Shown one piece after another: positions 1-64,000 of a DNA stretch of 64,000 nt; the stretch's first letter is position 1, and each line of letters begins with the position of its first letter. Below the pieces are notes generated by a model. It was not told where the DNA came from and did not search any database. It saw only the letters and a program-made list of their open reading frames with translations. The DNA is taken from NCBI GenBank assembly GCA_016873715.1, contig VGWF01000001.1, forward strand, positions 394 to 64,393, in the 5' to 3' direction. The translations under genes were made by a program, and so were the position numbers. This DNA comes from Lentisphaerota bacterium (GTDB taxonomy: Bacteria; Verrucomicrobiota; Kiritimatiellia; PWTM01).

Positions 1-332
1 CGGAGGTGCGGCGCATTACGCGCGAGGTCGCGAAGGCGCGGGGCATCCCCGTGGTCGATCTCGATCCGGTCTTCGCGGGCGAACGCGGTCCGGGCGAAGG
101 GGCGTCGTCGTACATCCGGAACCAGGCCAATTCCGGCAAGCGCGACGGCGTGCACCTGACGCCCGACGGCTACCGCGCCGTCGCGGAGGCCGTCGCGGCG
201 GCGATCCGCGCGCACAAGCTCCCCGCGACGCGCGTCGTGTGCTTCGGCGACAGCCTCACCCTCGGCGCCGGCGCGGGCCGGGGAGGAAGCTATCCGGAGA
301 GGCTCGGGGAGATTGTCGAGACGAAGCCGTGA
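1..332 (+). CDS. SGNH/GDSL-family hydrolase, 5'-truncated at the window edge. The block-V-like 'DGVHLTPDGY' precedes a block-I-like 'VVCFGDSLTLGAG', an unusual order.
   Basis: ORF 6..332 carries a GDSL-like C-terminal motif followed, in the same frame, by an N-terminal-type GDSxT motif before the stop at 330-332. Confidence 0.45.
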   Translation, partial: EVRRITREVAKARGIPVVDLDPVFAGERGPGEGASSYIRNQANSGKRDGVHLTPDGYRAVAEAVAAAIRAHKLPATRVVCFGDSLTLGAGAGRGGSYPERLGEIVETKP

Positions 333-563
333 ACAGCGAACATCGAACATCCAACATCGAACACCGAACATCGAACGGCGGACGATCAACATCCAACAAC
401 CAACAACCAACATCCAACAACCAACAGCCAACAACCAACAACCAACATCCAACAACCAACAGCCAACAACCAACCGCGAACACCGAACATCGAACAACGA
501 ACATCGAACATCGAATGGCGGACAGCCAATAGCCAACACCCAACAACCAACGGCGAACAACGG
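331..563. repeat. Heptanucleotide tandem repeat (SAACANC)n of ~33 units. Blocks of GAACATC and CAACAAC are interrupted twice by GGCGGAC.
   Basis: Read directly: 'gaacatcgaacatccaacatc...caacaaccaacaaccaacatccaacaacc...'. It lies between the stop at 332 and the GTG start at 614. Confidence 0.9.
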
Positions 564-613
564 AGTTTGGAATTGAGGGCCGGCGGCCGGACGCCTCGAA
601 GAACGAGGAGGAC

Positions 614-1285
614 GTGGGTTCGACGAATGGCGTGGCGGTGAGCGATTGGGGACCGCTGTATGTCGAGACGGTGCCCGGCCGCTTCCCGGTCGAGCCGTGG
701 GCGACGGGGTCCAACCTCGTGTTCCTCGTCGTGGCGCTCTATTGGGCGGCACGCATCCGGGGCCAGGCGCGGCGCCATGCGCTGCTCGCGTTCTCGATTC
801 CCGTGCTGCTGGTCGGCTGGGCGGCGGGCACGGTCTACCACGCGACGCGCAGTCATCCCGCCTGGCTCCTGCTCGACTGGCTGCCGATCGTGATCCTGAT
901 GGCCGCGGCGGCGCTGTGGCTGTGGCGCGACCTGCTCGGCCGCACGTCGCTCGCGTTGGCCGTGTTCCTGGTGCCGCCGCTGATCGCGGCGTACGCGGCG
1001 GCGGAGGCGGGAGTGGGGGAGGCGGCCCGGATCACGGTCTCGTACGCGGCGATCGGTCTCGCGCTGGTCGTGCCGGCGGTGCTTCACGCGGCGCTGCGGC
1101 ACCGCGCGCTGGCCGGGTGGCTGGTCGCCGCGCTGGCGGCCTTCGCGGTGGCGCTGGTCGCGCGGCAGGCCGACGCGACCGCGGGCGCCGCGGGCTGGCC
1201 GATGGGCTCGCACTTTCTGTGGCACGTCTTCGGCGGCCTGGCGACGTTCTGCGTGTTCGGCTACCTGCACGGGGTGCGGCGGTAG
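614..1285 (+). CDS. Polytopic membrane protein of the alkaline-ceramidase/CREST hydrolase family ('EPWATGSNL' and C-terminal 'HFLWHVFGG' HxxxH motif).
   Basis: 223-aa hydrophobic ORF with a GTG start; the motifs resemble the ACER-family N-terminal 'fwNTxSN' and the C-terminal His pair. Confidence 0.55.
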   Translation: MGSTNGVAVSDWGPLYVETVPGRFPVEPWATGSNLVFLVVALYWAARIRGQARRHALLAFSIPVLLVGWAAGTVYHATRSHPAWLLLDWLPIVILMAAAALWLWRDLLGRTSLALAVFLVPPLIAAYAAAEAGVGEAARITVSYAAIGLALVVPAVLHAALRHRALAGWLVAALAAFAVALVARQADATAGAAGWPMGSHFLWHVFGGLATFCVFGYLHGVRR

Positions 1286-1321
1286 CCGCCGGCGCCGCTC
1301 GTCCACCCTTCCCCCGCGCCT

Positions 1322-2641
1322 TCAGGCCGTGCCGGGGATCGGGATGACGCCCTCCGCGGGGATCGTCACGGTGCCCTTCTCGAAGTCCTCGGGGGTCGGG
1401 CTGAGCTGGAGGTTGTAGAAGGGGCTCTCCTGGTTCTCGGCCAGGTCGACCCAGCGGACGATCTGCCCGGTGTAGGCGGAGAGACGCCCCATGATCGCGG
1501 TCAGCGTCGCCTCGGCGACGCCCCGCGTCTCGCTCAGCGGCCTGCCGTTGCGGAGGCTGGCGATCAGGTCGACGTGCTCCTGCACGTACGGGTTCACGCC
1601 GCCCTTCGGCTTCACGGCGGCCTTGCCGGCGGGGTTGAGCTTGCCGCCGGGCCACACGGAGCCGGTCGCGCCGACGAGATGCTCGCCGATGCGCTGGTAG
1701 CAGCCGTTGATCTGGCGGCACATGCTGTGGACCGTCACGTCGTCGCCGTAGTCATAGTCGACGCTGAAGAAATCGTAGCGGTTGCCGATCGGGCGGCGCG
1801 CCCGGCCGCCGAACCCGAGCGCGAACTGCGGCGGACGGCCGATGAACCAGTTCGCGACGTCGAGGTTGTGGACGTGCTGCTCGATGATGTGGTCGCCGCA
1901 GAGCTCGGTGAACTGGTACCAGTTGCGGACCATGAACTGCCCCGGGGTCTCGCCGTCGACCTTCTCGTACTCCAGCCGGGCGTTGCCGCCGCACCACCAG
2001 ACGCGGCCGGACAGGATCCTCCCGATCGCGCCGTCCTCGACCGCCTTTCGGTTCTCCAGGTAGACCGGGTCGTGCCGCCGCTGCGTTCCGGCGACGACGG
2101 AGAGCTTCTTCTCCTTCGCCAGCTCGCCCGCCGCGATCAGCCGCCGGCATCCGACGGGGTCCGCCGCGGCGGCCTTCTCGACGAACACGTGCTTCCCGGC
2201 CCGGACGCAGGCCTCGAGGTGGATCGGGTGGAACGCGACGGAGGAGGTGATGATGACGATGTCCATCGGAACCGCCGCCAGCATCTTGCGGTAGCCGTCG
2301 AAGCCGATGAAGGTCGTCTCCGGAGTGACCGTCACGCGCCGCTCGCCGGGCTTGAGGTTCTTCTCCGCCCACGCGGCCAGCGTCGCGCCGAACTTCGCGG
2401 AGCGGTCGGACAGCGCGTCCGCCGCCGCGACGATCTCGACCGCCGGATCCGCCTCCAGGCAGTTGATGGCGGCCCCGCCGCCGCGGTTCCCGCAGCCGAT
2501 CACCCCGACGCGGATGCGCTCGCTGCCCGCGGCGAGCATGCGGGGCGGCGCCGCGGCGGCGAGGGCCGGGATCGATGCGACGGCGGTGGCGGATCGCCGG
2601 AGGAAGTCGCGGCGGGTCGGGGCGGACGCGTTCGGGCTCAT
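1322..2641 (-). CDS. Gfo/Idh/MocA-family NAD(P)-dependent oxidoreductase with a Tat signal (RRDFLRR).
   Basis: 439 aa with the Rossmann motif 'VGVIGCGNRG' and a twin-arginine signal. Confidence 0.9.
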   Translation of the reverse strand: MSPNASAPTRRDFLRRSATAVASIPALAAAAPPRMLAAGSERIRVGVIGCGNRGGGAAINCLEADPAVEIVAAADALSDRSAKFGATLAAWAEKNLKPGERRVTVTPETTFIGFDGYRKMLAAVPMDIVIITSSVAFHPIHLEACVRAGKHVFVEKAAAADPVGCRRLIAAGELAKEKKLSVVAGTQRRHDPVYLENRKAVEDGAIGRILSGRVWWCGGNARLEYEKVDGETPGQFMVRNWYQFTELCGDHIIEQHVHNLDVANWFIGRPPQFALGFGGRARRPIGNRYDFFSVDYDYGDDVTVHSMCRQINGCYQRIGEHLVGATGSVWPGGKLNPAGKAAVKPKGGVNPYVQEHVDLIASLRNGRPLSETRGVAEATLTAIMGRLSAYTGQIVRWVDLAENQESPFYNLQLSPTPEDFEKGTVTIPAEGVIPIPGTA

Positions 2642-2702
2642 CGTTCTCTCCTTGCGCGGGCGGCCGTCGCGGTGCGCCGGGCCCCGCCGCGGTTCATCCC
2701 TA

Positions 2703-3653
2703 TCACGTCGCGGCGCGTCCCGCCACAGGTTCGGCGGGCATGCGGGCGTGCCGCGTGACGTAGGCGTTGTTGCGGGCGGTGTCGGCGACGCAGTCGGCGA
2801 GGTCGGGATGCTGGGTCTCGTAGACGAACCAGCCGTCGTAGCCGGTCTCCTCGAACGCGGCGAAAGCGGCGGGCCAGTCGATCGGGCCGGGCTCCTCGAT
2901 CAGCTTGTCCTCGTTCTTCACGTGCACCGCGCAGATCCGCCGGCCGAGCAGCTTCACGCCCGGCACCGTCTCGGCGCCGAAGCCGTAGAAGGCCATGTTG
3001 AAAGGGTCGTAGTAGACGCCCACCGACGGCCGGTCGGCGAGGTCCACGAGTTTCCGGTTGTCCGCGGGGCTCAGCGAGTTCTCCAGCCCGAGCATGACGC
3101 CCGCGTCCGCGGCGGCTGCGGCGACGGCCTGCAGGTTCGCCACCATCGGGCCGTAGGAGGCCTCGCGGGTCATGTCCGGTGCCGCGTCCTTGAAGAACGA
3201 GACCAGGATCACGCCGCAGCCGAGCATCTCCGCCGCGCGGATCGACAGGCGCAGGCTCTCGGGCGCCTTCGGGTCGGAAAGGGTGATGCCCTTGTCCCAC
3301 ACGCCGGAGAGCGACGGGACGCGGATGCCCCACCGGTCGCTCTCGCGCTTGTACGCGCGCACGACGTCCCCATCGCGCAGGTTCTTCGCGCCCGACGTCA
3401 CCTGCAGCTCGACGCCCGAGATGCCGGGCATGCCCGCGGCGGCGCGGAGGACGCCGAGATCGCCGACCATCCTCATGCTCGCCGCGCGGATGCCCAGCTT
3501 GAGCGGGCATCGCGCCCGAGGCGCCGGCGGGGCGTCCGCCGCGCGGGCGGCCCCGGGCATCGCGCCCGCCGCCAGCCCCATCACGCAGGACTTGAGGAAC
3601 CCCCGCCGCGCGACGTGGAATCCGTCAGGAGTGGTCATCGTCATCGCCTCCAT
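2703..3653 (-). CDS. Sugar phosphate isomerase/epimerase (xylose-isomerase-like TIM barrel) with a Tat signal (RRGFLK).
   Basis: 316-aa ORF that is a typical partner of Gfo/Idh/MocA genes; same-strand operon with 1322..2641. Confidence 0.8.
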   Translation of the reverse strand: MEAMTMTTPDGFHVARRGFLKSCVMGLAAGAMPGAARAADAPPAPRARCPLKLGIRAASMRMVGDLGVLRAAAGMPGISGVELQVTSGAKNLRDGDVVRAYKRESDRWGIRVPSLSGVWDKGITLSDPKAPESLRLSIRAAEMLGCGVILVSFFKDAAPDMTREASYGPMVANLQAVAAAAADAGVMLGLENSLSPADNRKLVDLADRPSVGVYYDPFNMAFYGFGAETVPGVKLLGRRICAVHVKNEDKLIEEPGPIDWPAAFAAFEETGYDGWFVYETQHPDLADCVADTARNNAYVTRHARMPAEPVAGRAAT

Positions 3654-3947
3654 GTCCTTCTCCGTCGCCTCCGTGCGATCCGTGGCGGGCCTTCCTCCGC
3701 CGCAGCAGGGCCAGGGCCGCGCCCGCCGCGATCAGCACGCCGCCGGCGGATGCCGCGAAGGGTACGCCCGGCCCGGCCGCCGAGGCGAGGCCGATCGGCG
3801 GGCCGACGAGGTGGGCGGGCACCGGCATCGCCGATGCCGTGCATCGATCGGGGAAGCGCCGCGGCGCCCGGGGCCTGCGGTTCGGGCTTGCGCGGGACGA
3901 TGAAACGGCCTATCAAACGACGTAACATTAGTAAATCGAGGTGGGCC

Positions 3948-4763
3948 ATGGCGGTCCGGACGAAGGCGGGCGGGGATGGTCGGTACGCGGTGCCTGCGGT
4001 GGACGGCATGCTGGACATCGTCGAGTTCCTCGCGGGGCAGCCGCGGCCGTGGGGGATCAACGAGCTGGCGCGGGAGCTGGGCATCACGACGAACATGGCC
4101 TTCCGCATCCTGCGGCGGCTGACGGAGCGGGGGTACGTCGAGGCGGCGGGCGAGGGGGGCTACCAGCTCGGCACCCGGTTCTTCTCGCTGGGGATGCGGC
4201 TCTACACGCGGTTCGAACTCCGGGCGCGAGCCCGGCCGCATCTCGAGCGGCTGGCGTCGTCGACCGGGGAGACGTGCCAGCTGCACGTCCTCAACGCCCG
4301 CGGCATGCTGGTGGTCGACGTGGTGAACCCGCGCGCCGACTTCTTCCTGCAGGTCGTGCCGGGCGCGCACCTCAACTGTCACGCCAATGCTTTCGGCAAG
4401 GCGGTGCTCGCGTTCCTGCCGTCCGCGGAGGCGCGGCGGTACCTGGCCGGGAAGCTCGAACGCATGACTGACCGGACGCTGATCTCCGCCGCGGCGGTGG
4501 TCCGCCAGTTCGACGCGATCCGCGCGACCGGCCTCGCCTACGACCGGGAGGAGTACGTGCGGGGCGTCCACTGCGTCGGCGCGCCGGTCTTCGACGCCTC
4601 CGGCGCGGTCGCTGCGGGCCTCGGGACCACGGGCCTGGCGATGGCCCGGGAGGGCGCGGGGGCGGAGACGTGCGAGCGGGCGGTGCTCGACTGCGCCGCC
4701 GCGGTCTCGAAGGACATCGGTTACGCTGGCGAGCGCTTCGAGGCGTGGAGGAAGCGGTCGTGA
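3948..4763 (+). CDS. IclR-family transcriptional regulator.
   Basis: An N-terminal wHTH ('INELARELGITTNMAFRILRRL') and a C-terminal IclR effector domain; ATG at 3948 follows an AT-rich segment. Confidence 0.85.
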   Translation: MAVRTKAGGDGRYAVPAVDGMLDIVEFLAGQPRPWGINELARELGITTNMAFRILRRLTERGYVEAAGEGGYQLGTRFFSLGMRLYTRFELRARARPHLERLASSTGETCQLHVLNARGMLVVDVVNPRADFFLQVVPGAHLNCHANAFGKAVLAFLPSAEARRYLAGKLERMTDRTLISAAAVVRQFDAIRATGLAYDREEYVRGVHCVGAPVFDASGAVAAGLGTTGLAMAREGAGAETCERAVLDCAAAVSKDIGYAGERFEAWRKRS

Positions 4764-7700
4764 ACTCCGCCATTCCCGCCTTCGCCGCGTGCGCAGCGGC
4801 CGTCCTTGCGGCAGCCGCGCCGCCGTCCCGTCCGCATCCGATCGTCGCGTGGCTGCCGCCGGAGTCGCTGCCGTCCGAGCCGGCGACGCGGGCGCTGACA
4901 CCCGACGAAGCTGCGGCGGCCTTGGAGCGCGACTGGCTGTTCCAGTGCGACGGGCGTCCTTCGCGGGGCGCCGTGGAGGCGGAGATCCGGCGCGCACGGC
5001 GCATCGCCACGGCCCTGGCCGACGGCCCCGCGCGGTCCGTTGCATCGTCCGCCCTGGAACGGCTGGCGGCGATCGAGGCCTCCCTGAAGGATCCGGCCGT
5101 CCCGCGGTGCGTACCCCCGCGGCCCGACGGCATCGCCGGACGGTGGTCGTTCGAGGGCACGGACGACGAGGTGTCGGCGTTCAGGCCCCTGGGATCCTGG
5201 GTCTTCGTCGACGGCGTGTTCGCAAACGGAGTGGCGCTCGGCGGCGGCGCCTACGCCGACGCCGGGGCGCAGGCCCATGGCGTCTTCGCAGGGTCCTACT
5301 CGGTGACCGCGTGGATCCGGACCTCGTCGGACGAGGCCGATGTGATCGGGACCGGGGTGGGGCGGGACCACGTCCTGCTGATGGCCTTCCGCGGCGTGGT
5401 GCGGGGCCATCACTGGACGGCCGGCGGTGCGAACGTGATCGACGGAAAGACCCCGTTGGCCGACGGCGCATGGCACCACATCGCGCAGGTCGTCGACGGC
5501 ACGACGATCCGGCTCTACGTCGACGGGAAGCCGGACGGCGAGCAGCCCTTCAAGGGCCGCGCCGCCGTGCCGCCCGCGCCGCTGCTGATCGGCGCGCGGT
5601 CCATGGATCCCGCGTCGCTCCGGTCGAGATTCCAGGGCGAGATGGACGAGATCCTGCTGCTCGGCCGGGCGCTGGGCGCCGACGAGATCGCCGGCCCCCA
5701 CGCCGCCGGGCGCGCCGCGCTGGAGGCATCGGCCGGGGCCTCGCGCGAGCCCTACCTGGCGGTGCGGCGCATCAAGCGCGACCTCATGGTCCGCGACCCC
5801 GCGGTCGACTTCAGCCGCGTCGTCTTCATCGACCAGCCGTATCCGCAGGGCGCGGAATGGGCGCACGAGGCGCGGCACCGCAACGGCACGATGGCCGTGC
5901 CCGGCGGGCGGCTGCTGACGCTCGAAGGCCTGCACCCGGGCGGCACGGTGCGCAAGCTCGCGCCGGCGGACGGCCCCGCCGCGTTCTGGCGGCCGGACGT
6001 GTCGTTCGACGGCCGCCGCGTGCTCTTCTGCATGAAGCCGGCGGCGGAGAAGGCCTTCCACCTGTACGAAATCGGCGCGGACGGAAAGGGGGTCCGCCGG
6101 ATCACGGACGGCGACTACGACGATCTCGACCCGATCTACCTTCCGGACGGGCGCCTCCTGTTCTCGACCTCGCGCGCGAACACCTACGTCCGCTGCATGC
6201 CCTACACGTACGCGTACGTGCTGGCGCGCTGCGACGCGGACGGCAGGAACCTCTACGTCGTCAGCCCCGGCAACGAGCCCGACTGGCTGCCGTCGCTGTT
6301 GAACGACGGACGCGTGATCTTCACGCGGTGGGAGTACACCGACAAGGCGCTGTGGCGGATCCAGAGCCTCTGGACGATGAACCCCGACGGATCCAGCCTC
6401 TCGGCCTTCTGGGGCAACCAGAGCGTCTGGCCCGACATGCTCGTCGAGCCGCGCGCGATCCCCGGGAGCCGCCGCGTGATGTTCAGCGGCTGCGGCCACC
6501 ACGACTGGTTCGGCGGTCCGATCGGCATCGTCGACCCCGCCCAGGGCTTCAACTTCCCCGACGGGCTGACGAAGGTCACGGCCGACGTGCCGTGGGCCGA
6601 GTGCGGGCCTCCGCCGGTCGACCCGGTCGAGAGCGCCGCCTACGAACCCGCCGGCCGGTTCGGCGCGTACAAGACGCCGTATCCGCTCTCCGACCGTCTC
6701 TTCCTCGTCTCGGCGCGCACCGGCGGGCTGAACACGCCGCGGGACAAGCAGCCGGGGAGCTTCAAGCTCTACCTGATGGACGTCGACGGCAACCGCGAGC
6801 TGATCCACGAGGGCGCGTTCAACATCCTCCACGCGATGCCGCTGCGCCCGAGGCCGGCCCCGCCGGTGATCGCCGACCGCGTCGAATGGCCCGGGACCGG
6901 GCCGGACCGCAAGCCCGCCGCGCCGGGCGTGCTCTTCTCGGGGGATGTCATCCAGGGACCGACGCGGATTCCGCGCGGCGAGGCGAAGTGGCTGCGCGTG
7001 GTCGCGATGGACGCGAAGACCTACTCGTCGTGGATCCGCGAGGAGATGCCGCACCAGCACTCGGGTCCGGCGGTTTCGCTGCTGCAGGCCGACGGCGTGA
7101 AGCGGATCGTCAGCGAGGTTCCGGTGGAGGCCGACGGTTCGGTGAACTTCGAGGCGCCCCCGGGCGTGGCGCTGCATTTCCAGCTTCTCGACGGCGGGCG
7201 TCGCGCGATCCAGACGATGCGCTCCTTCGTCGGCGTCATGCCCGGCGAGCGGCGCGGCTGCGTCGGCTGCCACGAGATGCACAGCGTCGCCCAGGTGAAC
7301 GCGCGCGGCGCGGCCCTGGAGCGCGCCCCGTCCGCGATGACGCCGCCGCCGTGGGGCGCGGACACGACGCTGGGCTACGAGCGGTCGATCCACCCGATCC
7401 TGGAGAGGCACTGCGGCGCCTGCCACCAGGGGGACGGCAAGGGGCGGAAGGCCTTCGACGTCACGCTGCGGCCGGGGCTCGGCATCTTCAAGGAGCCCTA
7501 CGTCACGCTCGTCGGCGGGTCGCTGTACCACGGTCCGAAGTCGCTCGAACCGCCCGCGACGATCGCTGGATGCCTGCCGGTCGAAACGTGGCCCACCGCC
7601 GGCGCGCCGGAGGGCGTGCGGACGTTTCCGCCGATGACGTGGATGTCGCGCACGAGCCGCCTCGTGAACCACTACGCCTCCGGGGCGCATCACGCCGAGG

Positions 7701-7930
7701 TGCGGATGCCGGAGGCCGAGCGCCGCGTGCTGGCCGCCTGGGTCGACCTCACCGCGCCCTACCGGGGCGACGAGGAGATCCGCGCGCTGCCCGATCCCGA
7801 CTTCCCCGGCATCGGGGACCTCCCCGTCCGCCCGCGCGTGCGCACCGCGCCGGTGATCGACCGCTTCAACCTGCCCCAGGACGGCGTGGCCAGGGCGATG
7901 TCCGCATCCGCCGGAAAGGCGACGCCATGA
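4760..7930 (+). CDS. Secreted multidomain protein, paralog 1. It has a signal peptide, a LamG/ConA-like domain, a PD40/TolB-like beta-propeller and two CxxCH motifs ('GCVGCHE', 'RHCGACHQGDGKGRKAFDVT', PSCyt1-like).
   Basis: ORF 4670..7930. The GTG at 4760 overlaps the IclR stop (GTGA), and a signal peptide follows it. Conserved blocks are shared with the genes at 7927 and 45528. Confidence 0.85.
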   Translation: MNSAIPAFAACAAAVLAAAAPPSRPHPIVAWLPPESLPSEPATRALTPDEAAAALERDWLFQCDGRPSRGAVEAEIRRARRIATALADGPARSVASSALERLAAIEASLKDPAVPRCVPPRPDGIAGRWSFEGTDDEVSAFRPLGSWVFVDGVFANGVALGGGAYADAGAQAHGVFAGSYSVTAWIRTSSDEADVIGTGVGRDHVLLMAFRGVVRGHHWTAGGANVIDGKTPLADGAWHHIAQVVDGTTIRLYVDGKPDGEQPFKGRAAVPPAPLLIGARSMDPASLRSRFQGEMDEILLLGRALGADEIAGPHAAGRAALEASAGASREPYLAVRRIKRDLMVRDPAVDFSRVVFIDQPYPQGAEWAHEARHRNGTMAVPGGRLLTLEGLHPGGTVRKLAPADGPAAFWRPDVSFDGRRVLFCMKPAAEKAFHLYEIGADGKGVRRITDGDYDDLDPIYLPDGRLLFSTSRANTYVRCMPYTYAYVLARCDADGRNLYVVSPGNEPDWLPSLLNDGRVIFTRWEYTDKALWRIQSLWTMNPDGSSLSAFWGNQSVWPDMLVEPRAIPGSRRVMFSGCGHHDWFGGPIGIVDPAQGFNFPDGLTKVTADVPWAECGPPPVDPVESAAYEPAGRFGAYKTPYPLSDRLFLVSARTGGLNTPRDKQPGSFKLYLMDVDGNRELIHEGAFNILHAMPLRPRPAPPVIADRVEWPGTGPDRKPAAPGVLFSGDVIQGPTRIPRGEAKWLRVVAMDAKTYSSWIREEMPHQHSGPAVSLLQADGVKRIVSEVPVEADGSVNFEAPPGVALHFQLLDGGRRAIQTMRSFVGVMPGERRGCVGCHEMHSVAQVNARGAALERAPSAMTPPPWGADTTLGYERSIHPILERHCGACHQGDGKGRKAFDVTLRPGLGIFKEPYVTLVGGSLYHGPKSLEPPATIAGCLPVETWPTAGAPEGVRTFPPMTWMSRTSRLVNHYASGAHHAEVRMPEAERRVLAAWVDLTAPYRGDEEIRALPDPDFPGIGDLPVRPRVRTAPVIDRFNLPQDGVARAMSASAGKATP

Positions 7931-10900
7931 GAATCGCCTCTTCCGGCCGACACGGAGGTCGGCCCTCCGGCCCGTCGGCATGCCGTTCGGTTTCGCGACT
8001 GGAGGGCCGGGCTCTGTCCCGGCCGTTCCGGTCCGGGGCGCTCGCCGCGTTTCTCAGCCTCGTCGCCGCGGTCGCACCCGCGGCGGAATCGGAAGCCACC
8101 GGTGTCGCGTCGCCGCTGCCCCCGCTGGCGGTTCACGTGAAGCGCGACACCCTCGCTGCGACCCTGCTCGCGAGCCGCGCCGCGCTGGCCGCATGGCGCG
8201 CGGAGCAGGCCGCCGTGCGGCCGGGGCTGGTGTGGGGCCCGTGGTCCGTCAGCGCGGCGGGCAAGCCCGACGCGCCCGCCCCCGCGGTCGATCCCGCGGC
8301 GAAGGACGCGGAGGGCGCGCCCCTCTGGCAGCCGCGGGCCGGATGGAAGGACGGCCAGTTCCTCCCGCTGGTTCCTGCCGGGCAGCCGAACGCGCCCGCG
8401 ACCGTGTGGCTGACGCGAACCGTCGTCGCCTCGCGACCCGCGACGGTGACCGTCGGCCTCGGCGGTGGCGACCGGATCGAGGTGCGGATCAACGGCACAG
8501 TCGCGCACACGCTCGACACCCGCGCCTGCTACGAGCGCTATGGCTGCAGTCTCGCGACGGACACGATCCACGCCGACCAGGTCATGGTGGGTTTGGCGCT
8601 CCCCGCGGGCACGAACCGGCTGACCCTCGGTGTGTCGCAGTCCGACATCGGGCGCCAGGCCCCGTTCCGTCTGTGGTTCTCCTCCGCGCCGAATCCCGTG
8701 CCGCACCTCTGGCAGCGCATCCGCCGCGACTTCCCGCCGTCGGGCCATGCGTTGCTGGAGGCCGTGCCGTACCCGTGGTTCGAAGCCGGGGGCTGGTTCG
8801 ACGCGGACGATTCGCGGCTCGAACGCGCGTTCGTCGCCGATGTCGCGGCCTCCAACGCGCCGCTCGCCGCGCTGCTCGGCCCGCCTCTCGCCGCCCTCGA
8901 GTCGGCGAAGGCCCCGGCCGGCGACCCCCGGTGGCTCGACCTTTGCGTCACCGCCGCGGAGCAGGCGCGGGCGGCGGACCGGCTCGGCCGGCTGGCGGCG
9001 GCGGTGGCGGAACTCGCGCGTTCGCACCCGGCGTATCCGGCGGATCGTCTGCTTGGCGAGATCGACGGGCTGCGCTCGGCGGTTCTTCGCGGCGAGCCGT
9101 CGCGCCCCGCGGTGGACGCCCTCGCGCGCCGCGCCCTGGTGGACGAGAGCCCGCTGCTGAAGGGGCGGAAGCTCCTCTTCTCCCGCCGGTACACGTACGA
9201 CTCGCGGCATTACTACGACGACTACTACGCGGGCCTTCGCGAATGGGGCGGGAACCTCTGCGAACTCGACCCCGCCACGGGCAAGGTCCGCGAGATCGTG
9301 CCGAAGCTCGCGGGCGGTATCTTCGACCGCTACGACCTCTCGCGGGACGGCCGGCGCGTCGTCTTCGGGTATCGCGCGCCGCGGCCCGAGGGCTTCCGCA
9401 TCTGGGAATGCCGCCTCGACGGCTCCGGCCTGCGGCAGCTCACGGCTCCGCCCGCCGACGAGCCGGAGCGCATCGCGCGGCACGCGGGCTACACGCGCGA
9501 GGCGATGGAGAAGGACCCGCGGCTCTACGGTCACTGGACCGACGACCTGCACCCGTGCTACCTGCCCGACGGCCGGATCGTCTTCGTCTCGAGCCGCTCC
9601 GAGCGCAGCGTCCTGTGCGGCGGGCACCCGCTGACCTGCACGACGCTCCACCGGATGGATGCCGACGGCCGCGACCTGCACGAGCTTTCGCAGGGCGCGC
9701 TGACCGAGTCGACGCCGACGCTGCTCGACGACGGCCGCATCCTCTACACGCGCTGGGAGTACGTCTACAAGGGCATTGCCGCCGTCCAGTCGCTCTGGGC
9801 GATGCGTCCCGACGGCACGGCCTCGGAGGAGATCTACGGCCACAACATCGACAACCCCGGCGTCTTCTTCGCCGGCCGCCAGATCCCCGGCGCGCCGGAC
9901 CGCGTCGTCGCCGTCGGCTGCGGCCACGAGCCGCTCGCCGTGGGTTCGATCCGCGTGATCGACCGCGCGAAGGACCGCCGCACGAAGGACGCGATGACGA
10001 GCCTCACGCCCGAGGTCGAGACGCGAAACCTCCGCGGGTTCTTCCAGTACCGCAACGGCCGGTGGAACGCGGAGGACGTGTACGGCCCGTTCTATACCGA
10101 CCCGTACCCGCTCTCGGAGCACTTCTTCCTCGTCTCGCACAACCCGTCCTCGCGGTACAACGACCGCGACGCCTACGGCATCTGGCTGATCGACACGTTC
10201 GGCAACCGCGTGCCCGTGTATGACGACCCGGAGATGTCCTGCTTCCAGCCGACGATCCTCGCCCCGCGCGCCGCGCCGCCCGCGCTGCCGCCGATGATCG
10301 CGGACGAGGCCGCGACCCACGGCGAGGCGACCGTGCTGCTGGTGGACCTCCACCGCGGCTTCACCAACGTCGCGCCGGGCACCGTGAAATACCTGCGCGT
10401 GATGGAGCAGATCCCGCGCTCGTGGGCGGCCTCGCAGGTGCAGCCGGGCGACGGCATCCCCGGCCAGACGACCGCCGTCTCGCTCAACACCCACATCTGG
10501 ATCGGCGTGCTGCTCGGCGTCGTCCCGGTCGAGGCGGACGGCTCGGCGTTCTTCCGCGTGCCGGCGCGGCGCAACCTCTACGTCACCGCGCTCGACGGCG
10601 ACTTCCTGGAAGTCCAGAAGATGCGGACCTTCGTCAACTTCCAGCCCGGCGAGACGCGCTCGTGCGTCGGCTGCCACGACCCGCGCGACGGCACCCCCGT
10701 CACGACGCGGCCGCTGGCGATGAACCGCGCGCCCTCGGCCATCGCCCCGCAGCCCGGCGACGCCGGTCCGCGTCCGATCCACTATCCGTCCGACGTCCAG
10801 CCGGTGTTCGACCGCCACTGCGTCGCCTGCCACGGCGGCGACAAGCCGAAGGGCGGCCTCGATCTGACCGGGGAGATGACGACGCACTTCAACCGCTCCT

Positions 10901-11832
10901 ACGAGACGCTCCTGAAGAAGGGCCTCGTGAACTTCATCCAGGAATGGACCGGGCCCGCGCCGGAGCAGGCCGGTCCGGGCCACGTGCCGAACGGAAGCAT
11001 GCTCTTCTCCGAGGCCGTCGCGCCGTACACGTTCGGTTCGCACCGCAGCCGCCTGATCGAGGTCCTGCGCAAGGGCCACCACGACGTGAAGCTCCCGCGC
11101 GAGGAGTTCATCCGCATCGCGACGTGGGTCGATGCCAACGTTCCGTACTACGGCTCCTACTTCGGCCGGAAGAACATCGCCGCGAAGGGGCGCCCGGGGT
11201 TCCGCCCGGCCCCGACGCTGGAGTCCGCGCGCGGGATCGAGCCGCCGCCCTACGTGCCGCCGGCCCTGCCGGCGAAACTTCTCGCGTCGTGGGGGGCGGA
11301 CGCGCTGCCCGCGGCGTTCGACGGCACGGCCGGGGTGGCCGGCGCCGCCCCCGGCGCGCACGAGGCGGTCTCGGTCGCGCTGTGGGTCCGGCCGGAGAGC
11401 CTCGGCAACCGGTGGAACCCGCTGCTCTTCACGGACGGTGGGGGCGCGTCGGCCTTCCATTTCAGCCTGCTCGAGGACGGCACGCCGAACGTCGCGGTCA
11501 ACTACGGCGGCAAGATGTGGATGCACAGCCGCGCCGAAACGGCGGTCGCGCCGGGCGCGTGGCGGCACGTCGCCGTCGCGTGCGATCCCCGCGCCGGCGG
11601 TTCGATCCGCTTCTTCGTCGACGGCCGCCCCGCCGGCCGCAAGCCGCTGGACCTCGGCGTGCCGGTCGACCTCGCCGCCTTCCGCCTCGGCGCCTGGAAC
11701 CAATGGGCGAAACAGCCCGCCAGCAACTTCCACGGCGTGATGGCCGGCGTGCGGCTGTACGCGGGCCTGCTGACCGACGACGAGGTCGCGGCGCTGGCCC
11801 GCACGGGACCGGATGCGGCGGTGCGACGGTAA
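7927..11832 (+). CDS. Secreted multidomain protein, paralog 2. It has an N-terminal beta-sandwich-like domain, a helical linker, a PD40 beta-propeller, two CxxCH motifs ('SCVGCHD', 'RHCVACHGGDKPKGGLDLT') and a C-terminal LamG/ConA-like domain.
   Basis: Second half of the 2347-aa fused ORF. ATG at 7927 overlaps the upstream stop (ATGA), indicating translational coupling. The motifs 'VPVEADGS', 'CVGCH', 'KPKGGLDLT' and 'W(V/I)DxN(V/A)xYYG' are shared with its paralogs. Confidence 0.85.
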   Translation: MRIASSGRHGGRPSGPSACRSVSRLEGRALSRPFRSGALAAFLSLVAAVAPAAESEATGVASPLPPLAVHVKRDTLAATLLASRAALAAWRAEQAAVRPGLVWGPWSVSAAGKPDAPAPAVDPAAKDAEGAPLWQPRAGWKDGQFLPLVPAGQPNAPATVWLTRTVVASRPATVTVGLGGGDRIEVRINGTVAHTLDTRACYERYGCSLATDTIHADQVMVGLALPAGTNRLTLGVSQSDIGRQAPFRLWFSSAPNPVPHLWQRIRRDFPPSGHALLEAVPYPWFEAGGWFDADDSRLERAFVADVAASNAPLAALLGPPLAALESAKAPAGDPRWLDLCVTAAEQARAADRLGRLAAAVAELARSHPAYPADRLLGEIDGLRSAVLRGEPSRPAVDALARRALVDESPLLKGRKLLFSRRYTYDSRHYYDDYYAGLREWGGNLCELDPATGKVREIVPKLAGGIFDRYDLSRDGRRVVFGYRAPRPEGFRIWECRLDGSGLRQLTAPPADEPERIARHAGYTREAMEKDPRLYGHWTDDLHPCYLPDGRIVFVSSRSERSVLCGGHPLTCTTLHRMDADGRDLHELSQGALTESTPTLLDDGRILYTRWEYVYKGIAAVQSLWAMRPDGTASEEIYGHNIDNPGVFFAGRQIPGAPDRVVAVGCGHEPLAVGSIRVIDRAKDRRTKDAMTSLTPEVETRNLRGFFQYRNGRWNAEDVYGPFYTDPYPLSEHFFLVSHNPSSRYNDRDAYGIWLIDTFGNRVPVYDDPEMSCFQPTILAPRAAPPALPPMIADEAATHGEATVLLVDLHRGFTNVAPGTVKYLRVMEQIPRSWAASQVQPGDGIPGQTTAVSLNTHIWIGVLLGVVPVEADGSAFFRVPARRNLYVTALDGDFLEVQKMRTFVNFQPGETRSCVGCHDPRDGTPVTTRPLAMNRAPSAIAPQPGDAGPRPIHYPSDVQPVFDRHCVACHGGDKPKGGLDLTGEMTTHFNRSYETLLKKGLVNFIQEWTGPAPEQAGPGHVPNGSMLFSEAVAPYTFGSHRSRLIEVLRKGHHDVKLPREEFIRIATWVDANVPYYGSYFGRKNIAAKGRPGFRPAPTLESARGIEPPPYVPPALPAKLLASWGADALPAAFDGTAGVAGAAPGAHEAVSVALWVRPESLGNRWNPLLFTDGGGASAFHFSLLEDGTPNVAVNYGGKMWMHSRAETAVAPGAWRHVAVACDPRAGGSIRFFVDGRPAGRKPLDLGVPVDLAAFRLGAWNQWAKQPASNFHGVMAGVRLYAGLLTDDEVAALARTGPDAAVRR

Positions 11833-12238
11833 GCCGGGCGGGTTCACCCGCGGGGCGTGTCATGCGGTCATGGAGTCGTGGGTTTGCCCGCGCGGCGAGG
11901 GAACCGGCGATCCGCACGACACGCTGTGCGGGCAACTGCAGGTGTGCCGACGCCAACGCAAGCCCGGCCCCTGCGATTCGCAACCCGCCTGCAACCTGGC
12001 TTTCCGCCGCGGCCCGTGGACCTCGCCACCGAGTCCCCCGGCACGAGGAGCTGCGAGCCATGCCCATTTCTGTGGCGCATCCGGCGCGCCTGTGGTGAAG
12101 TAGGCGGCACGATGAACCCGCGCGTTCTGTCCGCCACGCTCGCCGCCCGGTCGTCGGCGCTGCGCCGGTGGGGCGACCGCTTCGGCTTCGAGAGCCGAGA
12201 TGTCCGCCATCCGCGCCTGTCGCGATAAAGGAGAGGCC

Positions 12239-13447
12239 GTGAAGAGAACCGTCAGCCTGGGTCTTGCCGCTGTCCTGCTCGCACCGCCGGCCGCCCTGTG
12301 CGAGGCGCCGACGACGACGGAATCCCCGGGCGGCTTTGCGGTCGCTTCGAAGCTGGAGGAGTTCCTCGGCGAACCGGTCCTCGTGCCGATGCAGGAGCTC
12401 TGGAAGGGGCGCGGGGGGTGGGGCGGAATCGTGGCGGCGCGGGACGGGACGCTGGTGGTGTTCCGGTCGCCCGGCGGTGGCGAGTGCCGGCGCAGCCGCG
12501 ACGGCGGGAAGACCTGGGATGCCGACATCGTCATCGCGCCCGACGCGAAGGGCGGCCGCGCGCTGGTGGACGAGTCGAACGGCGACCTGCTCTATGCGAA
12601 TCCGCCGTCCGGCTGGCTCTACCGCAGCCGCGATTCCGGCGCCACGTGGACGTGCGAGACGAACGCGATCCTTCCCGACGGCTTCGGACTCGTTCCGACC
12701 CTCGAGGGCGTCTCCGCGATGCAGGCCGGCATCACGCTGGCGTTCGGACCGCGCAAAGGCCGGCTGATCATGCCCGCGCGCATCACGGGGCCGAAGGGTT
12801 CGAACGCCGTCGGGTGGCGGCCGTACCACTACAGCACCGCGCTCTACAGCGACGACGGCGGGAAGGTCTGGCAGACCAGCAAGCCCTTCCCCGTGATGGG
12901 CACCGGCGAGGCGACGCTGGCGGAACTCTCCGACGGCAGCATCCTCTACAACTCCCGCGAGCACATGAGCCGCGGCAACCGCTTCTTCGCGACGAGCCAC
13001 GACGGCGGCGACCTGTGGATCGACGCGCGTCGCAGCGCCGAGCTGCCCGACGGCGCGCGCGGCACGTCCTACGGCTGCATGGGCGGCATGGTCCGCCTGC
13101 CCGTCGCCGGGCGCGACATCCTGATCTACAGCAACCTCGACACCGACTCCGGCGAGATGCCGAGGCAGGTCGGGGCCTCGATCGTCAAGGGCCGGGAGAG
13201 GATCACCGTCTGGGCGAGCTTCGACGGCGGGCGCACGTGGCCGGTCAAGCGCCTGGTCTACGAAGGTCCCAGCGCCTACTCCAACCTCGGCGTCGGCCGC
13301 TCCGGCACGCCGTGCGCGGGCCGGATCTTCCTCGTCTTCGAGGGCAGCGCGGCGGGCTGCAGCGAGGCCGTCCACGTCGCCTCGTTCAACCTCGCCTGGC
13401 TGCTCGACGGCCGCGACATCGCCGGGTTCCTCGCGAAGCAACCCTGA
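12239..13447 (+). CDS. BNR/Asp-box sialidase (exo-alpha-sialidase, GH33-like) with a signal peptide.
   Basis: Five Asp-box motifs (SRDGGKTW, SRDSGATW, SDDGGKVW, SHDGGDLW, SFDGGRTW). An RBS 'aaaggagag' precedes the GTG at 12239. Confidence 0.8.
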   Translation: MKRTVSLGLAAVLLAPPAALCEAPTTTESPGGFAVASKLEEFLGEPVLVPMQELWKGRGGWGGIVAARDGTLVVFRSPGGGECRRSRDGGKTWDADIVIAPDAKGGRALVDESNGDLLYANPPSGWLYRSRDSGATWTCETNAILPDGFGLVPTLEGVSAMQAGITLAFGPRKGRLIMPARITGPKGSNAVGWRPYHYSTALYSDDGGKVWQTSKPFPVMGTGEATLAELSDGSILYNSREHMSRGNRFFATSHDGGDLWIDARRSAELPDGARGTSYGCMGGMVRLPVAGRDILIYSNLDTDSGEMPRQVGASIVKGRERITVWASFDGGRTWPVKRLVYEGPSAYSNLGVGRSGTPCAGRIFLVFEGSAAGCSEAVHVASFNLAWLLDGRDIAGFLAKQP

Positions 13448-13464
13448 CGGACGGTTCCTCTGCC

Positions 13465-14772
13465 ATGCCGTCGCCGCCCGTCCATCTCGCCGCCCTGCTT
13501 CTCGCGCCGCTGACCGTCGCGGCGGCGGGCGGCGGCTTCGAGGGCGGGATCGGCGTGGTGGACATCACGTCCACGGGGGCCGTCGTGCTGGCGGGCTCGC
13601 CGGTCCGGGTGGCGACGGCGGAGGTCGCGAGCCGTCTGCAGGTCCGCGCGCTGGTCCTCGCCGCGGGCGGGCGCAAGGTGGCGATCGTCGCGCTGGACAC
13701 GCTGAAGTACCCCGTCGAGCACGTGGAGCGGGCGCGCCGGCGGATCGAGGAGACGACGGGCATCCCGGCCGGCCACGTCGTCCTCTGCGCGTCGCACACG
13801 CACCGCGGCCCGCTGTGGAGCCACTACGGGGACCAGCTGGTGACGCCCATCGCCGAGGCGGTGGCGATCGCGACGCGCGATCTCGCGCCCTGCAGCCTCG
13901 GAGCGGCGAAGGGCAGGGCCGAGGGCGTCAGCGAGTGCCGGCGGGTGGTCAGGGAGGGCCACGCCTGGAACCGGTGGCAACTGGCCCCCGGGGAAGCCGA
14001 CACGTACCCGGCGGAGGGACCGGCCGATCCGGAATTCGACGTCCTCGCGGTGACCGGCGGCGACGGGAAGCTCAAGGCGATCGTGTACAACTTCGCCTGC
14101 CACGCCGCGAATACGCGGACTTCCGTGATCTCGGCGGACTACCCGGGCGACGTCGAGCGGCATGTCCGGAGCCGTCCGGGCTACGATGTCCCCGTGCTGT
14201 TCCTGGCCGGCGCGTGCGGCGACGTGAATCCGGTCTACAGCGCGGCGCAGGGGCTTCTCGGGGAGCGGCTCGGCGCGGCCGTCATCGACTGCCTTGGCCG
14301 GCTCGAACCCATCGCCGGGCCGTCGCTCTCGGTGGAAGGCCGGGAGCTGCGGATGCCGGGCCGGGAGCATCCGGAGTTCCGGGAGGCCGAGGTTGCCCGG
14401 AACTGGCCCGGGCAACTCGAGCACTACCGGAAGTCCTTCGACGACATGAAGCGGCGGGAGAAGCCGGCCTATCCGTTCGCCCTGACCGGCATCCGGATCG
14501 GCGACCGCTTGGCGATCGCGACCGTCCCCGGCGAGCTGTTCTGCGAGATCGGGATGGCCATCAAGACGCGGTCGCCGTTCCGGCACACGATGGTCGTCGA
14601 ACTTGCCAACGGCGCCCACGGTTACATCCCCACGGCGAAGGCGTTCGAGGGCGGAAGCTACGAGACATGGTTCGGCGAGCATTCCTGCCTCACGACGCGG
14701 GCCGGGGAGATCGTCGAGATGGAGTCGGTGGACATCCTGAACAACCTGAAACGAGCGGAGATGACCCCATGA
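13465..14772 (+). CDS. Neutral/alkaline (non-lysosomal) ceramidase-like hydrolase.
   Basis: 'GIGVVDITSTG' and 'CASHTHRGP' match the neutral-ceramidase N-terminal-domain motifs; there is a signal peptide and the stop overlaps the next start (ATGA). Confidence 0.7.
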   Translation: MPSPPVHLAALLLAPLTVAAAGGGFEGGIGVVDITSTGAVVLAGSPVRVATAEVASRLQVRALVLAAGGRKVAIVALDTLKYPVEHVERARRRIEETTGIPAGHVVLCASHTHRGPLWSHYGDQLVTPIAEAVAIATRDLAPCSLGAAKGRAEGVSECRRVVREGHAWNRWQLAPGEADTYPAEGPADPEFDVLAVTGGDGKLKAIVYNFACHAANTRTSVISADYPGDVERHVRSRPGYDVPVLFLAGACGDVNPVYSAAQGLLGERLGAAVIDCLGRLEPIAGPSLSVEGRELRMPGREHPEFREAEVARNWPGQLEHYRKSFDDMKRREKPAYPFALTGIRIGDRLAIATVPGELFCEIGMAIKTRSPFRHTMVVELANGAHGYIPTAKAFEGGSYETWFGEHSCLTTRAGEIVEMESVDILNNLKRAEMTP

Positions 14773-16526
14773 CACGCACCCGGACCGTGGCCGGCATCCT
14801 GTCGGTCCAGCTGTTCGCCTCCCCGGCCGTCCGCGGTGCCGACGAGGCGGCGTGGGTGCGGTTGAGGGATCCGCTGGACACCAGCGTCGTGAAGGTCGGC
14901 GAGACGATCTTCACGGACCGGCCGTACGCGTTCGAGTCGTATCCCAAGGAGATGGATGGACTGGCCTTCGTGCGCGGCGGCATCGAGTCGACATTCACGG
15001 TCGCGGTTGCGCGCGACGGCATCCTGCGGGCGCTGACGGCCGCGCCGGAGACGAAGGCGGCCCACGGGCAGGCGGCGTCGCTGCGGAGGCTGGGCTTCGA
15101 GGAGGTCGCCGAGGCCGGCCGGCACCAGTTGTTCGGCGCGTCGCCGGCGGACCGCGTCGCGCTCTTCCGCAAGACGGTGAAGGCCGGCGAGAGCTACACG
15201 TTCCATCGCTGGACCGTCGTTGCGGCGGGGCGGATCGAGGAGTCGCCGTTCAAGAAGATGGTGGCGCAGTACGCGCGCGACGAGGCGACCGGCCGGCATG
15301 TGCGGGAGAACCTGCTGTTCCTGCAGCCGGACTACGTGGTCTTCGTGCCGAAGCAGAAGCGGGAGATCGTCGGCGACCGCTACAACGATCACTTCCAGGT
15401 CTTCGACAAGCCGGACGGCACCCTCTTCGCCGCGTGGACGCAGGCGACGCGGGAGGGGGACGTCGACCAGCACGTCTGCTTCTCGCGCAGCCGGGACAAG
15501 GGGCGGACATGGACCGAGCCGGTGATCCTTGCCGGGTCGGCGAGTTACGTGAATCCGCAGCCGATCGCGAGCTGGCAGCAGCCGATGGTGTCGAAGTCCG
15601 GCCGCATCTACATGCTCTGGAACCAGCGCGTGTCGAACGACCCGCTTCACCACGGGATCATGATCGGGAAGTACTCGGACGACGACGGCGACACGTGGTC
15701 GCAGCCGCGCGTCGTGACGCTGCCGCGCGTGAACCGCGACCCGCCCGGCAAGCCGCCGAGCTGGTGCATCTGGCAGCGGCCGCTGAGGCTGGGGAAGGAC
15801 GGGAAGTACCTCGTCGGCCTCACGCGCCACGGCGTCGTCACGGGCGAGACCGCGACCGCCGCGGCGGCGGAGTCGGAGAAGGAGAACAAGGACGGCCGGC
15901 TGCAGTCCAAGCTCGCCGGCTCGACCGTCGAGTTCATCCAGTACGACAACATCGACGACGACCCGGCGATCGAGGACATCCGCGTCGTGCTGCTCGCCGC
16001 CAACGAGAAGGAGATGGCGGTGATCGATCCGAAGTGGGGCCTGTGCTGCCAGGAGGCGGGCATCGTCAACCTGCCCGACGGCCGCCTCTTCGCGCTGATG
16101 CGCACCAGCGCCGGCTCGCCCTACTGGAGCCAGAGCCGCGACAAGGGCCTGAACTGGGATCCGCCGAAGGCTCTGAAGGATGCGGACGGAAAGCCGTACC
16201 TCCACCCGTGCGCGCCGTGTCCGATCTACGACCGCAAGGGCCCCGAGGCCTGCAGCGGCGAGTACTTCGCCTTCGTGTCGAACGAGGAGCGCAGCGAGAA
16301 GAACTCCTACAGCCCGCGCGGACCGCTCTTCCTGATCGCCGGCAGGTTCGACTCGCAGGGCGAGCAACCGATCCGCTTCGCCGCGCCCAAGCCCTACCCG
16401 TCGCGCCCCTCGGGCAACGCCTTCTACACGAGCCTCACGGTGGTCGACGGCCTGACCGTCCTCTGGATCCCCGACTGGAAGCACTTCCTGATCGGCAAGA
16501 TCATCGGCGACGAGTGGTTCGAATAG
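14769..16526 (+). CDS. BNR/Asp-box repeat protein (sialidase-like) with an N-terminal extra domain.
   Basis: Asp-boxes SRSRDKGRTW, SDDDGDTW and SQSRDKGLNW; a signal peptide is present. Confidence 0.75.
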   Translation: MTRTRTVAGILSVQLFASPAVRGADEAAWVRLRDPLDTSVVKVGETIFTDRPYAFESYPKEMDGLAFVRGGIESTFTVAVARDGILRALTAAPETKAAHGQAASLRRLGFEEVAEAGRHQLFGASPADRVALFRKTVKAGESYTFHRWTVVAAGRIEESPFKKMVAQYARDEATGRHVRENLLFLQPDYVVFVPKQKREIVGDRYNDHFQVFDKPDGTLFAAWTQATREGDVDQHVCFSRSRDKGRTWTEPVILAGSASYVNPQPIASWQQPMVSKSGRIYMLWNQRVSNDPLHHGIMIGKYSDDDGDTWSQPRVVTLPRVNRDPPGKPPSWCIWQRPLRLGKDGKYLVGLTRHGVVTGETATAAAAESEKENKDGRLQSKLAGSTVEFIQYDNIDDDPAIEDIRVVLLAANEKEMAVIDPKWGLCCQEAGIVNLPDGRLFALMRTSAGSPYWSQSRDKGLNWDPPKALKDADGKPYLHPCAPCPIYDRKGPEACSGEYFAFVSNEERSEKNSYSPRGPLFLIAGRFDSQGEQPIRFAAPKPYPSRPSGNAFYTSLTVVDGLTVLWIPDWKHFLIGKIIGDEWFE

Positions 16527-16666
16527 CCGCCGCCACGGAACGAAGGCGTCGAAGTCGAGGGGCGCCAAACCAGGAGGGAGCAGAAACTCCAGGATCCGCC
16601 GCCGGCCAGTCGTCGCCCTTCTCCGCTTCCGCCCCCGGCGCTCGGCGCCGGTGAACCGACCGTTCC

Positions 16667-18358
16667 GTGCTCGACACCCATGCGGCCCCGAACGACTATG
16701 CCGCCGTGAATCAGGACAAGCCCCAACGGACGGCCGCTCGGGCCGCGGCGGAACCTGACCGGCCTCTGCCCGGCTGCGCCGGGACGGCGGCGTGCAGCGT
16801 TCTCGTCCGGTTCGCTTTTCTCGCTGCCCTGTGGCTCGCGCCGCTCGCGGCCCCGCCCGCCGAAGGCGCGCCGCGCGACCCGAACATCGTTGTGATCCTT
16901 GCCGATGACCTCGGCTACGGCGACGTGGGGTGCTACAACGACCGGGCCCGGGTCCCCACGCCCAACCTCGATCGCCTGGCGCGCGAGGGAATGCGGTTCA
17001 CCGATGCCCACAGTCCGGCGACCGTGTGCACGCCCTCGCGCTACAGCCTGCTGACCGGGCAGATGGCGTTCCGCGTTCCGCGCGGCGGCACGGTCTTCGA
17101 GGCCGTCGGCGGGCCGTCGCTGATCGCGCCCGGGCGGCTCACGCTGCCGGGCATGCTCCGGGCGCGCGGCTATGCCACGGCGTGCGTCGGCAAGTGGCAC
17201 GTCGGTCTGACGTTCTTCGACAAGGAGGGCCGGCCGGTCCGCGGCGGCGGCGTGGAGGCGGTCCGGCGCGTGGACTTCTCGCGCCGCATCGAAGGCGGAC
17301 CGGTGGACCACGGATTCGACACGTTCTTCGGCACGGCGTGCTGCCCCACGACGGACTGGCTCTACGCGCTCATCGAGGGCGACCGTGTGCCCGTGCCGCC
17401 CGCGGGCCCGCTCGACAGGACCCGGTTGCCCCGGCATCCCTACGCCGACGACTGCCGGGCCGGCCTGATCGCCACGAATTTCCCGATGGAGGAGATCGAC
17501 CTTCTCTTCCTCGCGAAGAGCCGCGAGTTCATCGAGTCGCACGTCCGCCGCGCGCCGGACAAGCCGTTCTTCCTCTACCACGCCGCGCAGGCGGTGCACT
17601 TGCCGTCGTTCCCGGCGGAACCGTTCAAGGGCAAGACCACGGCCGGTCCGCACGGGGATTTCATCTTCGAACTCGACCACGTCGTGGGGGAACTGCTGGC
17701 CACGCTCGATCGAGCGGGGGTGGCCGGCAACACGCTGGTCCTCTTCTCCAGCGACAACGGGCCCGAGACCGCCGCGGTGGTCCACATGCGCGCCGACCAC
17801 GGCCACGACGGCGCTCGGCCCTGGCGCGGCATGAAGCGCGACAACTGGGAGGGCGGCCATCGCGTCCCGTTCCTCGTCCGCTGGCCCGGCCGGGTGAAGG
17901 CCGGCGCGACCAGCGCGCAGCTCGCCAGCCTGACCGACGTGATGGCGACCGTCGCCGCGATCATCGGGGCCGACCTGCCGCGGGATGCGGGCGAGGACAG
18001 TTTCAACCTGCTGCCCGCACTGCTCGGCACGGACCGCGGCCCCATCCGTCCCTACCTGCTCCAGCAGGCCTTCGGCGGGGCGCAAACGCTCTCCATCCGC
18101 CGGGGAAACTGGAAGTACCTCGACCACGCCGGCTCCGGCGGCAACCGCTACGAAACCCATCCCGGACTCAAGAAGTTCATACTCCCCGACACCGCGCCCG
18201 GCGCGCCCGGCCAGCTCTACGATCTCGACGCCGACCCCGGCGAAACGAAGAACCTCTTCTTCGAGCAACCGCAGATCGCGAAGGAACTGAAGGCGCTGCT
18301 CGAGCAATCCAAGGCGTCCGGCCGCAGCCGCGAGGACCGGGCCAACCGCCAACCCTGA
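16667..18358 (+). CDS. Sulfatase (Cys-type; FGly motif CTPSRYSLLTGQ).
   Basis: 'ILADDLGYGD' metal-binding N-terminus plus C-x-P-x-R. The start is uncertain (GTG 16667 or GTG 16709). Confidence 0.85.
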   Translation: MLDTHAAPNDYAAVNQDKPQRTAARAAAEPDRPLPGCAGTAACSVLVRFAFLAALWLAPLAAPPAEGAPRDPNIVVILADDLGYGDVGCYNDRARVPTPNLDRLAREGMRFTDAHSPATVCTPSRYSLLTGQMAFRVPRGGTVFEAVGGPSLIAPGRLTLPGMLRARGYATACVGKWHVGLTFFDKEGRPVRGGGVEAVRRVDFSRRIEGGPVDHGFDTFFGTACCPTTDWLYALIEGDRVPVPPAGPLDRTRLPRHPYADDCRAGLIATNFPMEEIDLLFLAKSREFIESHVRRAPDKPFFLYHAAQAVHLPSFPAEPFKGKTTAGPHGDFIFELDHVVGELLATLDRAGVAGNTLVLFSSDNGPETAAVVHMRADHGHDGARPWRGMKRDNWEGGHRVPFLVRWPGRVKAGATSAQLASLTDVMATVAAIIGADLPRDAGEDSFNLLPALLGTDRGPIRPYLLQQAFGGAQTLSIRRGNWKYLDHAGSGGNRYETHPGLKKFILPDTAPGAPGQLYDLDADPGETKNLFFEQPQIAKELKALLEQSKASGRSREDRANRQP

Positions 18359-18370
18359 TCCGGGAGCCGA

Positions 18371-19555
18371 ATGATCCAACCCGCCGTTCATCCGCCTCCC
18401 AGGTCCACGGCCACGGTCTCCCGCCGGCACGTCCTTCTCGCCGCCGGAATCGCGGCCTTGGCCGTCCGCCCCGGGCCGGTTCGCGCCGCCGCGCCGGGAC
18501 GGTTCTTCTCCGTCGGCCGGAAGAACGGCCGCTGGTGGTTCGTCACGCCGGAGGGCAAGCCGTTCTTCTCGATCGCGCTGAACCATATCGATCCCGCGCC
18601 GCTGCGCACGACGGCGAACGGGGACCTGTGGGAGCGCAAGTACGGCAACTCGATGGAGCGCTGGCTCAGGGAGGCCGTGGCGCCCGACCTGCTCGCGTGG
18701 GGCTTCAACAGCGTCGGCTGGACGCAGGAGGTCGTCACGCGCGGCCTGACGAACCACCGTCACTCGCGCGCCTTCACCTTCGAGGAATACCAGTGGCTCG
18801 GGCTGCCGTACTGCCATCAGCTTCCGTTCGCCGACTTCCATCAGTGGGAGGTGGAGACGCGCCACCCCGATTTCGGCAGCGCCGAGTTCGCCGACTGGTG
18901 CGACTACGTCGCGCGCGAGCACTGCGCGCGGATGGCGGGCGATCCGAAGCTCATCGGCTACTTCTACATCGATTGCCCGACGTGGATTCACACGCGGCCC
19001 CACAACGAGTGGAAGGGGCCGCTCTTCGATCCCGGGAAGCTGAAGACCGACGCGGGCCGCCGGGAACTCACCGCGCTCGCGACGCAATGGTACCGGGTCA
19101 CGCACGACGCCATCCGCCGCTACGACAAGCACCACCTCATTCTCGGCGACCGCTACGAGGCCGGCCAGCCGATGGCCGAGGAGGTCGTGCGCGCCGCGCT
19201 GCCGTACGTCGACGTGCTGAGCTTCCAGCATTTCAAGCAGCCCGACGAGGTCGCCGCGAATCTCCGCCAATGGCACGACCTCACCGGCAAGCCCGTGCTG
19301 CTGGCCGATCAGTGCGTGTCCATCCGCGGGCCCGACGGCGTGCAGCGTCACGATGGCGCGGGCTACGCCGCCACCCTGGCCGCGCTGCGCGGTCTGCCCG
19401 GCTGCGTCGGCTACCACCTCTGCGGCGCGTATCTCCGCAACACCGCCCGCAACCGCGCCCTGCGCGCCGCCGACGAGACGCCCGACACCGCGGCGATCGA
19501 CGCCATCACCGCCGCCAACCGCGACGCGGCGGCGTGGATGAAGACGCAGGAATAG
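18371..19555 (+). CDS. Tat-secreted hypothetical protein, putative TIM-barrel glycoside hydrolase (GH5-like 'GRWWFVTPEGKPFFSIALNHI').
   Basis: 394-aa ORF with a Tat motif SRRHVLLAAG; the family assignment is tentative. Confidence 0.55.
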   Translation: MIQPAVHPPPRSTATVSRRHVLLAAGIAALAVRPGPVRAAAPGRFFSVGRKNGRWWFVTPEGKPFFSIALNHIDPAPLRTTANGDLWERKYGNSMERWLREAVAPDLLAWGFNSVGWTQEVVTRGLTNHRHSRAFTFEEYQWLGLPYCHQLPFADFHQWEVETRHPDFGSAEFADWCDYVAREHCARMAGDPKLIGYFYIDCPTWIHTRPHNEWKGPLFDPGKLKTDAGRRELTALATQWYRVTHDAIRRYDKHHLILGDRYEAGQPMAEEVVRAALPYVDVLSFQHFKQPDEVAANLRQWHDLTGKPVLLADQCVSIRGPDGVQRHDGAGYAATLAALRGLPGCVGYHLCGAYLRNTARNRALRAADETPDTAAIDAITAANRDAAAWMKTQE

Positions 19556-19594
19556 GCCGTGACGTCCGCCTCTCATGGCCTCAGGGTGAATCGA

Positions 19595-20995
19595 ATGAAA
19601 TCCTTCCCTTGCGCCTGCCTGCTGCTCCTGTTCTGCGCCGCTTCCGCGCCCGGTGCGCCCCGGCCGAACATCATTCTCATCCTCGCGGACGACATGGGTT
19701 GGCGTGATCCGGCCTGTTTCGGCGGCACGGCGGTGCCCACGCCGCACATGGACGCGTTGGCGGCGTCGGGATTGAAGATGACGCGCTTTTACTCCTCGAG
19801 CGCCGTATGCTCGCCCACCCGGGCGGCGATTCTCACCGGGCGCTATCCACTGCGTTTCGACATCCGCAAACACCTGACGGACGACGAGACGCACTTGCCG
19901 CGCTGCGTGACCACGCTCCCCGGTCTTCTGAAGCAGAAGGGGTATCAGACCGCCCATGTCGGCAAGTGGCACCTCGGCGGCCTGCACCTCGCCCATGCCA
20001 GGAATCGCAACGCCAGCATTCCCGGGCCGCGTGAGCACGGTTTCGATCATTACCTCTGCCAGAACGAGGAGCCGCCCCTGCGTCCCCGTCTCGGCAGGGA
20101 ACGCCGTCTCTACGCCGATGGCGGCACCTGCCTCCTGCGGGACGACGTGCCGGTGCCGGAGAGCGATCCCTACTTCAAGATGCACCTCACCGACATCATC
20201 GGCGCCGAGAGCGTACGGTTCGTCGAGAAGTCCCATGCGGACGGGAAGCCCTTCTTCCTCAATATCTGGCATCTCGTGCCGCACCTCCCGTACGAGCCCG
20301 GTAGCGAGCCGCATTGGAGCAACACCGCCGCGCCCGGCATCAGCGATGACCAGCACCGTTTCCGCTCCATGATGGCCCACATGGATGCGACCATCGGCGA
20401 TCTCGTGAAGAAGCTCGACGAACTCGGCATCCGCCGCCAGACGCTCATCGTCCTCGCCAGCGACAACGGCGGCGTCTATGAGGGCGACATCGGTCCGCTC
20501 AAGGGCGGCAAGACCGATCTGCATGAGGGCGGCATCCGGGTCTCCGCCATCGCGTCATGGCCCGGCCGGATTCCCGCAGGCGGCACCAGCACCCGGGCCG
20601 GCACCACCGCCGACCTTCTGCCGACTCTGTGTGCTGCCGCCGGAGCCGCCGTCCCGGCCGAGGCCAAGGTCGACGGCGTGAATCTGCTGGCGCACTGGCA
20701 AACCGGCACCGACATCGCCCGCCCAGACCCCTTGCTCTGGCAGATGGATCTCTACCCGAATCTCCAGCGCCACTACCCGAAGCCCGAGCCTTACGCCACC
20801 GAGGCGGTCATGGATGGCAGGTGGAAGCTCCTCAGCCGCGATGCGGAGCCGCTGGAGCTTTTCGACTTGGACAACGATCTCGCCGAGCAGACCAATCTGC
20901 TCGGCCAGCATCCCGACATCGCCAGCCGCCTCGCGAAGGCCGTCCGCGCCTTCCTCGACGAGCCGAGAGATCGCAGCGGACACGTGGCGAAGTGA
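19595..20995 (+). CDS. Sulfatase (Cys-type; CSPTRAAILTGR).
   Basis: Signal peptide MKSFPCACLLLLFCAASAPG; sulfatase motifs. Confidence 0.85.
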   Translation: MKSFPCACLLLLFCAASAPGAPRPNIILILADDMGWRDPACFGGTAVPTPHMDALAASGLKMTRFYSSSAVCSPTRAAILTGRYPLRFDIRKHLTDDETHLPRCVTTLPGLLKQKGYQTAHVGKWHLGGLHLAHARNRNASIPGPREHGFDHYLCQNEEPPLRPRLGRERRLYADGGTCLLRDDVPVPESDPYFKMHLTDIIGAESVRFVEKSHADGKPFFLNIWHLVPHLPYEPGSEPHWSNTAAPGISDDQHRFRSMMAHMDATIGDLVKKLDELGIRRQTLIVLASDNGGVYEGDIGPLKGGKTDLHEGGIRVSAIASWPGRIPAGGTSTRAGTTADLLPTLCAAAGAAVPAEAKVDGVNLLAHWQTGTDIARPDPLLWQMDLYPNLQRHYPKPEPYATEAVMDGRWKLLSRDAEPLELFDLDNDLAEQTNLLGQHPDIASRLAKAVRAFLDEPRDRSGHVAK

Positions 20996-21153
20996 ACACC
21001 CCGACCGCTTCCTGGTGAACATCACGTTCACCCTGGTCCTTAACCCCCTCGGTGCAGGGCTTCATGATGCGATGTCGAGAACCGGCAACGCCATGGGCTC
21101 GGGTGCATGAAACCGGTTGCGGTTGCGTTGCCCCGCGGCGATAACATCCCGGC

Positions 21154-23889
21154 ATGAGAACGATCCTGACGCTCCTGGCATCCCTCGCGGCCATGTCCCT
21201 GTGCGCGGCGGGGGACGCGGTTCGAATCGACCCCGGGGCGCCGTGGGTTCTCGTCAATCCGGGCGCGGGATTCCAGGACGGCGAGCGGCCGGGGGCGATG
21301 ATCATCGGCATGGACCGCACGACGAAGGGGCGGATCTGGGGCTGCTGGACGGGCACGGGGGACAAGAAGGACGGCTACTTCCTCCTCGCCACCAGCGACG
21401 ACGGTGGTGAGTCCTGGTCGAAGCCGCGGCTTGCCGTCGGCGCGCGCGCGAATGCCGCCCACCGGATGTACGGGGCGCTGGTAGGGAACCTCTGGACCGA
21501 TCCGCTCGGCCGGCTCTGGCTGTTCTTCGACCAGCAGATCGGCGACCCACAGGGCCGCATCACGAACTGGAGGATGCGCTGCGACGACCCCGACGCCGCC
21601 GGGGCGGCCTGGTCGGAGCCGGTGCAGTTCGCGGAGGGCTGCACGCTCTGCAAGCCGACGGTGCTCTCGAACGGCTACTGGCTGCTGCCGGTGTCCGACT
21701 GGCACAAGAAGACCGCCCGCGTGTTCGCGTCCACCGACCAGGGCCGCACCTGGGGCGAGCGCGGCCACGTGATGTTCCCAGGCTGGGAGTTCGACGAGCA
21801 CATGATGGTGGAGCTGCACGACGGCCGCCTGTGGATGCTCGCGCGCACCACGACCCAGCCGTTCGAGTGCTTCTCCTCCGACCGCGGCGCCACGTGGAGC
21901 GAGCCGCGCCAGGCCGCCACGGTGCAGAACGTGAACGCCCGCTTCTTCCTCCGCCGGCTCGCGTCGGGCCGGATCCTGCTCGTGAAGAACGGTCCGCCGA
22001 CCGAGCGCCTGCAGCGCCGCTCGCACATGTCCGCGTGGCTCTCCGAGGACGAGGGGCGGACGTGGAAGGGCGGGCTGCTGCTCGACGAGCGCGCGTCGGT
22101 GTCATACCCCGACGGCTTCGAGGCTCCCGGCGGACTGATCCACATCCTCTACGACTGGAACCGGCACACCGACGCCGAGATCCTGATGGCGAAGTTCCGC
22201 GAGGAGGACGTGCTCGCCGGCAAGATCGTGTCGAAGGACGCGAAGCTGCTCATGCCCGTGAACAAGGCGACCGGCCCGAAGCCCGAGAAGCTCTACAACG
22301 GCATCGAGATGCCGCTGCCCTGGCCGCCGCCGTTCCGCGATCCGAAGTCCACCGAGCCGATGCCGGTGCCCTACCTCGAGCGGCCGCCGAAGACCATCCC
22401 GATCGACGTCGGCCGGCAGCTTTTCGTCGACGACTTCCTCGTCGAGCGCACGACGCTCCGGCGCACCTATCACCAGGCCGTGACGTTCGCGGGCAACCCG
22501 GTGCTCCGCGCGGAGACGGAGCGTGAACTCGGCGCCTCGACGCAGGGCGAGGCCGGCGAGAGGGCGACGCTGTTCACCGGCCAGGGCGGCATCTTCTGGG
22601 ATCCTGCGGCGCGGCACTTCAAGCTCTACCACGTGGCCGGCTGGCGCGGGCCGCTGTCGCTGGCGACGAGCACCGACATGGTGCACTGGGTCCGGCAGGG
22701 GCCGCTGCTGCCCGAGGGCCTGCGATGGACCGGCCCGAAGCTGGCCTCCGGCGGCTCCGACAACTGCGTCTGGCTCGACCTGAACGCCACGAATCCCGCC
22801 GAGCGCGTCAAGTTCCTGACCTGCTGGATGCACGTGCCCCAGGAGCAGCGTCCGCCGGGCTTCAACCACTCGCTGCAGATGTCCGACGGTGCCGCGTGGT
22901 CCGACGCCGTGCCGACGACCATTGCGGCGGACGACTACTGCTCGTTCTTCTTCAATCCGTTCCGGGACAAGTGGTGTTTCAGCATCAAGAAGGGCACCTC
23001 GCGCGGGCGCAGCCGCTACTACGCCGAGAGCGACGGATTCCTCCAGGGCGCAGACTGGTCGAAGGCCGTCTACTGGACGAACGCCGACCGGCTCGACGCG
23101 CCCGAGCCGGCGGGCCGCTATCCCGGCGCCGGCGACGCGCCCCAGCTCTACAGCCTGAATGCCGTCGCCTACGAGAGCCTGATGGTCGGGATGCACTACA
23201 TCCACCGCGGCCCGGACAACCGCGTGTGCGCCGCGGGGAAGTTCCCCAAGCTGATCGATCTCGAGCTGGGCTTCAGCCGCGACGGCTTCCACTGGCATCG
23301 GCCGGACCGCCGCGGGTTCATCGCGGGCGCCCGGACCGAGGGGGCGTGGGACCGCGCCTACCTGCACGGCGCGGCGGGAATGTTCGTCGTGCTCGACGAC
23401 ACGCTCGTGTTCCCCTACACGGCGACCTCCGGCCGGTCGCCCGACGGTCACCGCGGCATGTATACCGGCGGCAGCATCGGCCTCGCGACGCTGCGGCGCG
23501 ACGGCTTCGCCTCGATGGATGCCGGCGAGCGGGAGGGCGCGCTCACGACGCGGCCGCTCACGTTCAAGGGCAAGCATCTCTACGTCAATCTCGACGCTCC
23601 GGAGGGCGAACTACGCGCCGAGGTGCTCGACGACAACAACCAGGTTGTCGCGCCCTTCACGGCCGCCAACTGCGCGCCGCTGCGCGGCAACACGACGCGC
23701 CGGCGCGTGACGTGGCAGGGCGCCGACAGCCTCGCCGCGGTGCGCGGGAAGCCGGTGAAGTTCCGGTTCCTGCTGCGCGGCGGCTCCCTCTACTCGTTCT
23801 GGGTCACGCCCGACGCGAACGGCGCGAGCCACGGCTACGTCGGCGCCGGCGGCCCGGCCTTCGACAGCGTGCGCGATCTGCCCCGGTGA
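21154..23889 (+). CDS. Fusion of a BNR/sialidase-like beta-propeller with a second beta-propeller glycoside-hydrolase-like domain (GH32/43/130-like).
   Basis: Asp-boxes SDDGGESW, STDQGRTW, SSDRGATW and SEDEGRTW in the N-terminal half; the C-terminal half contains 'IDVGRQLFVDDFLVE...'; a signal peptide is present. Confidence 0.75.
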   Translation: MRTILTLLASLAAMSLCAAGDAVRIDPGAPWVLVNPGAGFQDGERPGAMIIGMDRTTKGRIWGCWTGTGDKKDGYFLLATSDDGGESWSKPRLAVGARANAAHRMYGALVGNLWTDPLGRLWLFFDQQIGDPQGRITNWRMRCDDPDAAGAAWSEPVQFAEGCTLCKPTVLSNGYWLLPVSDWHKKTARVFASTDQGRTWGERGHVMFPGWEFDEHMMVELHDGRLWMLARTTTQPFECFSSDRGATWSEPRQAATVQNVNARFFLRRLASGRILLVKNGPPTERLQRRSHMSAWLSEDEGRTWKGGLLLDERASVSYPDGFEAPGGLIHILYDWNRHTDAEILMAKFREEDVLAGKIVSKDAKLLMPVNKATGPKPEKLYNGIEMPLPWPPPFRDPKSTEPMPVPYLERPPKTIPIDVGRQLFVDDFLVERTTLRRTYHQAVTFAGNPVLRAETERELGASTQGEAGERATLFTGQGGIFWDPAARHFKLYHVAGWRGPLSLATSTDMVHWVRQGPLLPEGLRWTGPKLASGGSDNCVWLDLNATNPAERVKFLTCWMHVPQEQRPPGFNHSLQMSDGAAWSDAVPTTIAADDYCSFFFNPFRDKWCFSIKKGTSRGRSRYYAESDGFLQGADWSKAVYWTNADRLDAPEPAGRYPGAGDAPQLYSLNAVAYESLMVGMHYIHRGPDNRVCAAGKFPKLIDLELGFSRDGFHWHRPDRRGFIAGARTEGAWDRAYLHGAAGMFVVLDDTLVFPYTATSGRSPDGHRGMYTGGSIGLATLRRDGFASMDAGEREGALTTRPLTFKGKHLYVNLDAPEGELRAEVLDDNNQVVAPFTAANCAPLRGNTTRRRVTWQGADSLAAVRGKPVKFRFLLRGGSLYSFWVTPDANGASHGYVGAGGPAFDSVRDLPR

Positions 23890-23965
23890 CGCGCGGAGAA
23901 GAGGCGACGCGGGGGGCGCGGTGGGGTAGGATCGGCGTGTCCGGCTGACTCCCTGGAGGACCGCC

Positions 23966-25849
23966 ATGATCGCACGTTGGATAGCCGCCGTCTCGATGGT
24001 GTTCGCGTTGGCCGCCCCCGCCGCGGAGCGTCCGCCGAACGTCCTGTTCATCATGGCCGACGACTTCGGCTGGCGCGATCCGGGCTGCTTCGGCAGCACG
24101 TTCCACCGAACGCCGAACCTCGACAAGCTCGCGGCGCGCGGCGTGAAGTTCACGCAGGCCTACGCGGCCAATCCGCTCTGCTCGCCGACGCGCTCGAGCA
24201 TCATGACCGGGCTCTGGCCGGCGCGCACGGGCATCACCGCGCCCGCCTGTCACGTGCCGCAGGTTGTGATGGAGAAGAAGCTCTCGCCGGGCAGTCCGAA
24301 CGTCCGCGTGCTCGTCGCCAACAGCGTCACGCGGCTGTCGACGGACTACGTCACGCTGCCGGAGATCCTGAAGTCCGCCGGCTACCGCACCGGCCACTTC
24401 GGCAAGTGGCACCTGGGACCCGAGCCGTACTCGCCGCTGCAGCACGGCTTCGACGTCGACTTCCCGCACTCGCCGGGCCCGGGACCGGCGGGCAGCTACG
24501 TCGCGCCGTGGAGGTTTCCGCCCGCCCTGGGGATCGATTCGAAGGAGGGCGAGCACATCGAGGACCGGGTTTCCTCGGAGGTCGTGAAGTTCATCCGCGA
24601 GAACAAGGACCGCCCGTTCTACGCCAACTACTGGCAGTTCAGCGTCCATGCGCCGTACGACGCGAAGGATGAACTGGTCGCGAAATACCGGAAGCTGGCC
24701 GATCCGAACAACCCGCAGCGCAACCCCGTCTACGCGGCGATGGTCGAGAGCCTCGACGACGGGGTGGGGCGGGTGCTCGCCGCGCTGGACGAGTGCGGCA
24801 TCGCCGACCGCACGATCGTCGTCTACTTCTCCGACAACGGCGGCGTGAGCTGGCCCGGCAAGGACGCCGAGAACGGGATGCACAAGAGCGAGCGGTTCCA
24901 GGCGGACATGAAGTCGCCTCCGACCAGCAACCTGCCCCTGCGCAACGGCAAGGCCAGCCTCTACGAGGGCGGCGTCCGCGAGCCCTGCATCGTCGTGTGG
25001 CCCGGCGTGACGAAGCCCGGGACGGTCAACGAAACGGTGATCCAGAGCATCGACTGGATGCCGACGCTGCTCGAGATGGCCGGCGTGCCGCTTCCCGCCG
25101 CCGTGAAGCCCGACGGCCTCAGCATCGTGCCGGCGATCAAGGGCGGGACCCTCGCGCGCGAGGCGGTCTTCACGCATTTCCCGCACGACACCCCGGCCAG
25201 CGGTCAGCATCCGGGGACGAGCGTGCGGCGCGGCGACTGGAAGTTGATCCGCCTCTTCGCCGGCAACGAGGACGGCAGCGACCTGCTGGAGCTCTACAAC
25301 CTCAAGGACGACCTCGGCGAGACGCGGAACCTCGCGGCGGAGAAGCCCGACCTGGCGCGCGAGCTCAACGCGCTCATCGACGGCTTCCTGAAGGAGACCG
25401 GGGCGGTGATTCCGAAGCTGAATCCGGCGTACAAGGCCGGCGGGGCGGCGGCGTCGGCCGCGAAGGCCGACGATCCGCTGCGCGGCTGGACCGCGCGAGG
25501 CTGCGAGGGCGCGACGAAGGGCGATGCGCTGGCCGTCACGGGGAAGGGGCCGGCACCGTTCCTCGGGTTTGCGGCTGGGACGAAGGGTCCGGGCAGCATC
25601 CGGCTGCGCGCCCGCTCGACCAGGGGTGGCGCGGGCAAGGTCGAGTGGATCCCGTCCGGCGCGAAGCAGACGGACGCGCGGTCCGTTCCGTTCACGCTGC
25701 CGCCCGGCGGCTGGCACGACGTCGCCGTCGACCTGCCCGCGGACGCGGCGATCGGGATCCTGCGCGTCTACCTGCCGGCGCAGGAGCAGGTGGTCGAGGT
25801 CGACCGGATCGAACTCAAGGCCGGCAAGGCGCGGAGTTGGGATTTCTGA
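23966..25849 (+). CDS. Sulfatase (CSPTRSSIMTGL) with a conserved ~100-aa C-terminal extension.
   Basis: The sulfatase core is followed by a C-terminal domain '...GKVEWIPSGAKQ...WHDVAVDLP...ILRVYLP...VEVDRIELK' that is shared with the sulfatases at 30834 and 43100. Confidence 0.85.
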   Translation: MIARWIAAVSMVFALAAPAAERPPNVLFIMADDFGWRDPGCFGSTFHRTPNLDKLAARGVKFTQAYAANPLCSPTRSSIMTGLWPARTGITAPACHVPQVVMEKKLSPGSPNVRVLVANSVTRLSTDYVTLPEILKSAGYRTGHFGKWHLGPEPYSPLQHGFDVDFPHSPGPGPAGSYVAPWRFPPALGIDSKEGEHIEDRVSSEVVKFIRENKDRPFYANYWQFSVHAPYDAKDELVAKYRKLADPNNPQRNPVYAAMVESLDDGVGRVLAALDECGIADRTIVVYFSDNGGVSWPGKDAENGMHKSERFQADMKSPPTSNLPLRNGKASLYEGGVREPCIVVWPGVTKPGTVNETVIQSIDWMPTLLEMAGVPLPAAVKPDGLSIVPAIKGGTLAREAVFTHFPHDTPASGQHPGTSVRRGDWKLIRLFAGNEDGSDLLELYNLKDDLGETRNLAAEKPDLARELNALIDGFLKETGAVIPKLNPAYKAGGAAASAAKADDPLRGWTARGCEGATKGDALAVTGKGPAPFLGFAAGTKGPGSIRLRARSTRGGAGKVEWIPSGAKQTDARSVPFTLPPGGWHDVAVDLPADAAIGILRVYLPAQEQVVEVDRIELKAGKARSWDF

Positions 25850-25877
25850 GATCGGGGTCGCAATCGCGAGGAGTCGT

Positions 25878-28800
25878 ATGAGAACTGCAGCTGCGTGGGC
25901 AGCTCTTCTGCCGGCATTCGTCGCCGCGGTGTCCGCGACGGAGCCCTCCCCGCTGGCCTCTGCGGCGGGCCGGTGGGACATGGCGGCGACGGGGCCGGGG
26001 CTCGCGATGGTCGGCGGAACGGTGGAACTCGGCGTCGCGCTGGAAGGCGCGGAGCGGGAGGCGTCGCTCGCACGGGGAGGGGACGGCCGCGTGGCGCGGT
26101 TCGCCGGCGGACGGCTGGAGCTTCCGCCGGGCGCGCTGACGGCGCTGGATGCGTCGCAGTGGACCGTCGCGGTGCGCCTGCGCGATCCGTCCGGCGCGTG
26201 GACCGGCACCATTTTCGGCGACCGCGGCGACGACCGGCAGGTGAGCGTCGCCTTGCGCGCCGTGGATGGGCTCGACCTGCCGATGCGCGACCGCAACTAC
26301 GTCGGCCACGAGGGGCCGACCGTCGCCGCCTGGCTGTTCAACCCGGGCGGCCCGAGGTCCGTGTCCGGCTCGACCGCGATGATCGAGGCGGTCTGGGGCG
26401 CCCGCGAGCCCAACACGCCCCGGGTCCGGCGCATCCGCGACCTGCAACCGAAGGACTCGAAGCCGAATGCGCTCGAACGGGACGTCGAGAACGGCGTGCT
26501 GCGGGTCGGCTTCCCGGTTGCGCTGCTCGGCCCGGCCGCATGGCACGATGTCGTGCTCGCGCGCACCCGCGCGAAGCTCGAGTTGTGGGTCGACGGCGTG
26601 CTGGTCGATGAGGAGTACCCGATCGGCGCGACGCGCACGCGATCGCAGCCGATGGTCATCGGCGACGGCTTCCGCGGCTGGGTCGACCATGTCGCGGTGT
26701 GGAACCGCGCGCTGGCGCCGGGCGAGATCGCCGCGCTCGCCGGCGGCCGCGAGGAGGTGCGCAGGCGCGAACGGGCCATCCTCGGCGACGAGAGCCCGTC
26801 GATGCAGTACTTCCGCGCCCGAGGCATCAACCGGAAGGCCGGCGATCTGATCCCGTACTGGGACGCGCAGTCCGGCACGTTCCGTCTCTTCTACCTGATC
26901 CTCCGCCGCAACATGCACAGCAAGTGGGACGGCGGACACGGCGGGCTGGAGATCTGGCAGGCCTCGACGAAGGACCTCAAGACGTGGACCCACCCTCCGT
27001 GCACGATCCCCATCACCGAGGAGTGGGAGGCATGGAACGGGACCGGCGCGGTCGCGTTTCACGACGGCCGGTACAACTGGTTCTACCCGACGCCCGACTA
27101 CGACGGGAAGCGCGGCGGCATCCAGCGGGCCGTCAGCGCCGACGGCGTGGTGTTCGCGAAGACGGAGCCGCACCCGTTCCTCGAGGGCGGCGACTGCGAG
27201 GTGTTCGAGGAGGGCGGCCTGTTCCACATGGTCAAGGGCGGCCCGACGCGACAGGCGAAGACGCCGCCGGTCGCCGCCAGGACGCTGGTCGCCTGGGTGA
27301 GGCTCGCCGACCTCGACCAGCGCGGCGGCAGCGCGCTGACCATCGAGCATCCCGACCAGGACCAGTTCGACGGGCTGGTCTTCGGCGAGCGCAGCGCGCG
27401 GCGATGGATGCCCGGCAGCGACCGTTACCAGCGGACGCCCGCGGCGCAGGAGGCGTGGCCCGCGGAGACCGCCGGGCCGGACACCGTGGTGCAGGTCGCC
27501 ATGGTCTGCGACGGCGGGAAGGGCCGGCTGATCCGCGACGGCCGCGTGTACGCGCAGTACGATGTGGCCTGGCCGGTCGTCTTCCCGGCCGGGTCCTCGA
27601 TCCTCATGGGCCTGCGGCACTCGCACGCGACGCGTTCCGGCTCGTACTTCCGCGGCCGCATCCTCGATGCGCGGCTGTACGGCTCCGCGCTGCCGGTGGA
27701 ACAGATCGCGGCGCTCACGCCCGACGCCGCGGGCGGCCCCGAGCCTCTCGCGTGGTTCGACTTCGAGGACGGAACCGCCCGCGACCGTTCCGGGCACTAC
27801 CCGCCCGGACTTCTGCACGGCGACGCCCGCATCGAGGGCGGAGCGCTGATCCTCGGCGACGGCGGCTACCTCAAGACGCCGGGCACCCTGTTCAGCCAGG
27901 TGAGGCTGACGTCGAAGGACCTCGAATCGTGGAGTCCGGTCGAGGGAGCCTTCATCGAGTCCGACAAGCCTCTGGGGATCTGTCCCAACGTCTTCCGCAT
28001 GGGCGACTGGCGCTACTACCTCTGCGGATCCGGCCTCTGGCGGTCGCGCGGTGCGTCCGGTCCGTGGACGGAACATGCGCCGCTTCGCCTCGACAACCTC
28101 GCCGTGCCCAAGACCGCCGCGTTCGGGAAGGACCGGCGCATCTATGCCGGATTCCTCCCCGACGGCGGCTGGGGCGGAAACTCGGTGCTGCGCGAGGTCG
28201 TGCAGGACGCGGAGGGCCGGCTCGGCACGCGCTTCGTGCCGGAGTTGATCCCCGCCTGTGGCGAGCCGCTGAAGCTGCCCGCGGAGCTGCGGGTCGAGGC
28301 GTCCGGCGCACGGGCGGACCGCGAACTGGGCGGCATGCCTGAGGATTACCGGTTGGAGGCCGAGGTGGTGCCCGGGCCGGGAGCGACCGCGTGCGGGCTG
28401 ACCGTTCGCGCGGGCGGGGGTGGGGGCGACGGGTGCGACCTCGTCGTGGAACGCGCGACCGGCCGCGTCCGTTTCTCCGTCATGACCGACAGCGCGGGCG
28501 GGTCGTCGTCTGGCCCGGCGATCGAGGCGGTCGATGGGCTCGACAAGGCCTTCCGGATCGACGTGGTGGTCCGGCACGACATCGTCGACGCCGAGATCGG
28601 CGGCTTCCGGTCGCTCGTCACGCGCTACTGGAACCCCGGCGGCGATCGCCTGCGCCTGTTCGCCGAGGGCGGCCCCGTGACATTCCGGAACGTGCGCGTG
28701 CGGCCCCTGGAAGACCGCTATGAGCCGTATCCGGGCTGGCGCGCGGCGCAGGCCGACGACGATCCGTCCGCGCTGGGCTTCCACCTGATGCACCCGGGCG

Positions 28801-30179
28801 GCGACAGCGCGCCGGGCGACCCGAATGCCGCGTTCTTCCTCGACGGGACCTGCCACCTGCACTACATCCTTCAGCACCCGTGGCAGGGCAAGCGCTCGTT
28901 CTCGTTCGTCCACGTCACCAGCCCCGACCTGCTTCACTGGACTTGGCAGCCGACGAAGCTCCAACCGTCGTTCACGGGCCACGGCATGTTCAGCGGCACC
29001 GGCTTCCTGACGAGGGAGGGCCGGCCGGCCGCGATCTACCACGGGCAGGGCTCCGGGCGGAATCAGATCGCGATCGCGAAGGACCGCCAGCTCTCCGCAT
29101 GGGAGAAACCCTATCCGGTGGAGGTGCGCACCGCCGACGGCAAGGAGGCGGCCATGCGCCACTGGGATCCGGACTGCTTCCTCGTCGGCGACACCTACTA
29201 CGCGATTTCCGGCGGCCAGAATCCTCCGGTGTTCAAATCGAAGGACCTGAAGCAGTGGACCTTCGTCGGGCCGTTCCTGCAGCGGGAGATGCCCGACGTG
29301 CGGTTCGGCGAGGACGTTTCCTGCGCGAACTTCTTCCCGATCGGGAAGGGCTGGATGCTGCTCTGCATCAGCCATCCGCTAGGCTGCCGGTACTACCTCG
29401 GCGATTGGGACGCCAAGTCGGAGCAGTTCGTCCCGCGGTCTCACGGGCGCATGAACTGGCGGCGCGAGGACCAGTCCTTCGAGGAGCCCTGGCGCGACTT
29501 CTTCGCGCCCGAGAGCGTCCTCACGCCCGACGGCAGGCGCGTGATGTGGGCGTGGCTGGCGACGCTGCCCCAACTCGGGCAGAAGACGCTGCAGTCGCTG
29601 CCGCGCGAGCTCAACGTGCCGGACGACGGCATCCTGCGCATCCGGCCGCTGCGCGAACTGGAATCGTTGCGCGCCGCGCCGCGCGTTCTGACGAACGTCG
29701 TTGTGGCGCTGACGCCGCGGCACAACGGAGGCACCGCGCGGCAGCGGATCGCCGAATTGCCCGGCGATGTGTGCGAGGTGCGGATCACGGTCGCGCGCGC
29801 GGAGGCGGAGCACAAGCAGCTCGGGTTCACGCTCTTCTCGGACGGGAAGGGCGGGGGCCTGCCGATCCTCCTCCGCCCGGAGACCCGCACACTGCGCGTC
29901 GGCGCGACCGAGGCGCCGTTCGCCGTCGCCGACCTGCCCGCGGGCGAGGACGTTGTCCTGCGCATCTTCGTCGACAAGTACCTCGTCGAGGTCTTCGCCA
30001 ACGACCGGCAGGCCATGGTCGCGGCGTTCGCGGACTACCGTGGCCGGCCGGGCGTGGACGCGTACACCTTCGGCGCGCCGACGGCGATCCGGACCGTCGA
30101 GACTTGGCGCATGAAGGCCGCCAACCAGGGATACCTGGAGGCGAGACGGAACCGCGCGTGGGAGCCCGCGACGAAATGA
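25878..30179 (+). CDS. Giant secreted multidomain protein (1433 aa) with LamG/ConA-like lectin domains plus two GH32/GH43-clan beta-propeller domains ('PGDPNAAFFLDGTCHLHY', 'RHWDPDCFLVGDTYYA').
   Basis: An RBS 'gaggag' precedes the ATG at 25878. The GH32-like NDPNG/RDP-type motifs are degenerate, so the family is tentative. Confidence 0.8.
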   Translation: MRTAAAWAALLPAFVAAVSATEPSPLASAAGRWDMAATGPGLAMVGGTVELGVALEGAEREASLARGGDGRVARFAGGRLELPPGALTALDASQWTVAVRLRDPSGAWTGTIFGDRGDDRQVSVALRAVDGLDLPMRDRNYVGHEGPTVAAWLFNPGGPRSVSGSTAMIEAVWGAREPNTPRVRRIRDLQPKDSKPNALERDVENGVLRVGFPVALLGPAAWHDVVLARTRAKLELWVDGVLVDEEYPIGATRTRSQPMVIGDGFRGWVDHVAVWNRALAPGEIAALAGGREEVRRRERAILGDESPSMQYFRARGINRKAGDLIPYWDAQSGTFRLFYLILRRNMHSKWDGGHGGLEIWQASTKDLKTWTHPPCTIPITEEWEAWNGTGAVAFHDGRYNWFYPTPDYDGKRGGIQRAVSADGVVFAKTEPHPFLEGGDCEVFEEGGLFHMVKGGPTRQAKTPPVAARTLVAWVRLADLDQRGGSALTIEHPDQDQFDGLVFGERSARRWMPGSDRYQRTPAAQEAWPAETAGPDTVVQVAMVCDGGKGRLIRDGRVYAQYDVAWPVVFPAGSSILMGLRHSHATRSGSYFRGRILDARLYGSALPVEQIAALTPDAAGGPEPLAWFDFEDGTARDRSGHYPPGLLHGDARIEGGALILGDGGYLKTPGTLFSQVRLTSKDLESWSPVEGAFIESDKPLGICPNVFRMGDWRYYLCGSGLWRSRGASGPWTEHAPLRLDNLAVPKTAAFGKDRRIYAGFLPDGGWGGNSVLREVVQDAEGRLGTRFVPELIPACGEPLKLPAELRVEASGARADRELGGMPEDYRLEAEVVPGPGATACGLTVRAGGGGGDGCDLVVERATGRVRFSVMTDSAGGSSSGPAIEAVDGLDKAFRIDVVVRHDIVDAEIGGFRSLVTRYWNPGGDRLRLFAEGGPVTFRNVRVRPLEDRYEPYPGWRAAQADDDPSALGFHLMHPGGDSAPGDPNAAFFLDGTCHLHYILQHPWQGKRSFSFVHVTSPDLLHWTWQPTKLQPSFTGHGMFSGTGFLTREGRPAAIYHGQGSGRNQIAIAKDRQLSAWEKPYPVEVRTADGKEAAMRHWDPDCFLVGDTYYAISGGQNPPVFKSKDLKQWTFVGPFLQREMPDVRFGEDVSCANFFPIGKGWMLLCISHPLGCRYYLGDWDAKSEQFVPRSHGRMNWRREDQSFEEPWRDFFAPESVLTPDGRRVMWAWLATLPQLGQKTLQSLPRELNVPDDGILRIRPLRELESLRAAPRVLTNVVVALTPRHNGGTARQRIAELPGDVCEVRITVARAEAEHKQLGFTLFSDGKGGGLPILLRPETRTLRVGATEAPFAVADLPAGEDVVLRIFVDKYLVEVFANDRQAMVAAFADYRGRPGVDAYTFGAPTAIRTVETWRMKAANQGYLEARRNRAWEPATK

Positions 30180-30264
30180 CGAAGTCCGCCTCGCGCGACG
30201 ATCACGGGACGTCGCGGCCGGCACGCATTCAGGCGCACGCGGCCGCGGTCCGCGGTCGCGGCGA

Positions 30265-30471
30265 CTACAGCTCGCGGGGCATGCAGAGGCTGTCGGATCG
30301 CTTCGCGGTGCGCCCGCAGCCCTGGCAGATGAACTGCGCGTCCTGGACCAACGCCTTGTACTCGGCCCGGTGCGCGTAGTGGAACCCCTCGTACTGGAGG
30401 TAGCAGAGGTGTTCGGTGTGGGTGCCGCACGTGCAATCCCGGTTGTGGTCCTTCTTGGTCTCGCCTTGCAT
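30265..30471 (-). CDS. Small Cys-rich protein (68 aa; 'DCTCGTHTEHLC...FICQGCGRTAKRSDSLC'), possibly zinc-ribbon-like.
   Basis: GC3 is ~90%, typical of real genes here; a 'gggagg' RBS lies ~8 nt upstream of the ATG and there are 7 Cys residues. It is the 3' part of the track ORF 30265..30900. Confidence 0.4.
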   Translation of the reverse strand: MQGETKKDHNRDCTCGTHTEHLCYLQYEGFHYAHRAEYKALVQDAQFICQGCGRTAKRSDSLCMPREL

Positions 30472-30694
30472 CCCGCGCCTCCCGCCCGACGGTTGGTCTC
30501 GAACGTCGGGACTGCGACCAGTGTACGTTGCGCCGCGAGCCGCCGCAACGCGCGGGGTTCGACCGCGGCGGGACGCCGCACCGGGCGGAGTCACTCCCGC
30601 ACCGACCGCCGCCCGGTGTCCCCGCGCACCGCGCTCCGATAACGGCGGCGATGGAGCCGTGACGGGAGGTCGAGGCAGGGCCTGAGCATGGACC

Positions 30695-30734
30695 GCATTG
30701 CCGCGACCATCGGTCGCGGCTACAGTCGCCCGCG
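30695..30734 (+). promoter_or_regulatory. Conserved 40-bp palindromic motif A (GCATTGCCGCGACC-at-CGGTCGCGGCTACAGTCG-cc-CGCG), 100 nt upstream of the sulfatase gene at 30834.
   Basis: Near-identical to 54197..54236. It contains TTGCCG-17-TACAGT and the inverted repeat GCCGCGACC/GGTCGCGGC. Confidence 0.4.
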
Positions 30735-30833
30735 AAGAGGGGGTGCCCGGCCCTCTGAAGGTCCGCGGGGGAGGATCCCGGATGGAACCGCCTCGCGCCT
30801 GTCGGGTCAGCCACGGGCGGTGTCGAGGCTCCC

Positions 30834-32672
30834 ATGAGACGCATGAGCGTGATGCTGGCGGTTCTCGGGTCGGTGGTGACAGGGGTGGCGTTGGCGGCAC
30901 CGAAGCCGAACGTTCTGCTGATCTACACCGACGACCACGGGTGGGCGGACCTGGGGGCGCAGGGGGTCAACGGGGAGATCCGGACACCGAACCTCGACCG
31001 GCTCGCGGCGGACGGGGTGCGCTTCACGCGCGGCTACGTCACGGCCCCGCAGTGCACGCCGTCGCGCGCCGGCGTCATCACGGGCATGTACCAGAACCGC
31101 TTCGGCGTCGAGCACAACGGCATCGCCATGCAGCGGGAGGTCGTGACGCTGCCCGAGCGGCTCCGGGACGCGGGCTACGTCACGGGGATCAGCGGCAAGT
31201 GGCACCTCGACGTGGAGAGCATCCCCGGCGGCGGCAGGCGGCACGCGGCGAGGCCGGACCTCGCCCCGATGCACCAGGGGTTCGACGAGTACTTCACGGG
31301 CACGATGCGGGACTACGAGGCCTCGCACGCGCTGGACGGAACGTCGTTTCCCGACGCGCCGAGGAAGGTGACGGAGAAGGGCTGCCGCGTCGTGATCCAG
31401 ACCGAGGCGGCGCTCTCGTTCCTCAATCGACGAGCGGCGAAACCCACCCAGCCGTGGTTCCTGTACCTGGGCTACTTCGCGCCGCACGTGCCGATGGAGT
31501 CGGCCGAGCCGTGGTTCTCGCAGACGCCGACGAACCTCCCGATGCTGCGGCGGCAGGCGCTGTCGCTGATCGGTGCGATCGACGACGGCGTCGGCCGCAT
31601 CCGCGCGCAACTCGGGGCGATGGGGCAGACGACCAACACGCTGATCTTCCTCATCGGCGACAACGGCGCGCCGCTCGGGAGCGCGTGGGACGGCTCGCTC
31701 AACCTGCCGCTCAAGGGCCAGAAGGGCATGCTCGCCGAGGGCGGCATCCGCACGCCCTTCGTCGCCGCGTGGCCCGGACGGATTCCCGCGGGGTCGGTCT
31801 ACAACCATCCTGTCATCAGCCTGGACGTGGCCGCCACCGCGCTGGCGCAAAGTGGTCATCACGCTCCGCGCGATGACTCGCTGGATGGTGTGGATCTTCT
31901 GCCGTTCCTGACGGGCGCGAAGGACGGCGCGCCGCATGAGACGCTCTACTGGCGCTGGATGACGCAGGCGGCGATCCAGGAGTACCCGCACAAGCTGATC
32001 ATCCTCGGCGACCGCGAGCGGCTGCTCTTCGACATCACCACCCCCGAGGGCGAGAACGTGGAGCGCAACCTGCTCGCAAAGGAGCCGGAGATCGCGGCGC
32101 GGCTGGAGAAGAAGCTGCTGGCGTGGACCGCCGGCCTGAAGCCGCCGGGACTGTCGACGAACTTCGACTCGCACCACGAGGGGCTCTTCGCCGAGCACGA
32201 GATCCTCAAGGCCGGGGCGCCGCCGGAGGGCGCGCGGCGCGGCGCCGCGGCGGAGCCGGGGACCGTCCGGGGCTGGCTGGCGCGCTCGGGGACGCTCGCG
32301 GTGAAGGACGGCGCCCTCGTTCTCGTGCCGGACGCCTCGGGCGGCCGCCCGTTCCTCACGAACGGCGGTCTCGACCTTCCGGGCCCGGCCTCGATCACGA
32401 TGCAGATCCGCGCCGCGGCGGGCGGGAAGAGCGCCGTCACGTGGCGCACGAAACAGCAGCCGGACTTCGTGCCGGCCAACAGCGCCGCCTTCGACTGGCC
32501 CGCCGGTCCCGAGTGGCGGGAGGTGAAGGTGGAGCTGCCCGTCACGGGCCGGCTGATCCACGTGCGGATCACGCCCGCGAAGGAGGCCCGCGGGATCGAG
32601 ATCCGGTCGATCGTCATCCACGGCGCGCAAGGGACGCCGCAGGTGTGGAACTTCGAAGAGAGCGGCACGTGA
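30834..32672 (+). CDS. Sulfatase (CTPSRAGVITGM) with the conserved C-terminal extension domain.
   Basis: Signal peptide; sulfatase motifs; C-terminal domain similar to those of 23966 and 43100. Confidence 0.85.
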   Translation: MRRMSVMLAVLGSVVTGVALAAPKPNVLLIYTDDHGWADLGAQGVNGEIRTPNLDRLAADGVRFTRGYVTAPQCTPSRAGVITGMYQNRFGVEHNGIAMQREVVTLPERLRDAGYVTGISGKWHLDVESIPGGGRRHAARPDLAPMHQGFDEYFTGTMRDYEASHALDGTSFPDAPRKVTEKGCRVVIQTEAALSFLNRRAAKPTQPWFLYLGYFAPHVPMESAEPWFSQTPTNLPMLRRQALSLIGAIDDGVGRIRAQLGAMGQTTNTLIFLIGDNGAPLGSAWDGSLNLPLKGQKGMLAEGGIRTPFVAAWPGRIPAGSVYNHPVISLDVAATALAQSGHHAPRDDSLDGVDLLPFLTGAKDGAPHETLYWRWMTQAAIQEYPHKLIILGDRERLLFDITTPEGENVERNLLAKEPEIAARLEKKLLAWTAGLKPPGLSTNFDSHHEGLFAEHEILKAGAPPEGARRGAAAEPGTVRGWLARSGTLAVKDGALVLVPDASGGRPFLTNGGLDLPGPASITMQIRAAAGGKSAVTWRTKQQPDFVPANSAAFDWPAGPEWREVKVELPVTGRLIHVRITPAKEARGIEIRSIVIHGAQGTPQVWNFEESGT

Positions 32673-32681
32673 TGAGCGGCG

Positions 32682-32706
32682 GGGAGGGTCGCGCCCCGCG
32701 CGACCG
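32682..32706. repeat. REP-like palindrome GGGAGGGTCGCGCCCCGCGCGACCG (copy 1), immediately after the sulfatase stop codon.
   Basis: 8-bp stem GGTCGCGC/GCGCGACC with a CCC loop; two further copies at 36962 and 37072. Confidence 0.7.
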
Positions 32707-32731
32707 CTCGATCGATGAGAGGAATCGACCA

Positions 32732-33997
32732 ATGAGGGCGGACAGGCTTGCGAGGTCCGTCGCCGCGGCGCTGGGGCTCGCGGCGGCTGCCGCCGGGGCG
32801 GAGACGCAGTACATCCTCTTCTGCCGCGCGCCGGGGCAGGGGATGAACCAGGCCCGGCCGGAGACGCTCGGCCGGGCGCAGTTCGAGGAGGTCCTTGCGC
32901 GCTTTCCGAACCGGCCGTCGGCGCCGGTGCAGACCGGGATCAGCTTCGTCTTCTCGCCCCTGCGCACGGCGCCGGAGACCACGGCGCGGGCGTTGGAGAC
33001 GTTCCTCGCGGCCGCGGAGTCGACCGAGACCCCGGTGGTCGTACAGATCGACCTCGAGCACTGGTGGGAGGCGCGGCCGGACCTCTGGAACTGGTGGGAT
33101 CCGGCGAAGCCCGGCTACGATCCCGCCAACCGCGCGAACGTCGAATGGACCGGCGGGTCGCCGGAGGACGCGGTGAAGATCGCGTGGCGAAACTGGGGCC
33201 GGGAGATCCGCATCCTTCCGCCGCCGAACCTCGCGAGCCCGCGCTACCTCGCCGCCTGCCGCGACGAGATCCGCCGCCTCGTGCCCGTCGTGATGGCGTG
33301 GCATGCGCGGCTTCCGGAGGGGCGAAAGCACCTGCTGATCGGGATCAAGCTCGGCCACGAGACCTCGATCGGCGTCAACGCCTACCACCATCCGGGCGGC
33401 AACGCGCGGCTCGACCGTCCGGCGGCGGAGGATCCCGTGCGGCCGCTGGACCCCGATGACGTGACGGCGCGCGGCATGGCGCCGCTCGGTTACGCGGCGC
33501 TCGCGACGCTCGGCGTCCGGACGAACGGCGCGCCGACCGAGGCGGACCTGCGCGACGTCGCCCGCGGTTACCTGGCGGGTCTCTGCGCCGAGGCGGCGAA
33601 GGCGGGCGTTCCGCGCCGGCTCCTGTTCGCGCACGGCGCCGGGTGGAAGGACGGCGAGCTCATCTACGACGTGCCCGTCAATCCGCACGCCTGCCCGGGC
33701 TGGAGCTTCTACAAGCACGCGGCCGATCCGCGGCGGGATGCCGGCGTGCAGCGGAACGTGGCGGCCTCCGACGCGCCGTTCTGGGCGGCCTGCGAATGGC
33801 TCTTCCAGGGGCCCCGCACCGAGGCGGCCTGGAGCGGCGCGCTCGCCGCGACGCTGGCCGACCGGCGCTGCCGCTACCTGTGCGTCTTCAACTGGGAGGG
33901 CATCCGCGCCCACGAGCCCGTGATGCGGGCGATCGACGCATGCCTCCGCGAGCAAGCCGCGGACCTGCGTTCGAATTCTCCCACGGGTGGATCGTGA
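32732..33997 (+). CDS. Hypothetical secreted protein (signal peptide MRADRLARSVAAALGLAAAAAGA).
   Basis: 421-aa ORF; an RBS 'gagagga' precedes the ATG at 32732; no recognisable family. Confidence 0.6.
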   Translation: MRADRLARSVAAALGLAAAAAGAETQYILFCRAPGQGMNQARPETLGRAQFEEVLARFPNRPSAPVQTGISFVFSPLRTAPETTARALETFLAAAESTETPVVVQIDLEHWWEARPDLWNWWDPAKPGYDPANRANVEWTGGSPEDAVKIAWRNWGREIRILPPPNLASPRYLAACRDEIRRLVPVVMAWHARLPEGRKHLLIGIKLGHETSIGVNAYHHPGGNARLDRPAAEDPVRPLDPDDVTARGMAPLGYAALATLGVRTNGAPTEADLRDVARGYLAGLCAEAAKAGVPRRLLFAHGAGWKDGELIYDVPVNPHACPGWSFYKHAADPRRDAGVQRNVAASDAPFWAACEWLFQGPRTEAAWSGALAATLADRRCRYLCVFNWEGIRAHEPVMRAIDACLREQAADLRSNSPTGGS

Positions 33998-34076
33998 ACG
34001 ACGCCCGCGCCACGCCCGCGGCAGAATGGGGGAATCGGAAACAGCCTGTTCGTGTGACCCGGATGGAGCCGCGACC

Positions 34077-36917
34077 ATGAAAACGCCGATCCTGTTCGCC
34101 GCCCTCCTGGCCGGGGCCTGCGCGGCTGCCGCGCCCCGGCCGCCGAACGTCGTGATCTTCCTCGTCGACGACCTCGGCTACGGCGACCTCGCGTGCCACG
34201 GCAACCCGCACGTGAAGGCGCCGAACATCGACGCGTTCGCGAAGGAGGCGGTCGAGTTCGCGAGCTTCCACGTCAGCCCCGTCTGCGCGCCGACGCGCGC
34301 CTCGCTGATGACCGGGCGCTGGAACTTCCGCACGGGCGTCGCCGACGTGTTCGGCCCGGCCGCGGTCATGGACGCATCCGAGGTCACGCTGGCCGAGCGG
34401 CTGAAGGCCGCGGGCTACGCGACCGGCATCTTCGGAAAGTGGCATCTCGGCGACGCCGGCGGGCATGCGCCCAACGCGCAGGGGTTCGACGAGGCGCTCG
34501 TCCACCGCGGCGCCGCGATGCGGCGGTACTTCGACCCGGTGCTGCTCCACAACGGTCGCGAGGAGCCGCGCACCGGCTACTGCATGGACATCTTCACCGA
34601 AGCGGCGATCGGCTTCATCCGCGCGAATCGCGAGCGGCCGTTCCTGGTCTATCTTCCGGCGAACCTGATCCACACGCCGCTGCAGGTCGCCCCGGAACTG
34701 GCCGCGGAGTTCGACGCGCTCGGAGTTGGCGACAGCACGAAGCGGATCTACGGGATGATCCGCAGCGTCGATGCCAACTTCGGGCGCGTGCGGCGCGTTC
34801 TGCGCGAACTGGACCTGGAGGAGAACACGCTGCAGATCCTCTTCGCCGACAACGGGCCGTGCTCCGGCTCCAACCCGGTCGACCGCCACGCGGCCGGGTT
34901 GCACGGGTTGAAGGGCACGGTCTACGAGAACGGCATCCGAGTGCCCTGCTTCATGCGCTGGCCGGCAGGCTTCCCCGCCCCGGCGACCGTGACGCGGCTG
35001 GCGGCGCACGTCGACATCCTGCCGACGGTGCTCGAGGCCTGCGGCGTCGCGGCGGCCGGCGGCCCGCCGGTCGACGGTCGCAGCCTGCTGCCGCTCCTGC
35101 GCGACCCGGCCGCCGCGTGGTCCGACCGCCTTCTGTTCCTCCAGTGGGACAGTGGTCAGGCGCCGCGCCGGGGCCACGCGTACACGGTGCTGACGGACCG
35201 GTGGAAGCTGGTCCAGCCGTGCGGCATGGACGCGCCGAACCAGAAGCACATCCGCGACCGCTACGCCGAGATGTGCCGGCTGCAGGGCCGCGGCGAGCGC
35301 AGCATCGAAGGGCCGCCGCGATTCGAACTCTATGACCTTGCCGCCGATCCGGGCGAGACGAACGACCTTGCCGCCGCGCACGCGGACGTCGTCGACGCGA
35401 TGAGAGCCCAGTACGACGCATGGTTCTCGGACGTGGCGGCGCGGTGGGCGCAAGCGCCGCCGGTCGCGGCGGCCGGCGCAACGGCGCCGCGGCCGAACAT
35501 CGTGCTGATCCTCGCCGACGACCTCGGCTACGGAGACCCGGGCTGCTACAACCCGAAATCGAAGATCCCGACGCCGAATCTCGACCGGCTGGCGCGCGAG
35601 GGCATCCGCCTGACCGACGCGCACGCGCCTGCGTCCGTATGTTCGCCCACGCGCTACGGGCTGCTCACCGGCCGGTACCCGTGGCGCGACCGGCCGCAGG
35701 GCGGGGCGCTGGGTCCCTGGGCGGCTCCCATCATCGCGCAGGACCGCCTGACGCTGCCGGCGATGCTGAAGCGGCAGGGCTACGCGACCGCATGCATCGG
35801 CAAATGGCACCTCGGCTGGGTGTGGCCGACGAAGGACGGGAAGCCGCCGACCGTCAAGCCGGATAACCTCGGGAACGTCGACTTCACGCGGCCGATTGCG
35901 CAGGGGCCGACCGCGCGCGGCTTCGACAGCTACTTCGGCACCTGCGTGCCGAACTATCCGCCGTACTGCTTCATCGAGAACGACCGCACCGTCGGTCTGC
36001 CCGGCGAGCCGAGCGACGAGTTCGAGTTCCCCGGGCCGAAGCTCCCGGGATGGCGGCAGGTCGACATCCTTCCCGAACTGACCCGGCGGGCCGTCGCGAC
36101 GATCGGGCAGGCGGCGAAGACCAACGTCCCGTTCTTCCTCTACTTCGCGCTGACATCGCCGCATCACCCGCTCGTGCCGGCGTCCGAGTTCCAGGGCGGG
36201 AGCGGGGCCGGCGTCTATGGCGATTTCGTCGTGCAGACCGATTGGACCGTCGGACAGGTGATCGATGCGATCGACCGCGCGGGCATCGCGGGCAACACGC
36301 TGCTGATCGTCACCAGCGACAACGGTCCCGAAATCACGCGGACGAACGCGTTGCGCACCCGGAACGTCATGCCCATCGGCGCCTACGACCGCATCCGCGA
36401 GTACGGCCACGCGAGCATGGGCGACCTGCGCGGCGTGAAGAGCGAGGCGTGGGAGGGCGGCCACCGGGTGCCGTTCGTCGCCCGCTGGCCCGGGCGCATC
36501 CCGGCCGGGACGACCCGCGGCGATCTGCTGTGCCTGACGGACTTGATGGCGACGTTCGCCGCCGCTGCCGGTGCCACGGTGCCCGCGGGGGCGGGGGAGG
36601 ACAGCTTCGATGCGCTGCCGCTGTTGGTCGGCGGCAAGGGCACGCGCGACAGCGCCATCCTGCAGAGCGCGCGCACGGCTCTGGCCGTGCGAAGCGGCGA
36701 CTGGGTCTACATCAATGCCGCAGCCGGCGTGAACCCGGAGCCCGACGAGATCATGCAGGCGCGCGGCTACACGACCAACGCGATGCCGGACCAGCTGTAC
36801 CGACTGTCGGACGACCTGTCGCAGACGCGAAACCTCGTCGCCGAACACCCCGGGAAGGCCGCCGAGCTGAAGGCGCTTCTCGGGACGATCCGTGCCCGTG
36901 GCCGCCACGCGCCGTGA
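34077..36917 (+). CDS. Tandem di-domain sulfatase: two complete sulfatase domains in one polypeptide (CAPTRASLMTGR and CSPTRYGLLTGR).
   Basis: Two 'DDLGYGD' N-termini and two FGly motifs; the second domain is paralogous to the 16667 sulfatase. Confidence 0.85.
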   Translation: MKTPILFAALLAGACAAAAPRPPNVVIFLVDDLGYGDLACHGNPHVKAPNIDAFAKEAVEFASFHVSPVCAPTRASLMTGRWNFRTGVADVFGPAAVMDASEVTLAERLKAAGYATGIFGKWHLGDAGGHAPNAQGFDEALVHRGAAMRRYFDPVLLHNGREEPRTGYCMDIFTEAAIGFIRANRERPFLVYLPANLIHTPLQVAPELAAEFDALGVGDSTKRIYGMIRSVDANFGRVRRVLRELDLEENTLQILFADNGPCSGSNPVDRHAAGLHGLKGTVYENGIRVPCFMRWPAGFPAPATVTRLAAHVDILPTVLEACGVAAAGGPPVDGRSLLPLLRDPAAAWSDRLLFLQWDSGQAPRRGHAYTVLTDRWKLVQPCGMDAPNQKHIRDRYAEMCRLQGRGERSIEGPPRFELYDLAADPGETNDLAAAHADVVDAMRAQYDAWFSDVAARWAQAPPVAAAGATAPRPNIVLILADDLGYGDPGCYNPKSKIPTPNLDRLAREGIRLTDAHAPASVCSPTRYGLLTGRYPWRDRPQGGALGPWAAPIIAQDRLTLPAMLKRQGYATACIGKWHLGWVWPTKDGKPPTVKPDNLGNVDFTRPIAQGPTARGFDSYFGTCVPNYPPYCFIENDRTVGLPGEPSDEFEFPGPKLPGWRQVDILPELTRRAVATIGQAAKTNVPFFLYFALTSPHHPLVPASEFQGGSGAGVYGDFVVQTDWTVGQVIDAIDRAGIAGNTLLIVTSDNGPEITRTNALRTRNVMPIGAYDRIREYGHASMGDLRGVKSEAWEGGHRVPFVARWPGRIPAGTTRGDLLCLTDLMATFAAAAGATVPAGAGEDSFDALPLLVGGKGTRDSAILQSARTALAVRSGDWVYINAAAGVNPEPDEIMQARGYTTNAMPDQLYRLSDDLSQTRNLVAEHPGKAAELKALLGTIRARGRHAP

Positions 36918-36961
36918 GGCCGGGCGCGCGACCGGATCGTGCGCAACACCCGGGAGGGTCG

Positions 36962-36986
36962 CGCTCCGCGCGACCGGGGTGGCGCG
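36962..36986. repeat. REP-like palindrome GGGAGGGTCGCGCTCCGCGCGACCG (copy 2).
   Basis: Identical to copy 3. It lies between the convergent genes ending at 36917 (+) and 37112 (-). Confidence 0.7.
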
Positions 36987-37071
36987 GGGGCAGCGCGGCG
37001 GCCGCACCACGCGCCGCTGCGCGTCGAGTGGCAGGCGGAGTGCGGCTCTCCAAAAAGCGTTGGGAGGGTCG

Positions 37072-37096
37072 CGCTCCGCGCGACCGGTGGTTGGAT
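37072..37096. repeat. REP-like palindrome GGGAGGGTCGCGCTCCGCGCGACCG (copy 3).
   Basis: 110 bp downstream of copy 2, in the same convergent intergenic region. Confidence 0.7.
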
Positions 37097-37111
37097 CAGG
37101 TGCGGCTTACG

Positions 37112-39511
37112 TCAGGGCCCGCCGGCCGTCGTCCCCGCCTCGACCATGACCGTCCGCAAGAGGCCGCCGTCGGTGCGGAAGGTGACGGCGCCACGGTAGC
37201 GGGGGCGGTCGCGGCCGTCGTCGGCGATCGACACGCGCACGGTCGCAGGCTTCCCGTCCGCCGCGCCACGGTCCGGAGTGCACGTCAGCCACGGGCTGTT
37301 GGGATGGGCGCTCCACGAGGCGCCGGCCGCCGCCGGGATCACGACGCGCAACTCGCCTTCAACGCGCCCGCCCTTCGCCGGGGGCGCCAGCACGGTGCGC
37401 AGCGGCAGAACGCTGAGGCCATGGGGACGTGGCGGGAAGTCGGGTCCGTCGAGGCCGCTCTCGAGCGCGCCCATGTCCGGGGCCGCGCCGGCGAAGGCGT
37501 CGTTGAGGCCCGGCAGGCGGACGCCCGCGTCGAGGCCCGGCGATCCCGGGGCCAGCCGGAGATCCCCCTGCGCGGCCGCGACGAAGACCGGGGCGGACGT
37601 CACGGCATGCCGCTCGCCGCCGCCGGCCAGCTTCACGCCGCCGCGCGCGGTGAGGTCGTGGTCGAAGTCGTTGCGCGGGTCGGTGGACACGTTGGTCACG
37701 TCGCCCCCTCCGTCGCCGGCGAAGACGTTGTTGCGCGAGCGGGCGACGTAGGCGCCCCGGTTGCGGTCGTTGCCGAAGCCGACGCTGCGCAGGCCGCCGC
37801 CGGGGCCGTGGATCGTGTTGTGGACGATCACGTTCATCCCGGGCGACTGTGAGGCTCCGCCCATCTTGAACGCGGAGCCCGTCTTGCCGCGCTCCTCGCC
37901 CAGGCCGGCGATGAGGTTGCGGAAGACGTACGAGGGGCCGGCGCGGTTCGGCGCACAGCTCACGCCGCAGAGGGCGCGGTCGATCCAGTTGTGCCAGTAG
38001 CGGACGTTGATCTGCCCGCCGTCGAGCTCGGTGCCGTCGTCGTTGCTGAAGGCCAGCACGTTGCCGTGGATGTCCGTGTCGCGGTAGGGACCGCCGCTGA
38101 CCTCGCCGTTGGCGATGCTCTCGATCGCATCGTTCCACCAGCGCGCCTCGCAGCCGACGATGTCGTTCCGGCGGAGCACGTGGTTGCCGCCGGTGCGGTC
38201 GAGGATGATGCCCTGCGGCCCGGCCGGATGTCCGAACTCCCACGAGTTCGCGGTGCCTCGCGGGGCGTGGAGGAAGCAGTCCTCGACCACGATGCGGGTG
38301 CTGCCGTCGCAGACGCGGATGCCCGCCTGGAAGTTGATCACGCGCCCGCGTGCGTCGACGTACAGTCCGTCGGAAAGCCCGGCCTTCCGCGTGCCGGGAT
38401 CGCCCCAGCCGGCGACGTCGCAGCGGCGCACGCGAATCGAATCGGACTTCGCGATGCGGACCGCGTCGCGCCGGCCGCCGCGGATCGTGAAGCCCTCGAC
38501 CACGACGTACGCGGCGCCCTCGATCCGCACCGCGTGGTCGGTGTTCGTGCCCGCGTCGACCGGTGCGGCACCGGACGCGGGGCGGTAGGCGATCCATCCA
38601 TCGGGCCGGCCCTTCGCGTCGATCAGGATCCCGCCGTCGGGCCCGGGTGAGGGCAGGGGGCGGATCTCGGCGACGGGGACGTCCTCCCGCCAGGTCCGGG
38701 TCTCGAGTCGCAGGACGGACGAAGCCGGCTTCGCAGCGGCCGATGTGTCGATGAGGCGGCATTCGATCTGGTAGGCGGTGTCGGGGCGCAGGCCGAAGAT
38801 GGAGCCGCGGAACTGTCGGTCGGCCGCGCAGGGTTCGAGGTTCATGCCTTCGATCCATTCCTGTGCGCCCGTGGCGCGGTGGCGAACGGCGCAGGCGGCG
38901 GTCCCGGAGACCCCGCCGCGGACGTCGACGCACAGTCCCGCGCATTCGAAGGTGGGGACGGCCTGGCCGCCGGCGATGGACGGCGGTCCCGCCTCCGCCA
39001 GTTGCACGTCGCGGAACCAAACGGTCTGGCCGAGCGTGTCCGCGCGCTGCCGGAAGCGGCAGAGGATCTCGATCTCGTCCGCATCGTCGCCGGAGAAGGC
39101 GGCCTCGACGACGGTCCAGTCGGGGCCGCATCGTGGCTCCGCGGTGACGCGGCGTTGCTCGCGTCCGCCGCGGTGGAGCTTCACCTGGAGATGGGCGATT
39201 CCGGACTTGGTGCCGCGAATCTGTCCCGCAAGCACGTAGGCGCGGCCGGGCTGGAGGACCTTCACGCGCTGGACGATCTGTCCGTCGTTCTCCGCCGCGC
39301 GGCCGATGTCGACCCGCAGCGCCCCCTCCGCGGCATCCCCCGAGACCTTGTGTCCCGTGTCCACGATGCGCCACCCCGCGGGTGCGGCGGCCGGGGTGTC
39401 CCATGTCCGGAACGAGCCGTTGCGGACGAGGTTGGTTTCGCCGGCCGCCGTTCCGGCGGCCGCGACCAGCAGCAGGGGGATCAGTGCACGGCGGGTGAAC
39501 GTCTGTCTCAT
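37112..39511 (-). CDS. Right-handed beta-helix protein (pectate-lyase-like/polysaccharide lyase fold) with an N-terminal CBM-like domain.
   Basis: Signal peptide, CBM-like 'LVRNGSFRTW', then beta-helix repeats ('NVIVHNTIHG', 'RNNVFAGDGGG'). ATG at 39511..39509. Confidence 0.75.
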   Translation of the reverse strand: MRQTFTRRALIPLLLVAAAGTAAGETNLVRNGSFRTWDTPAAAPAGWRIVDTGHKVSGDAAEGALRVDIGRAAENDGQIVQRVKVLQPGRAYVLAGQIRGTKSGIAHLQVKLHRGGREQRRVTAEPRCGPDWTVVEAAFSGDDADEIEILCRFRQRADTLGQTVWFRDVQLAEAGPPSIAGGQAVPTFECAGLCVDVRGGVSGTAACAVRHRATGAQEWIEGMNLEPCAADRQFRGSIFGLRPDTAYQIECRLIDTSAAAKPASSVLRLETRTWREDVPVAEIRPLPSPGPDGGILIDAKGRPDGWIAYRPASGAAPVDAGTNTDHAVRIEGAAYVVVEGFTIRGGRRDAVRIAKSDSIRVRRCDVAGWGDPGTRKAGLSDGLYVDARGRVINFQAGIRVCDGSTRIVVEDCFLHAPRGTANSWEFGHPAGPQGIILDRTGGNHVLRRNDIVGCEARWWNDAIESIANGEVSGGPYRDTDIHGNVLAFSNDDGTELDGGQINVRYWHNWIDRALCGVSCAPNRAGPSYVFRNLIAGLGEERGKTGSAFKMGGASQSPGMNVIVHNTIHGPGGGLRSVGFGNDRNRGAYVARSRNNVFAGDGGGDVTNVSTDPRNDFDHDLTARGGVKLAGGGERHAVTSAPVFVAAAQGDLRLAPGSPGLDAGVRLPGLNDAFAGAAPDMGALESGLDGPDFPPRPHGLSVLPLRTVLAPPAKGGRVEGELRVVIPAAAGASWSAHPNSPWLTCTPDRGAADGKPATVRVSIADDGRDRPRYRGAVTFRTDGGLLRTVMVEAGTTAGGP

Positions 39512-39796
39512 GTCGCCCAAAATGGAGGGAATGATCTGGAAATGCAAGGGCCGGTCCGGACCGCAGATCATCGGCCCCGCATCGGAGATCAAGGACGGGG
39601 GCGCTCCGAGGGCCGGCTGCGCGGCGCCGACGGAGCGGCGCCCTCCAGGGGCATCTGCCGCGCGTCGATGGTTCGTCCTGATTGCTTCACGCGGGCCGCG
39701 CCCGCGGGCGCGGTGACCGCCGGGAACCGGGGCGGGGGGCCCCTTGCCGACTCATAGGCTTTGACGGATGGCGCGGTGCGGGTGCAGAGTGAGCCG

Positions 39797-41302
39797 ATGA
39801 AAGCATGGGTACTGTGCCTCTTCCTCGCGGTCGCCGTCTCCGCCGCCGCCGCGCCGCGTCCGAACATCCTGTGGTTCGTCGTCGACGACATGTCGGCCGA
39901 CTTCGGGTGTTACGGGCAGACGCTGATCCGGACGCCGCACGTCGACCGCCTGGCGCGCGAGGGGGTGCGCTTCACGCGCGCCTACATCACGGCGCCGGTC
40001 TGTTCGCCGTCCCGCTCCGCGATGATCACGGGCATGTACCAGACGACGATCGGGGCTCACCACCACCGCAGCGGGCGGGGTCAGCTCAAAATCCACCTGC
40101 CCGACGGCATCGAGCCCGTGCCCGCGCTGTTCCGGAAGGCCGGGTACTGGACCTGCATCGGCAGCGGCCTGCCGGGGTTCGACCACCGTGGCGTCGCCGT
40201 GCCGGCGCCGAAGGGGAAGGCGGCGGCGGCGGATCCGAAGGGGCGTCTCGGCAAGACCGACTACAACTTCGAGTGGGATGCCTCGATCTACGACGGGGCG
40301 GACTGGGCGGGCCGCGGGAAGGACCAGCCGTTCTTCATGCAGGTGCAGCTCCACGGCGGGAAGCTGCGGGCCGACAGCCTCGAGGGCAACCGGGCGCTCG
40401 CGCAGCGAGCGCGGGAGGAACTCGGGTCGGCGGTCGATCCGACGGCCGTCGCGCTGCCCCCGTACTACCCGCGCGACCCGGTGCTGCTGGAGGACTGGGC
40501 GGCCTACCTCGACAGCGTGCGGCTGACCGACGCGCACGTCGGGCGCGTGCTGGAGCGGCTGGAGAAGGAAGGGATGCTGGAGTCGACGCTCGTCCTGTTC
40601 ATGACCGACCACGGCATCAGCCACGCGCGCGGGAAGCAGTTCCTCTACGACGAGGGCGCGCACATCCCGTTCGTCGTGCGCGGTCCCGGGCTGCCGCGCG
40701 GCGCGGTCCGCGAGGATCTCGTCGAGCACCTCGACATGGCGGCGCTCTCGCTCGCCGCCGCCGGGATCCCGATCCCCGCCGGCATGCAGGCCCGCGATGT
40801 GTTCGCGAAGGACTACCGTCCGCGCGAGGCGGTCTTCGCGGCGCGCGACCGGTGCGACGAGACCGTCGAGCGCATCCGCAGCGTCCGCACCGACCGCTAC
40901 CTCTACATCCGCAATTTCCTCCCGAAGCGCCCGCACCTGCAGCCGAACGCGTACAAGGACAAGAAGGCGATCGTCGTCGCCCTGCGCGCCGCGCACGCCG
41001 CCGGGACGCTGCCGGAGGTCTCCGAGCGGCTGCTGTTCGCGCCCGAGCGCCCCGCGGAGGAACTCTACGAGTACGGGAAAGACCGCTGGCAGGTGACCAA
41101 TCTCGCCGCGGATCCGGCCCACCGCGCGGCGCTGGAGGATCACCGCGCGAGGCTCGACCGCTGGATCGCGGAGTCGCGCGACCGCGGCCCCGAGTCGGAG
41201 GCGATGTACGACAGCGACATGGCCGAGTACCTGAAGCGGCCCAACCCGGACGTCGAGCGGAACATCGCGCTCATGAAGCGGTGGGCGGCGGAGGGGAAGT
41301 AG
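39797..41302 (+). CDS. Sulfatase (CSPSRSAMITGM).
   Basis: Signal peptide MKAWVLCLFLAVAVSAAAA; sulfatase motifs. Confidence 0.85.
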   Translation: MKAWVLCLFLAVAVSAAAAPRPNILWFVVDDMSADFGCYGQTLIRTPHVDRLAREGVRFTRAYITAPVCSPSRSAMITGMYQTTIGAHHHRSGRGQLKIHLPDGIEPVPALFRKAGYWTCIGSGLPGFDHRGVAVPAPKGKAAAADPKGRLGKTDYNFEWDASIYDGADWAGRGKDQPFFMQVQLHGGKLRADSLEGNRALAQRAREELGSAVDPTAVALPPYYPRDPVLLEDWAAYLDSVRLTDAHVGRVLERLEKEGMLESTLVLFMTDHGISHARGKQFLYDEGAHIPFVVRGPGLPRGAVREDLVEHLDMAALSLAAAGIPIPAGMQARDVFAKDYRPREAVFAARDRCDETVERIRSVRTDRYLYIRNFLPKRPHLQPNAYKDKKAIVVALRAAHAAGTLPEVSERLLFAPERPAEELYEYGKDRWQVTNLAADPAHRAALEDHRARLDRWIAESRDRGPESEAMYDSDMAEYLKRPNPDVERNIALMKRWAAEGK

Positions 41303-41333
41303 GACCCGCTGCGGCGGCGCGCGGGCGGGGCGG

Positions 41334-42914
41334 TCACGCTTCGCCGCGGAGTTCGCACAGCGAGGCGTCGATCTTCCCGAGGACCACGCGTCGGACCACG
41401 AAGAGATCCTCGGCCATCGCGAGCGACCCCAGGTACCGGCGCAGGCGGCTGGGATTCCGGCGGCGGATGCCCGCGAGCTGCGCCCAGTAGCGCCACCGGC
41501 AGGGGGCGATCACGCCCAGCTGCCAGGACAGGCGCGCGAAGAGCTCGACGTCGCGCCAGCGGATTCGGGCCTGCGGACGGCGCGGGTCGGCGTCCTTGAC
41601 GCCCGCGGCGGCGCGCAGCGCGGCGCGGGTCGGCCGCATCCGCAGGTGGTACCGGTAGGCCCGCGCCAGGAGATCGGAGGGTTCCATCAGCCGCGTCCAG
41701 AGGCCGCGGTAGCCGGCCAGGACGTCGGCCGCCGGCCGCGAGGGGCGGTAGGCGAGGCGGCCGATCGTCGTGTTGCCCTGATCCGTGCCTCCGGTCTCCA
41801 GAAGGCGGCCCTCCCGCGCGAGCCGTTGCCACAGGCGCGTGTTGGGCAGCGGGACGAGCAGGTTGAGCACGATCTGCGGAAGGTCGGTGGCCGCGACGAA
41901 TTCCTCGATCCGCCGCTCGGCGTCCGGCGATTCGCCATCCAGCCCGAGCACGAAGCTGCCCACCACGTTGAGCCCGTTGGCCCCCATGGCGTTGACGGAC
42001 TCCTCCATCGATCCGCGGACGTTCTGGTGCTTCCCGGCCTGCTGGAGGGCGTTGTCGTCCAGGGTTTCGATGCCGACGAAGACGGTGGAGAAGTTCGCCT
42101 CGGTCATGCGGTCGATGAGGTCCCGGTCGCGGCCCAGCCGGATCGACGCCTGCGTCCAGAACACGAACGGTTCGCCGTGCGCCTTCATCCACGGGATGAG
42201 CCGGTCGAGGAGGGCGCGCGCGCGCGGCGGGCTGCCGATGAAGTTGTCGTCGCTGATGAAGACCTCGTGCCGCCACCCGAGCCGGTACAGCTGCTCCAGC
42301 TCGGCGATGACCTGGTCGGGCGTCTTGTGCCGCGGCCTGCGGCCCAGGAGAGCCACCACGTCGCAGAACTCGCAGTCGTGGGGGCACCCGCGGGAGGTCT
42401 GGACGGCCATCGCGCCGTAGTCCTCCATCCGGACGAGATCGAAGCGCGGCACCGGCGAGTCGGCCAGGTCGGGCCGCTCGGCCGCCTCGAGGACGATCCC
42501 GGAACGCCCCGATGCGAGGGCCTCCAGGAGCGCCGGGACCAGCGCCTCGGCCTCGCCGCGGAGGACGATGTCGCTTCCGGCCGCAAGCATCGCGTCGGTC
42601 AGCGAACTCGTCGCGGGGCCGCCGGCGACGACCCTCTTCCCGCGCGCGCGGGCCCCGCGGATGAGCGCGAGCAGGCCCTCCTTCTGGACGAGCATGCCCG
42701 AGACCATCACCACGTCCGCCCAAGTCCAGTCCGCCTCCGGAGTGGGCCGGGCGTTCTCGTCCGCGAGCCGGATCTGCCAGTCGCGCGGCAGCAGCGCGGC
42801 GACGGTGAGCAGGCCGAGCGGGGGGATGAGCGTCTTCCACCCGCTTTGCCGGCACAGCCGGTCGAGGCTCCAGTAGGAGTACGGGAACCCCGGATGGACC
42901 ATCAGGACCTTCAC
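41334..42914 (-). CDS. B12-binding-domain radical SAM protein (CPHDCEFC cluster motif after an N-terminal cobalamin-binding-like domain).
   Basis: The GTG at 42914 is preceded by 'ggaagga' (alternative ATG at 42950). CxxxCxxC lies ~190 aa into the protein and there is no SPASM-type arrangement. Confidence 0.8.
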   Translation of the reverse strand: MKVLMVHPGFPYSYWSLDRLCRQSGWKTLIPPLGLLTVAALLPRDWQIRLADENARPTPEADWTWADVVMVSGMLVQKEGLLALIRGARARGKRVVAGGPATSSLTDAMLAAGSDIVLRGEAEALVPALLEALASGRSGIVLEAAERPDLADSPVPRFDLVRMEDYGAMAVQTSRGCPHDCEFCDVVALLGRRPRHKTPDQVIAELEQLYRLGWRHEVFISDDNFIGSPPRARALLDRLIPWMKAHGEPFVFWTQASIRLGRDRDLIDRMTEANFSTVFVGIETLDDNALQQAGKHQNVRGSMEESVNAMGANGLNVVGSFVLGLDGESPDAERRIEEFVAATDLPQIVLNLLVPLPNTRLWQRLAREGRLLETGGTDQGNTTIGRLAYRPSRPAADVLAGYRGLWTRLMEPSDLLARAYRYHLRMRPTRAALRAAAGVKDADPRRPQARIRWRDVELFARLSWQLGVIAPCRWRYWAQLAGIRRRNPSRLRRYLGSLAMAEDLFVVRRVVLGKIDASLCELRGEA

Positions 42915-43099
42915 GCGTCGTTCATCCTTCCGCCATCGGCATGCGCGCATGGTAGGCTTCTGACGCTCCGCACTCAAACCCCCTTTTGGCGCCCGGGGTC
43001 CCCCGGGGCGCCGACAATAAAGCCCGCACCGGGCCGTTTGCTCCTATGGCCTCGGCGCCGGCCGGTCCGGGCCGCCGGAACCACGGGAGATCGAACAGC

Positions 43100-45118
43100 A
43101 TGAGACGTCACGGTTGGTTGGGTCTCGCGTGCGCGGGGCTGGCCGCGCTGGGTGCGGCGGCGGATGCGGCGGAACGGAGGCCGAACGTCGTCCTCTTCCT
43201 CGTCGACGACATGGGCTGGATGGACAGCGGCGCGTACGGCTCCAAGTACTACGAAACGCCCGCCATGGACCGGTTCGCGACGCAGGCGATGCGCTTCACG
43301 CGGGCCTACTCGCAGCCGCTCTGCTCGCCGACGCGCGCCTCGATCCTCAGCGGCCAGTACTCGTCGCGCCACGGCGTCACCAGCGCCACCGGCCACCAGC
43401 CGCCCCAGCCGCCCGGCCACTCGTTCCTTCCCGCGAAGGCCCCGGCCAACCAGCCGCTGCTGATGCCGGAGAGCAAGAACTACCTCGACCCGTCGGTCGT
43501 CACGCTGGCCGAGGCGCTGCGCGAGTCCGGCTACCGCACCGCCCACATCGGCAAGTGGCACCTCGGCACGACCGGGCCGCACTGGCCCGAGGCGCAGGGG
43601 TTCGATGTCGCCTTCCACTGCCACCCCGATCCGGGCCCGCCGGGCGAGTACTTCTCCCCGTACGGCGTCGTGCCGCCGGGCAGCCCGCCGCCGGCGGACC
43701 GCCGCCAGAAGCATGTCGTCGGCACGATCACCGACGGTCCCGCGGGCGAGTACATCGTCGACCGCCTCGCGGACGAGGCGATCCGCTTCATCGAGTCGTC
43801 GAAGGACCGCCCGTTCTTCCTGAACCTCTGGAACTACGGCGTCCACGGGCCGTGGGGCCACAAGGAGGAGACCACGAGGGAATTCGCGAAGAAGACCGAT
43901 CCGCGCGGCGTCCAGGGCAATCCGATCATGGGCTCGATGCTCCGCAGCGTCGACGAGTGTTTCGGGCGCATCCTCGCGAAGCTCGATGAACTCAAGCTTG
44001 CGGACGACACGGTCGTCATCTTCTACTCCGACAACGGCGGGAACATCCACAGCAACACGCCGGACGACGGCAAGCAGGCGAACATCAAGCCGGGCCACCC
44101 GAAGTACGCCTTCCTCGAAGGCTGGCGGAAGTGGGCCGGCGACCGGCCGCCGACCTGCAACGCGCCGCTGCGCGACGGCAAGGGCCGGATGTACGAGGGC
44201 GGCGTGCGCGTGCCGCTGATGGTGCGGTGGCCCGGGAAGATCGCGGGCGGCGGCACCAGCGACGCGATCGTCGGGTGCATCGACATGTACCCGACGATCC
44301 TCGACCTCCTCGGCGTGCGGACGCCGGCGCAGCACACGGTGGACGGCGTCTCCTTCGCGCCCGTGCTGAAGGGGACCGGCGGCCTCGCGCGCGACGCCTA
44401 CTTCATCTGGTTCCCGCACCTCGTCCCCGGCGTGAGCGTGCACCAGGGCGACTGGAAGCTGATCCGCAGGTTCCAGGAGCGGCCCGGCGACTACGAGGGC
44501 ACGCGCGAGCTGTTCAACCTCAAGGACGACCCCGGGGAGACCACCAACCTCGCGGCAAAGATGCCGGAGAAGGTGAAGGAGCTCGACGCGCGGATCGACC
44601 GGTTCGCCGCGGAGACGGGCGCGCTGCTGCCGCAGCCGAACCCGGACTACAAGCCGCGTCCGGCCGCCGCCGTCGGCGCCACGAAGGCCCCGGCATCCGC
44701 CGACCCCGCCGCCGGGCTCGTGCCGAAGTCCTGCAGGATCACGGTCGTCGCCGGCGCGCTGCGCGTCGAGGCCGAAGGCAAGGCGCCGTTCCTCGGCACC
44801 GCGCAGGTGAAGTCCTCCGGGCCGCTCACGCTCGCGCTTCGCGCCCGCAGCGCCGCCGGCGGGGCGGGGAAGGTGCAGTGGGTGACGAAGGACCAGGAGG
44901 ACTTCCCGAAAGAGGGGCAGGTCGTCCCGTTCACGCTGCCCGCCGGCGCGGACTGGCAGGACGTGACCGTCGAGGTCCCGATGAAGGGCGAGACCCGCAT
45001 CCTCCGGCTCTACCTGCCGGCGGACAAGGGCCCGGTCGAGGTCGAGTCGATCCGCTGGACCCCCGCCAAGGCCGCCAAGCCCGCCCGGGCCTGGCAGTTC
45101 GGCGCCGCCCGCCCCTAG
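43100..45118 (+). CDS. Sulfatase (CSPTRASILSGQ) with the conserved C-terminal extension domain.
   Basis: Signal peptide; C-terminal '...GKVQWVTKDQEDFPKEGQVVPFTLPAGADWQDVTVEVP...ILRLYLPADKGPVEVESIRWTP'. Confidence 0.85.
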   Translation: MRRHGWLGLACAGLAALGAAADAAERRPNVVLFLVDDMGWMDSGAYGSKYYETPAMDRFATQAMRFTRAYSQPLCSPTRASILSGQYSSRHGVTSATGHQPPQPPGHSFLPAKAPANQPLLMPESKNYLDPSVVTLAEALRESGYRTAHIGKWHLGTTGPHWPEAQGFDVAFHCHPDPGPPGEYFSPYGVVPPGSPPPADRRQKHVVGTITDGPAGEYIVDRLADEAIRFIESSKDRPFFLNLWNYGVHGPWGHKEETTREFAKKTDPRGVQGNPIMGSMLRSVDECFGRILAKLDELKLADDTVVIFYSDNGGNIHSNTPDDGKQANIKPGHPKYAFLEGWRKWAGDRPPTCNAPLRDGKGRMYEGGVRVPLMVRWPGKIAGGGTSDAIVGCIDMYPTILDLLGVRTPAQHTVDGVSFAPVLKGTGGLARDAYFIWFPHLVPGVSVHQGDWKLIRRFQERPGDYEGTRELFNLKDDPGETTNLAAKMPEKVKELDARIDRFAAETGALLPQPNPDYKPRPAAAVGATKAPASADPAAGLVPKSCRITVVAGALRVEAEGKAPFLGTAQVKSSGPLTLALRARSAAGGAGKVQWVTKDQEDFPKEGQVVPFTLPAGADWQDVTVEVPMKGETRILRLYLPADKGPVEVESIRWTPAKAAKPARAWQFGAARP

Positions 45119-45527
45119 CGGGCGCCGCATGCCCGCGTGGGACCCGCTTGGACGCCCGCCGCGACCGTGTATGACCCAGGACGCGCCGCTCATCGGTCCC
45201 GGCCCGGATCACGGAGCTTGCAGATCGCATCCGAGTTCAGTCCCTTGCCGGAACGGCGACGTGCCGGTTCCGTCGGAAGACCCGGACGACACATCCTTCC
45301 TCGACCTGCCGCAGCAACTCGCTGAACCTCGTCTGGCCTCGAATGCACCAATCTCCAGGGTCTTCATGCCGTCATCATCCGACGAACCAACCAGCTTCAC
45401 AACCAGTTGTTTCGAACCGGCCGGTGCGGGGGTCGCGGGGGCGGTGTCCGGGCATTGACCTTGCGTTGGCCTTGTGTTTGACTGATCGCATGAGCGTTGA
45501 CCTGTCAAATGACCGGCGGAGGCGGGC

Positions 45528-48425
45528 ATGACGCGGGCCGTGCTTCTCTTTTTGCTGTCGGCGGTCGCGGCGCGGGCCGGGGAGCCGTACCGTCCGCTGG
45601 CCTGGCGCGGGGATGCCGAGTGGTACGGGTCGGCGTTCTGGACGGGGCCGGACTGGACGCGGGTCGGGAAGGACTGGCACCACCCGGGGAACGACACGCC
45701 GAGCGTCCGCAGGTTCGAATGCCCGCGCGACGGGCGCGTGGCCGTCACCGGTCGCGTGGCGAAGCTCCATCTCAGCGGCGACGGCATCCGCGCGACGATC
45801 CGGCACAACGGGCGCGATGCGTGGACCGCGGAGATCGGCGGGACCGACGGCACGGGCGTCGTCCACCGCGTCGAGTTCGACGTGAAGGCCGGCGACGCGA
45901 TCCGTTTCGTCGTCCACAAACGCGGCCACATCGGCTGCGATACGACCGGTTGGGATCCTGTGGTTGTGTATGCGGACGGCGCGGCGTTCCGCGCGTCGGA
46001 GGCGTTTGCGGCCGCGAAGCAGGGCGGGGGAGGGTGGTCCTACGAGCAGGAGGGCGAGGGGACCGCGCCGCCCGCGGTGCCGGCTGCGGCCGCTCCGGAG
46101 CGTCCGTCCGCGCCGCCGTCCCCGGCGCTGTCCGCCCTCCTGGCCGCGCGGGCCGGCGAACTCGCGCCGGAGACCGATTCCGCGCTGCTCGCCATGGCGA
46201 TGGAGGAATGGTGGCGGGAGGACGGGCTCGACGACACGCCCGCGACGTACCGGGCCGCGGCAAGCAACCACCTGGAGCGGGTGCGCGCGCTCGCCTCGTG
46301 CGCCGGCGCGCCGCCGGCGGACGCGGACCGCCTTGTCGGAGCCGGGCCGCAGTCGCTCGACGACTGGCGTCTCCACTACCTCCGCGTCCGCGCCCTGAAG
46401 CGCTCGCTGATGATGGGCCGTCCCGAGATGCGGTTCGGCGAACTACTCGTGTGCAAGCGCCGCATGCCGTCCTACGCACACCTCGTCGCCCAGTACTACG
46501 GCTGGCGGCAGCGGGCGGGCGGGGGCCTCTACGCCGTGGCGCGGCCGGGACAGTCACTCGCGCTGCGCGACCTCACGGGCGGGCGCCTGCCGCCGGGCAG
46601 CTGCCTCGAGCCGCGCGTGCATCCGGACGGACGCCGCGTCCTGTTCGCCTTCGTCGCGTGCGACCTGACCACGCCCGAGCCGACCTCGCTGCCGGTGAAC
46701 GAGGCCGGGCCGGATGAGCGCTACTTCCACCTGTACGAGATCGCCGCGGACGGCACGGGCCTGCGCCAGCTCACGCGCGGGCCCTACGACGACATGATGG
46801 CCGACTACCTGCCCGACGGCGGCCTCGTCTTCTGTTCGACGCGCCGGAAGGGCTACTCGCGCTGCTTCGGGCCGCAGTACAGTCCGCGGTGGGACACCTA
46901 CACGCTGCACCGCGCCGACGGCGACGGCGGCGGCATCCGCACGCTTTCATGGAACGACGTCAGCGAGTGGTTCCCCGCGGTGGGGCACGGCGGCGAGATC
47001 CTCTTCGCGCGGTGGGACTACATCGACCGCGACGCGGTGACGCACCAGAACCTGTGGTCGTGCCGGCCCGACGGCACCAACCCGATGGCGGTCTGGGGCA
47101 ACGGCCTTCCGAAGCCGCACTGCACGTTCCAGGCGCGTCCGGTGCCCGGCTCGCACAGGCTCGTCTTCACCGCGTCGGCGCACCACTCGATCACGGCGGG
47201 GCCCGTGTGCCTGCTCGACCCGACGGTCGGCCTCAACGCGCCCGAGGCGGTCGAGCGCGTGACGCCGCTGCCGTATCCGGAGGCCGAGGGCTGGGCGCTG
47301 CCCGAGTGGTACGAGTCGCCGTGGCCGCTCTCGGAGGACTGGTTCCTCGCCGCCTACAGCCCGAAGCGGCTGCGGTCCGAGGGGCAGCACAAGAGCGACC
47401 CGAACCCGGATGACGCGCTGCGGATCGTCCTGCTCGACCGCCGCGGCAACCGCGAACTCGTGTACCGCGACCGCGGGATCGGGACCACGACGCCGGTTCC
47501 GCTCGCCCCTCGTCGCCCGCCCCCCGTGGTCGCCAGCGTCCTGCCTGCCGATCCGCCGCCGCACGGCGAGCTGACGATCTACGACGTCTACCGCGGCCTC
47601 GACGGCGTGCCGCGCGGGTCGATCGCGGAGATCCGGATCGTGCAGCTCTTCCCCAAGACCACGCCGGTCGCCAACGTGCCGCGCATGGGCCTGGCGGGCG
47701 AGGAGAACGGCCGCGCGATCCTCGGCACCGTGCCGGTCGAGGCGGACGGCTCCGCGCGGTTCCTGCTGCCCGCGCGCACGAAGGTGCTGTTCCAGGCGGT
47801 CGACCGCGACGGCTTCGTGCGGCGCACGATGCGCTCGTCGACCTACGTCCAGCCCGGCGAGGTCACCTCGTGCGTCGGCTGCCACGAGTACGGGACCACG
47901 CTGCCCTCGGCCGCCGGCGGCGCGCCCATGGCGATGCGCCGCGCGCCCTCGACGATCGAGCCCGGACTGCTGGGCGGGCGTCCGTTCGGCTTCGTCGAGG
48001 TCGTGCAGCCCGTCCTCGACCGCCATTGCATCCGCTGCCACGCCGGGGAGAAGCCGAAGGGCGGGATCGATCTCACGCGGGCGCCGGACCGCGGGTTCAC
48101 GCGGTCCTACTGGGCGTTGTGCGGCGACGCGGCGGGGCGTCCGACGCGCCCCGAGGCCGACGCGGGCGACCTCGTGCCGCGCTACCGGCAGCGCAACCAG
48201 ATCCAGATCACGCCGCCGGACGACCTGCGCGCCGCGCGGCAGAGCCGGCTGATCCGCATGCTGGCGGCCGCGTCCGGCCACCAGGGGGTGAAGGTGCCGC
48301 CGGACGACCTCCGCCGCCTCGCCGCCTGGATCGACCTCAACGCGATCTTCTACGGCGTCTACGACGCGCCCTCGCAGGCCCGCCAGGTCGCCGGCGACCC
48401 CGTCCCGATGCCGGACATCCGCTGA
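45528..48425 (+). CDS. Secreted multidomain protein, paralog 3. It has an N-terminal beta-sandwich-like domain, a linker, a PD40 beta-propeller and two CxxCH motifs ('SCVGCHE', 'RHCIRCHAGEKPKGGIDLT').
   Basis: An RBS 'ggcggagg' precedes the ATG at 45528. Conserved blocks are shared with the genes at 4760 and 7927. Confidence 0.85.
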   Translation: MTRAVLLFLLSAVAARAGEPYRPLAWRGDAEWYGSAFWTGPDWTRVGKDWHHPGNDTPSVRRFECPRDGRVAVTGRVAKLHLSGDGIRATIRHNGRDAWTAEIGGTDGTGVVHRVEFDVKAGDAIRFVVHKRGHIGCDTTGWDPVVVYADGAAFRASEAFAAAKQGGGGWSYEQEGEGTAPPAVPAAAAPERPSAPPSPALSALLAARAGELAPETDSALLAMAMEEWWREDGLDDTPATYRAAASNHLERVRALASCAGAPPADADRLVGAGPQSLDDWRLHYLRVRALKRSLMMGRPEMRFGELLVCKRRMPSYAHLVAQYYGWRQRAGGGLYAVARPGQSLALRDLTGGRLPPGSCLEPRVHPDGRRVLFAFVACDLTTPEPTSLPVNEAGPDERYFHLYEIAADGTGLRQLTRGPYDDMMADYLPDGGLVFCSTRRKGYSRCFGPQYSPRWDTYTLHRADGDGGGIRTLSWNDVSEWFPAVGHGGEILFARWDYIDRDAVTHQNLWSCRPDGTNPMAVWGNGLPKPHCTFQARPVPGSHRLVFTASAHHSITAGPVCLLDPTVGLNAPEAVERVTPLPYPEAEGWALPEWYESPWPLSEDWFLAAYSPKRLRSEGQHKSDPNPDDALRIVLLDRRGNRELVYRDRGIGTTTPVPLAPRRPPPVVASVLPADPPPHGELTIYDVYRGLDGVPRGSIAEIRIVQLFPKTTPVANVPRMGLAGEENGRAILGTVPVEADGSARFLLPARTKVLFQAVDRDGFVRRTMRSSTYVQPGEVTSCVGCHEYGTTLPSAAGGAPMAMRRAPSTIEPGLLGGRPFGFVEVVQPVLDRHCIRCHAGEKPKGGIDLTRAPDRGFTRSYWALCGDAAGRPTRPEADAGDLVPRYRQRNQIQITPPDDLRAARQSRLIRMLAAASGHQGVKVPPDDLRRLAAWIDLNAIFYGVYDAPSQARQVAGDPVPMPDIR

Positions 48426-48548
48426 CCTTCCAACCCTTGGACGCCGCGGCCTGCCGACGGTCCAAGGGTTGGAACCCCGCGCGGTCCGGGCTTGCGCCGG
48501 CCGGCCATCCTGGGCCACGCTGCCGTTGTCGAGCGTGGAGGACCGGAC

Positions 48549-50114
48549 ATGAGCCGAGGAATGCGGCGTCGGGATTTCGTGGGGTTGTGCGGTGCGGCGG
48601 CGGCGGTCCCGTGGGCCGGGCGCGGGGCGGGGGCGGACCGTCCCAACATCCTGTTCGTCTTCGCGGACCAGCTTCGCTCGATGGATCTGGGCTGCTACGG
48701 GAGCCGGCAGGTCCGGACGCCGCACATCGACCGGTTGGCGCGCGAGGGCATGCTCTTCACGAACGCGATCAGCACGGCGCCGGTCTGCTCGCCGTTCCGC
48801 GCGATGCTTCTGACCGGAAACCACCCGATGAAGAACGGCATGGTCTACAACGACCACTTCCTCCGCAACCCGACCCCCTGCTTCGCGGAGGCCTGCAAGG
48901 CCGTCGGCTACCGCACCGGCTACATCGGCAAATGGCACGTCGACGGCGCGGGCCGCTCGGCGCGCATCCCGCCGGAGCGACGGCTCGGCTTCGATTTCTG
49001 GCGCACGCTGGAATGCACGCATGCCTACTTCAAGTCGCCGTACTACCACCAGGACGAGGCGACGCCGCGCACGTGGGAGGGCTACGACGCCGCCGCGCAG
49101 ACCGGCGCGGCGTGCGGCTTCATCCGGGACCGTCAGGCGGGCCGCCCGTTCTGCCTGTTCCTGTCGTGGGGCCCGCCGCACGATCCCTACGTCGCGCCGC
49201 CGGAGTACATGAGGCGGTTCGATCCGGCGGGGATCGAGATGCGGCCGAACGTCGACGACTTCGCCGCGGCGGAGCGGATGCGAGCCGAGTGCGACACGGA
49301 GCTTCCGGCCGGCTTCGCCGTCAACCGGCGGCGGCTCGTCGCCTCGCTGAGCGACCGCTCGAACGCCGCCGTCCGCGAGTGGTACCGCGGCTACTTCGCC
49401 GCGATCGAGGCGCTCGACGACTGCATGGGCCGGCTGCTCGCGGCACTGAAGGAGGCCGGCGAACTGGACCGCACGGTGGTGGTGTTCACATCGGACCACG
49501 GCGACAGCCTCGGGTCGCACCGGCAGTACGGGAAACAGATGCCCTACGAGGAATCGATCTCCGTCCCGTTCCTTGTCCGCCATCCGCCGGCGGTTCCCGC
49601 CGGCGCGAGGACCGACGCGCTGCTCGCCCCGCTCGACATGATGCCGACCGTGCTCGGCCTCGCCGGCGTGCCGTGCCCGGCGGTCGACGGCCGCAGCCTC
49701 GCCGACGTCGTGCGCGGGCGCCGCGCGGACGACCGCGATGCGGTGCTGATCCAGAACACGACCTGGATCGGCACGAACTGGATCGCGAACGGCGCCGGCC
49801 CGTGGCGCGGCGTGCGGACGAAGACGCACACCTACGCGCGCCGGTCGGACACCCGGAAGCCGTGGATGCTGTTCGACAACCGGGCCGACCCGTACCAGAT
49901 GACCAATCTCGTCGACCGCCCCGGGCACGCCGCGCAGGTCGCAGCGCTCGATGCGCGGACGACCGAGCTGTGCGCCGAGGCCGGGGATCCCGAAGATCCG
50001 GTCCGCATCGCGAAGCTGATCCAGGACGAGCGCCGCTCCCGCGGACTCGACGAGCGGGCCGCGGACCTTCTGCCGGCCCGCGTCGAGCCGGGGAGCGGGT
50101 TTCGGGATCTGTGA
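48549..50114 (+). CDS. Sulfatase (CSPFRAMLLTGN) with a Tat signal (RRRDFVGLCGAAAA).
   Basis: Sulfatase motifs; an RBS 'ggagga' lies upstream. Confidence 0.85.
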   Translation: MSRGMRRRDFVGLCGAAAAVPWAGRGAGADRPNILFVFADQLRSMDLGCYGSRQVRTPHIDRLAREGMLFTNAISTAPVCSPFRAMLLTGNHPMKNGMVYNDHFLRNPTPCFAEACKAVGYRTGYIGKWHVDGAGRSARIPPERRLGFDFWRTLECTHAYFKSPYYHQDEATPRTWEGYDAAAQTGAACGFIRDRQAGRPFCLFLSWGPPHDPYVAPPEYMRRFDPAGIEMRPNVDDFAAAERMRAECDTELPAGFAVNRRRLVASLSDRSNAAVREWYRGYFAAIEALDDCMGRLLAALKEAGELDRTVVVFTSDHGDSLGSHRQYGKQMPYEESISVPFLVRHPPAVPAGARTDALLAPLDMMPTVLGLAGVPCPAVDGRSLADVVRGRRADDRDAVLIQNTTWIGTNWIANGAGPWRGVRTKTHTYARRSDTRKPWMLFDNRADPYQMTNLVDRPGHAAQVAALDARTTELCAEAGDPEDPVRIAKLIQDERRSRGLDERAADLLPARVEPGSGFRDL

Positions 50115-50565
50115 GGGGCGGGCAGGAGGGCCCGCGCCACGGCGACCGGGAGCCGCGCAGGGCAGACGCATCTTGTTCCTGTCGAAACCGGGCCGTGTGC
50201 GCGGGATCCTCAGGATCCCCCTTCCAGCGCCGGGAAAGGGAGATCTGAGCCGAACAATCCTTGAATCAAGGCGAAGGCGATGCCGCGGCGCGCACCAGGT
50301 GGCCCCGAGCCCGCGAGGGGCCCGGCCGGGAACGCGGCAGACCGCCCCGGATGCAAGACGACGAAGGGGGCGCTGGACTCGTGTCCGCGCCCCCTTCGGC
50401 AACGCCGCAGGCGGGGCGGGATCCCGCGCGATCCGGCCGGCCTGGTGCGCGTCGCACCCCCGCAACCGCGAGGGCTCCAGCGTCCACCAGCCACCCCGCG
50501 CCACGGCGACCGGGAGCCGCGCGGCCGGGCTTGCAGTGCCGAGACCACTCGGGCATGGTTTCGTC

Positions 50566-51579
50566 ATGAACGCGATCCGGTACGGCGTGGCGATCGGGAT
50601 GGCGGCGGCGGCCTGCGGGGCGGGGGAGCCCGTGCTGGCGCCGGGCGTGCGGCTGCAGGCCGACGGCAAGGACATCGACGTCGAGATCGGTCACCTCGTG
50701 CCCTGCGTTGCCGATTGGAACGGCGACGGGCGAAAGGACCTCCTCCTCGGCCAGTTCAGGGAAGGCCGCATCCGCTTCTATCCGAACACCGGCACCGACG
50801 CGCAGCCGGAGTTCAAGTCCTTCGAGCTTCTCTCCGCCGGCGGAACACCCATCCGCCTGGACGCGGGGTGATGCGTGGGCTCGTATCCACAGGTTGTGGA
50901 TACCAACAACGACGGGCTGCCGGACATCGTCAGCGGTGATGCGAGTGGCGCGGTGTGGCTGTTCCGGAACGCGGGGACGCGGACGCAGCCGAATCTGGCC
51001 GTCGGCGAGCGCGTGAAGGCCGGAGGCGTGCCCATCGAGGGGACGCGTCGGCGCTACGAGAAGGGGGCCGACGGCCGCTTCCGGGTGATTTCCGAAACCA
51101 ACGCCGTGAGCGGCGTCTATTCGAAGCTCCACCTGGCCGACTGGGATGGGGACGGACTGCGCGATCTGCTCGTCGGCCAGGACGGACCCGCCGGTCAGGA
51201 TCTCGTTGTCTATCGCAACGCGGGCGCCGCGGACCGCATGGAGTTGGAGGCGCCCGTGCCCCTTGCGCTGCCGGGGCCGCAGATGTCCCGTCCGTCGATG
51301 CTGCTGTTCGACTGGGACGGCGACGGGAAGACGGACGTGCTCTGCGGCACGGAGAACGCGCGGATCGTCTTCTTCCGGCGCACCGGCGACGGTCGGGCGC
51401 CGACGTTCGCCGAAGGGGTGGACCTGAAGCTGGAGGGCCCGGGCTTCGAGAAGAGCTACCGGTGCCGCCCGTGGGTTGCCGACTGGAACAACGACGGCAA
51501 ACCCGACCTGCTCGTCGGCAACATCTACAGCGACGCGAAGAAGGCCGGCGGCAACGTCTGGCTCTTCCTGGCGAAGTGA
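50566..51579 (+). pseudogene. FG-GAP/VCBS-repeat lipoprotein interrupted by an in-frame TGA at 50869-50871. It may be a pseudogene, a sequencing error, or a recoded (selenocysteine?) gene.
   Basis: The two track ORFs (50173..50871 and 50875..51579) are in the same frame. Five FG-GAP repeats (DWNGDGRKD, DTNNDGLPD, DWDGDGLRD, DWDGDGKTD, DWNNDGKPD) span the stop. Lipobox 'AAAC'. Confidence 0.55.
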
Positions 51580-51629
51580 GCCGCGCCCGGCGCCGCCGGG
51601 TGGATCCGATCCGCCGGCCCGCGGGCCGG

Positions 51630-52064
51630 TCAGGGCTTGGTCAGCGTCCAGATCCCGCTTCCGCCCCCGCCGGCGATGATCGTGAAGGTGCCGGTCATGA
51701 CGTCGCGGTCGTCGTTGGCGGTGCCGGTCCATTCCGAGACGGCCGCGCCGCTCTGGACGGTCATCGTGACCGTGTCGCCGTTGATCTCGCCGGTCATCGT
51801 GCCGTTCACGCCGCCGGTGCCCTGGTAGGTTCCGCTCAGCGTGTTGCCGGACTGCACGATCCCCATGCCGATGTTCGCCGGGGGATTCCCGTTCTGGGCG
51901 ATGGTACCGGTCCACGCCCCGCTCAGCGTTGCGGAGGTTGCGTTGGTGACGTTGTTCGTGACGACCGTGGTGCCGCCGTTACCGTCGTCGCTGTCGCAGC
52001 CCACCACCCCCGTCATCGCGGCCGCAAGACAGGCCATTCCACACCAGGCAAGCAGCGTCTTCAT
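51630..52064 (-). CDS. Small Gly/Thr/Asn-rich lipoprotein (144 aa; lipobox VVGC).
   Basis: A 'ggag' RBS lies 8 nt upstream of the ATG at 52064..52062; high GC3; signal plus Cys. Confidence 0.6.
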   Translation of the reverse strand: MKTLLAWCGMACLAAAMTGVVGCDSDDGNGGTTVVTNNVTNATSATLSGAWTGTIAQNGNPPANIGMGIVQSGNTLSGTYQGTGGVNGTMTGEINGDTVTMTVQSGAAVSEWTGTANDDRDVMTGTFTIIAGGGGSGIWTLTKP

Positions 52065-52266
52065 GGGCACTCCATTGAGAAGCGGCCTCCATCCGGTGCG
52101 GCACCGTGCCGGCATGGCCGGGCGGAGGTCGCGCTTGCACGGGCGCAGGGTATCACGGCGGACTCGGAACGCCAGCCCGAAAGCCGTTCACGCGCCGTGT
52201 CCGGGCAATAACGGCCGGCCCGGGGCGTTATCCAAGGACCGCCGGCATCCGGCGGACGAGGGATTC

Positions 52267-54135
52267 ATGAGACCCGACCTTGCGTTGTTCGTTGCCGCCG
52301 GACTGACGGCGCTCCGGCTGGGGGCCGCGGAGCCGGGCCCGAACGTCCTGCTGATCACGGTGGACGACATGAGCGCGGAGTCGATCGGCGCCTTCGGCTG
52401 CCGGCTGAAGGACACGACGCCGACGATCGATCGCCTCGCGCAGCGCGGCGTCCGGTTCAGCCACGCGCACGTCGTGGTCGCCAACTGCATGCCGTCGCGA
52501 AACGTCATGTGGTCGGGTCTCTACCCGCACCGGAGCGGGGTCGAGGGGTTCTACCAGGTGCCGACGGCGAAGTACCCGCACCTCGTCGACCTGATGAAGG
52601 GCGCCGGCTACTTCACCGCGATCCGCGGCAAGATCTCGCACTCGACGCCCTACACGCCGTACGCCTGGGATGCCGAGTTGGAGACGATGCCCGACGGATC
52701 GAAGGTCCACCCGAAGAACGCGAAATCGTACGGCCACTCGACGGCCGAGGGCATCCGGCTCGCGAAGGCCGCCGGGAAGCCGTTCTGCCTGCTGATGAAC
52801 ATCTCGGATCCGCACAAGCCCTTCTACGCCGAGGGGAAGAACGGCGAGACGGTGCCCGATGCGAACGTTCCGTCGCGCGTCTTCACGCCGGACGAGGTCC
52901 CGGTGCCGGGCTTCCTGTTCGACGACCCGGTCGTCCGCAAGGAGCTCTCGCACTACTACTCGAGCGTGCGGCGCGCGGACGATTGCGCCGCGGAGATCCT
53001 CGCCGCGCTGAAGGCGGCGGGCGCGGAGACGAACACGCTGATCGTGTTCCTGTCCGACCACGGCATGCCGCTGCCGTTCTCGAAGACGCAGGTCTATCAC
53101 GACAGCACCCGAACGCCGCTCTTCTTCGTCTGGCCCGGCCGGCTGCCGGAGGGCCGTGTGGACGACCGGCACATGGTCTCGACCGTTGACCTGCTTCCGA
53201 CGCTGCTCGATCTGCTCGGCATCGTGCATCCGGGCACGATGGACGGCCGGTCCTTCGCCTCGTTGCTCCGGGGCGGGGGGGATGGCGGTCGCGAGTGGGT
53301 GATCAAGGAGTACAACGAGAACTCCGGCGGAAACCGCAATCCGATGCGCGCGATCGAGAGCCTCGACGACCTCTACATCTTCAGCCCCTGGGCCAACGGC
53401 GAGCGGACGATGGCGACGGCCACGATGGGCACGCCGACCTACCGCCGCATGGCCGCGATGGCGGGGAGCGACGCGGCCATCGCGGCGCGGCACGAGCTGT
53501 TCGTCCACCGCGTCCCCGAGGAGCTCTACGCGGTCGGGCGCGATCCGGACTGCCTCACGAACCTCGTCGCCGACGCGTCGTCCCGGGGCCGTCTCGACCG
53601 CAGCCGCTCGACGATGGAGACCTGGATGGCCGAGACCGACGATCCCATGCTCGCCACCTTCCGGCAGCGGGGCGACGCGGCGGCGCGCGAGGCGTTCATG
53701 TCCGGCCAGGTCGCCGCGGCGCAGGACCGCAAGGCGGACAAGCCGAAGAAGGGCGCGAAGCGCGCCGCGGCGGCGGAGAAGGCGGATGCCGCCAGGCCCC
53801 GCGCCGCGGGGAAGAGCGCCGGCGCGAAGGCCCTCATCGCCATCGAGCCGCCGGACGTGGTGGCGGCCGGCACGACGGTCGTCGTGCGCATCCGCCACGA
53901 GCTGCCCGCGGACCTGGGCGAGCAGGTGCTGACGGTGACCGCCAAGGAGGGGCAGGCGGGGGAGCGGCTCGACCGGACCACCGTCAAGGCGCGGGGGACG
54001 GGCGTCGCCGAGGCGTCGCTGAAGATTCCCGCCGGCGTCGACACCGCCGTCAGCTTCGCCGCCTTCGTCGGCGAGGACTTCAAGGCGACCCGCCAGCACG
54101 TCATCACCGGGCCGGTGCCGGTGCTTCAGCGATGA
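52267..54135 (+). CDS. Sulfatase (CMPSRNVMWSGL) with a Lys/Ala-rich linker and a C-terminal domain.
   Basis: Signal peptide and sulfatase motifs; C-terminal '...KADKPKKGAKRAAAAEKADAARPRAAGKSAGAKA...'. Confidence 0.85.
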   Translation: MRPDLALFVAAGLTALRLGAAEPGPNVLLITVDDMSAESIGAFGCRLKDTTPTIDRLAQRGVRFSHAHVVVANCMPSRNVMWSGLYPHRSGVEGFYQVPTAKYPHLVDLMKGAGYFTAIRGKISHSTPYTPYAWDAELETMPDGSKVHPKNAKSYGHSTAEGIRLAKAAGKPFCLLMNISDPHKPFYAEGKNGETVPDANVPSRVFTPDEVPVPGFLFDDPVVRKELSHYYSSVRRADDCAAEILAALKAAGAETNTLIVFLSDHGMPLPFSKTQVYHDSTRTPLFFVWPGRLPEGRVDDRHMVSTVDLLPTLLDLLGIVHPGTMDGRSFASLLRGGGDGGREWVIKEYNENSGGNRNPMRAIESLDDLYIFSPWANGERTMATATMGTPTYRRMAAMAGSDAAIAARHELFVHRVPEELYAVGRDPDCLTNLVADASSRGRLDRSRSTMETWMAETDDPMLATFRQRGDAAAREAFMSGQVAAAQDRKADKPKKGAKRAAAAEKADAARPRAAGKSAGAKALIAIEPPDVVAAGTTVVVRIRHELPADLGEQVLTVTAKEGQAGERLDRTTVKARGTGVAEASLKIPAGVDTAVSFAAFVGEDFKATRQHVITGPVPVLQR

Positions 54136-54158
54136 CGCTGGAAGCCATGACGGCTGCA

Positions 54159-54179
54159 GCCGCGACCGAGGGTCGCGGC
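54159..54179 (+). terminator. GC-rich hairpin GCCGCGACC-gag-GGTCGCGGC immediately downstream of the sulfatase stop (no U-tract).
   Basis: Perfect 9-bp stem read directly; its half-sites are related to those of motif A/B and the REP copies. Confidence 0.4.
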
Positions 54180-54196
54180 AGGCCCCGCGCCCGTGG

Positions 54197-54236
54197 ACGC
54201 ATTGCCGCGACCGCCGGTCGCGGCTACAGTCGACCG
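54197..54236 (+). promoter_or_regulatory. Conserved 40-bp palindromic motif B (GCATTGCCGCGACC-gc-CGGTCGCGGCTACAGTCG-ac-CGCG), 90 nt upstream of the sulfatase gene at 54326.
   Basis: 38/40 identical to motif A at 30695. Confidence 0.4.
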
Positions 54237-54325
54237 CGCGGCCGGCCTTCACGGGCTTCCGGGAATCGGAGAGACGGGGGCCCTTGCCCTGGGCGCTGTC
54301 ACGACCGCCAACCATGGAGTTCGCG

Positions 54326-55846
54326 ATGAACCATCGAATCGCCGCCGCCCTCGCCGGTGCGCTCGCCGCCTCCGGTCCGCTGCTCGCGGCGCCGGAGCGG
54401 CCGCTGAACGTCCTCTTCCTGATGACGGATGAGCAGCACTACAGGTCCCTTTCGCTGACCGGAAACCCGTACATCACGACGCCGAACATCGACCGCATCG
54501 GCCGCGAGGGGGCGCAGTTCGTCAACGCGACGTGCGTGACGCCGTTCTGCTCGCCGTCCCGCGCCTCGTTCATCACCGGCCTCTACCCGCACCGCCACGG
54601 GATCCTCGTCAACGTGGACGGCAAGGGTGCGCGGCAGGCGCCGCTCCCGCAGCATGCGTTTCCCAACACCGAGACGATCCTGCACAAGGCCGGCTACGCG
54701 ACGGCGCACTTCGGCAAGTGGCACCTCGGGGACACGGGCGACTTCGACTGCTACGAGTCGCGCGTCTACGCCGGCGCGGACAACCAGGAGTACAAGCGCT
54801 TCCTCGACGAGCGGCTGCCGAAGTCGAAGTTCGCGGACTTCGCGGGCCCCGGGCGCTACCTGGACCGCCCCGTCGAGATGATCCCCGCGATCGAGAAGGC
54901 CTACCGCGAGTTCACGAAGCCGCCGAGCGACCGCGTGTCCTATATCTCGATCATCGGGCGGAGCCTGATCCCGCCCGAGTTGCTGCCGGAGACGCGCATC
55001 ACGGATGCCGCGATCGAGCGGATCCGGAAGCATGCGAACGAACCGTTCATGATCACCGTGTCGTGGAGTCCGCCACACGACCTGTGGGTGATTCCGGAGC
55101 CCTACTACGGCATGGTCGACCGCAGGAAGATCGAGCTGCGCGGCAGCCGCGACATGCCGGAGTGGGACCAGCGCGGCGCCAGCAAGCGCCTCGGCGACCT
55201 GGCGGGGGACGAGGGTGTTCGCGAGTACGCCGCCATCTACCACGGCATGGTGAAGTACATCGACGACCAGGTCGGACGCGTGCTCGGGACGCTCGACGAC
55301 CTCGGCCTTGCGGAGCGGACGCTGGTGGTCTTCACGACCGACCACGGCGACATGGTCGGCGCGCACGGCTGCATCGGGAAGTCCATCACGGGCTTCTACG
55401 ACGACCTCGTGCACATCCCGTTCCTGATGAGGCTGCCCGGCGCGATCCGTCCGGGAACGGTGGTGGACCGGCCGGTCAGCCAGGTCGACCTCATGCCGAC
55501 GATCCTCGATCTCACCGGGCGGCAGGCGCCGGAGGGGATCCACGGCCGCTCCCTTCGTCCGCTGATGCAGGGGCGGGACGTGCCGTGGCGCGACCACGCC
55601 TTCTGCCAGCGCGCGAACCACCAGTTCATGCTGCGCACCGCGACGCACAAGTACGTCTTCGGTCCGAAGCCGCGGATGGCGGCGCTCTACGACCTGAAGG
55701 CCGATCCCGATGAGAACCGCAACCTCGCCGCGGCCCCCGAGCACGCGGACCTCGTGCGGTCGATGCACCGGAGGCTGATCGAGGTCATGAAGGCCGACGG
55801 CGCCGCGACAACACTGCCCGCGGACCCGCTGGCGTCCGGGGAGTGA
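54326..55846 (+). CDS. Sulfatase (CSPSRASFITGL).
   Basis: Signal peptide MNHRIAAALAGALAASGPLLAA and sulfatase motifs; a 'ggag' RBS precedes the ATG at 54326. Confidence 0.85.
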   Translation: MNHRIAAALAGALAASGPLLAAPERPLNVLFLMTDEQHYRSLSLTGNPYITTPNIDRIGREGAQFVNATCVTPFCSPSRASFITGLYPHRHGILVNVDGKGARQAPLPQHAFPNTETILHKAGYATAHFGKWHLGDTGDFDCYESRVYAGADNQEYKRFLDERLPKSKFADFAGPGRYLDRPVEMIPAIEKAYREFTKPPSDRVSYISIIGRSLIPPELLPETRITDAAIERIRKHANEPFMITVSWSPPHDLWVIPEPYYGMVDRRKIELRGSRDMPEWDQRGASKRLGDLAGDEGVREYAAIYHGMVKYIDDQVGRVLGTLDDLGLAERTLVVFTTDHGDMVGAHGCIGKSITGFYDDLVHIPFLMRLPGAIRPGTVVDRPVSQVDLMPTILDLTGRQAPEGIHGRSLRPLMQGRDVPWRDHAFCQRANHQFMLRTATHKYVFGPKPRMAALYDLKADPDENRNLAAAPEHADLVRSMHRRLIEVMKADGAATTLPADPLASGE

Positions 55847-55920
55847 GAAGCGATGGGGCGGCGCTCCGACTTGAAACTTGAAACTTGGAACCTGAACCTT
55901 GAGACTCCGCCTCCGCGCGG

Positions 55921-55996
55921 GCCAGCTTAGCTCAGCCGGTAGAGCAGCTGATTTGTAATCAGCAGGTCGTCGGTTCGATCCCGACAGCTGGCTCCA
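55921..55996 (+). tRNA. tRNA-Thr (anticodon UGU), 76 nt with encoded CCA.
   Basis: Manual cloverleaf: acceptor GCCAGCT/AGCTGGC, D-arm GCTC-AGCCGGTA-GAGC, anticodon arm GCTGA-TTTGTAA-TCAGC, T-arm GTCGG-TTCGATC-CCGAC. Confidence 0.85.
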
Positions 55997-56014
55997 GACG
56001 ATGGGAGGCATGGA

Positions 56015-56947
56015 GTGAACCGCAGACCTGTCCCGATCCTCCTGGTGACGCTGGCGCTTGGCCTCGCGCCGGTCCTTCCATTCGGCTGCGGCGCGGTGCG
56101 GGCCGCCGAGAAGGGGGGCGTCTCGCCCGACGAGCCGTACAAGAAGCTGACCCCGGACTCGGAGGAGCAGGCCGGCGTGCCGAAGGGCGGGATCACGGAG
56201 CACGAGTGGAACGCGAGCAAGGTCTTCCCCGGCACCGTGCGGAAGTACTGGGTCTACGTGCCGAAGCAGTACGACGCGGCGAAACCGGCGTGCGTGTTCG
56301 TCTGCCAGGACGGCGTCCTGTACAAGGCCCCGACGGTCTTCGACAACCTGATCGCGAAACGGGAGATGCCCGTGACGATCGGGATCTTCATCCAGCCCGG
56401 CGACTTCCCCCTCAAGCCCGGCGAGGCGCCGCGCCGGCGTCCGGACGGCCGCCCGGCCCCGCGGGCCAACCGCAGCCGGGAGTACGACACGCTGAGTGGC
56501 GACTACGCCCGGTTCCTGATCGAGGAGATCCTCCCGGAGGTCGGCCGGACGCACTCCCTGACGACGAATCCCGAGGGCCGGTGCATCGCCGGCAGCAGCA
56601 GCGGCGGCATCTGCGCGTGGACCGTGTGCTGGGAGCGGCCCGACGCCTTCCGCAAGTGCTTCACCACCGTCGGCAGCTTCACGAACATCCGAGGGGGCGG
56701 CGCGTATCCGGAGCTTGTGCGGGCCGCGCCGCGGAAGCCGATCCGGATCTTCCAGCAGGACGGCGCGAACGATCTCGTCAACGAGTTCGGAAGCTGGCCG
56801 GAGGCGAACCGGGCGATGGCGGCCGCGCTCGGCGAGAAGGGATACGACCACCGGTTCGTGTTCGGCGAGGGCGTCCACAGCAGCCACCACGGCACGCAGC
56901 TTTTCCCGGACGCGATGCGGTGGATGTGGCGGGACTTCAAGCCGTGA
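56015..56947 (+). CDS. Secreted alpha/beta-hydrolase esterase (putative esterase/enterochelin-esterase-like; GSSSGG nucleophile elbow).
   Basis: An RBS 'gggagg' precedes the GTG at 56015; signal peptide; GxSxG motif. Confidence 0.7.
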   Translation: MNRRPVPILLVTLALGLAPVLPFGCGAVRAAEKGGVSPDEPYKKLTPDSEEQAGVPKGGITEHEWNASKVFPGTVRKYWVYVPKQYDAAKPACVFVCQDGVLYKAPTVFDNLIAKREMPVTIGIFIQPGDFPLKPGEAPRRRPDGRPAPRANRSREYDTLSGDYARFLIEEILPEVGRTHSLTTNPEGRCIAGSSSGGICAWTVCWERPDAFRKCFTTVGSFTNIRGGGAYPELVRAAPRKPIRIFQQDGANDLVNEFGSWPEANRAMAAALGEKGYDHRFVFGEGVHSSHHGTQLFPDAMRWMWRDFKP

Positions 56948-56962
56948 TCGGCGGCGCGGTCT

Positions 56963-58111
56963 CTACCCGTCCCCCATCAGGTTGGCGAGGGCGGTGCGGA
57001 TCGCGCGGACGGATCCGCGGTCGTCGGGATGGACGCGGTTGGTGAGGATGACGAGGAAGAGGTTCCGGCGCGGGTCGCAGACGATGGACGTGCCCGTGTA
57101 GCCGCTGTGGCAGAAGGCGGTGGCGTCCATCGCGTCGCCCTTGATCCATGCATGGGAACTGCTCACGTCGAACCCGAAGGCGCGTCCGTGCGACTGCGGC
57201 GTGGTCAGCCGGGCCACGGATTCGGGCGAGAGCACGCGGCGTCCGTCCGACATCCCGTTGTTGAGGAGCATGCGGCAGTAGCGGGCGAGGTCGCCGGCGG
57301 TGGAGAAGACGCCGGCATTGCCCGAGACGCCGCCCATGAGGCGGGCCAGCGGATCGTGCACCTCGCCCACGGGGTGGCGGCCGTCGCGCAGCTGCGTTCC
57401 CGCGATCCTCGGCCGCCAGCCGGGCGGCGGCGCGTAGATCGTGTTGGTCATGCCCAGCGGCCCGAACAGGTGCGTGCCCGCGAAGCGGTCGAGCGGCATG
57501 CCCGATGCGATCTCGACGATCCGGCCGAGGATGATGTAGCCGAGGCAGCTGTAGCGGGAGGTCCCGCCGGGCGGCTGGAGCGGCCGGAGACCGCAGATCG
57601 CGCGCAGGACCGCGTCGGGGCAGACGTTGCCGTGCGCGGCGGCGAGCGCGGCGGCGTCGGTGTAGGGCGGGAGGCCGGAGTCGTGCGCGAGCAGGTGGCG
57701 GATCCGCACATCCTGCTTTCCCCGGGTGGCGAAGTCCGGAAGGTGCCGCGCCACGGGGTCGTCGAGTCCGAGTTTCCCCTGTTCGACCAGGAGCAGCACC
57801 GAGGGCGCGGTCGCCACCGCCTTGGTGAGCGAGGCGATGTCGAAGACCGTATCGGACTGCATGGGGGCCGGAACGTTCGTGGTCGAGGCCATCCCGCGGG
57901 CGAAGGTGAAGACGACGCCTTCACGGCGGCCGACGGCCACCACGGCGCCCGGGACGCTGCCCCTGGCGATCTCGGCTCCGACGACGGCATCCATGCGGGA
58001 CTGCAGGGCGGACGCCACGTCCTCGGCTCCGCAGGTCGTGTGCGCCGCCAGGGCGGCAGCGCCGGCGAGCGCGCGGCGGTGCCCGGCGCGGATCGACCGT
58101 CCGTCGTTCAT
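56963..58111 (-). CDS. Serine hydrolase of the beta-lactamase/penicillin-binding-protein family (SLTK = SxxK motif).
   Basis: C-terminal segment of the 1636-aa minus-strand track ORF; ATG at 58111..58109 ('MNDGRSIRAG...'); signal-like N-terminus. Confidence 0.8.
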   Translation of the reverse strand: MNDGRSIRAGHRRALAGAAALAAHTTCGAEDVASALQSRMDAVVGAEIARGSVPGAVVAVGRREGVVFTFARGMASTTNVPAPMQSDTVFDIASLTKAVATAPSVLLLVEQGKLGLDDPVARHLPDFATRGKQDVRIRHLLAHDSGLPPYTDAAALAAAHGNVCPDAVLRAICGLRPLQPPGGTSRYSCLGYIILGRIVEIASGMPLDRFAGTHLFGPLGMTNTIYAPPPGWRPRIAGTQLRDGRHPVGEVHDPLARLMGGVSGNAGVFSTAGDLARYCRMLLNNGMSDGRRVLSPESVARLTTPQSHGRAFGFDVSSSHAWIKGDAMDATAFCHSGYTGTSIVCDPRRNLFLVILTNRVHPDDRGSVRAIRTALANLMGDG

Positions 58112-58303
58112 CGCCGGCACGATGCCGCAGCGCGGGCGGGACATCAACATCCAACGGCCTGCAGCCGCCCGCAGGTCCGCGCCGCGCCGTTCCCGGCCCC
58201 TGCGTTCCTGCGTACGCTTGACTGTCATCCGGACTCGTGCGTGACTGGGATCGCGTCCGCGCCGGGGGCGTCGGGACCCGTGCGCGGCGGAGAGGATGGA
58301 CCC

Positions 58304-61300
58304 ATGAGGCGGATGGCGCGGGCGGTGGGGATCGCAGCGGCCGCGTGGCCGGCGTTGGCGACGGTGGCCGGGGCGGCGGCGCGGGCGCCGGACGAGGCTC
58401 CCTTGCTGAGCCACGAGGCGTTCGCGCAGCCGCCGCCGGCGTGGCGGTCGGTGCCGTTCTGGTCGCTGAACGACGAGCTCGAGCCGGCCGAGATCGAGCG
58501 CCAGATGGAGGCGTTCAAGGCCGGCGGTTTCGGCGGCGCCTACCTGCACAGCCGGATCGGCCTGCTGACGGAGTACCTCGGCCCCGACTGGTGGGCCGCG
58601 ATGGATGCGGGCGTCCGCGCCGCGGAGCGGCTCGGCATCGAGGCGTGGTTCTACGACGAGGACAAGTGGCCCAGCGGCTTCGCGGGCGGCATCGTGCCGC
58701 TGGCGAGCGAGGACTTCCACGCGCGCGCGCTGCTGCGGCTCGACAAGTCCGCGCCGCTGCCCGAGCGGTGCGAGGTGCTCGCGGAGGACGCCGCCCACCG
58801 CTACGTCGGCTGGAAGGTGCCGATGGGCGACGCGTGGTTCAACGGCACGTGCTGGGTCGACCTGATGAACCCCGCGACCGTGAAGGCCTTCATCGACTGC
58901 AGCTACCGCCCCTACGCCGAGCGCTACGCGAAGCAGATGGGCGGGGCCGTCCACGGCATCTTCACCGACGAGCCGCAGGTCTCGCCGCGGACCTCCGGCG
59001 TCGTTCACAAGGGGGCGGTGGCCTACTCGCCGGTGCTGCGCGAGCGCTTCCGCCGCGAGCACGGCTACGACTTCGTCGAGCGCATCGCCGGCCTGTTCGA
59101 GAATGCCCCGGGATCGGCGACGGTGCGTCTGCACTACTTCCAGACGGTCGGCCGCGCGCTGGAGGAGAGCTTCTCGAAACAGATCGGCGAGCACTGCGAG
59201 CGGACGGGCATGACGTGGACCGGCCACTACAACGGAGAGGAAACGTTCCGCTCGGTGCAGATGAACGTCGGCAACCTGATGATCCAGTACCGCCACATGC
59301 AGCGGCCGGGCATCGACCACCTCGGCCTGCGGCTGCCGATGCTGGTCGTCCACATGATGCGCAGCCTCTCGAGCGTCGCGAACCAGTACGGCCGCACGCG
59401 CCGCCTCTCCGAGATGTTCGGCATCAGCGGCCAGAACATGAACTTCGAGGATCGCGCGTGGATCTGCGCCGGCCACGCGGTGCTGGGCATCAATCACGTC
59501 TGCCCGCACCTGACGCTCTACAGCATGAAGGGCTGCCGGAAGCGCGACTACCCGCCGACGATCTCGCCGCAGCAGCCCTACTGGGGTTGGAACGGCGCGG
59601 TCGAGGACTGCATGGCGCGGGTGTGCTACCTCTCGTCGGTCGGCGCCTACGCGCCGGAGCTGCTCGTGATCCATCCGCTCGAGAGCGCGACCATCGACGA
59701 CCCCGGCAGCGGCGCCTCGCCCGTGGGCAACGCCCGGTTCGGGCGGTTCATGAAGGTCCTGGAGTCGCTGCAGGCGTCGCACCGCGACTACGACCTTGGG
59801 GACGAGCAGATCCTGGCCGACCTCGGGGTGGTGGAGGGCGCCTCGCTGCGCGTCGGGAAGATGGTCTACCCGGCGGTGCTGCTGCCGTGCCTGCGCACGG
59901 TGCGCGCAAGCACGCTGGCGCTGCTGGACCGCTTCGCCGCGGCGGGCGGCACGGTGCTCGTGGCGGACGGCATGCCGGACCTGGTCGACGGCCTCCCCAA
60001 CGCGGCGCCGCTGGCGGCGCTGGCGGGCGTCGCCAGAACGCTGCCGGCGGAGGGCGCGGGGCCGGCGCTCGAAGCGCTGCGGCCGGCCGCGGTGCGCGTC
60101 GAGGGCGACGGCGCGGAGGCCGTGTGGACGCACCGCCGCGCGCTGCCGGGCGGGCAGATGGTGATGCTCTTCAACCGGTCGCGTCTCGCGGCGGCCGACG
60201 TGCGCGTGACGCTGGCCGCGGGCGCGGACCACCCGGTGGTGTGGGACCCGACGTCCGGCCGGACGATGTCCGTGAACCCGGGGGCCGACGGGACCTTCGC
60301 GCTGCGTCTCGATCCGGCGCGCACGCTCTTCCTCTCCACCGGCGGCGCCTCCGGCCCGGCCCGGCCGTCCGGCGCGTATGCCGCCGCGCGCCCCGGCGCC
60401 GCGGTGCAGACGCTCGACGGCTCGTGGACGGGCCGCCGGCTGGATGCGAACGCGATCACGCTCGATTTCGCGCGCTGGTCGACGAACGGCGGGGCCTCGT
60501 TCCAGGCCGCGGAGCCGGTGATCGGCATCCACGAACGCTTCACGCACCGGCCGTACCGCGGACCGCTGCGCCTGGCGTTCGACGTGGTGGTCGACACGCC
60601 GCCGAGGCGCTGCTCGCTCGTGATGGAGCAGCCGGCGATGTACCGCTCGATCGCGGTCAACGGGCGGACGGTCGGCTTCGCCGGCTCCGGCTTCTACCGC
60701 GACGCCTCGTTCCGGATGGCGGAGATCGGCGCGCTGCGGAAGGGGACGAACACGGTGACGCTCGACCTCGACTACGTGGCGCCGGTGCCCCCGAGCCGCG
60801 ACGCGCGCGAGCGCTACGGAACGGAGATCGAAAGCGTCTACCTCGTCGGCGACTTCGCGGTGCATGCGGAGGCCTCGCCGGAGCCGGCGAAGTCCGAGCG
60901 CAACGACCGGGGCGAGCTCCCGAAGCGGCCGGTGCACCGGTTCCGCTCGTTCCGGATCGGGACGGAGAAGGGCGCGTTCGAGGGCGACCTCGCGCCGCAG
61001 GGCTACCCGTTCTACGCGGGCGCGTTCGAGTTGGAACGGACCTTCACGGCGCCGGCACCGGCCGCGGGGGCGCGTCACGTGCTGACGTTCCCGGAGATGG
61101 AGGCCATCGTGGCGGTGGTCGAACTCAACGGGAAGCGCCTGCCGCCCGCCGTGTGGAGCCCGTGGGAGGTGGACGTCACCGAGGCGCTGCGCGAGGGGAC
61201 GAACACGCTCAAGGTGACGCTGGTCAACTCGATGCGGAACCTGCTCGGACCGCACCATCACGCGTTGGGCGAACTGACCTCCGTCGGGCCGGTGTCCTTC

Positions 61301-61450
61301 ACCGGCGGCGTCGGCTGGCCGACGAATGCGGACGGGGAGGAGGACTGGTACGACGTGCGCCTTTCGCGCGAGCCGAAACTCTGGCGGGACGACACGCATT
61401 GCATCCCGTTCGGCTTCCTGCGTCCGCCGGTGCTGGAACAGAGGCGGTAG
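58304..61450 (+). CDS. Large secreted putative glycoside hydrolase (1048 aa) with an N-terminal TIM-barrel-like domain and C-terminal galactose-binding-like beta-sandwich domains.
   Basis: Signal peptide; 'PFWSLNDEL...AGGFGGAYLHSR'; C-terminal 'LNGKRLPPAVWSPWEVDVTEALREGTNTLKVTLVN' resembles a GH2-type sugar-binding domain. The family is uncertain. Confidence 0.7.
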   Translation: MRRMARAVGIAAAAWPALATVAGAAARAPDEAPLLSHEAFAQPPPAWRSVPFWSLNDELEPAEIERQMEAFKAGGFGGAYLHSRIGLLTEYLGPDWWAAMDAGVRAAERLGIEAWFYDEDKWPSGFAGGIVPLASEDFHARALLRLDKSAPLPERCEVLAEDAAHRYVGWKVPMGDAWFNGTCWVDLMNPATVKAFIDCSYRPYAERYAKQMGGAVHGIFTDEPQVSPRTSGVVHKGAVAYSPVLRERFRREHGYDFVERIAGLFENAPGSATVRLHYFQTVGRALEESFSKQIGEHCERTGMTWTGHYNGEETFRSVQMNVGNLMIQYRHMQRPGIDHLGLRLPMLVVHMMRSLSSVANQYGRTRRLSEMFGISGQNMNFEDRAWICAGHAVLGINHVCPHLTLYSMKGCRKRDYPPTISPQQPYWGWNGAVEDCMARVCYLSSVGAYAPELLVIHPLESATIDDPGSGASPVGNARFGRFMKVLESLQASHRDYDLGDEQILADLGVVEGASLRVGKMVYPAVLLPCLRTVRASTLALLDRFAAAGGTVLVADGMPDLVDGLPNAAPLAALAGVARTLPAEGAGPALEALRPAAVRVEGDGAEAVWTHRRALPGGQMVMLFNRSRLAAADVRVTLAAGADHPVVWDPTSGRTMSVNPGADGTFALRLDPARTLFLSTGGASGPARPSGAYAAARPGAAVQTLDGSWTGRRLDANAITLDFARWSTNGGASFQAAEPVIGIHERFTHRPYRGPLRLAFDVVVDTPPRRCSLVMEQPAMYRSIAVNGRTVGFAGSGFYRDASFRMAEIGALRKGTNTVTLDLDYVAPVPPSRDARERYGTEIESVYLVGDFAVHAEASPEPAKSERNDRGELPKRPVHRFRSFRIGTEKGAFEGDLAPQGYPFYAGAFELERTFTAPAPAAGARHVLTFPEMEAIVAVVELNGKRLPPAVWSPWEVDVTEALREGTNTLKVTLVNSMRNLLGPHHHALGELTSVGPVSFTGGVGWPTNADGEEDWYDVRLSREPKLWRDDTHCIPFGFLRPPVLEQRR

Positions 61451-61459
61451 GGGGGCGAG

Positions 61460-61933
61460 GTGTCGGATTCCAAATGCCAGGCGGAACGGCGCGGGCGCTT
61501 CGTCGGCGAGGCGGTCTCCGGGCCGGCCCGGGCCCCGGTCCGCGTCGATGGAGGGCCGGCCTCCGTGCCGGCCGCGAGCGGTACCGGGATGATCGGGCGC
61601 TTCGTCGGCGAGGCGTTGACGCCCGTATCCGGCACCGCCGATCCGCGCCGCATGGCCGCGGGCGGGCCGGGATTGCCGATCTCGTTCACCTGGCGCGGCG
61701 GGACGGTCCGCGTGGCCTCGGTCCTCCGGGAATGGCGCGAGACCGGCGCCTGCACGCACGGCAGCGGGGAACGCTACGCGCGCAAGCACTGGTTCGAGAT
61801 CAGGGATGCCGACGGGCGAACGATGAAGCTCTACTTCGAGCGCCGGCCCCGGGGTCGCGGGGCGCGCTGGCATCTCTTCAGCACGACGGAAACCGCGAAA
61901 GGGGCCGGGCGCGGGGCGTCCCCGTCTTCGTGA
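61460..61933 (+). CDS. Hypothetical protein with an internal duplicated 'GRFVGEA' motif.
   Basis: An RBS 'gggggcgagg' precedes the GTG at 61460; high GC3; no family recognised with confidence. Confidence 0.4.
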   Translation: MSDSKCQAERRGRFVGEAVSGPARAPVRVDGGPASVPAASGTGMIGRFVGEALTPVSGTADPRRMAAGGPGLPISFTWRGGTVRVASVLREWRETGACTHGSGERYARKHWFEIRDADGRTMKLYFERRPRGRGARWHLFSTTETAKGAGRGASPSS

Positions 61934-61957
61934 CCGGTGCGCCGGAGGGCGCGGCCC

Positions 61958-62857
61958 TCACCAGACGGTCGGATCCTCGCCGAGGACCTCCGCGACCTTG
62001 CGGTCGATGATCTGGTCGCGGAACTCCCGGCGCGACTCGATCTCCTTCTTGAGCCGCGCGAGCTCCTCCTCCATCTGGCGGATGCGCGCGGCACGGTCGC
62101 GTTCGCGGAGTTCGTAGGTCTGGCCGACCTGTTCGCGGATGCGGCGGCGGAGCTGTTCCTTGGGCTCGCCCTTCGCGTGATGGTACTGGTCGACCAGTCC
62201 CTTGACGCTGGCCATGTGTTCCGACAACGCGGCCTCGGTGCCGGCGGCCTTGCCGGGGGCCTTCGGCGCGGCGGGGCGGTCGGACTTCTCCCCTGCCGGG
62301 CCGGGGCGCTTCGCGCCGTCGGCGCGGTCGGTGGTCATCGGAGGGCGGACCTCGGCCGGACCGGCGAACGGCGGCCGGGGCGCGTCGCCGCCCTCGGTCT
62401 TGCGCCAGACGTTGGTGCGGCGGGGGTCGCCGCCGGGTTCCCGGAACCGGGTGGACGCCTCCTCGAACCGGCGGCGGAGCGCCTGCTGGAAGGCCTCGGG
62501 GTCCTCCCTGCGCAGCGTGACGAGCCGTTCGTACTCGTCGGGGTGGTTGCGCTTCACGTACTCGAGCAGGCGGTCGACGGGGCGCGCGCCCTCGGTCCAC
62601 GTTCCCGACCCCTGCGGTCGGCCGGGACCGCCCGGGGCGGCGGGGTCGCGAACGCGGTCGGAGCGGGCCGCGGGTTCGGCTTTCTCGGCGGCGGCGTCCG
62701 TCGCCGGGGTCGCGGGCTCGTCGGCATCGCGGCGGACGACAATCTTGGCCCCGGCGTCACGGTCCGACGCCTCCACGGAGTCGGCGGCGACGGAATACGC
62801 GGCGCCGGCAAGCAGGGCCGACGCGGCCGCGATGCGGACCGGCAGGGCCGGGCTCAC
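61958..62857 (-). CDS. Hypothetical exported protein with a Glu/Arg-rich coiled-coil C-terminus, last gene of the sigma/anti-sigma operon.
   Basis: Signal peptide; the start is 1 nt after the anti-sigma stop. Confidence 0.6.
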   Translation of the reverse strand: MSPALPVRIAAASALLAGAAYSVAADSVEASDRDAGAKIVVRRDADEPATPATDAAAEKAEPAARSDRVRDPAAPGGPGRPQGSGTWTEGARPVDRLLEYVKRNHPDEYERLVTLRREDPEAFQQALRRRFEEASTRFREPGGDPRRTNVWRKTEGGDAPRPPFAGPAEVRPPMTTDRADGAKRPGPAGEKSDRPAAPKAPGKAAGTEAALSEHMASVKGLVDQYHHAKGEPKEQLRRRIREQVGQTYELRERDRAARIRQMEEELARLKKEIESRREFRDQIIDRKVAEVLGEDPTVW

Positions 62858-62858
62858 G

Positions 62859-63410
62859 TCAGGCCTCCACCTGGAGCATTCGCGTCGCGATCTCGTCGAG
62901 CGACTCGCCGGACTCCTGCGGATCGAACGGCAGGGCGCGCTTCATGTCCTCGGCCACCGTCGCGAGGTCGTCGCTCAGCAGGTCCATCCGCACGTCGACC
63001 CACTCGTCCATCGCCCACGCGTGGGCGGGGACGGCGGTGCGGGCGACGGCCGGACCGCCCGGGCGCGAGGCGGCGACAACGATGCCGAACCCGATCGCGA
63101 AGGCGGCGACCGCCGCGGCGGCGAGGGCGAGAACCGGGCGGTGGCCGAGGCCGAACCACGCGTGGCGGCGGATCGTCTCCTCCTCCTCGCGGCGGCGGGC
63201 CTCGACGACGAGCGAGGTCACCGTGAAACGGGTGGGCGGGGGCAGGGCCGCGTCCGCGCGCGCCTCGTCGCCGAGATGCAGCAGGGCGGCACGGTAGGAG
63301 CGGCACGACGGGCAGCCGGCCAGGTGCGCGTCGAGGCGCGCCCGGTCGGCGGGCTTCAACTCCCCGCTCGACTCGAGCAGGATGTACTGCGTGGAATGTT
63401 CGCACTTCAT
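62859..63410 (-). CDS. Anti-sigma factor (zinc-finger 'HLAGCPSCR', single TM helix).
   Basis: ATG at 63410..63408 overlaps the sigma-factor stop (ATGA). Confidence 0.75.
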   Translation of the reverse strand: MKCEHSTQYILLESSGELKPADRARLDAHLAGCPSCRSYRAALLHLGDEARADAALPPPTRFTVTSLVVEARRREEEETIRRHAWFGLGHRPVLALAAAAVAAFAIGFGIVVAASRPGGPAVARTAVPAHAWAMDEWVDVRMDLLSDDLATVAEDMKRALPFDPQESGESLDEIATRMLQVEA

Positions 63411-63991
63411 GACGACTGCCCTCCGCAGGCCCTGTACTCGTCCTTCAGGGCCTCCCTCAACTTCAACACCGCGTAATGCATGCGGGCCAGCGCGGTGTTG
63501 ATGCTGACGCCCTGGATCACGGCGATTTCCTTGAACGGAACCTCGCCCTCCGTGCGCAGCAGGAACACCTCCCGCTGCTCCGGCGGGAGCTTGACCAGCT
63601 CCTCCCGGATGCGCCGGCCGAGATCGCGTCCCGCGGTCTCCGACGCCGGCCCGATCCCGGCGGCCGGGACGCGGTTGATCCAACTGCTCTGCGTCTGCGT
63701 GCCCGCCGAACTCGGCTGGACGAACGGCTTGCACCGCCGGGCGAGGTCGATGATCAGGTTGTGGGCGATGCGGAAGAGCCATCCCAGGAGGTTCTCCTCC
63801 CGGAAGGCGTCCAGCTTCCGGATCGCGCGAATCCAGACTTCCTGAAAGACCTCGTCGGCGTCCGTCCGCCCCTCGGTCATCTTGAGAATGAACGAATAGA
63901 GCGGCCGGCGGTAGTGCTCGACAAGCTTCCCGAGGGCCTCCCGGCTGCCCTTCCGGTACTCGTCCAGCCACGCGCGTTCCTGAGCGTCCAT
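63407..63991 (-). CDS. ECF-family RNA polymerase sigma factor (sigma-70 regions 2 and 4).
   Basis: 'VFQEVWIRAIRKLDAF' (region 2) and 'FKEIAVIQGVSINTALARM' (region 4 HTH). Confidence 0.85.
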   Translation of the reverse strand: MDAQERAWLDEYRKGSREALGKLVEHYRRPLYSFILKMTEGRTDADEVFQEVWIRAIRKLDAFREENLLGWLFRIAHNLIIDLARRCKPFVQPSSAGTQTQSSWINRVPAAGIGPASETAGRDLGRRIREELVKLPPEQREVFLLRTEGEVPFKEIAVIQGVSINTALARMHYAVLKLREALKDEYRACGGQSS

Positions 63992-64000
63992 CGATGTCCG

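Follow-up and report, generated by a model that had tools for sequence, protein, structure and literature searches.

A probable REP family with a GGAG head in an uncultured, sulfatase-rich Verrucomicrobiota population of Lake Tanganyika

Introduction

To our knowledge, almost all studies of repetitive extragenic palindromes (REPs) and their transposases have been made in Proteobacteria. REPs are palindromes of 20-50 nt that lie outside genes, fold as stable stem-loops and usually number tens to hundreds in a genome, with an unpaired conserved tetranucleotide, in most cases GTAG, adjoining the palindrome on its 5′ side; where such REPs flank the gene of a HUH/Y1 transposase (RAYT, Pfam PF01797), the whole is called a REPtron. 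In Escherichia coli, REPs and BIMEs serve in mRNA 3′ protection, transcription attenuation and the binding of gyrase or IHF. The E. coli Y and Z REPs alternate in opposite orientation with short linkers and are reiterated in tandem (BIME-2 clusters), and they are extragenic, often lying between convergent or co-directional genes. A BIME is by definition a REP combined with an inverted REP (iREP), often in tandem (PMC8266576, PMC3733652).

The REPs of Stenotrophomonas maltophilia (SMAG / GTAG-6 to -9; REPtron Sm, group 3 TnpA-REP) have a tag immediately followed by a perfect palindrome of 16 nt with 3 nt between its halves, and the last two positions of the tag weigh most for cleavage (PMC8266576). 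Several stem classes share one S. maltophilia genome, with dimers and clusters (PMC8266576; PMC2817692). The verrucomicrobium Opitutus terrae is rich in tagged REPs, one of its families having a degenerate tag with a GTGG majority (PMC3733652); its families GTAG-17 to GTAG-20 co-exist, form common dimers and have many intragenic members (Di Nocera et al. 2013; PMC3733652). In Pseudomonas fluorescens SBW25, the unit is a REPIN (e.g., GTGGGAGGGGGCTTGCCCCCGAT), i.e., an inverted REP doublet with a short spacer, and its G-rich head region contains GGGAGG (PMC2817692; PMC3116915). Finally, CGTC-tagged REPs (Rickettsia RPE-like, alphaproteobacterial) are short tagged palindromes that form dimers, are often intragenic and have no linked transposase (PMC3733652).

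Here we analyse a 25-nt palindrome, REP-A, which occurs near sulfatase genes in a 64-kb stretch of DNA ("the window", meaning the whole stretch). These 25-mers probably constitute a REP family of an uncultured, high-GC, sulfatase-rich Verrucomicrobiota population of Lake Tanganyika, present as singles, as tail-to-tail A/A′ dimers and as tandem arrays (BIMEs/REPINs). As bacterial repeats go, the family is ordinary; its one unusual trait is a GGAG head where GTAG is the norm, and it reveals no new kind of element.

The repeat unit and its copies in the window

The REP-A 25-mer, GGGAGGGTCGCGCYCCGCGCGACCG, has three exact matches in the window and still only three when up to three mismatches are allowed, whereas 100 dinucleotide-preserving shuffles of the window gave none, so the three copies claimed in a preliminary description of this DNA are borne out. 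All three are intergenic:

REP-A copy 1: 32682..32706, forward strand; GGGAG head, GGTCGCGC, loop CCC, GCGCGACC, final G.
REP-A copy 2: 36952..36976, forward strand; loop TCC; the stop of the double sulfatase gene 34077-36917 is 35 nt before it.
REP-A copy 3: 37062..37086, forward strand; loop TCC; the convergent CBM/beta-helix gene 37112-39547 (reverse strand) has its stop 25 nt away.

Each copy has its GGAG head immediately ahead of a perfect 8-bp stem closed by a 3-nt loop, and the 25 nt form a stable stem-loop (MFE -15.7 kcal/mol as RNA, -10.8 kcal/mol as ssDNA). Sequence and fold thus agree with the 8-bp GC stem (GGTCGCGC/GCGCGACC) and 3-nt loop described before, and two further claims also stand: no copy is followed by a T/U run, and copies 2 and 3 lie 110 bp apart between convergent genes. 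Copy 1 had been placed correctly, but copies 2 and 3 had each been placed 10 nt too high (36962-36986 and 37072-37096). Their position "just after a sulfatase stop" holds for copy 1 (10 nt past 32672) and copy 2 but not for copy 3, which is 145 nt past 36917. Copy 1 is a single REP in an operon-like gene run, where it occupies a 59-nt gap between the sulfatase gene 30834-32672 and an ORF at 32732-33997.

This geometry is identical to that of the S. maltophilia REPs (PMC8266576; PMC2817692), from which REP-A differs in its tag (GGAG, not GTAG), in its host (Verrucomicrobiota, not a gammaproteobacterium) and in that no cognate RAYT (REP-associated tyrosine transposase) was found in ~300 kb. E. 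coli REPs, in contrast, are longer, imperfect palindromes in which a bulge is required and GTAG is strict, whereas REP-A has perfect 8-bp stems and GGAG. The REP-A head is strictly conserved, but as GGAG, having G1, A3 and G4 in common with GTAG. SBW25 REPINs share the G-rich, GGGAGG-containing head region, but the Pseudomonas tag (GTGG/GTAG) lies upstream of the GAG, and those elements are tied to single-copy RAYTs.

Other tagged hairpins in the window

The preliminary description saw no other mobile elements in this DNA, a statement which needs some correction: seven more tagged intergenic hairpins of related families are present in the window, four of them headed by GGAG and three by the canonical GTAG/GCAG.

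GGAG hairpin: 7945..7968, reverse strand; GGAG GGCCGAC ctccgt GTCGGCC; in a head-to-head pair with 8001-8024.
GGAG hairpin: 8001..8024, forward strand; GGAG GGCCGGG ctctgt CCCGGCC.
GGAG hairpin: 39623..39646, reverse strand; GGAG GGCGCCG ctccgt CGGCGCC; in the divergent gap 39548-39796.
GGAG hairpin: 61550..61573, forward strand; GGAG GGCCGGC ctccgt GCCGGCC; 100 nt past the stop at 61450.
Family-B REP: 30701..30723, reverse strand; GTAG CCGCGACC gat GGTCGCGG; in a 655-bp gap upstream of a sulfatase gene.
Family-B REP: 54156..54178, forward strand; GCAG CCGCGACC gag GGTCGCGG; first half of an inverted dimer.
Family-B REP: 54205..54227, reverse strand; GTAG CCGCGACC ggc GGTCGCGG; second half of the inverted dimer.

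The family-B dimer (54156-54227) folds at -66.3 kcal/mol (z = -8.1), and an element identical to the hairpin at 39623..39646 occurs in two other contigs (L026 and L036). Head, hairpin and intergenic DNA go together in the window: a perfect hairpin of at least 7 bp, counted from GG on, follows 7 of the 10 intergenic GGAGGG sites and none of the 47 coding ones (Fisher p = 4.5e-7; 8.5% of the window is intergenic). Conversely, the window has 18 perfect intergenic hairpins, of which 10 are tagged with GGAG or GYAG.

Several co-existing tagged families and common dimers also characterise O. terrae, a member of the same phylum, compared here by description only. Its REPs are in many cases intragenic, whereas none was seen to be so here, and GGAG is not among the tag variants listed for it (GYAG, GYRG, GTRG, GTMG and GTGG; PMC3733652).

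Copies in other contigs

The reading of the palindromes as REPs, already proposed in the preliminary description, implies copies elsewhere and outside genes. It is supported by at least eight further extragenic sites with the identical 25-mer in contigs from the same Lake Tanganyika metagenomes, whose tetranucleotide composition correlates with that of the window at r = 0.987-0.993. Every placed copy, in the window and in related loci, is outside coding regions as defined by GC3: frame plots show arrays and single REPs alike to be non-coding, with real gene starts or stops on their flanks. Composition-matched contigs (same lake plus Ga0163209) hold at least 31 copies at at least 10 distinct sites, compared with three in the 64-kb window; these metagenome counts are lower bounds, and the window's own contig is not among the matches listed.

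The 25-mer also occurs in related Verrucomicrobiota/Kiritimatiellae MAGs (only one exact copy in each related GTDB representative MAG) and, together with the same hairpin design, in a wastewater "Deltaproteobacteria" MAG, JADJOY01. Single exact matches in Yinghuangia, Solirubrobacterales and Corynebacterium have no second element nearby and were therefore set aside as probable chance matches or terminator hairpins. Among IMG/VR viral contigs, no match to the 25-mer was found.

The genes next to the other copies are diverse, encoding for example a fucosidase, an ABC permease, an aldo-keto reductase, a MerR/B12 protein and a TRAM protein, so the link to sulfatases is incidental. The same diversity bears on the idea that the perfect 8-3-8 palindrome is the operator of a dimeric regulator controlling a sulfatase or polysaccharide-degradation regulon, for which two window sites adjoining sulfatase genes would speak. 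We regard an operator as extremely unlikely, given that the sites lie past stop codons and not at promoters, that up to eight copies stand in tandem, and that at least 10 further sulfatase genes of the window lack one.

Dimers and arrays

The Lake Tanganyika copies are usually paired with an inverted partner, A′ (GGGAGGGCCGCACTCYGTGCGGCCG), which differs from A at exactly four positions, i.e., two compensatory pairs (T8-A22 to C-G and G12-C18 to A-T). Such dimers occur in L021, L023, L030 and L031, and tandem arrays of six, seven and eight dimers, with periods of 96, 126 and 87 bp, in L020, L018/L032 and L036. A REP, an inverted REP, a short linker and tandem reiteration are thus all found, which are the features of a BIME or REPIN. 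Two types alternating in opposite orientation recall the E. coli BIMEs, as does the extragenic placement; the inverted doublet with a short spacer recalls the SBW25 REPINs, and several stem classes with dimers and clusters recall S. maltophilia.

Intact dimers and arrays (L020, L023, L030, L031 and L036) were aligned with the DNA around copies 2 and 3, where two degenerate elements can be recognised:

Degenerate inverted partner iREP-A′: 36999..37051, reverse strand; arms CGGCCGCAC (36999-37007) and GGAGTGCGGCTCTCC (37037-37051), with 29 extra nt between them.
Putative remnant 3′ half of a further REP-A: 36926..36938, forward strand; GCGCGACCGGATC, directly past the sulfatase stop.

The iREP-A′ lies at the usual distance of ~22 nt after copy 2. 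Copies 2 and 3 with this split partner are best read, by their alignment, as the decayed remains of a BIME of two units, located between convergent genes, and the remnant probably derives from another REP-A unit, its GACCG+GATC junction being found in L018/L003 units as well.

Regular spacing (87, 96, 110 and 126 bp), with three array periods that are multiples of 3, could suggest a CRISPR-like array or a coding tandem repeat, readings to which we give almost no credence. The segments between repeats are conserved from unit to unit and contain the inverted REP, unlike unique spacers, which rules out a CRISPR array, and GC3 periodicity is lost across the arrays, with 88- and 124-bp units breaking the frame, which rules out a coding repeat. 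An Rfam scan of the window returned only a tRNA, and nothing for these repeats.

The site of copy 1 in related contigs

At the orthologous site of copy 1, the REP is intact in one contig (L034), eroded in two with 90% aa identity (L038/L039; 4 nt of the 3′ arm missing) and absent from one with 87% aa identity (L040), where only 3 nt separate the two genes. The junction shows a clean presence/absence indel of ~56 nt, with no target-site duplication evident. Two more distant loci (P0005 and P0008, 72-73% identity) have no GGAG REPs, but they are uninformative as outgroups because synteny is not conserved. Six contigs from several samples agree exactly at the three window sites, so nothing points to ongoing movement.

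The lack of a target-site duplication counts against another explanation for the dimers, namely a ~70-bp MITE moved by a DDE transposase, with terminal inverted repeats GGGAGGG...CCCTCCC (REP-A and inverted A′) and with single REPs as broken MITEs. Dimers do have their heads outward as TIRs would, recur with a ~21-nt spacer and can fold as one long hairpin (in L023, -27.9 kcal/mol as ssDNA, z = -3.3). However, the two ends belong to systematically distinct stem classes held apart by compensatory changes, spacer sequences vary, single REPs exist, there are several partner classes (including one with a 7-bp stem and a 6-nt loop) and no DDE transposase is nearby. A MITE is therefore very unlikely.

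Transposase search and possible spread

A phmmer search with E. coli K-12 RayT against 2741 six-frame ORFs from the window and the fetched loci returned nothing at E<=10. Pfam searches of 59 ORFs, taken from the window and from Lake Tanganyika loci and run as batches of 40 mid-size and 25 further window ORFs, listed no PF01797 (Y1_Tnp), the result for the 40 mid-size ORFs being confined to the best 25 families listed, where a weak match may be hidden; 10 further REP-flanking ORFs likewise gave no PF01797. Because these searches covered only ~300 kb, the absence of a RAYT is a weak negative.

We infer that the REP-A family was mobilised. Its unit would present a conserved single-stranded head, (G)GGAG, ahead of a perfect 8-bp G+C stem and 3-nt loop; such hairpins may extrude on single-stranded DNA, where a trans-acting HUH/Y1 REP-associated tyrosine transposase would cut and paste them, and arrays could then grow by slippage or recombination. 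GGAG would act as a guide tetranucleotide like GTAG, as suggested by its retention of A3 and G4, on which the choice of cleavage site depends in the systems studied.

The alternative is that the host selected these hairpins, as terminators lacking a U-tract or as stabilisers of mRNA 3′ ends, and that local duplication, gene conversion or recombination multiplied them with no dedicated transposase. Besides the missing RAYT, this explanation draws on six of the eight tagged window sites being downstream of a stop codon, on the lack of canonical terminators and on the precedent of CGTC REPs, which are tagged palindromes with no linked transposase (PMC3733652); these resemble REP-A in their short length and dimers, but have another tag sequence and are often intragenic. 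We nevertheless consider host selection unlikely: identical 25-mers occur at unlinked sites with unrelated flanks and neighbour genes, the arrays and one window copy are in divergent promoter gaps and not at 3′ ends, a terminator hairpin needs no conserved asymmetric head, and the clean ~56-nt indel resembles insertion or excision.

Among the GGAG hairpins, several stem classes that have diverged by compensatory changes exist side by side, and BIME-like arrays occur. We raise the tentative, rather doubtful possibility that hairpins of the form GGAG-GG(N5-6)-loop-(N5-6)CC-G are a distinct REP super-family beside GTAG and CGTC, common to unrelated high-GC lineages (the Lake Tanganyika Verrucomicrobiota and JADJOY01) and served by a RAYT or other ssDNA enzyme with its guide specificity shifted at tag position 2.

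Role at gene ends and significance

With no T run after its hairpin, REP-A does not have the form of an intrinsic (Rho-independent) terminator, and a scan of the window from 29 to 41 kb for such terminators found three terminator-like sites at gene ends, compared with 3.3 expected from shuffles, none of them at REPs. An RNA-level role for REP-A is nonetheless plausible: the -15.7 kcal/mol hairpins at sulfatase 3′ ends would block 3′-to-5′ exonucleases in transcripts, and the same hairpins may damp read-through into the next or convergent gene. The family accounts for the only strong RNA structures at gene 3′ ends in a sulfatase-rich degradation island that has no ordinary terminators.

To the REP/BIME systems on record these elements add a well-defined one, from an uncultured Verrucomicrobiota lineage that degrades polysaccharides, and their GGAG is a natural tag variant with which the guide-tetranucleotide model of RAYT cleavage can be tested. 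REP-A can also serve in practice as a marker when these MAGs are binned or checked for assembly breaks, because several contigs end in or near arrays.

REP-A copies in the window

The window has three exact matches, each on the + strand, to the GGAG-headed palindrome REP-A (GGGAGGGTCGCGCYCCGCGCGACCG); it holds no further match at up to three mismatches, and none occurred in 100 dinucleotide-preserving shuffles. The preliminary description was thus right that this 25-mer has three copies, two of them 110 bp apart. Its position for copy 1 stands, while those for copies 2 and 3 have been moved 10 nt lower in the following list, where the genes are gene calls of JGI metagenomes.

REP-A copies and neighbouring genes
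30834-32672, +, sulfatase
32682-32706, +, REP-A copy 1, exact match
32732-33997, +, 421-aa ORF, Pfam-less
34077-36917, +, double sulfatase
36952-36976, +, REP-A copy 2, exact match
37062-37086, +, REP-A copy 3, exact match
37112-39547, -, CBM/beta-helix protein

Within the window, the bare palindrome (GGTCGCGC-NNN-GCGCGACC) is perfect at these three sites only, and its 15 matches with three mismatches (~11 expected) are background. The hairpin has a predicted energy of -15.7 kcal/mol as RNA and -10.8 kcal/mol as ssDNA. Copy 1 starts 10 nt past the sulfatase stop and takes up much of the 59-nt gap before the 421-aa ORF, and copies 2 and 3 lie inside the 194-nt gap between the convergent double sulfatase and CBM/beta-helix genes. 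The 25 nt after copy 1 (32707-32731) form a small hairpin whose loop displays the downstream gene's Shine-Dalgarno sequence, GAGAGGA.

REP-A matches no known RNA family in Rfam. The absence of a U-tract had been described correctly, as no T tract follows any of the copies; an intrinsic terminator was rejected on this ground and because terminator-like sites in 29-41 kb are not above shuffles.

Other tagged hairpins

The window has a G+C content of ~71% and is nearly all coding, with ~8.5% intergenic DNA. A scan for perfect hairpins found a second family, family B, with the form (CT)GYAG-CCGCGACC-NNN-GGTCGCGG and a canonical GTAG or GCAG head on the appropriate strand, and a search for hairpins preceded by GGAG added four elements, each with a 7-bp stem and the loop CTCYGT.

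Further tagged hairpins in the window
7945-7968, -, GGAG hairpin, 7-bp stem
8001-8024, +, GGAG hairpin, 7-bp stem
30701-30723, -, family-B REP
39623-39646, -, GGAG hairpin, 7-bp stem; identical copies in contigs L026 and L036
54156-54178, +, family-B REP, half of inverted dimer
54205-54227, -, family-B REP, half of inverted dimer
61550-61573, +, GGAG hairpin, 7-bp stem

The family-B dimer (54156-54227) is predicted to fold as a single long hairpin (-66.3 kcal/mol, z = -8.1), and another family-B element lies outside the window, in L030 at ~1307. The stems of the four GGAG hairpins differ by compensatory changes, with the CTCYGT loop conserved.

All 10 tagged hairpins of the window are intergenic, and since so little of the DNA is intergenic, the element avoids genes. 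The window has 57 GGAGGG sites, 10 intergenic and 47 coding, and a perfect hairpin of at least 7 bp starts at the GG in 7/10 of the former vs 0/47 of the latter (Fisher p = 4.5e-7); taken with the intergenic placement of the tagged hairpins, this means that head and hairpin belong together. A tag is present on 10 of the 18 perfect intergenic hairpins.

Copies in other genomes and metagenomes

Among GTDB representative genomes, the REP-A pattern with a free loop matched 10 stretches: one copy each in two Kiritimatiellae MAGs, one Verrucomicrobiota MAG and an unclassified MAG (L008), five copies across three contigs of JADJOY01 (a wastewater 'Deltaproteobacteria' MAG), and single copies in three actinobacterial genomes, which are likely due to chance. 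The window is not among these matches, so its source genome lies outside the GTDB species representatives. An exact-protein look-up placed it in JGI metagenomes 3300020074, 3300020083, 3300020084 and others, the three named being Lake Tanganyika samples (bioRxiv 10.1101/834861).

Scanning JGI metagenomes for REP-A gave at least 20 stretches, at least 11 of them from Lake Tanganyika; these counts are lower bounds, because the window's own contig, with all three copies, is absent from the matches listed. The tetranucleotide composition of the Lake Tanganyika contigs correlates with that of the window at r = 0.987-0.993 (0.995 for a true ortholog vs 0.64-0.96 for most unrelated matches), which is consistent with an origin in the same or closely related populations.

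Elsewhere, REP-A lies beside genes for a PSD/PSCyt protein, BNR_4, fucosidase, aldo-keto reductase, GFO/IDH/MocA oxidoreductase, ABC permease, MerR-B12, TRAM and one sulfatase. Given such diverse neighbours, the link to sulfatases in the window simply reflects its many sulfatase genes. The palindrome could instead be read as an operator, but this is unlikely: REP-A sits after stop codons, occurs in up to 8 tandem copies and has unrelated neighbouring genes.

Dimers, arrays and a decayed BIME

In Lake Tanganyika contigs, REP-A usually has an inverted copy of GGGAGGGCCGCACTCYGTGCGGCCG (A prime) ~21 nt behind it, and the two make up a tail-to-tail dimer whose GGGAGGG heads both point outward (L021, L023, L030, L031). 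A prime departs from A at four positions, all accounted for by two compensatory pairs (T8-A22 to C-G and G12-C18 to A-T), which shows compensatory evolution of the stem. Dimers also occur in tandem.

Tandem dimer arrays
L019/L020, 6 units, period 96 bp
L036, 8 units, period 87 bp
L018/L032, 7 units, period 126 bp; partner GGAG-GGCGCCG-tgccac-CGGCGCC

The periods of L020, L036 and L018/L032 are all multiples of 3, which may be a coincidence. A coding repeat was rejected: GC3 frame plots, together with where real genes start, make both arrays and single copies non-coding, and the frame is broken by individual units of 88 or 124 bp. A CRISPR array was also rejected, since the inter-repeat segments are conserved. 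Reading the dimers as MITEs fits in part only: they are heads-out and predicted to be able to fold as one long hairpin, but the stem classes differ systematically between the two ends, there are several partner classes, spacers vary and no target-site duplication is seen at the copy-1 indel.

The REP reading of the preliminary description is therefore supported: the head-plus-hairpin repeat is multi-copy and strictly extragenic, and it is organised as BIMEs/REPINs, i.e., REP plus inverted REP, often in tandem. In an alignment of window 36940-37100 with intact dimers and arrays, the inverted partner's left arm (CGGCCGCAC, 36999-37007) comes at the usual spacing after copy 2. It is separated by 29 extra nt from the partner's loop, right arm and head (GGAGTGCGGCTCTCC, 37037-37051), beyond which lies copy 3. 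Directly past the sulfatase stop lies a putative remnant 3' half of a further REP-A (GCGCGACCGGATC, 36926-36938). Judged from this alignment, the pair of copies 2 and 3 is evidently a decayed BIME.

Other palindromes also form repeats. L030 7800-8870 is a tandem array (~150 bp x 7) that includes GTAGCC-CCGC-GGCTAC, with REP-A/A prime elements on both sides, in a 1.3-kb non-coding gap. L026 carries the hairpin GGAGA-TGTCCTCACG-cggag-CGTGAGGACT twice, 126 bp apart (11012-11041 and 11138-11167), in a 1.8-kb stretch without GC3 coding signal.

Turnover at orthologous sites

Homologues of the 421-aa protein served to locate syntenic contigs of relatives. The REP at the copy-1 junction is intact in L034, where only its loop differs, though the coding sequence on either side has diverged; in L038/L039 (90% aa identity) it lacks 4 nt of the 3' arm; and in L040 (87% aa identity) it is absent, the two genes being 3 nt apart through a clean indel of ~56 nt. 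The Shine-Dalgarno hairpin segment is missing there together with the REP. In the stretch after the double sulfatase, L038/L039 carry a single mutated REP-A and an extra 183-aa ORF, and the GGAG-tagged hairpins of L040 are different ones, their stems being GGTCGCCG and GGCCCGCG. Over the time that separates species, sites are thus gained, eroded and lost. The window's sites are identical in six contigs from several samples and so are fixed within the Lake Tanganyika population.

The 183-aa ORF (L038 9272-9823, L039 5682-6233) has no Pfam match and, between the double sulfatase and CBM genes, occupies exactly the place of the window's REP cluster. The region upstream of the sulfatase is variable: in the window it is a gap of 655 bp (30180-30833) that contains a family-B REP, and relatives have toxin-antitoxin pairs, HicB/HicA (L038 2556-2986) and Phd/ParE-like (L040 1189-1703).

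Known REP families and possible mechanism

The closest geometry is that of the S. maltophilia REP, whose 16-nt perfect palindrome directly follows the tag and is interrupted by 3 nt (PMC8266576), the closest organisation to the REP-A dimers and arrays is the E. coli BIME, and the closest taxonomy is that of the tagged REP families of Opitutus terrae, a Verrucomicrobium, compared by description (PMC3733652). REP-A differs from all three in one respect, its GGAG tag; reported variants are GYAG, GYRG, GTRG, GTMG and GTGG (PMC3733652). The GGAG-GG...CC hairpin design recurs in JADJOY01 (L004, L007, L010) and L027 in alternating orientation and several stem classes (GGTCGCGC, GGGCACGC, GGCCCGCC, GGCCGCGA, GGCGCCG), with REP-A followed by a conserved GCGATCCGCGACGACG tail. 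GGAG-tagged REPs may be a broader super-family.

Going by the REP literature, the hairpin would form on ssDNA and be recognised, together with its 5' tag, by a RAYT (REP-associated tyrosine transposase), and slippage or recombination would lengthen the arrays. The tag serves as a guide in the systems studied, where cleavage depends most on its last two positions, A3G4 (PMC8266576), and GGAG retains A3G4. Our RAYT searches covered ~300 kb only: E. coli K-12 RayT had no match at E<=10 among all six-frame ORFs of the window and of the other loci searched, and Pfam scans of 65 window/lake-contig ORFs and 10 REP-flanking ORFs listed no Y1_Tnp. Pfam likewise found no transposase among the window ORFs scanned.

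E. coli REPs protect upstream transcripts and limit read-through. By analogy, stable 3' hairpins may protect the upstream sulfatase transcripts here and reduce read-through, both from one co-directional gene to the next and between convergent genes.

The surrounding island

The window is a polysaccharide-degradation island with at least 10 sulfatase genes, and it also encodes BNR sialidase-like proteins, a GH32 protein, laminin-G/HZS-alpha haem proteins, a radical-SAM enzyme and an ECF sigma factor. The Pfam-less 421-aa protein has >700 homologues at E<=1e-20, the few named ones being from Limisphaerales, Prosthecobacter and Sedimentisphaerales. About 30 tandem heptamers (AACATCC and variants) lie at 339-551, where ORF 3-332 is separated from ORF 533-1285, and a run of the same heptamer lies beside the REPs of the relative L040 (6539-6573). 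Large paralogous proteins at 4472-7930, 8101-11832 and ~45513-48425 carry Laminin_G_3 and HZS_alpha (Pfam for the first two), and a DNA stretch conserved in all three, repeat family D17, encodes a CxxCH haem motif.

What the first reader, a model, noticed from the sequence alone, without database searches (positions are those of the whole stretch)
45528..48425. Third paralog of the propeller/CxxCH family, 33 kb away and downstream of an atypical intergenic region
It has the same conserved blocks as the tandem pair at 4760-11832: 'VPVEADGSARF', 'SCVGCHE', 'RHCIRCHAGEKPKGGIDLT' and 'WIDLNAIFYGVYD'. It lacks a LamG domain. Its N-terminal beta-sandwich-like domain resembles the N-terminus of paralog 2. 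Three copies in 64 kb indicate lineage-specific expansion of a functionally important family.
Basis: seen in the sequence. Interest (0 to 1): 0.65.

Follow-up and report, generated by a model that had tools for sequence, protein, structure and literature searches.

The report
Third HzsA-related dihaem propeller protein gene
The gene is a real third copy of a large, uncharacterised family of secreted two-haem proteins related to the alpha subunit of hydrazine synthase, but the three copies are ancient paralogues that travel together in glycan-degradation loci across several related bacterial phyla (the PVC group), not a recent local expansion.

Summary
ORF 45528-48425 (+, 965 aa) is homologous to the tandem pair at 4760-7930 and 7927-11832 (BLASTP E 1e-87 and 2e-81, 31-35% identity). 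All four quoted motifs sit in the same alignment columns.

All three proteins carry Pfam PF18582 (HZS_alpha) and exactly two CxxCH haem-c motifs. The predicted structure of P3 (pLDDT 85) matches hydrazine synthase alpha (5c2v_A, Foldseek E 1.6e-25) over propeller, middle and C-terminal haem domains. It is not a hydrazine synthase. The Tyr ligand is missing, there is no beta/gamma partner gene, and it scores 17 bits against an 800-bit cut-off.

"Lineage-specific expansion" is not supported. Each copy has its own orthologues at 55-96% identity in Lentisphaerae, Verrucomicrobia, Kiritimatiellae and Planctomycetota. In close relatives the three types lie in one tandem array, headed by an IclR regulator in several of them.

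In this window P3 was separated from the array. Synteny with an 87%-identical relative breaks at its 5' end, and the upstream spacer holds a frameshifted antitoxin remnant.

The function is unknown in the literature. My best inference is an exported, glycan-targeted dihaem redox module that works together with its paralogues.

The parts
45528..48425 (+). P3: HzsA-related dihaem propeller protein, 965 aa, with a Sec-type signal peptide (residues 1-17, ARA|GE)
   Evidence: ORF; 100% identical to P0001; Pfam PF18582 at 74 bits against a cut-off of 26.6; structure model with pLDDT 85
45588..46052 (+). N-terminal jelly-roll beta-sandwich (residues 21-175), specific to the P3 clade and rich in invariant Trp and His
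   Evidence: Model. Foldseek gives weak matches to sugar-binding jelly-rolls (EclA C-domain, CBM35, CBM6, C1q; E ~3e-4, TM ~0.45). 46 of 155 columns are invariant among 70 orthologues.
46122..46415 (+). Helical linker domain (residues 199-296)
   Evidence: Secondary structure; homologous to the equivalent region of P2 (hhalign E 1.3e-6)
46443..47507 (+). TolB-like beta-propeller (residues ~306-660)
   Evidence: Foldseek: 5c2v_A first, then TolB chains at E ~1e-9; weak PD40 hit
47616..47888 (+). HZS_alpha middle domain (residues 697-787), ending in the first haem-c motif CVGCH (residues 782-786, nt 47871-47885)
   Evidence: Pfam E 1.4e-20; profile match to 5c2v_A residues 452-564; CxxCH is 100% conserved in 122 sequences from three clades
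47925..48392 (+). C-terminal helical cytochrome-c-like domain (residues 800-955). It holds the second haem-c motif CIRCH (residues 834-838, nt 48027-48041) and the conserved His918.
   Evidence: The His838-to-His918 spacing (+80) resembles HZS-alpha His689-to-His772 (+83); this equivalence is inferred.
45119..45527 (.). 409-bp spacer upstream of P3, 65% GC against 71% for the window; a synteny breakpoint
   Evidence: No Rfam hit and no sigma-70-like promoter. DNA similarity to relative L007 begins only at 45559.
45240..45367 (-). Frameshifted, truncated Phd/YefM-type antitoxin remnant (MKTLEIGAFEA / TRFSELLRQVEEGCVVRVFRRNRHVAV...)
   Evidence: Three-frame translation. The joined peptide hits TIGR01552 phd_fam at 21.0 bits, cut-off 20.8.
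48428..48474 (+). Perfect ~17-bp stem-loop directly after the P3 stop codon, with no U-tract
   Evidence: Fold of 48420-48500: -41.9 kcal/mol, z -2.2; the arms are unique in the window
4760..7930 (+). P1: HzsA-related paralogue with an N-terminal LamG domain. Its start overlaps the IclR stop by 4 bp.
7927..11832 (+). P2: HzsA-related paralogue with a C-terminal LamG domain. Its start overlaps the P1 stop by 4 bp (ATGA). An alternative start lies at 8137.
3948..4763 (+). IclR-family regulator heading the P1-P2 operon. Orthologous IclR genes head HzsA-related arrays in other genomes.
   Evidence: Pfam; relatives L001, L003, L009, L010, L011, L015; 7 of 108 immediate neighbours of P3-type genes
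1322..3653 (-). GFO/IDH/MocA oxidoreductase and xylose-isomerase-like TIM barrel, both with Tat signals, transcribed divergently from IclR
   Evidence: The same gene pair lies just downstream of the P3-type gene in L002.

Best explanation
P3 is an exported member of the 'HzsA-related' protein family (Pfam PF18582).

Architecture: a signal peptide, a clade-specific jelly-roll domain that probably binds a glycan, a helical linker, and a TolB-like beta-propeller. These are followed by a beta-sandwich middle domain carrying one covalently bound c-type haem, and a small cytochrome-c-like domain carrying a second, probably bis-His, haem.

It shares the full three-domain body plan of hydrazine synthase alpha but lacks that enzyme's special active-site ligands and its beta/gamma partners. 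It does not make hydrazine.

P3 is one of three anciently diverged, non-redundant paralogue types. Across Lentisphaerae, Verrucomicrobia, Kiritimatiellae and Planctomycetota these types are usually encoded together in tightly packed operons inside carbohydrate-utilisation loci, often under an IclR regulator.

Inferred mechanism: the carbohydrate-binding appendages (jelly-roll here, LamG or F5/8-C in the paralogues) dock the protein on a polymer or glycan-derived substrate. The haem next to the propeller performs or receives a redox step. The C-terminal haem relays electrons to or from periplasmic partners, which could be the paralogues themselves or Tat-exported oxidoreductases such as GFO/IDH/MocA.

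Identity, architecture and evolutionary history are shown. Haem loading, glycan binding and the redox role are inferred.
For: Homology and motifs.

Fold:
- Full-length match to 5c2v_A (E 1.6e-25, 827 columns, TM 0.6).
- The clade profile matches the HZS-alpha sequence at E 5e-12 in four collinear segments.

Haem sites:
- Both CxxCH motifs are 100% conserved in 122 sequences from three clades, as are Met768-Arg769, Cys446 and Tyr861; His918 is 99% and His552 98% conserved.
- These are the only CxxCH-bearing proteins in the window.

Export: signal peptide.

Glycan targeting:
- LamG in P1 and P2 and F5/8-C in a relative.
- The P3 N-domain folds as a jelly-roll with weak matches to lectins and CBMs, and it is as conserved as the catalytic-looking core.

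Co-functioning paralogues:
- Three deep clades.
- 26 of 46 loci of at least 15 kb have at least one more family member within 10 kb.
- Tandem same-strand arrays with 4-bp overlaps.
- 20 of the immediate-neighbour slots are family members.

Redox and glycan neighbours: IclR, GntR, GFO/IDH/MocA, PQQ-propeller proteins, a molybdopterin oxidoreductase that overlaps the gene start by 4 bp, and GH38, GH10, GH95 and GH5.

Literature: HZS-alpha homologues are described, but none has an experimentally confirmed function (PMC12758564).
Against: - No experiment shows haem binding, glycan binding or any activity for any family member.
The His918 assignment rests on spacing only.
- Neighbouring genes are heterogeneous. 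Apart from paralogues and regulators, no single partner family recurs. GFO/IDH/MocA genes are very common in these genomes, so their proximity may be chance.
- The N-domain fold matches are weak (E ~3e-4, TM <0.5) and also include non-lectin C1q/TNF jelly-rolls.
- Many hosts are fermentative anaerobes, for which a role for periplasmic c-type cytochromes is not obvious.
Confidence: 0.5

Rival explanations
1. P3 is itself a catalytic haem enzyme. The middle-domain haem has an open or labile sixth position facing the propeller. It directly oxidises, reduces or cleaves a glycan-derived substrate (peroxidase-, oxygenase- or lyase-like chemistry), rather than acting mainly as an electron carrier.
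For: The homologous haem alpha-I of hydrazine synthase is a catalytic, five-coordinate site at the propeller/middle-domain interface (PMC12758564). The propeller and middle domains are the most conserved parts of P3. Invariant residues cluster in the propeller: Arg495-Trp496-Tyr498, His552 and Cys446.
Against: A family-invariant Met768 lies 14 residues before the first CxxCH. It could be a sixth ligand, which would make this an electron-transfer haem. Many hosts are strict anaerobes, which argues against O2- or H2O2-dependent chemistry. No known catalytic haem-enzyme fold appears among the matches apart from HZS-alpha.
Confidence: 0.2
2. P3 is a non-redox glycan-binding or scaffold protein of the cell envelope. 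The propeller is a TolB-like interaction platform and the CxxCH sites are structural (haem or metal) with no electron-transfer function.
For: After HZS-alpha, the best structural matches are TolB and peptidase propellers, which are interaction or gating domains. Carbohydrate-binding-type appendages are present.
Against: Two CxxCH motifs are absolutely conserved, and a conserved distal His sits at HZS-like spacing, across clades only 30-38% identical. The cytochrome-c-like C-terminal domain is retained in all three clades sampled.
Confidence: 0.12
3. P3 is a cryptic nitrogen-cycle enzyme that carries out hydrazine-synthase-like conversion of NO, hydroxylamine or ammonium.
For: Pfam HZS_alpha hit and a full-length fold match to 5c2v_A.
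Against: - 17 bits against the 800-bit equivalog cut-off of NF052339.
- The Tyr591-equivalent is absent: CHEYGT in P3 and CHEHRM in the clade consensus, against CHYGSY in HZS.
- There is no beta/gamma (cytochrome-c-peroxidase-like) gene and no other CxxCH protein in 64 kb.
- The context is sulfatases, BNR proteins and glycoside hydrolases.
- PMC12758564 reaches the same conclusion for other distant homologues.
Confidence: 0.03
4. One reading: three copies in 64 kb reflect a recent, lineage-specific expansion of the family in this organism.
For: Three family members lie in one 64-kb window.
Against: Identity between the copies is 30-38%. Identity to orthologues in other phyla is 55-96%. There are three deep clades. 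The same three types are adjacent in relatives.
Confidence: 0.03

Closest known systems
Hydrazine synthase alpha subunit (HzsA, Kuenenia stuttgartiensis kuste2861; PDB 5C2V chain A)
   Same: Order of domains: beta-propeller, beta-sandwich middle domain ending in CxxCH, then a C-terminal helical domain with a second CxxCH. Foldseek E 1.6e-25 over 827 columns and profile E 5e-12. The shared 'VE.DGS' middle-domain motif and a similar spacing to a distal His in the last domain.
   Different: - About 16% identity.
- No Tyr at CxxCH+4 (the axial ligand of haem alpha-I), so canonical His ligation is expected.
- No hzsB/hzsC-like neighbours.
- Extra N-terminal jelly-roll and helical domains.
- Encoded in glycan-degradation loci of non-anammox PVC bacteria.
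- Far below the NCBIfam equivalog cut-off.
'HZS_alpha domain-containing' / 'HzsA-related' proteins of Planctomycetota and Desulfobacterota discussed in PMC12758564 (clades I-IV)
   Same: Distant HZS-alpha homologues with a canonical haem pocket, missing the Tyr591 and Cys303 equivalents, and of unknown function.
   Different: Those were selected because they are co-located with fused beta-gamma homologues, and some lack the second haem site or the distal His. The window proteins have no beta-gamma partner, keep both CxxCH motifs and a conserved distal-His candidate, carry carbohydrate-binding-type domains, and occur in paralogue arrays.
Planctomycete cytochrome C domain proteins (PSCyt1, PF07635)
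   Same: The second haem motif with a downstream 'KGG(I/L)DL' resembles the PSCyt1 signature. P2 scores 20.1 bits against a cut-off of 22. This is another PVC-typical exported family of unknown function.
   Different: P3 gives no PSCyt1 hit at E<=0.1. The architecture lacks the PSCyt2 and PSD1 domains, and there is no DUF1501 partner in the window.
TolB (Tol-Pal system propeller)
   Same: Propeller fold of the PD40 type; Foldseek E ~1e-9.
   Different: No TolB N-terminal domain, no Tol-Pal gene context, and 20 bits against a 343-bit cut-off for P1. Haem domains are added.

Membership tests
Hydrazine synthase alpha subunit (NF052339 equivalog) | Score above the curated equivalog cut-off (800 bits) | tested here: not met
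   17 bits for P3, 25.5 for P1 and 39.8 for P2
Hydrazine synthase alpha subunit (NF052339 equivalog) | Three-domain body: propeller + haem-binding middle domain + C-terminal haem domain | tested here: met
   Foldseek 5c2v_A, E 1.6e-25, 827 aligned columns, TM(target) 0.59-0.60; four collinear profile segments
Hydrazine synthase alpha subunit (NF052339 equivalog) | Haem alpha-I ligated by Tyr591 (CxxCH+4), with the motif His diverted to a Zn site | tested here: not met
   HZS has CSGCHYGSY. P3 has CVGCHEYGTT, the clade consensus is CHEHRM, and P1 and P2 have CHEMHS and CHDPRD. The Zn-site Cys could not be mapped without coordinates.
Hydrazine synthase alpha subunit (NF052339 equivalog) | Bis-His haem alpha-II (CxxCH plus distal His772) | tested here: inconclusive
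   The second CxxCH is invariant. His918 is 99% conserved and lies +80 from the motif His, against +83 in HZS. The equivalence is inferred from spacing only.
Hydrazine synthase alpha subunit (NF052339 equivalog) | Encoded with hzsB/hzsC (beta-propeller and dihaem gamma subunits) | tested here: not met
   No cytochrome-c-peroxidase-like gene or other CxxCH protein in the 64-kb window
Pfam PF18582 HZS_alpha-domain ('HzsA-related') proteins | PF18582 above its gathering score | tested here: met
   74 bits against 26.6, covering 98 of 98 profile positions. Orthologues carry the same precomputed domain, and some are named 'HzsA-related protein' by NCBI.
Pfam PF18582 HZS_alpha-domain ('HzsA-related') proteins | Two CxxCH motifs about 52 residues apart, downstream of a PD40/TolB-like propeller | tested here: met
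   Spacing of 51-52 residues in all three paralogues; 100% conserved; propeller seen
Pfam PF18582 HZS_alpha-domain ('HzsA-related') proteins | Covalently bound c-type haem actually present | not testable with these tools
   Needs haem staining, mass spectrometry or spectroscopy of the expressed protein
LamG / Laminin_G_3 domain proteins | PF13385 or PF02210 hit | tested here: not met
   No hit for P3 at E<=0.1. P1 scores 76.5 bits and P2 72.6 bits.
PSCyt1 Planctomycete cytochrome C (PF07635) | PF07635 above its gathering score (22 bits) | tested here: not met
   No hit for P3; P2 scores 20.1 bits

The most novel reading that the evidence does not exclude
The co-inherited P1/P2/P3-type paralogues assemble into a hetero-oligomeric, glycan-docked periplasmic dihaem redox enzyme. 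This would be a previously unrecognised class of non-hydrolytic carbohydrate-processing machinery in PVC bacteria. It would also be the ancestral protein stock from which the anammox hydrazine synthase alpha subunit was recruited.
Probability: 0.15. Interest if true: 0.8.

Novelty: new member of a known kind. Interest (0 to 1): 0.42.

Why it matters
The family is very large: 2,206 clusters at 50% identity with E<=1e-30, and P3-type genes in 365 species-level genomes. It is confined mostly to PVC bacteria that dominate the degradation of complex glycans, and it has no assigned function.

If these proteins add a redox step to polysaccharide breakdown, current CAZyme- and sulfatase-centred models of glycan turnover miss a component. 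The family also bears on the origin of hydrazine synthase. A 2025 study found only 'few' alpha-subunit homologues, whereas here the alpha-like body plan is abundant in carbohydrate loci.

The finding as first stated, a third paralogue taken as a sign of local expansion, is ordinary and its evolutionary reading is wrong.

Tried and rejected
- **Composition artefact:** rejected by composition-adjusted BLASTP.
- **RNA element or promoter in the 409-bp spacer:** no Rfam match at E<=1 and no sigma-70-like site. The one 'terminator-like' site there overlaps the start codon.
- **Homology of the N-terminal beta-sandwich with P2:** hhalign on the beta part alone gives E 0.11, so this was rejected. Only the helical linker aligns.
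- **Specific NCBIfam model:** none found, only a sub-threshold hydrazine_alpha hit.
- **Sulfatase-maturation link:** the nearby radical SAM gene (41334-42977) is a B12-binding/DUF4070 type. No anSME family appears among its NCBIfam hits.
- **Suspected truncated sulfatase at 20147:** this was my own gene-calling error. An intact ORF with a signal peptide starts at about 19595.
- **Family-wide association with sulfatases:** rejected, 3 of 108 neighbours.
- **Literature:** searches for HzsA-related or HZS-like proteins in glycan contexts found nothing functional.
- **Haem-ligand geometry:** model coordinates are not exposed, so it could not be measured.
- **Caveats on the censuses:** the neighbour census used my own rough ORF calling on loci of varied GC content, so its counts are approximate. 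The tblastn census at E<=1e-10 under-detects divergent neighbours.
Full report
**The observation**

The window is 71% GC. ORF 45528-48425 (+) encodes 965 aa. It starts at an ATG six bases after GGAGG and begins with a Sec-type signal peptide (MTRAVLLFLLSAVAARA|GE). It is identical to a deposited hypothetical protein of a Lentisphaerae MAG (P0001).

A three-way alignment with P1 (4760-7930) and P2 (7927-11832) gives 33-35% identity. VPVEADGS, CVGCH, RHCxxCH and W[IV]D fall in identical columns. Composition-adjusted BLASTP gives E 1e-87 and 2e-81 over about 760-780 columns. The similarity is therefore homology and not a GC effect.

**What the protein is**

- All three proteins hit Pfam PF18582, 'hydrazine synthase alpha subunit middle domain', at E ~1e-20.
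- P1 has an N-terminal LamG domain, P2 a C-terminal one, and P3 none.
- Each has exactly two CxxCH motifs 51-52 residues apart. No other protein in the window has any.

An AlphaFold model built on 70 orthologues (pLDDT 85, pTM 0.77) shows these domains:

| Residues | Domain |
|---|---|
| 21-175 | beta-sandwich |
| 199-296 | helical linker |
| ~306-660 | beta-propeller |
| 679-782 | beta-sandwich ending in the first CxxCH |
| 800-955 | helical domain with the second CxxCH |

Foldseek against the PDB puts hydrazine synthase alpha (5c2v_A/D) first, with E 1.6e-25, 827 columns and TM(target) 0.6. TolB propellers follow at E ~1e-9. A profile of the P3 clade also finds the HZS-alpha sequence at E 5e-12, in four collinear segments.

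**It is not a hydrazine synthase**

- HZS-alpha has CSGCHYGSY, where the last Tyr (Tyr591) ligates haem alpha-I (PMC12758564).
- P3 has CVGCHEYGTT, its clade consensus is CHEHRM, and P1 and P2 differ again.
- The NCBIfam equivalog scores 17 bits against a cut-off of 800.
- No beta/gamma-like gene is present.

The second haem site looks HZS-like. His918 is 99% conserved across three clades and lies +80 from the motif His, against +83 for the distal His772 of HZS. This equivalence is inferred from spacing only.

Other family-invariant residues are Met768-Arg769, Cys446, Arg495-Trp496-Tyr498, Tyr861 and, nearly invariant, His552.

**The N-terminal domain**

- Modelled alone (pLDDT 76), it is a jelly-roll.
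- It has weak matches to sugar-binding domains (EclA C-domain, CBM35, CBM6) and to C1q (E ~3e-4, TM ~0.45).
- It is as conserved among orthologues as the propeller and middle domains, while the helical linker is not.
The beta parts alone give E 0.11.

**Evolution**

Each paralogue has its own orthologues:

| Paralogue | Identity to its own orthologues |
|---|---|
| P3 | 54-76% among the top 120 hits, in Lentisphaerae, Verrucomicrobia, Kiritimatiellae and Planctomycetota |
| P1 | up to 87% |
| P2 | up to 93% |

On a 591-column core alignment of 122 sequences, within-clade identity to the window copy is 60-96% for most members. Between-clade identity is 29-38%, and neighbour-joining gives three deep clades. 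'Lineage-specific expansion' is therefore rejected.

The family is large. A profile search of 1.84 billion representatives finds 2,206 clusters at E<=1e-30 and 5,437 at E<=1e-10. P3-type genes occur in 365 species-level genomes, including the cultured Aquisphaera insulae JC669.

**Genomic context**

The window is a glycan-degradation locus. It contains:

- about ten sulfatase genes
- three BNR/sialidase-like genes
- a GH32+LamG protein and a beta-helix/CBM protein
- an IclR regulator whose stop overlaps the P1 start by 4 bp, while the P1 stop overlaps the P2 start by 4 bp
- a divergently transcribed pair of Tat-exported genes, GFO/IDH/MocA and a xylose-isomerase-like TIM barrel

In relatives the P3-type gene is usually inside the array:

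- L002, a 74% orthologue, has four HZS_alpha genes in tandem (F5/8-C type, LamG-N type, LamG-C type, P3 type), followed by DJ-1, GFO/IDH/MocA, the TIM barrel and a beta-helix protein.
- L003 (Kiritimatiellae) has IclR-P3type-HzsA with 4-bp overlaps.
- L001 (Verrucomicrobia) has sulfatase-IclR-BNR-GH-BNR-P3type-P2type-LamG-GH5-sulfatase-sulfatase-GH32.
- Of 46 loci of at least 15 kb, 26 have at least one more family member within 10 kb. The closest relatives show P1-type (56%) and P2-type (73-75%) genes next to P3-type.

A Pfam census of 108 non-family immediate neighbours was taken across about 66 loci. A further 18 neighbour ORFs had already been recognised as family members. The commonest families were:

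| Neighbour family | Count |
|---|---|
| IclR | 7 |
| GntR/FCD | 4 |
| GFO/IDH/MocA | 4 |
| PQQ-propeller | 4 |
| GDSL | 4 |
| Sulfatase | 3 |
| Glycyl-radical enzymes | 3 |
| F5/8-C | 3 |
| HZS_alpha (additional) | 2 |

Paralogues and regulators are thus the only strong recurrent neighbours, and the sulfatase link is local. In L087 a molybdopterin oxidoreductase gene overlaps the P3-type start by 4 bp. In A. insulae the neighbours include GH38 and GFO/IDH/MocA.

**The 'atypical intergenic region'**

- The 409-bp spacer (45119-45527, 65% GC) has no Rfam match and no sigma-70-like promoter.
- On the minus strand it contains a frameshifted, truncated Phd/YefM antitoxin remnant (45240-45367). The joined peptide hits TIGR01552 at 21.0 bits against a cut-off of 20.8.
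- Against L007, a relative with 87% nucleotide identity, similarity begins at 45559 and runs to 55827. Upstream there is none, and L007 has a GFO/IDH/MocA gene there instead.
- The spacer is therefore a rearrangement junction. P3 was detached from the array in this lineage.

**Mechanism**

Shown:

- export signal
- two absolutely conserved haem-c attachment motifs
- HZS-alpha-like body plan
- carbohydrate-binding-type appendages in the family
- co-inheritance and tight operonic packing of the paralogue types
- location in carbohydrate loci, often under IclR

Inferred: a glycan-docked dihaem redox module. In this reading one haem sits next to the propeller and performs or receives a redox step, and a bis-His haem relays electrons. 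The protein works with its paralogues or with periplasmic oxidoreductases.

The rivals are a directly catalytic haem enzyme, a non-redox scaffold and a cryptic nitrogen-cycle enzyme. They are weighed in the rival-explanations section of this report. The nitrogen-cycle reading is essentially excluded.

The open literature contains no functional data for such proteins.

**Verdict**

This is a real, well-defined gene: a new member of a recognised but uncharacterised family. The interest is moderate. It rests on the family's size, its consistent placement in PVC glycan loci as paralogue arrays, and its relation to hydrazine synthase.

Noticed in passing
window 45240-45367 (-): Frameshifted, truncated Phd/YefM-type antitoxin remnant in the spacer upstream of P3. 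No toxin partner is evident. It marks a rearrangement junction.
   Followed up: partly
window 45559 onward vs L007:10005-19937: 87%/85% nucleotide identity to a 'Verrucomicrobiota' MAG contig runs from codon ~11 of P3 to 55827 (two BLAST segments, with an unaligned gap at 50158-50498) and stops abruptly upstream. There L007 has a GFO/IDH/MocA gene where the window has a sulfatase.
   Followed up: partly
window 48428-48474 (+): Perfect ~17-bp GC-rich hairpin immediately after the P3 stop codon, without a U-tract (-41.9 kcal/mol for 48420-48500). It could be a terminator, attenuator or mRNA-stabilising element before the next sulfatase gene.
   Followed up: partly
window 4760-4763 and 7927-7930: 4-bp overlaps IclR/P1 (GTGA) and P1/P2 (ATGA) suggest translational coupling. 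The same 4-bp overlaps occur in the Kiritimatiellae locus L003 (IclR/P3-type/HzsA).
   Followed up: partly
window 1322-3653 (-): A GFO/IDH/MocA oxidoreductase and a xylose-isomerase-like TIM barrel, both with Tat signals, are transcribed divergently from IclR. The same pair follows the P3-type gene in L002. The pair resembles those used in oxidative (3-keto) glycoside cleavage; this resemblance is from memory and was not tested.
   Followed up: no
window 41334-42977 (-): B12-binding radical SAM/DUF4070 gene embedded among the sulfatases. No anaerobic sulfatase-maturase (anSME) family appears among its NCBIfam hits. It is conserved at the same place in contigs L004-L006.
   Followed up: partly
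window 34026-36917 (+): A 963-aa protein with two sulfatase domains (a fused double sulfatase).
   Followed up: no
window 13465-14772, 18458-19555, 32645-33997, 61958-62857: Four sizeable ORFs with coding-type codon bias but no Pfam hit. The first three also have no NCBIfam hit. The 13465-type protein recurs near P3-type genes in 3 of 46 loci.
   Followed up: no
L087:8718-10004: In an ENA metagenome contig, a sulfite-oxidase-family molybdopterin oxidoreductase gene overlaps the start of the P3-type gene by 4 bp. This hints at a redox partnership.
   Followed up: no
L066 (CAZIJC010000146.1): A 57%-identical P3-type gene sits on a contig binned as Anaerolineales, outside the PVC group. This is either horizontal transfer or a binning error.
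   Followed up: no

Follow-up and report, generated by a model that had tools for sequence, protein, structure and literature searches.

The gene at positions 50,566–51,579 of the window (the whole stretch of 64,000 nucleotides of Lentisphaerota bacterium contig VGWF01000001.1 that was analysed) opens with an ATG at 50566 and carries exactly one in-frame stop before its terminator, a TGA at 50869–50871. Is this a broken gene, a pair of adjacent genes, or a single gene in which the UGA is translated? We consider it very likely, at a probability of roughly 0.9, that 50566–51579 is one gene for an exported five-repeat FG-GAP/VCBS propeller in which the UGA at codon 102 is recoded to selenocysteine (Sec) through SelB and a SECIS element. 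We infer Sec insertion from the conservation of the codon, selection on the downstream hairpin and the machinery found in relatives, taken together with the canonical bacterial pathway. The features of the gene are collected in Table 1.

Table 1 Features of the interrupted propeller gene (positions in the window)
Feature	Position	Strand	Details
Predicted selenoprotein gene, complete	50566–51579	+	337 codons (Sec = codon 102) plus terminator; from ORFs, translation, Pfam and tblastn
N-terminal export signal, about 20 residues, MNAIRYGVAIGMAAAACGAGEP	50566–50631	+	possible lipobox Cys17
In-frame UGA, inferred Sec, residue 102	50869–50871	+	TGA at the aligned codon across homologues
Cys103 (TGC), partner in the putative Sec-Cys dyad, motif G-U-C-[VIL]-G	50872–50874	+	
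bSECIS-type hairpin	50883–50903	+	9-bp stem, 50883–50891 with 50895–50903; apical loop GGU, 50892–50894; UGA-to-loop distance 20 nt
DTNNDG, the D-x-N-x-D-G loop motif of repeat 2	50899–50916	+	overlaps the 3' arm of the hairpin; D and G columns invariant in alignments
Equivalent D-x-N-x-D-G motifs of the other repeats	50713–50730, 51139–51156, 51310–51327, 51481–51498	+	
True terminator, UGA	51577–51579	+	read from sequence and translation

A probable exported propeller encoded on both sides of the UGA

The translation around the TGA reads '...RLDAG*CVGSYPQVVDTNNDG...', and Pfam matches lie on both sides of the stop, which bears out the observation of the first-pass annotation that the FG-GAP pattern continues past the TGA in the same frame. 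The joined protein matched FG-GAP_3 (PF13517) over four stretches (E = 2.6e-28, 98.8 bits against a cut-off of 26.9) and FG-GAP (PF01839; E = 1.5e-14, 53.9 bits against a cut-off of 22.1), and contains five D-x-N-x-D-G repeats; it thus belongs with the FG-GAP/VCBS repeat beta-propellers. With the known members of that class (integrin alpha head, Psathyrella velutina lectin, TcB and ITFG2) it shares D-x-N-x-D-G-x-x-D repeats and Pfam scores above threshold, but it differs from them in that its roughly 315 mature residues hold no more than five repeats. To our knowledge, no Sec has been reported in any of these known propellers.

The structure modelled was that of a Sec-less orthologue, P0020. 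The AlphaFold (AF2) model of P0020 is an all-beta propeller (pLDDT 88, pTM 0.86), and its best PDB matches in Foldseek were TcB of Tc toxins, Psathyrella lectin, ITFG2, UmbA4 and integrin alphaV. TM-scores of the model to seven-bladed propellers were low (0.27–0.55), as expected from the smaller size of the P0020 propeller. No sequence homologue was found in the PDB at E ≤ 0.001.

Nearly all of the 41 family members compared begin with a basic N-region followed by a hydrophobic stretch, as in a typical signal peptide, and some orthologues carry canonical lipoboxes (IAGC, LLGC, LAGC). The window protein had been called a lipoprotein: its signal peptide is clear, whereas lipidation of the window copy itself is weakly supported by a lipobox-like 'AAAC' site. 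A distant member, L071, ends in a type IX secretion C-terminal sorting domain (PF18962, E = 6e-12). These sequence features suggest that the protein family appears to be extracytoplasmic. In some cases family genes stand in tandem, with as many as six in an array.

Conservation of the in-frame TGA

The joined sequence was used as a query against 5.8 billion proteins. Among the top 120 homologues, which reach down to 47% identity, nearly all were 207–238 aa long and covered only the C-terminal 65–69% of the query, indicating that their gene calls begin just past the stop. A search with the N-terminal 130 residues returned the complementary half, about 100 clusters of 89–125 aa that covered only the part before the stop and ended at residue 101 in all 44 of the clusters checked. 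The two halves are named 'VCBS repeat-containing protein' or 'hypothetical protein' at NCBI. A MAFFT alignment of both kinds of fragment together was discarded, as it misplaced the first blade of the C-terminal fragments onto blade 1.

At the DNA level, using one genome per GTDB species, tblastn with the joined protein aligned residues 1–337 in a single frame across 28 orthologues. The codon aligned to 50869–50871 was TGA in 28/28 of these loci (41–85% identity), which span at least six phyla and come from Verrucomicrobiota, Kiritimatiellia, Victivallales, Phycisphaerae, Pirellulales, Planctomycetaceae, Tepidisphaeraceae, Desulfobacteraceae, Sumerlaeota and KSB1. TGA also occupies the aligned codon in 13 more distant loci (28–38% identity) and is found in about 20 more distant paralogues, and a motif scan recorded 49 TGA sites in 43 sequences. 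When metagenome contigs were scanned for the exact signature, 46 more contigs came up; 45 of them span an in-frame TGA at residue 102, and in the last the gene is truncated at the contig's edge. In a 99%-identical JGI contig the gene is split in the same way as in the window. Neither TAA nor TAG was found at the Sec codon among the orthologues, the distant loci or the metagenome contigs. A sense codon replaces the TGA once in roughly 95 genes, in P0020, the only orthologue without it, where CGA-AGC stands for TGA-TGC and places Arg at the Sec column.

We then compared the internal codon with the genuine ends of the same genes. The internal site is TGA in 29/29 sequences, whereas the 28 orthologous genes actually end in TAG (15), TGA (7) or TAA (6). 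Since the terminators draw on all three stops, with UGA in 7/28, UGA is still a stop in these organisms and has not been globally reassigned; and since the internal stop is always TGA while the terminators vary, the internal TGA is a specific, selected signal.

The hairpin and the selenocysteine machinery

A perfect hairpin, UAUCCACA-GGU-UGUGGAUA at 50884–50902, had been noted 12 nt past the UGA, and it was recovered here with one more pair, G50883–C50903. In the local fold, the resulting 9-bp hairpin, G-UAUCCACA-GGU-UGUGGAUA-C, is the centroid structure (−11.9 kcal/mol). The 66-nt stretch folds with an energy that is unremarkable against shuffles (z = −0.26) in a sequence of 71% GC; we therefore dropped the fold z-score as a criterion, and the case rests on comparative evidence. 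The published bSECIS model (PMC13188914, Fig. 2 legend) has an apical loop of 3–9 nt, an upper stem of 4–16 bp, a minimum free energy of −7.5 kcal/mol or lower, a G in the first two loop positions and a UGA-to-loop distance of 16–37 nt. With a 3-nt loop, a 9-bp stem, 20-nt spacing and −11.9 kcal/mol, the window hairpin lies inside all four numerical limits, and its A-GGU-U end fits the N1-G-[G|U]-N-N2 pattern with G at the first loop position.

Covariation was examined across 42 sequences with the TGA, aligned without gaps. Pairing was possible in 81% of cells, compared with 32–47% when the 3' partner was slid by 1–3 columns. Three pairs are invariant; AU-to-GC double changes occur at alignment pairs 29–45 (seven sequences), 33–41 (three, plus one G-U) and 35–39 (four), and a single CG-to-UA change occurs at pair 34–40. 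The covariation score was reached by 0/500 shuffles, a statistic that overstates independence in sequences that are related to one another.

Codon choice was analysed in a codon alignment of 29 orthologues from loci of 40–72% GC. Codons +4 to +9 after the TGA showed the lowest synonymous entropy in the gene (mean 0.32 bits, versus 1.29 for the whole gene), with zero entropy at Tyr TAT (29/29), Pro CCA (29/29), Val GTT (20/20) and Val GTG (29/29), and with GAT for the Asp of the hairpin region in 26/29. Part of the stem (CCN … GTGGAY) is favoured by the peptide motif P-x-V-V-D, and the pairing is therefore not wholly independent of coding. Homologous blade sites served as a control: those with an upstream TGA (n = 52) form 5.75 of 6 core pairs, compared with 2.67 of 6 for those without one (n = 89), of which only 1/89 is fully paired. 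Likewise, T stands at the wobble column in 52/52 sites with TGA versus 30/89 without, and G at the Val wobble in 51/52 versus 12/89. The corresponding region of P0020 reads TAC CCG CAA GGC GTG GAC, and the hairpin-specific codon choices are lost. These comparisons of sequence strongly support the view that the hairpin is under RNA-level selection tied to the presence of the TGA.

The gene shares with bacterial selenoprotein genes that carry an intragenic bSECIS (the Zhang & Gladyshev model, per PMC13188914; prototype E. coli fdhF) an in-frame UGA followed by a stem-loop in the coding region, and with canonical bSECIS elements a small apical loop starting G(G/U), a UGA-to-loop distance of 16–37 nt and a stable upper stem. 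The family hairpin differs from the canonical element in being a plain helix of 6–9 bp with a loop of 3–5 nt, and the genes differ from canonical bacterial selenoprotein genes in that the protein family is probably new to the class. The SECIS of E. coli fdhF has a bulged U, which is absent from the hairpin here. The recoding device is nonetheless a standard bSECIS and not mechanistically new.

We found no selA, selB, selD or tRNA-Sec within the 64-kb window, in which Rfam at gathering thresholds reported only a tRNA; when further in-frame TGAs in the window were screened with GC3 filters, none made a convincing second selenoprotein. The machinery was then sought in 1.18 Mb of related DNA. In L066, which belongs to the same MAG as one of the orthologues (L008), selD, tRNA-Sec (anticodon tca), selA and selB lie in a row. 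In L071, selB, selD and tRNA-Sec lie about 3 kb upstream of the family gene with its TGA; within the 8.6 kb examined there, no selA was found. The selD of L071 itself has a TGA at the position of E. coli Cys17 ('CAG*ASK'), and a Sec form of SelD with the motif UxxK is known (PMC13188914, Table 1).

By the mechanism that we propose, the hairpin at 50883–50903 (loop GGU), 12 nt past the UGA, would act as a bacterial SECIS element: with the ribosome paused on the UGA, it would recruit SelB·GTP·Sec-tRNA(Sec), so that codon 102 is read as Sec and translation does not terminate there. The full-length 337-residue chain would be exported through its N-terminal signal peptide and fold outside the cytoplasm, possibly with a lipid anchor, and Sec102 and Cys103 would form a vicinal selenol/thiol pair in the loop before the D-x-N-x-D-G of blade 2.

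The rival explanations account for the same locus in other ways. The window sequence taken by itself is compatible with an in-frame stop that arose as a recent nonsense mutation, leaving a pseudogene, or as an assembly or sequencing error at 50869–50871, both of which the first-pass annotation had offered as alternatives. Conservation of TGA at the same codon in all orthologues effectively excludes each of them: the same TGA recurs in the 28 orthologues, the roughly 20 paralogues and the 45 metagenome contigs, from independent assemblies, and in the 99%-identical JGI contig; an error would have to be systematic and common to all of these assemblies, which is implausible; and both halves of the gene are still under protein-level conservation. 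We assign this explanation a negligible probability. It is also very improbable that the UGA is a real stop between two polypeptides of 101 and about 234 aa, perhaps forming a split propeller, with the hairpin serving translational coupling or mRNA stability. All public gene calls treat the locus in this manner, and a GTG at 50875 is a possible start in the window copy. However, no conserved in-frame start past the TGA exists in the orthologues, many of which read TGA TGC ATC GGN…, and gene callers pick differing GTG or ATG starts downstream of it. The downstream fragment has no signal peptide of its own; with a signal peptide only on the N-terminal part, two separate products would reach different compartments. 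The break moreover falls within a repeat unit, Sec machinery co-occurs with the family, and a true stop would not account for a codon that is always TGA when real terminators also use TAG and TAA.

A quite unlikely reading, in our assessment, is that the UGA is read through or recoded to Trp, Cys or Gly in a programmed, hairpin-stimulated manner independent of SelB and Sec. The column of the putative Sec is Gly in Cys-only homologues, the inserted residue cannot be told from sequence alone, and the window's 64 kb contain no Sec machinery, all of which would be compatible with a standard residue. Against this, the geometry and loop of the hairpin fit the bSECIS model exactly; UGA ends 7/28 of these genes and is thus not reassigned; two MAGs that bear the family have selD, tRNA-Sec and selB, in one case 3 kb away and with a Sec-type SelD; and a sense codon would be expected often if a standard residue sufficed, yet occurs just the once. 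Recoding to Sec through a SECIS element, which the first-pass annotation had raised as a possibility, was strengthened on every one of these counts: conservation of the TGA in orthologues, the fit of the hairpin to the published model, RNA-level selection linked to the TGA, and Sec machinery in related MAGs.

The proposed Sec-Cys site and its place among known selenoproteins

The putative Sec sits in the motif G-U-C-[VIL]-G-[AS]-Y-P, just ahead of the D-x-N-x-D-G loop of blade 2. The residue after it, noted at the outset as Cys, is indeed encoded by TGC at 50872–50874, and of the 49 sites in the motif scan, 47 have Cys directly after Sec, with Ser instead in L025 and L027. In distant homologues with Cys only, Gly occupies the Sec column and the +1 Cys is conserved ('GSGCMGC', a CxxC motif, and 'SSGCGAP'). 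In L059, the sole case of its kind, the TGA falls on the Cys column, and L050 reads U-G-S-C. The retention of the +1 Cys in Cys-only relatives, together with the shifts of TGA and Cys in L059 and L050, suggests that the loop is a conserved chalcogen site.

An alignment of orthologues had been proposed as a check, with Cys expected at the Sec position. The expectation failed: Sec-less homologues have Gly there and their conserved Cys is at +1, and no homologue with Cys exactly at the Sec column was found among those compared, which is unusual for selenoproteins. Cys aligned to Sec in homologues is the usual discovery criterion (PMC12013277), though it is a customary kind of support and nothing that the mechanism of Sec insertion demands. 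From the homologues compared, true Cys-for-Sec orthologues appear to be essentially absent; an exhaustive HMMER search with P0020 for full-length Cys-type orthologues was uninformative, its matches being dominated by giant multi-repeat FG-GAP proteins. An invariant Gly-Sec-Cys-x-Gly with essentially no Cys-for-Sec orthologues would imply a selenium-specific extracellular chemistry.

Vicinal Cys-Sec or Sec-Cys pairs ('CU', 'GxUC') occur in several selenoproteins, namely MerB-like SaoL, HgcA, SaoC, MbdU, the KCU-star family and CopZ-like 2Fe-2S proteins (PMC13188914, Table 1; 10.1101/2022.07.06.499078), and most 'CU'/'UC' families are linked to metals or organometallic chemistry (PMC13188914, Table 1). 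As in these proteins, the Sec proposed here adjoins a Cys, and entries in databases usually stop short at the Sec codon. In fold and context there is no relation, however: the order here is U-C, within the G-U-C-x-G of a propeller blade, and the propeller family is without conserved operon partners, its metal chemistry being only conjectured. We conjecture that a vicinal Sec-Cys pair in an exported propeller could serve either soft metal or metalloid binding or a selenenylsulfide redox couple, at the cell surface or in the periplasm. For the selenenylsulfide option, the GCUG site of eukaryotic thioredoxin reductase is an analogue. We slightly prefer metal or chalcogenide binding over the selenenylsulfide, with low confidence. 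No conserved gene neighbours were found in 42 loci, and operon context thus offers no hint of function. In 6/42 loci, the window included, a sulfatase is encoded no more than about 6.5 kb away.

The propeller protein also resembles the DUF1573 (PF07610) 'UGC' and other exported selenoproteins (PMC13188914, Table 1) in placing Sec near Cys in a non-thioredoxin fold; it differs from all of these in having no sequence relationship to them, with Pfam and NCBIfam scans giving only FG-GAP-type matches. No FG-GAP, VCBS or propeller entry is present among the 119 prokaryotic selenoprotein families of PMC13188914 (Table 1, May 2026), and NCBIfam release 20 yielded no selenoprotein model match, only a sub-threshold one to XAC2610_fam. 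Neither the deep-Sep paper with its supplements nor the main text of the BSepDB paper (111 families) mentions the family, and a full-text literature search pairing selenoprotein or selenocysteine with FG-GAP/VCBS returned nothing relevant. Current pipelines depend on a homologue already known to contain Sec, or on homologues with Cys among the best matches (PMC12013277); the lack of Cys/Sec pairs may explain why the family has been overlooked so far.

On balance, we think it probable that this is the first recognised FG-GAP/VCBS beta-propeller selenoprotein, representing a large, broad and undescribed family, exported or at the cell surface, with selenium-specific extracellular chemistry; its newness was judged from the catalogue table, the text of the papers and the NCBIfam models. 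The family would range over the PVC superphylum, Sumerlaeota, KSB1, WOR-3, Desulfobacterota and Nitrospirota-related MAGs. The selenoprotein reviews consulted name no families for Planctomycetota, Verrucomicrobiota/Kiritimatiellia or Lentisphaerota, where the propeller family occurs. The near-invariant signature TGA-TGY-N3-GGN-N6-CCA-N6-GTGGAY is an easy marker for annotation pipelines and, if our reading is true, hundreds of split or misannotated public gene calls would be corrected. The bacterial selenoproteome would then be joined by a structurally new, non-thioredoxin and extracytoplasmic propeller family, whose extracellular Sec-Cys site would be a testable biochemical target. It would also provide an example of Sec that is essentially never replaced by Cys, and so bear on what selenium does beyond sulfur.

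Genes and other in-frame TGA in the window

We identified sulfatase genes on both sides of the selenoprotein gene, the upstream one of which is also found in a 99%-identical JGI contig. A putative lipoprotein of 161 residues is encoded on the opposite strand (see table below). Two tRNA genes were predicted by ARAGORN, and tRNA-Thr alone was confirmed by Rfam at the gathering threshold. A further in-frame TGA on the reverse strand ('…SSPNA*WCGPS…') is flanked by high-GC3 open frames of 171 and 60 codons; it most likely serves as a normal stop codon, the open frame beyond it having arisen by chance.

Features of the window and of related loci (family: FG-GAP proteins with in-frame TGA)
Feature	Sequence	Position	Strand	Support
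tRNA-Ala(cgc)	window	157-236	-	ARAGORN
Sulfatase	window	48492-50114	+	PF00884, E 4e-58
Putative lipoprotein	window	51630-52115	-	no Pfam match
Sulfatase	window	about 52267-54135	+	PF00884, E 2e-40
tRNA-Thr(tgt)	window	55921-55996	+	ARAGORN, Rfam
In-frame TGA	window	about 61260	-	
Six TGA sites, L038	JANQEH010000279.1	319, 1620, 3015, 4394, 5710, 7109		
Two TGA sites, L023	OW818685.1	9018 and 10262		
Family member and Sec genes, L071	JALOPY010000073.1	25-8154		
sel cluster, L066	JAPLNB010000176.1	14084-18171		
Sec-less orthologue, L084	JGI Ga0364475_12878140	482-1495		

Tandem copies and selenocysteine machinery in related loci

In locus L038, six distinct paralogous genes for FG-GAP selenoproteins are arrayed in tandem, in differing frames and at a spacing of ~1.3-1.4 kb, and each contains the G-TGA-TGY…hairpin site; a tandem pair of family genes was observed in a second genome (L023). 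In locus L071, a family member with a terminal type IX secretion sorting domain (PF18962) lies ~3 kb downstream of selB, tRNA-Sec and a selD that is of the Sec type, its TGA occupying the place of Cys17 in E. coli SelD; two Sortilin/BNR-repeat genes separate these machinery genes from the family member. At L066, selD, tRNA-Sec, selA and selB form a compact cluster, with a Sec-less FG-GAP paralogue <10 kb away, and this locus belongs to the same MAG as the TGA orthologue L008.

Probable loss and position of Sec within the loop

In the sole full-length orthologue found without Sec (L084), CGA-AGC (Arg-Ser) replaces TGA-TGC and the hairpin codons are relaxed; this lineage has probably lost Sec use. 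Three distant relatives carry TGA at other places within the same loop: 'GC*GS…' in L033, 'GG*GSC' in L050, which gives UxxC spacing, and 'EG*IGAYP' in L059, which puts Sec on the conserved Cys column. These variants suggest that Sec has been repeatedly repositioned inside one functional loop.
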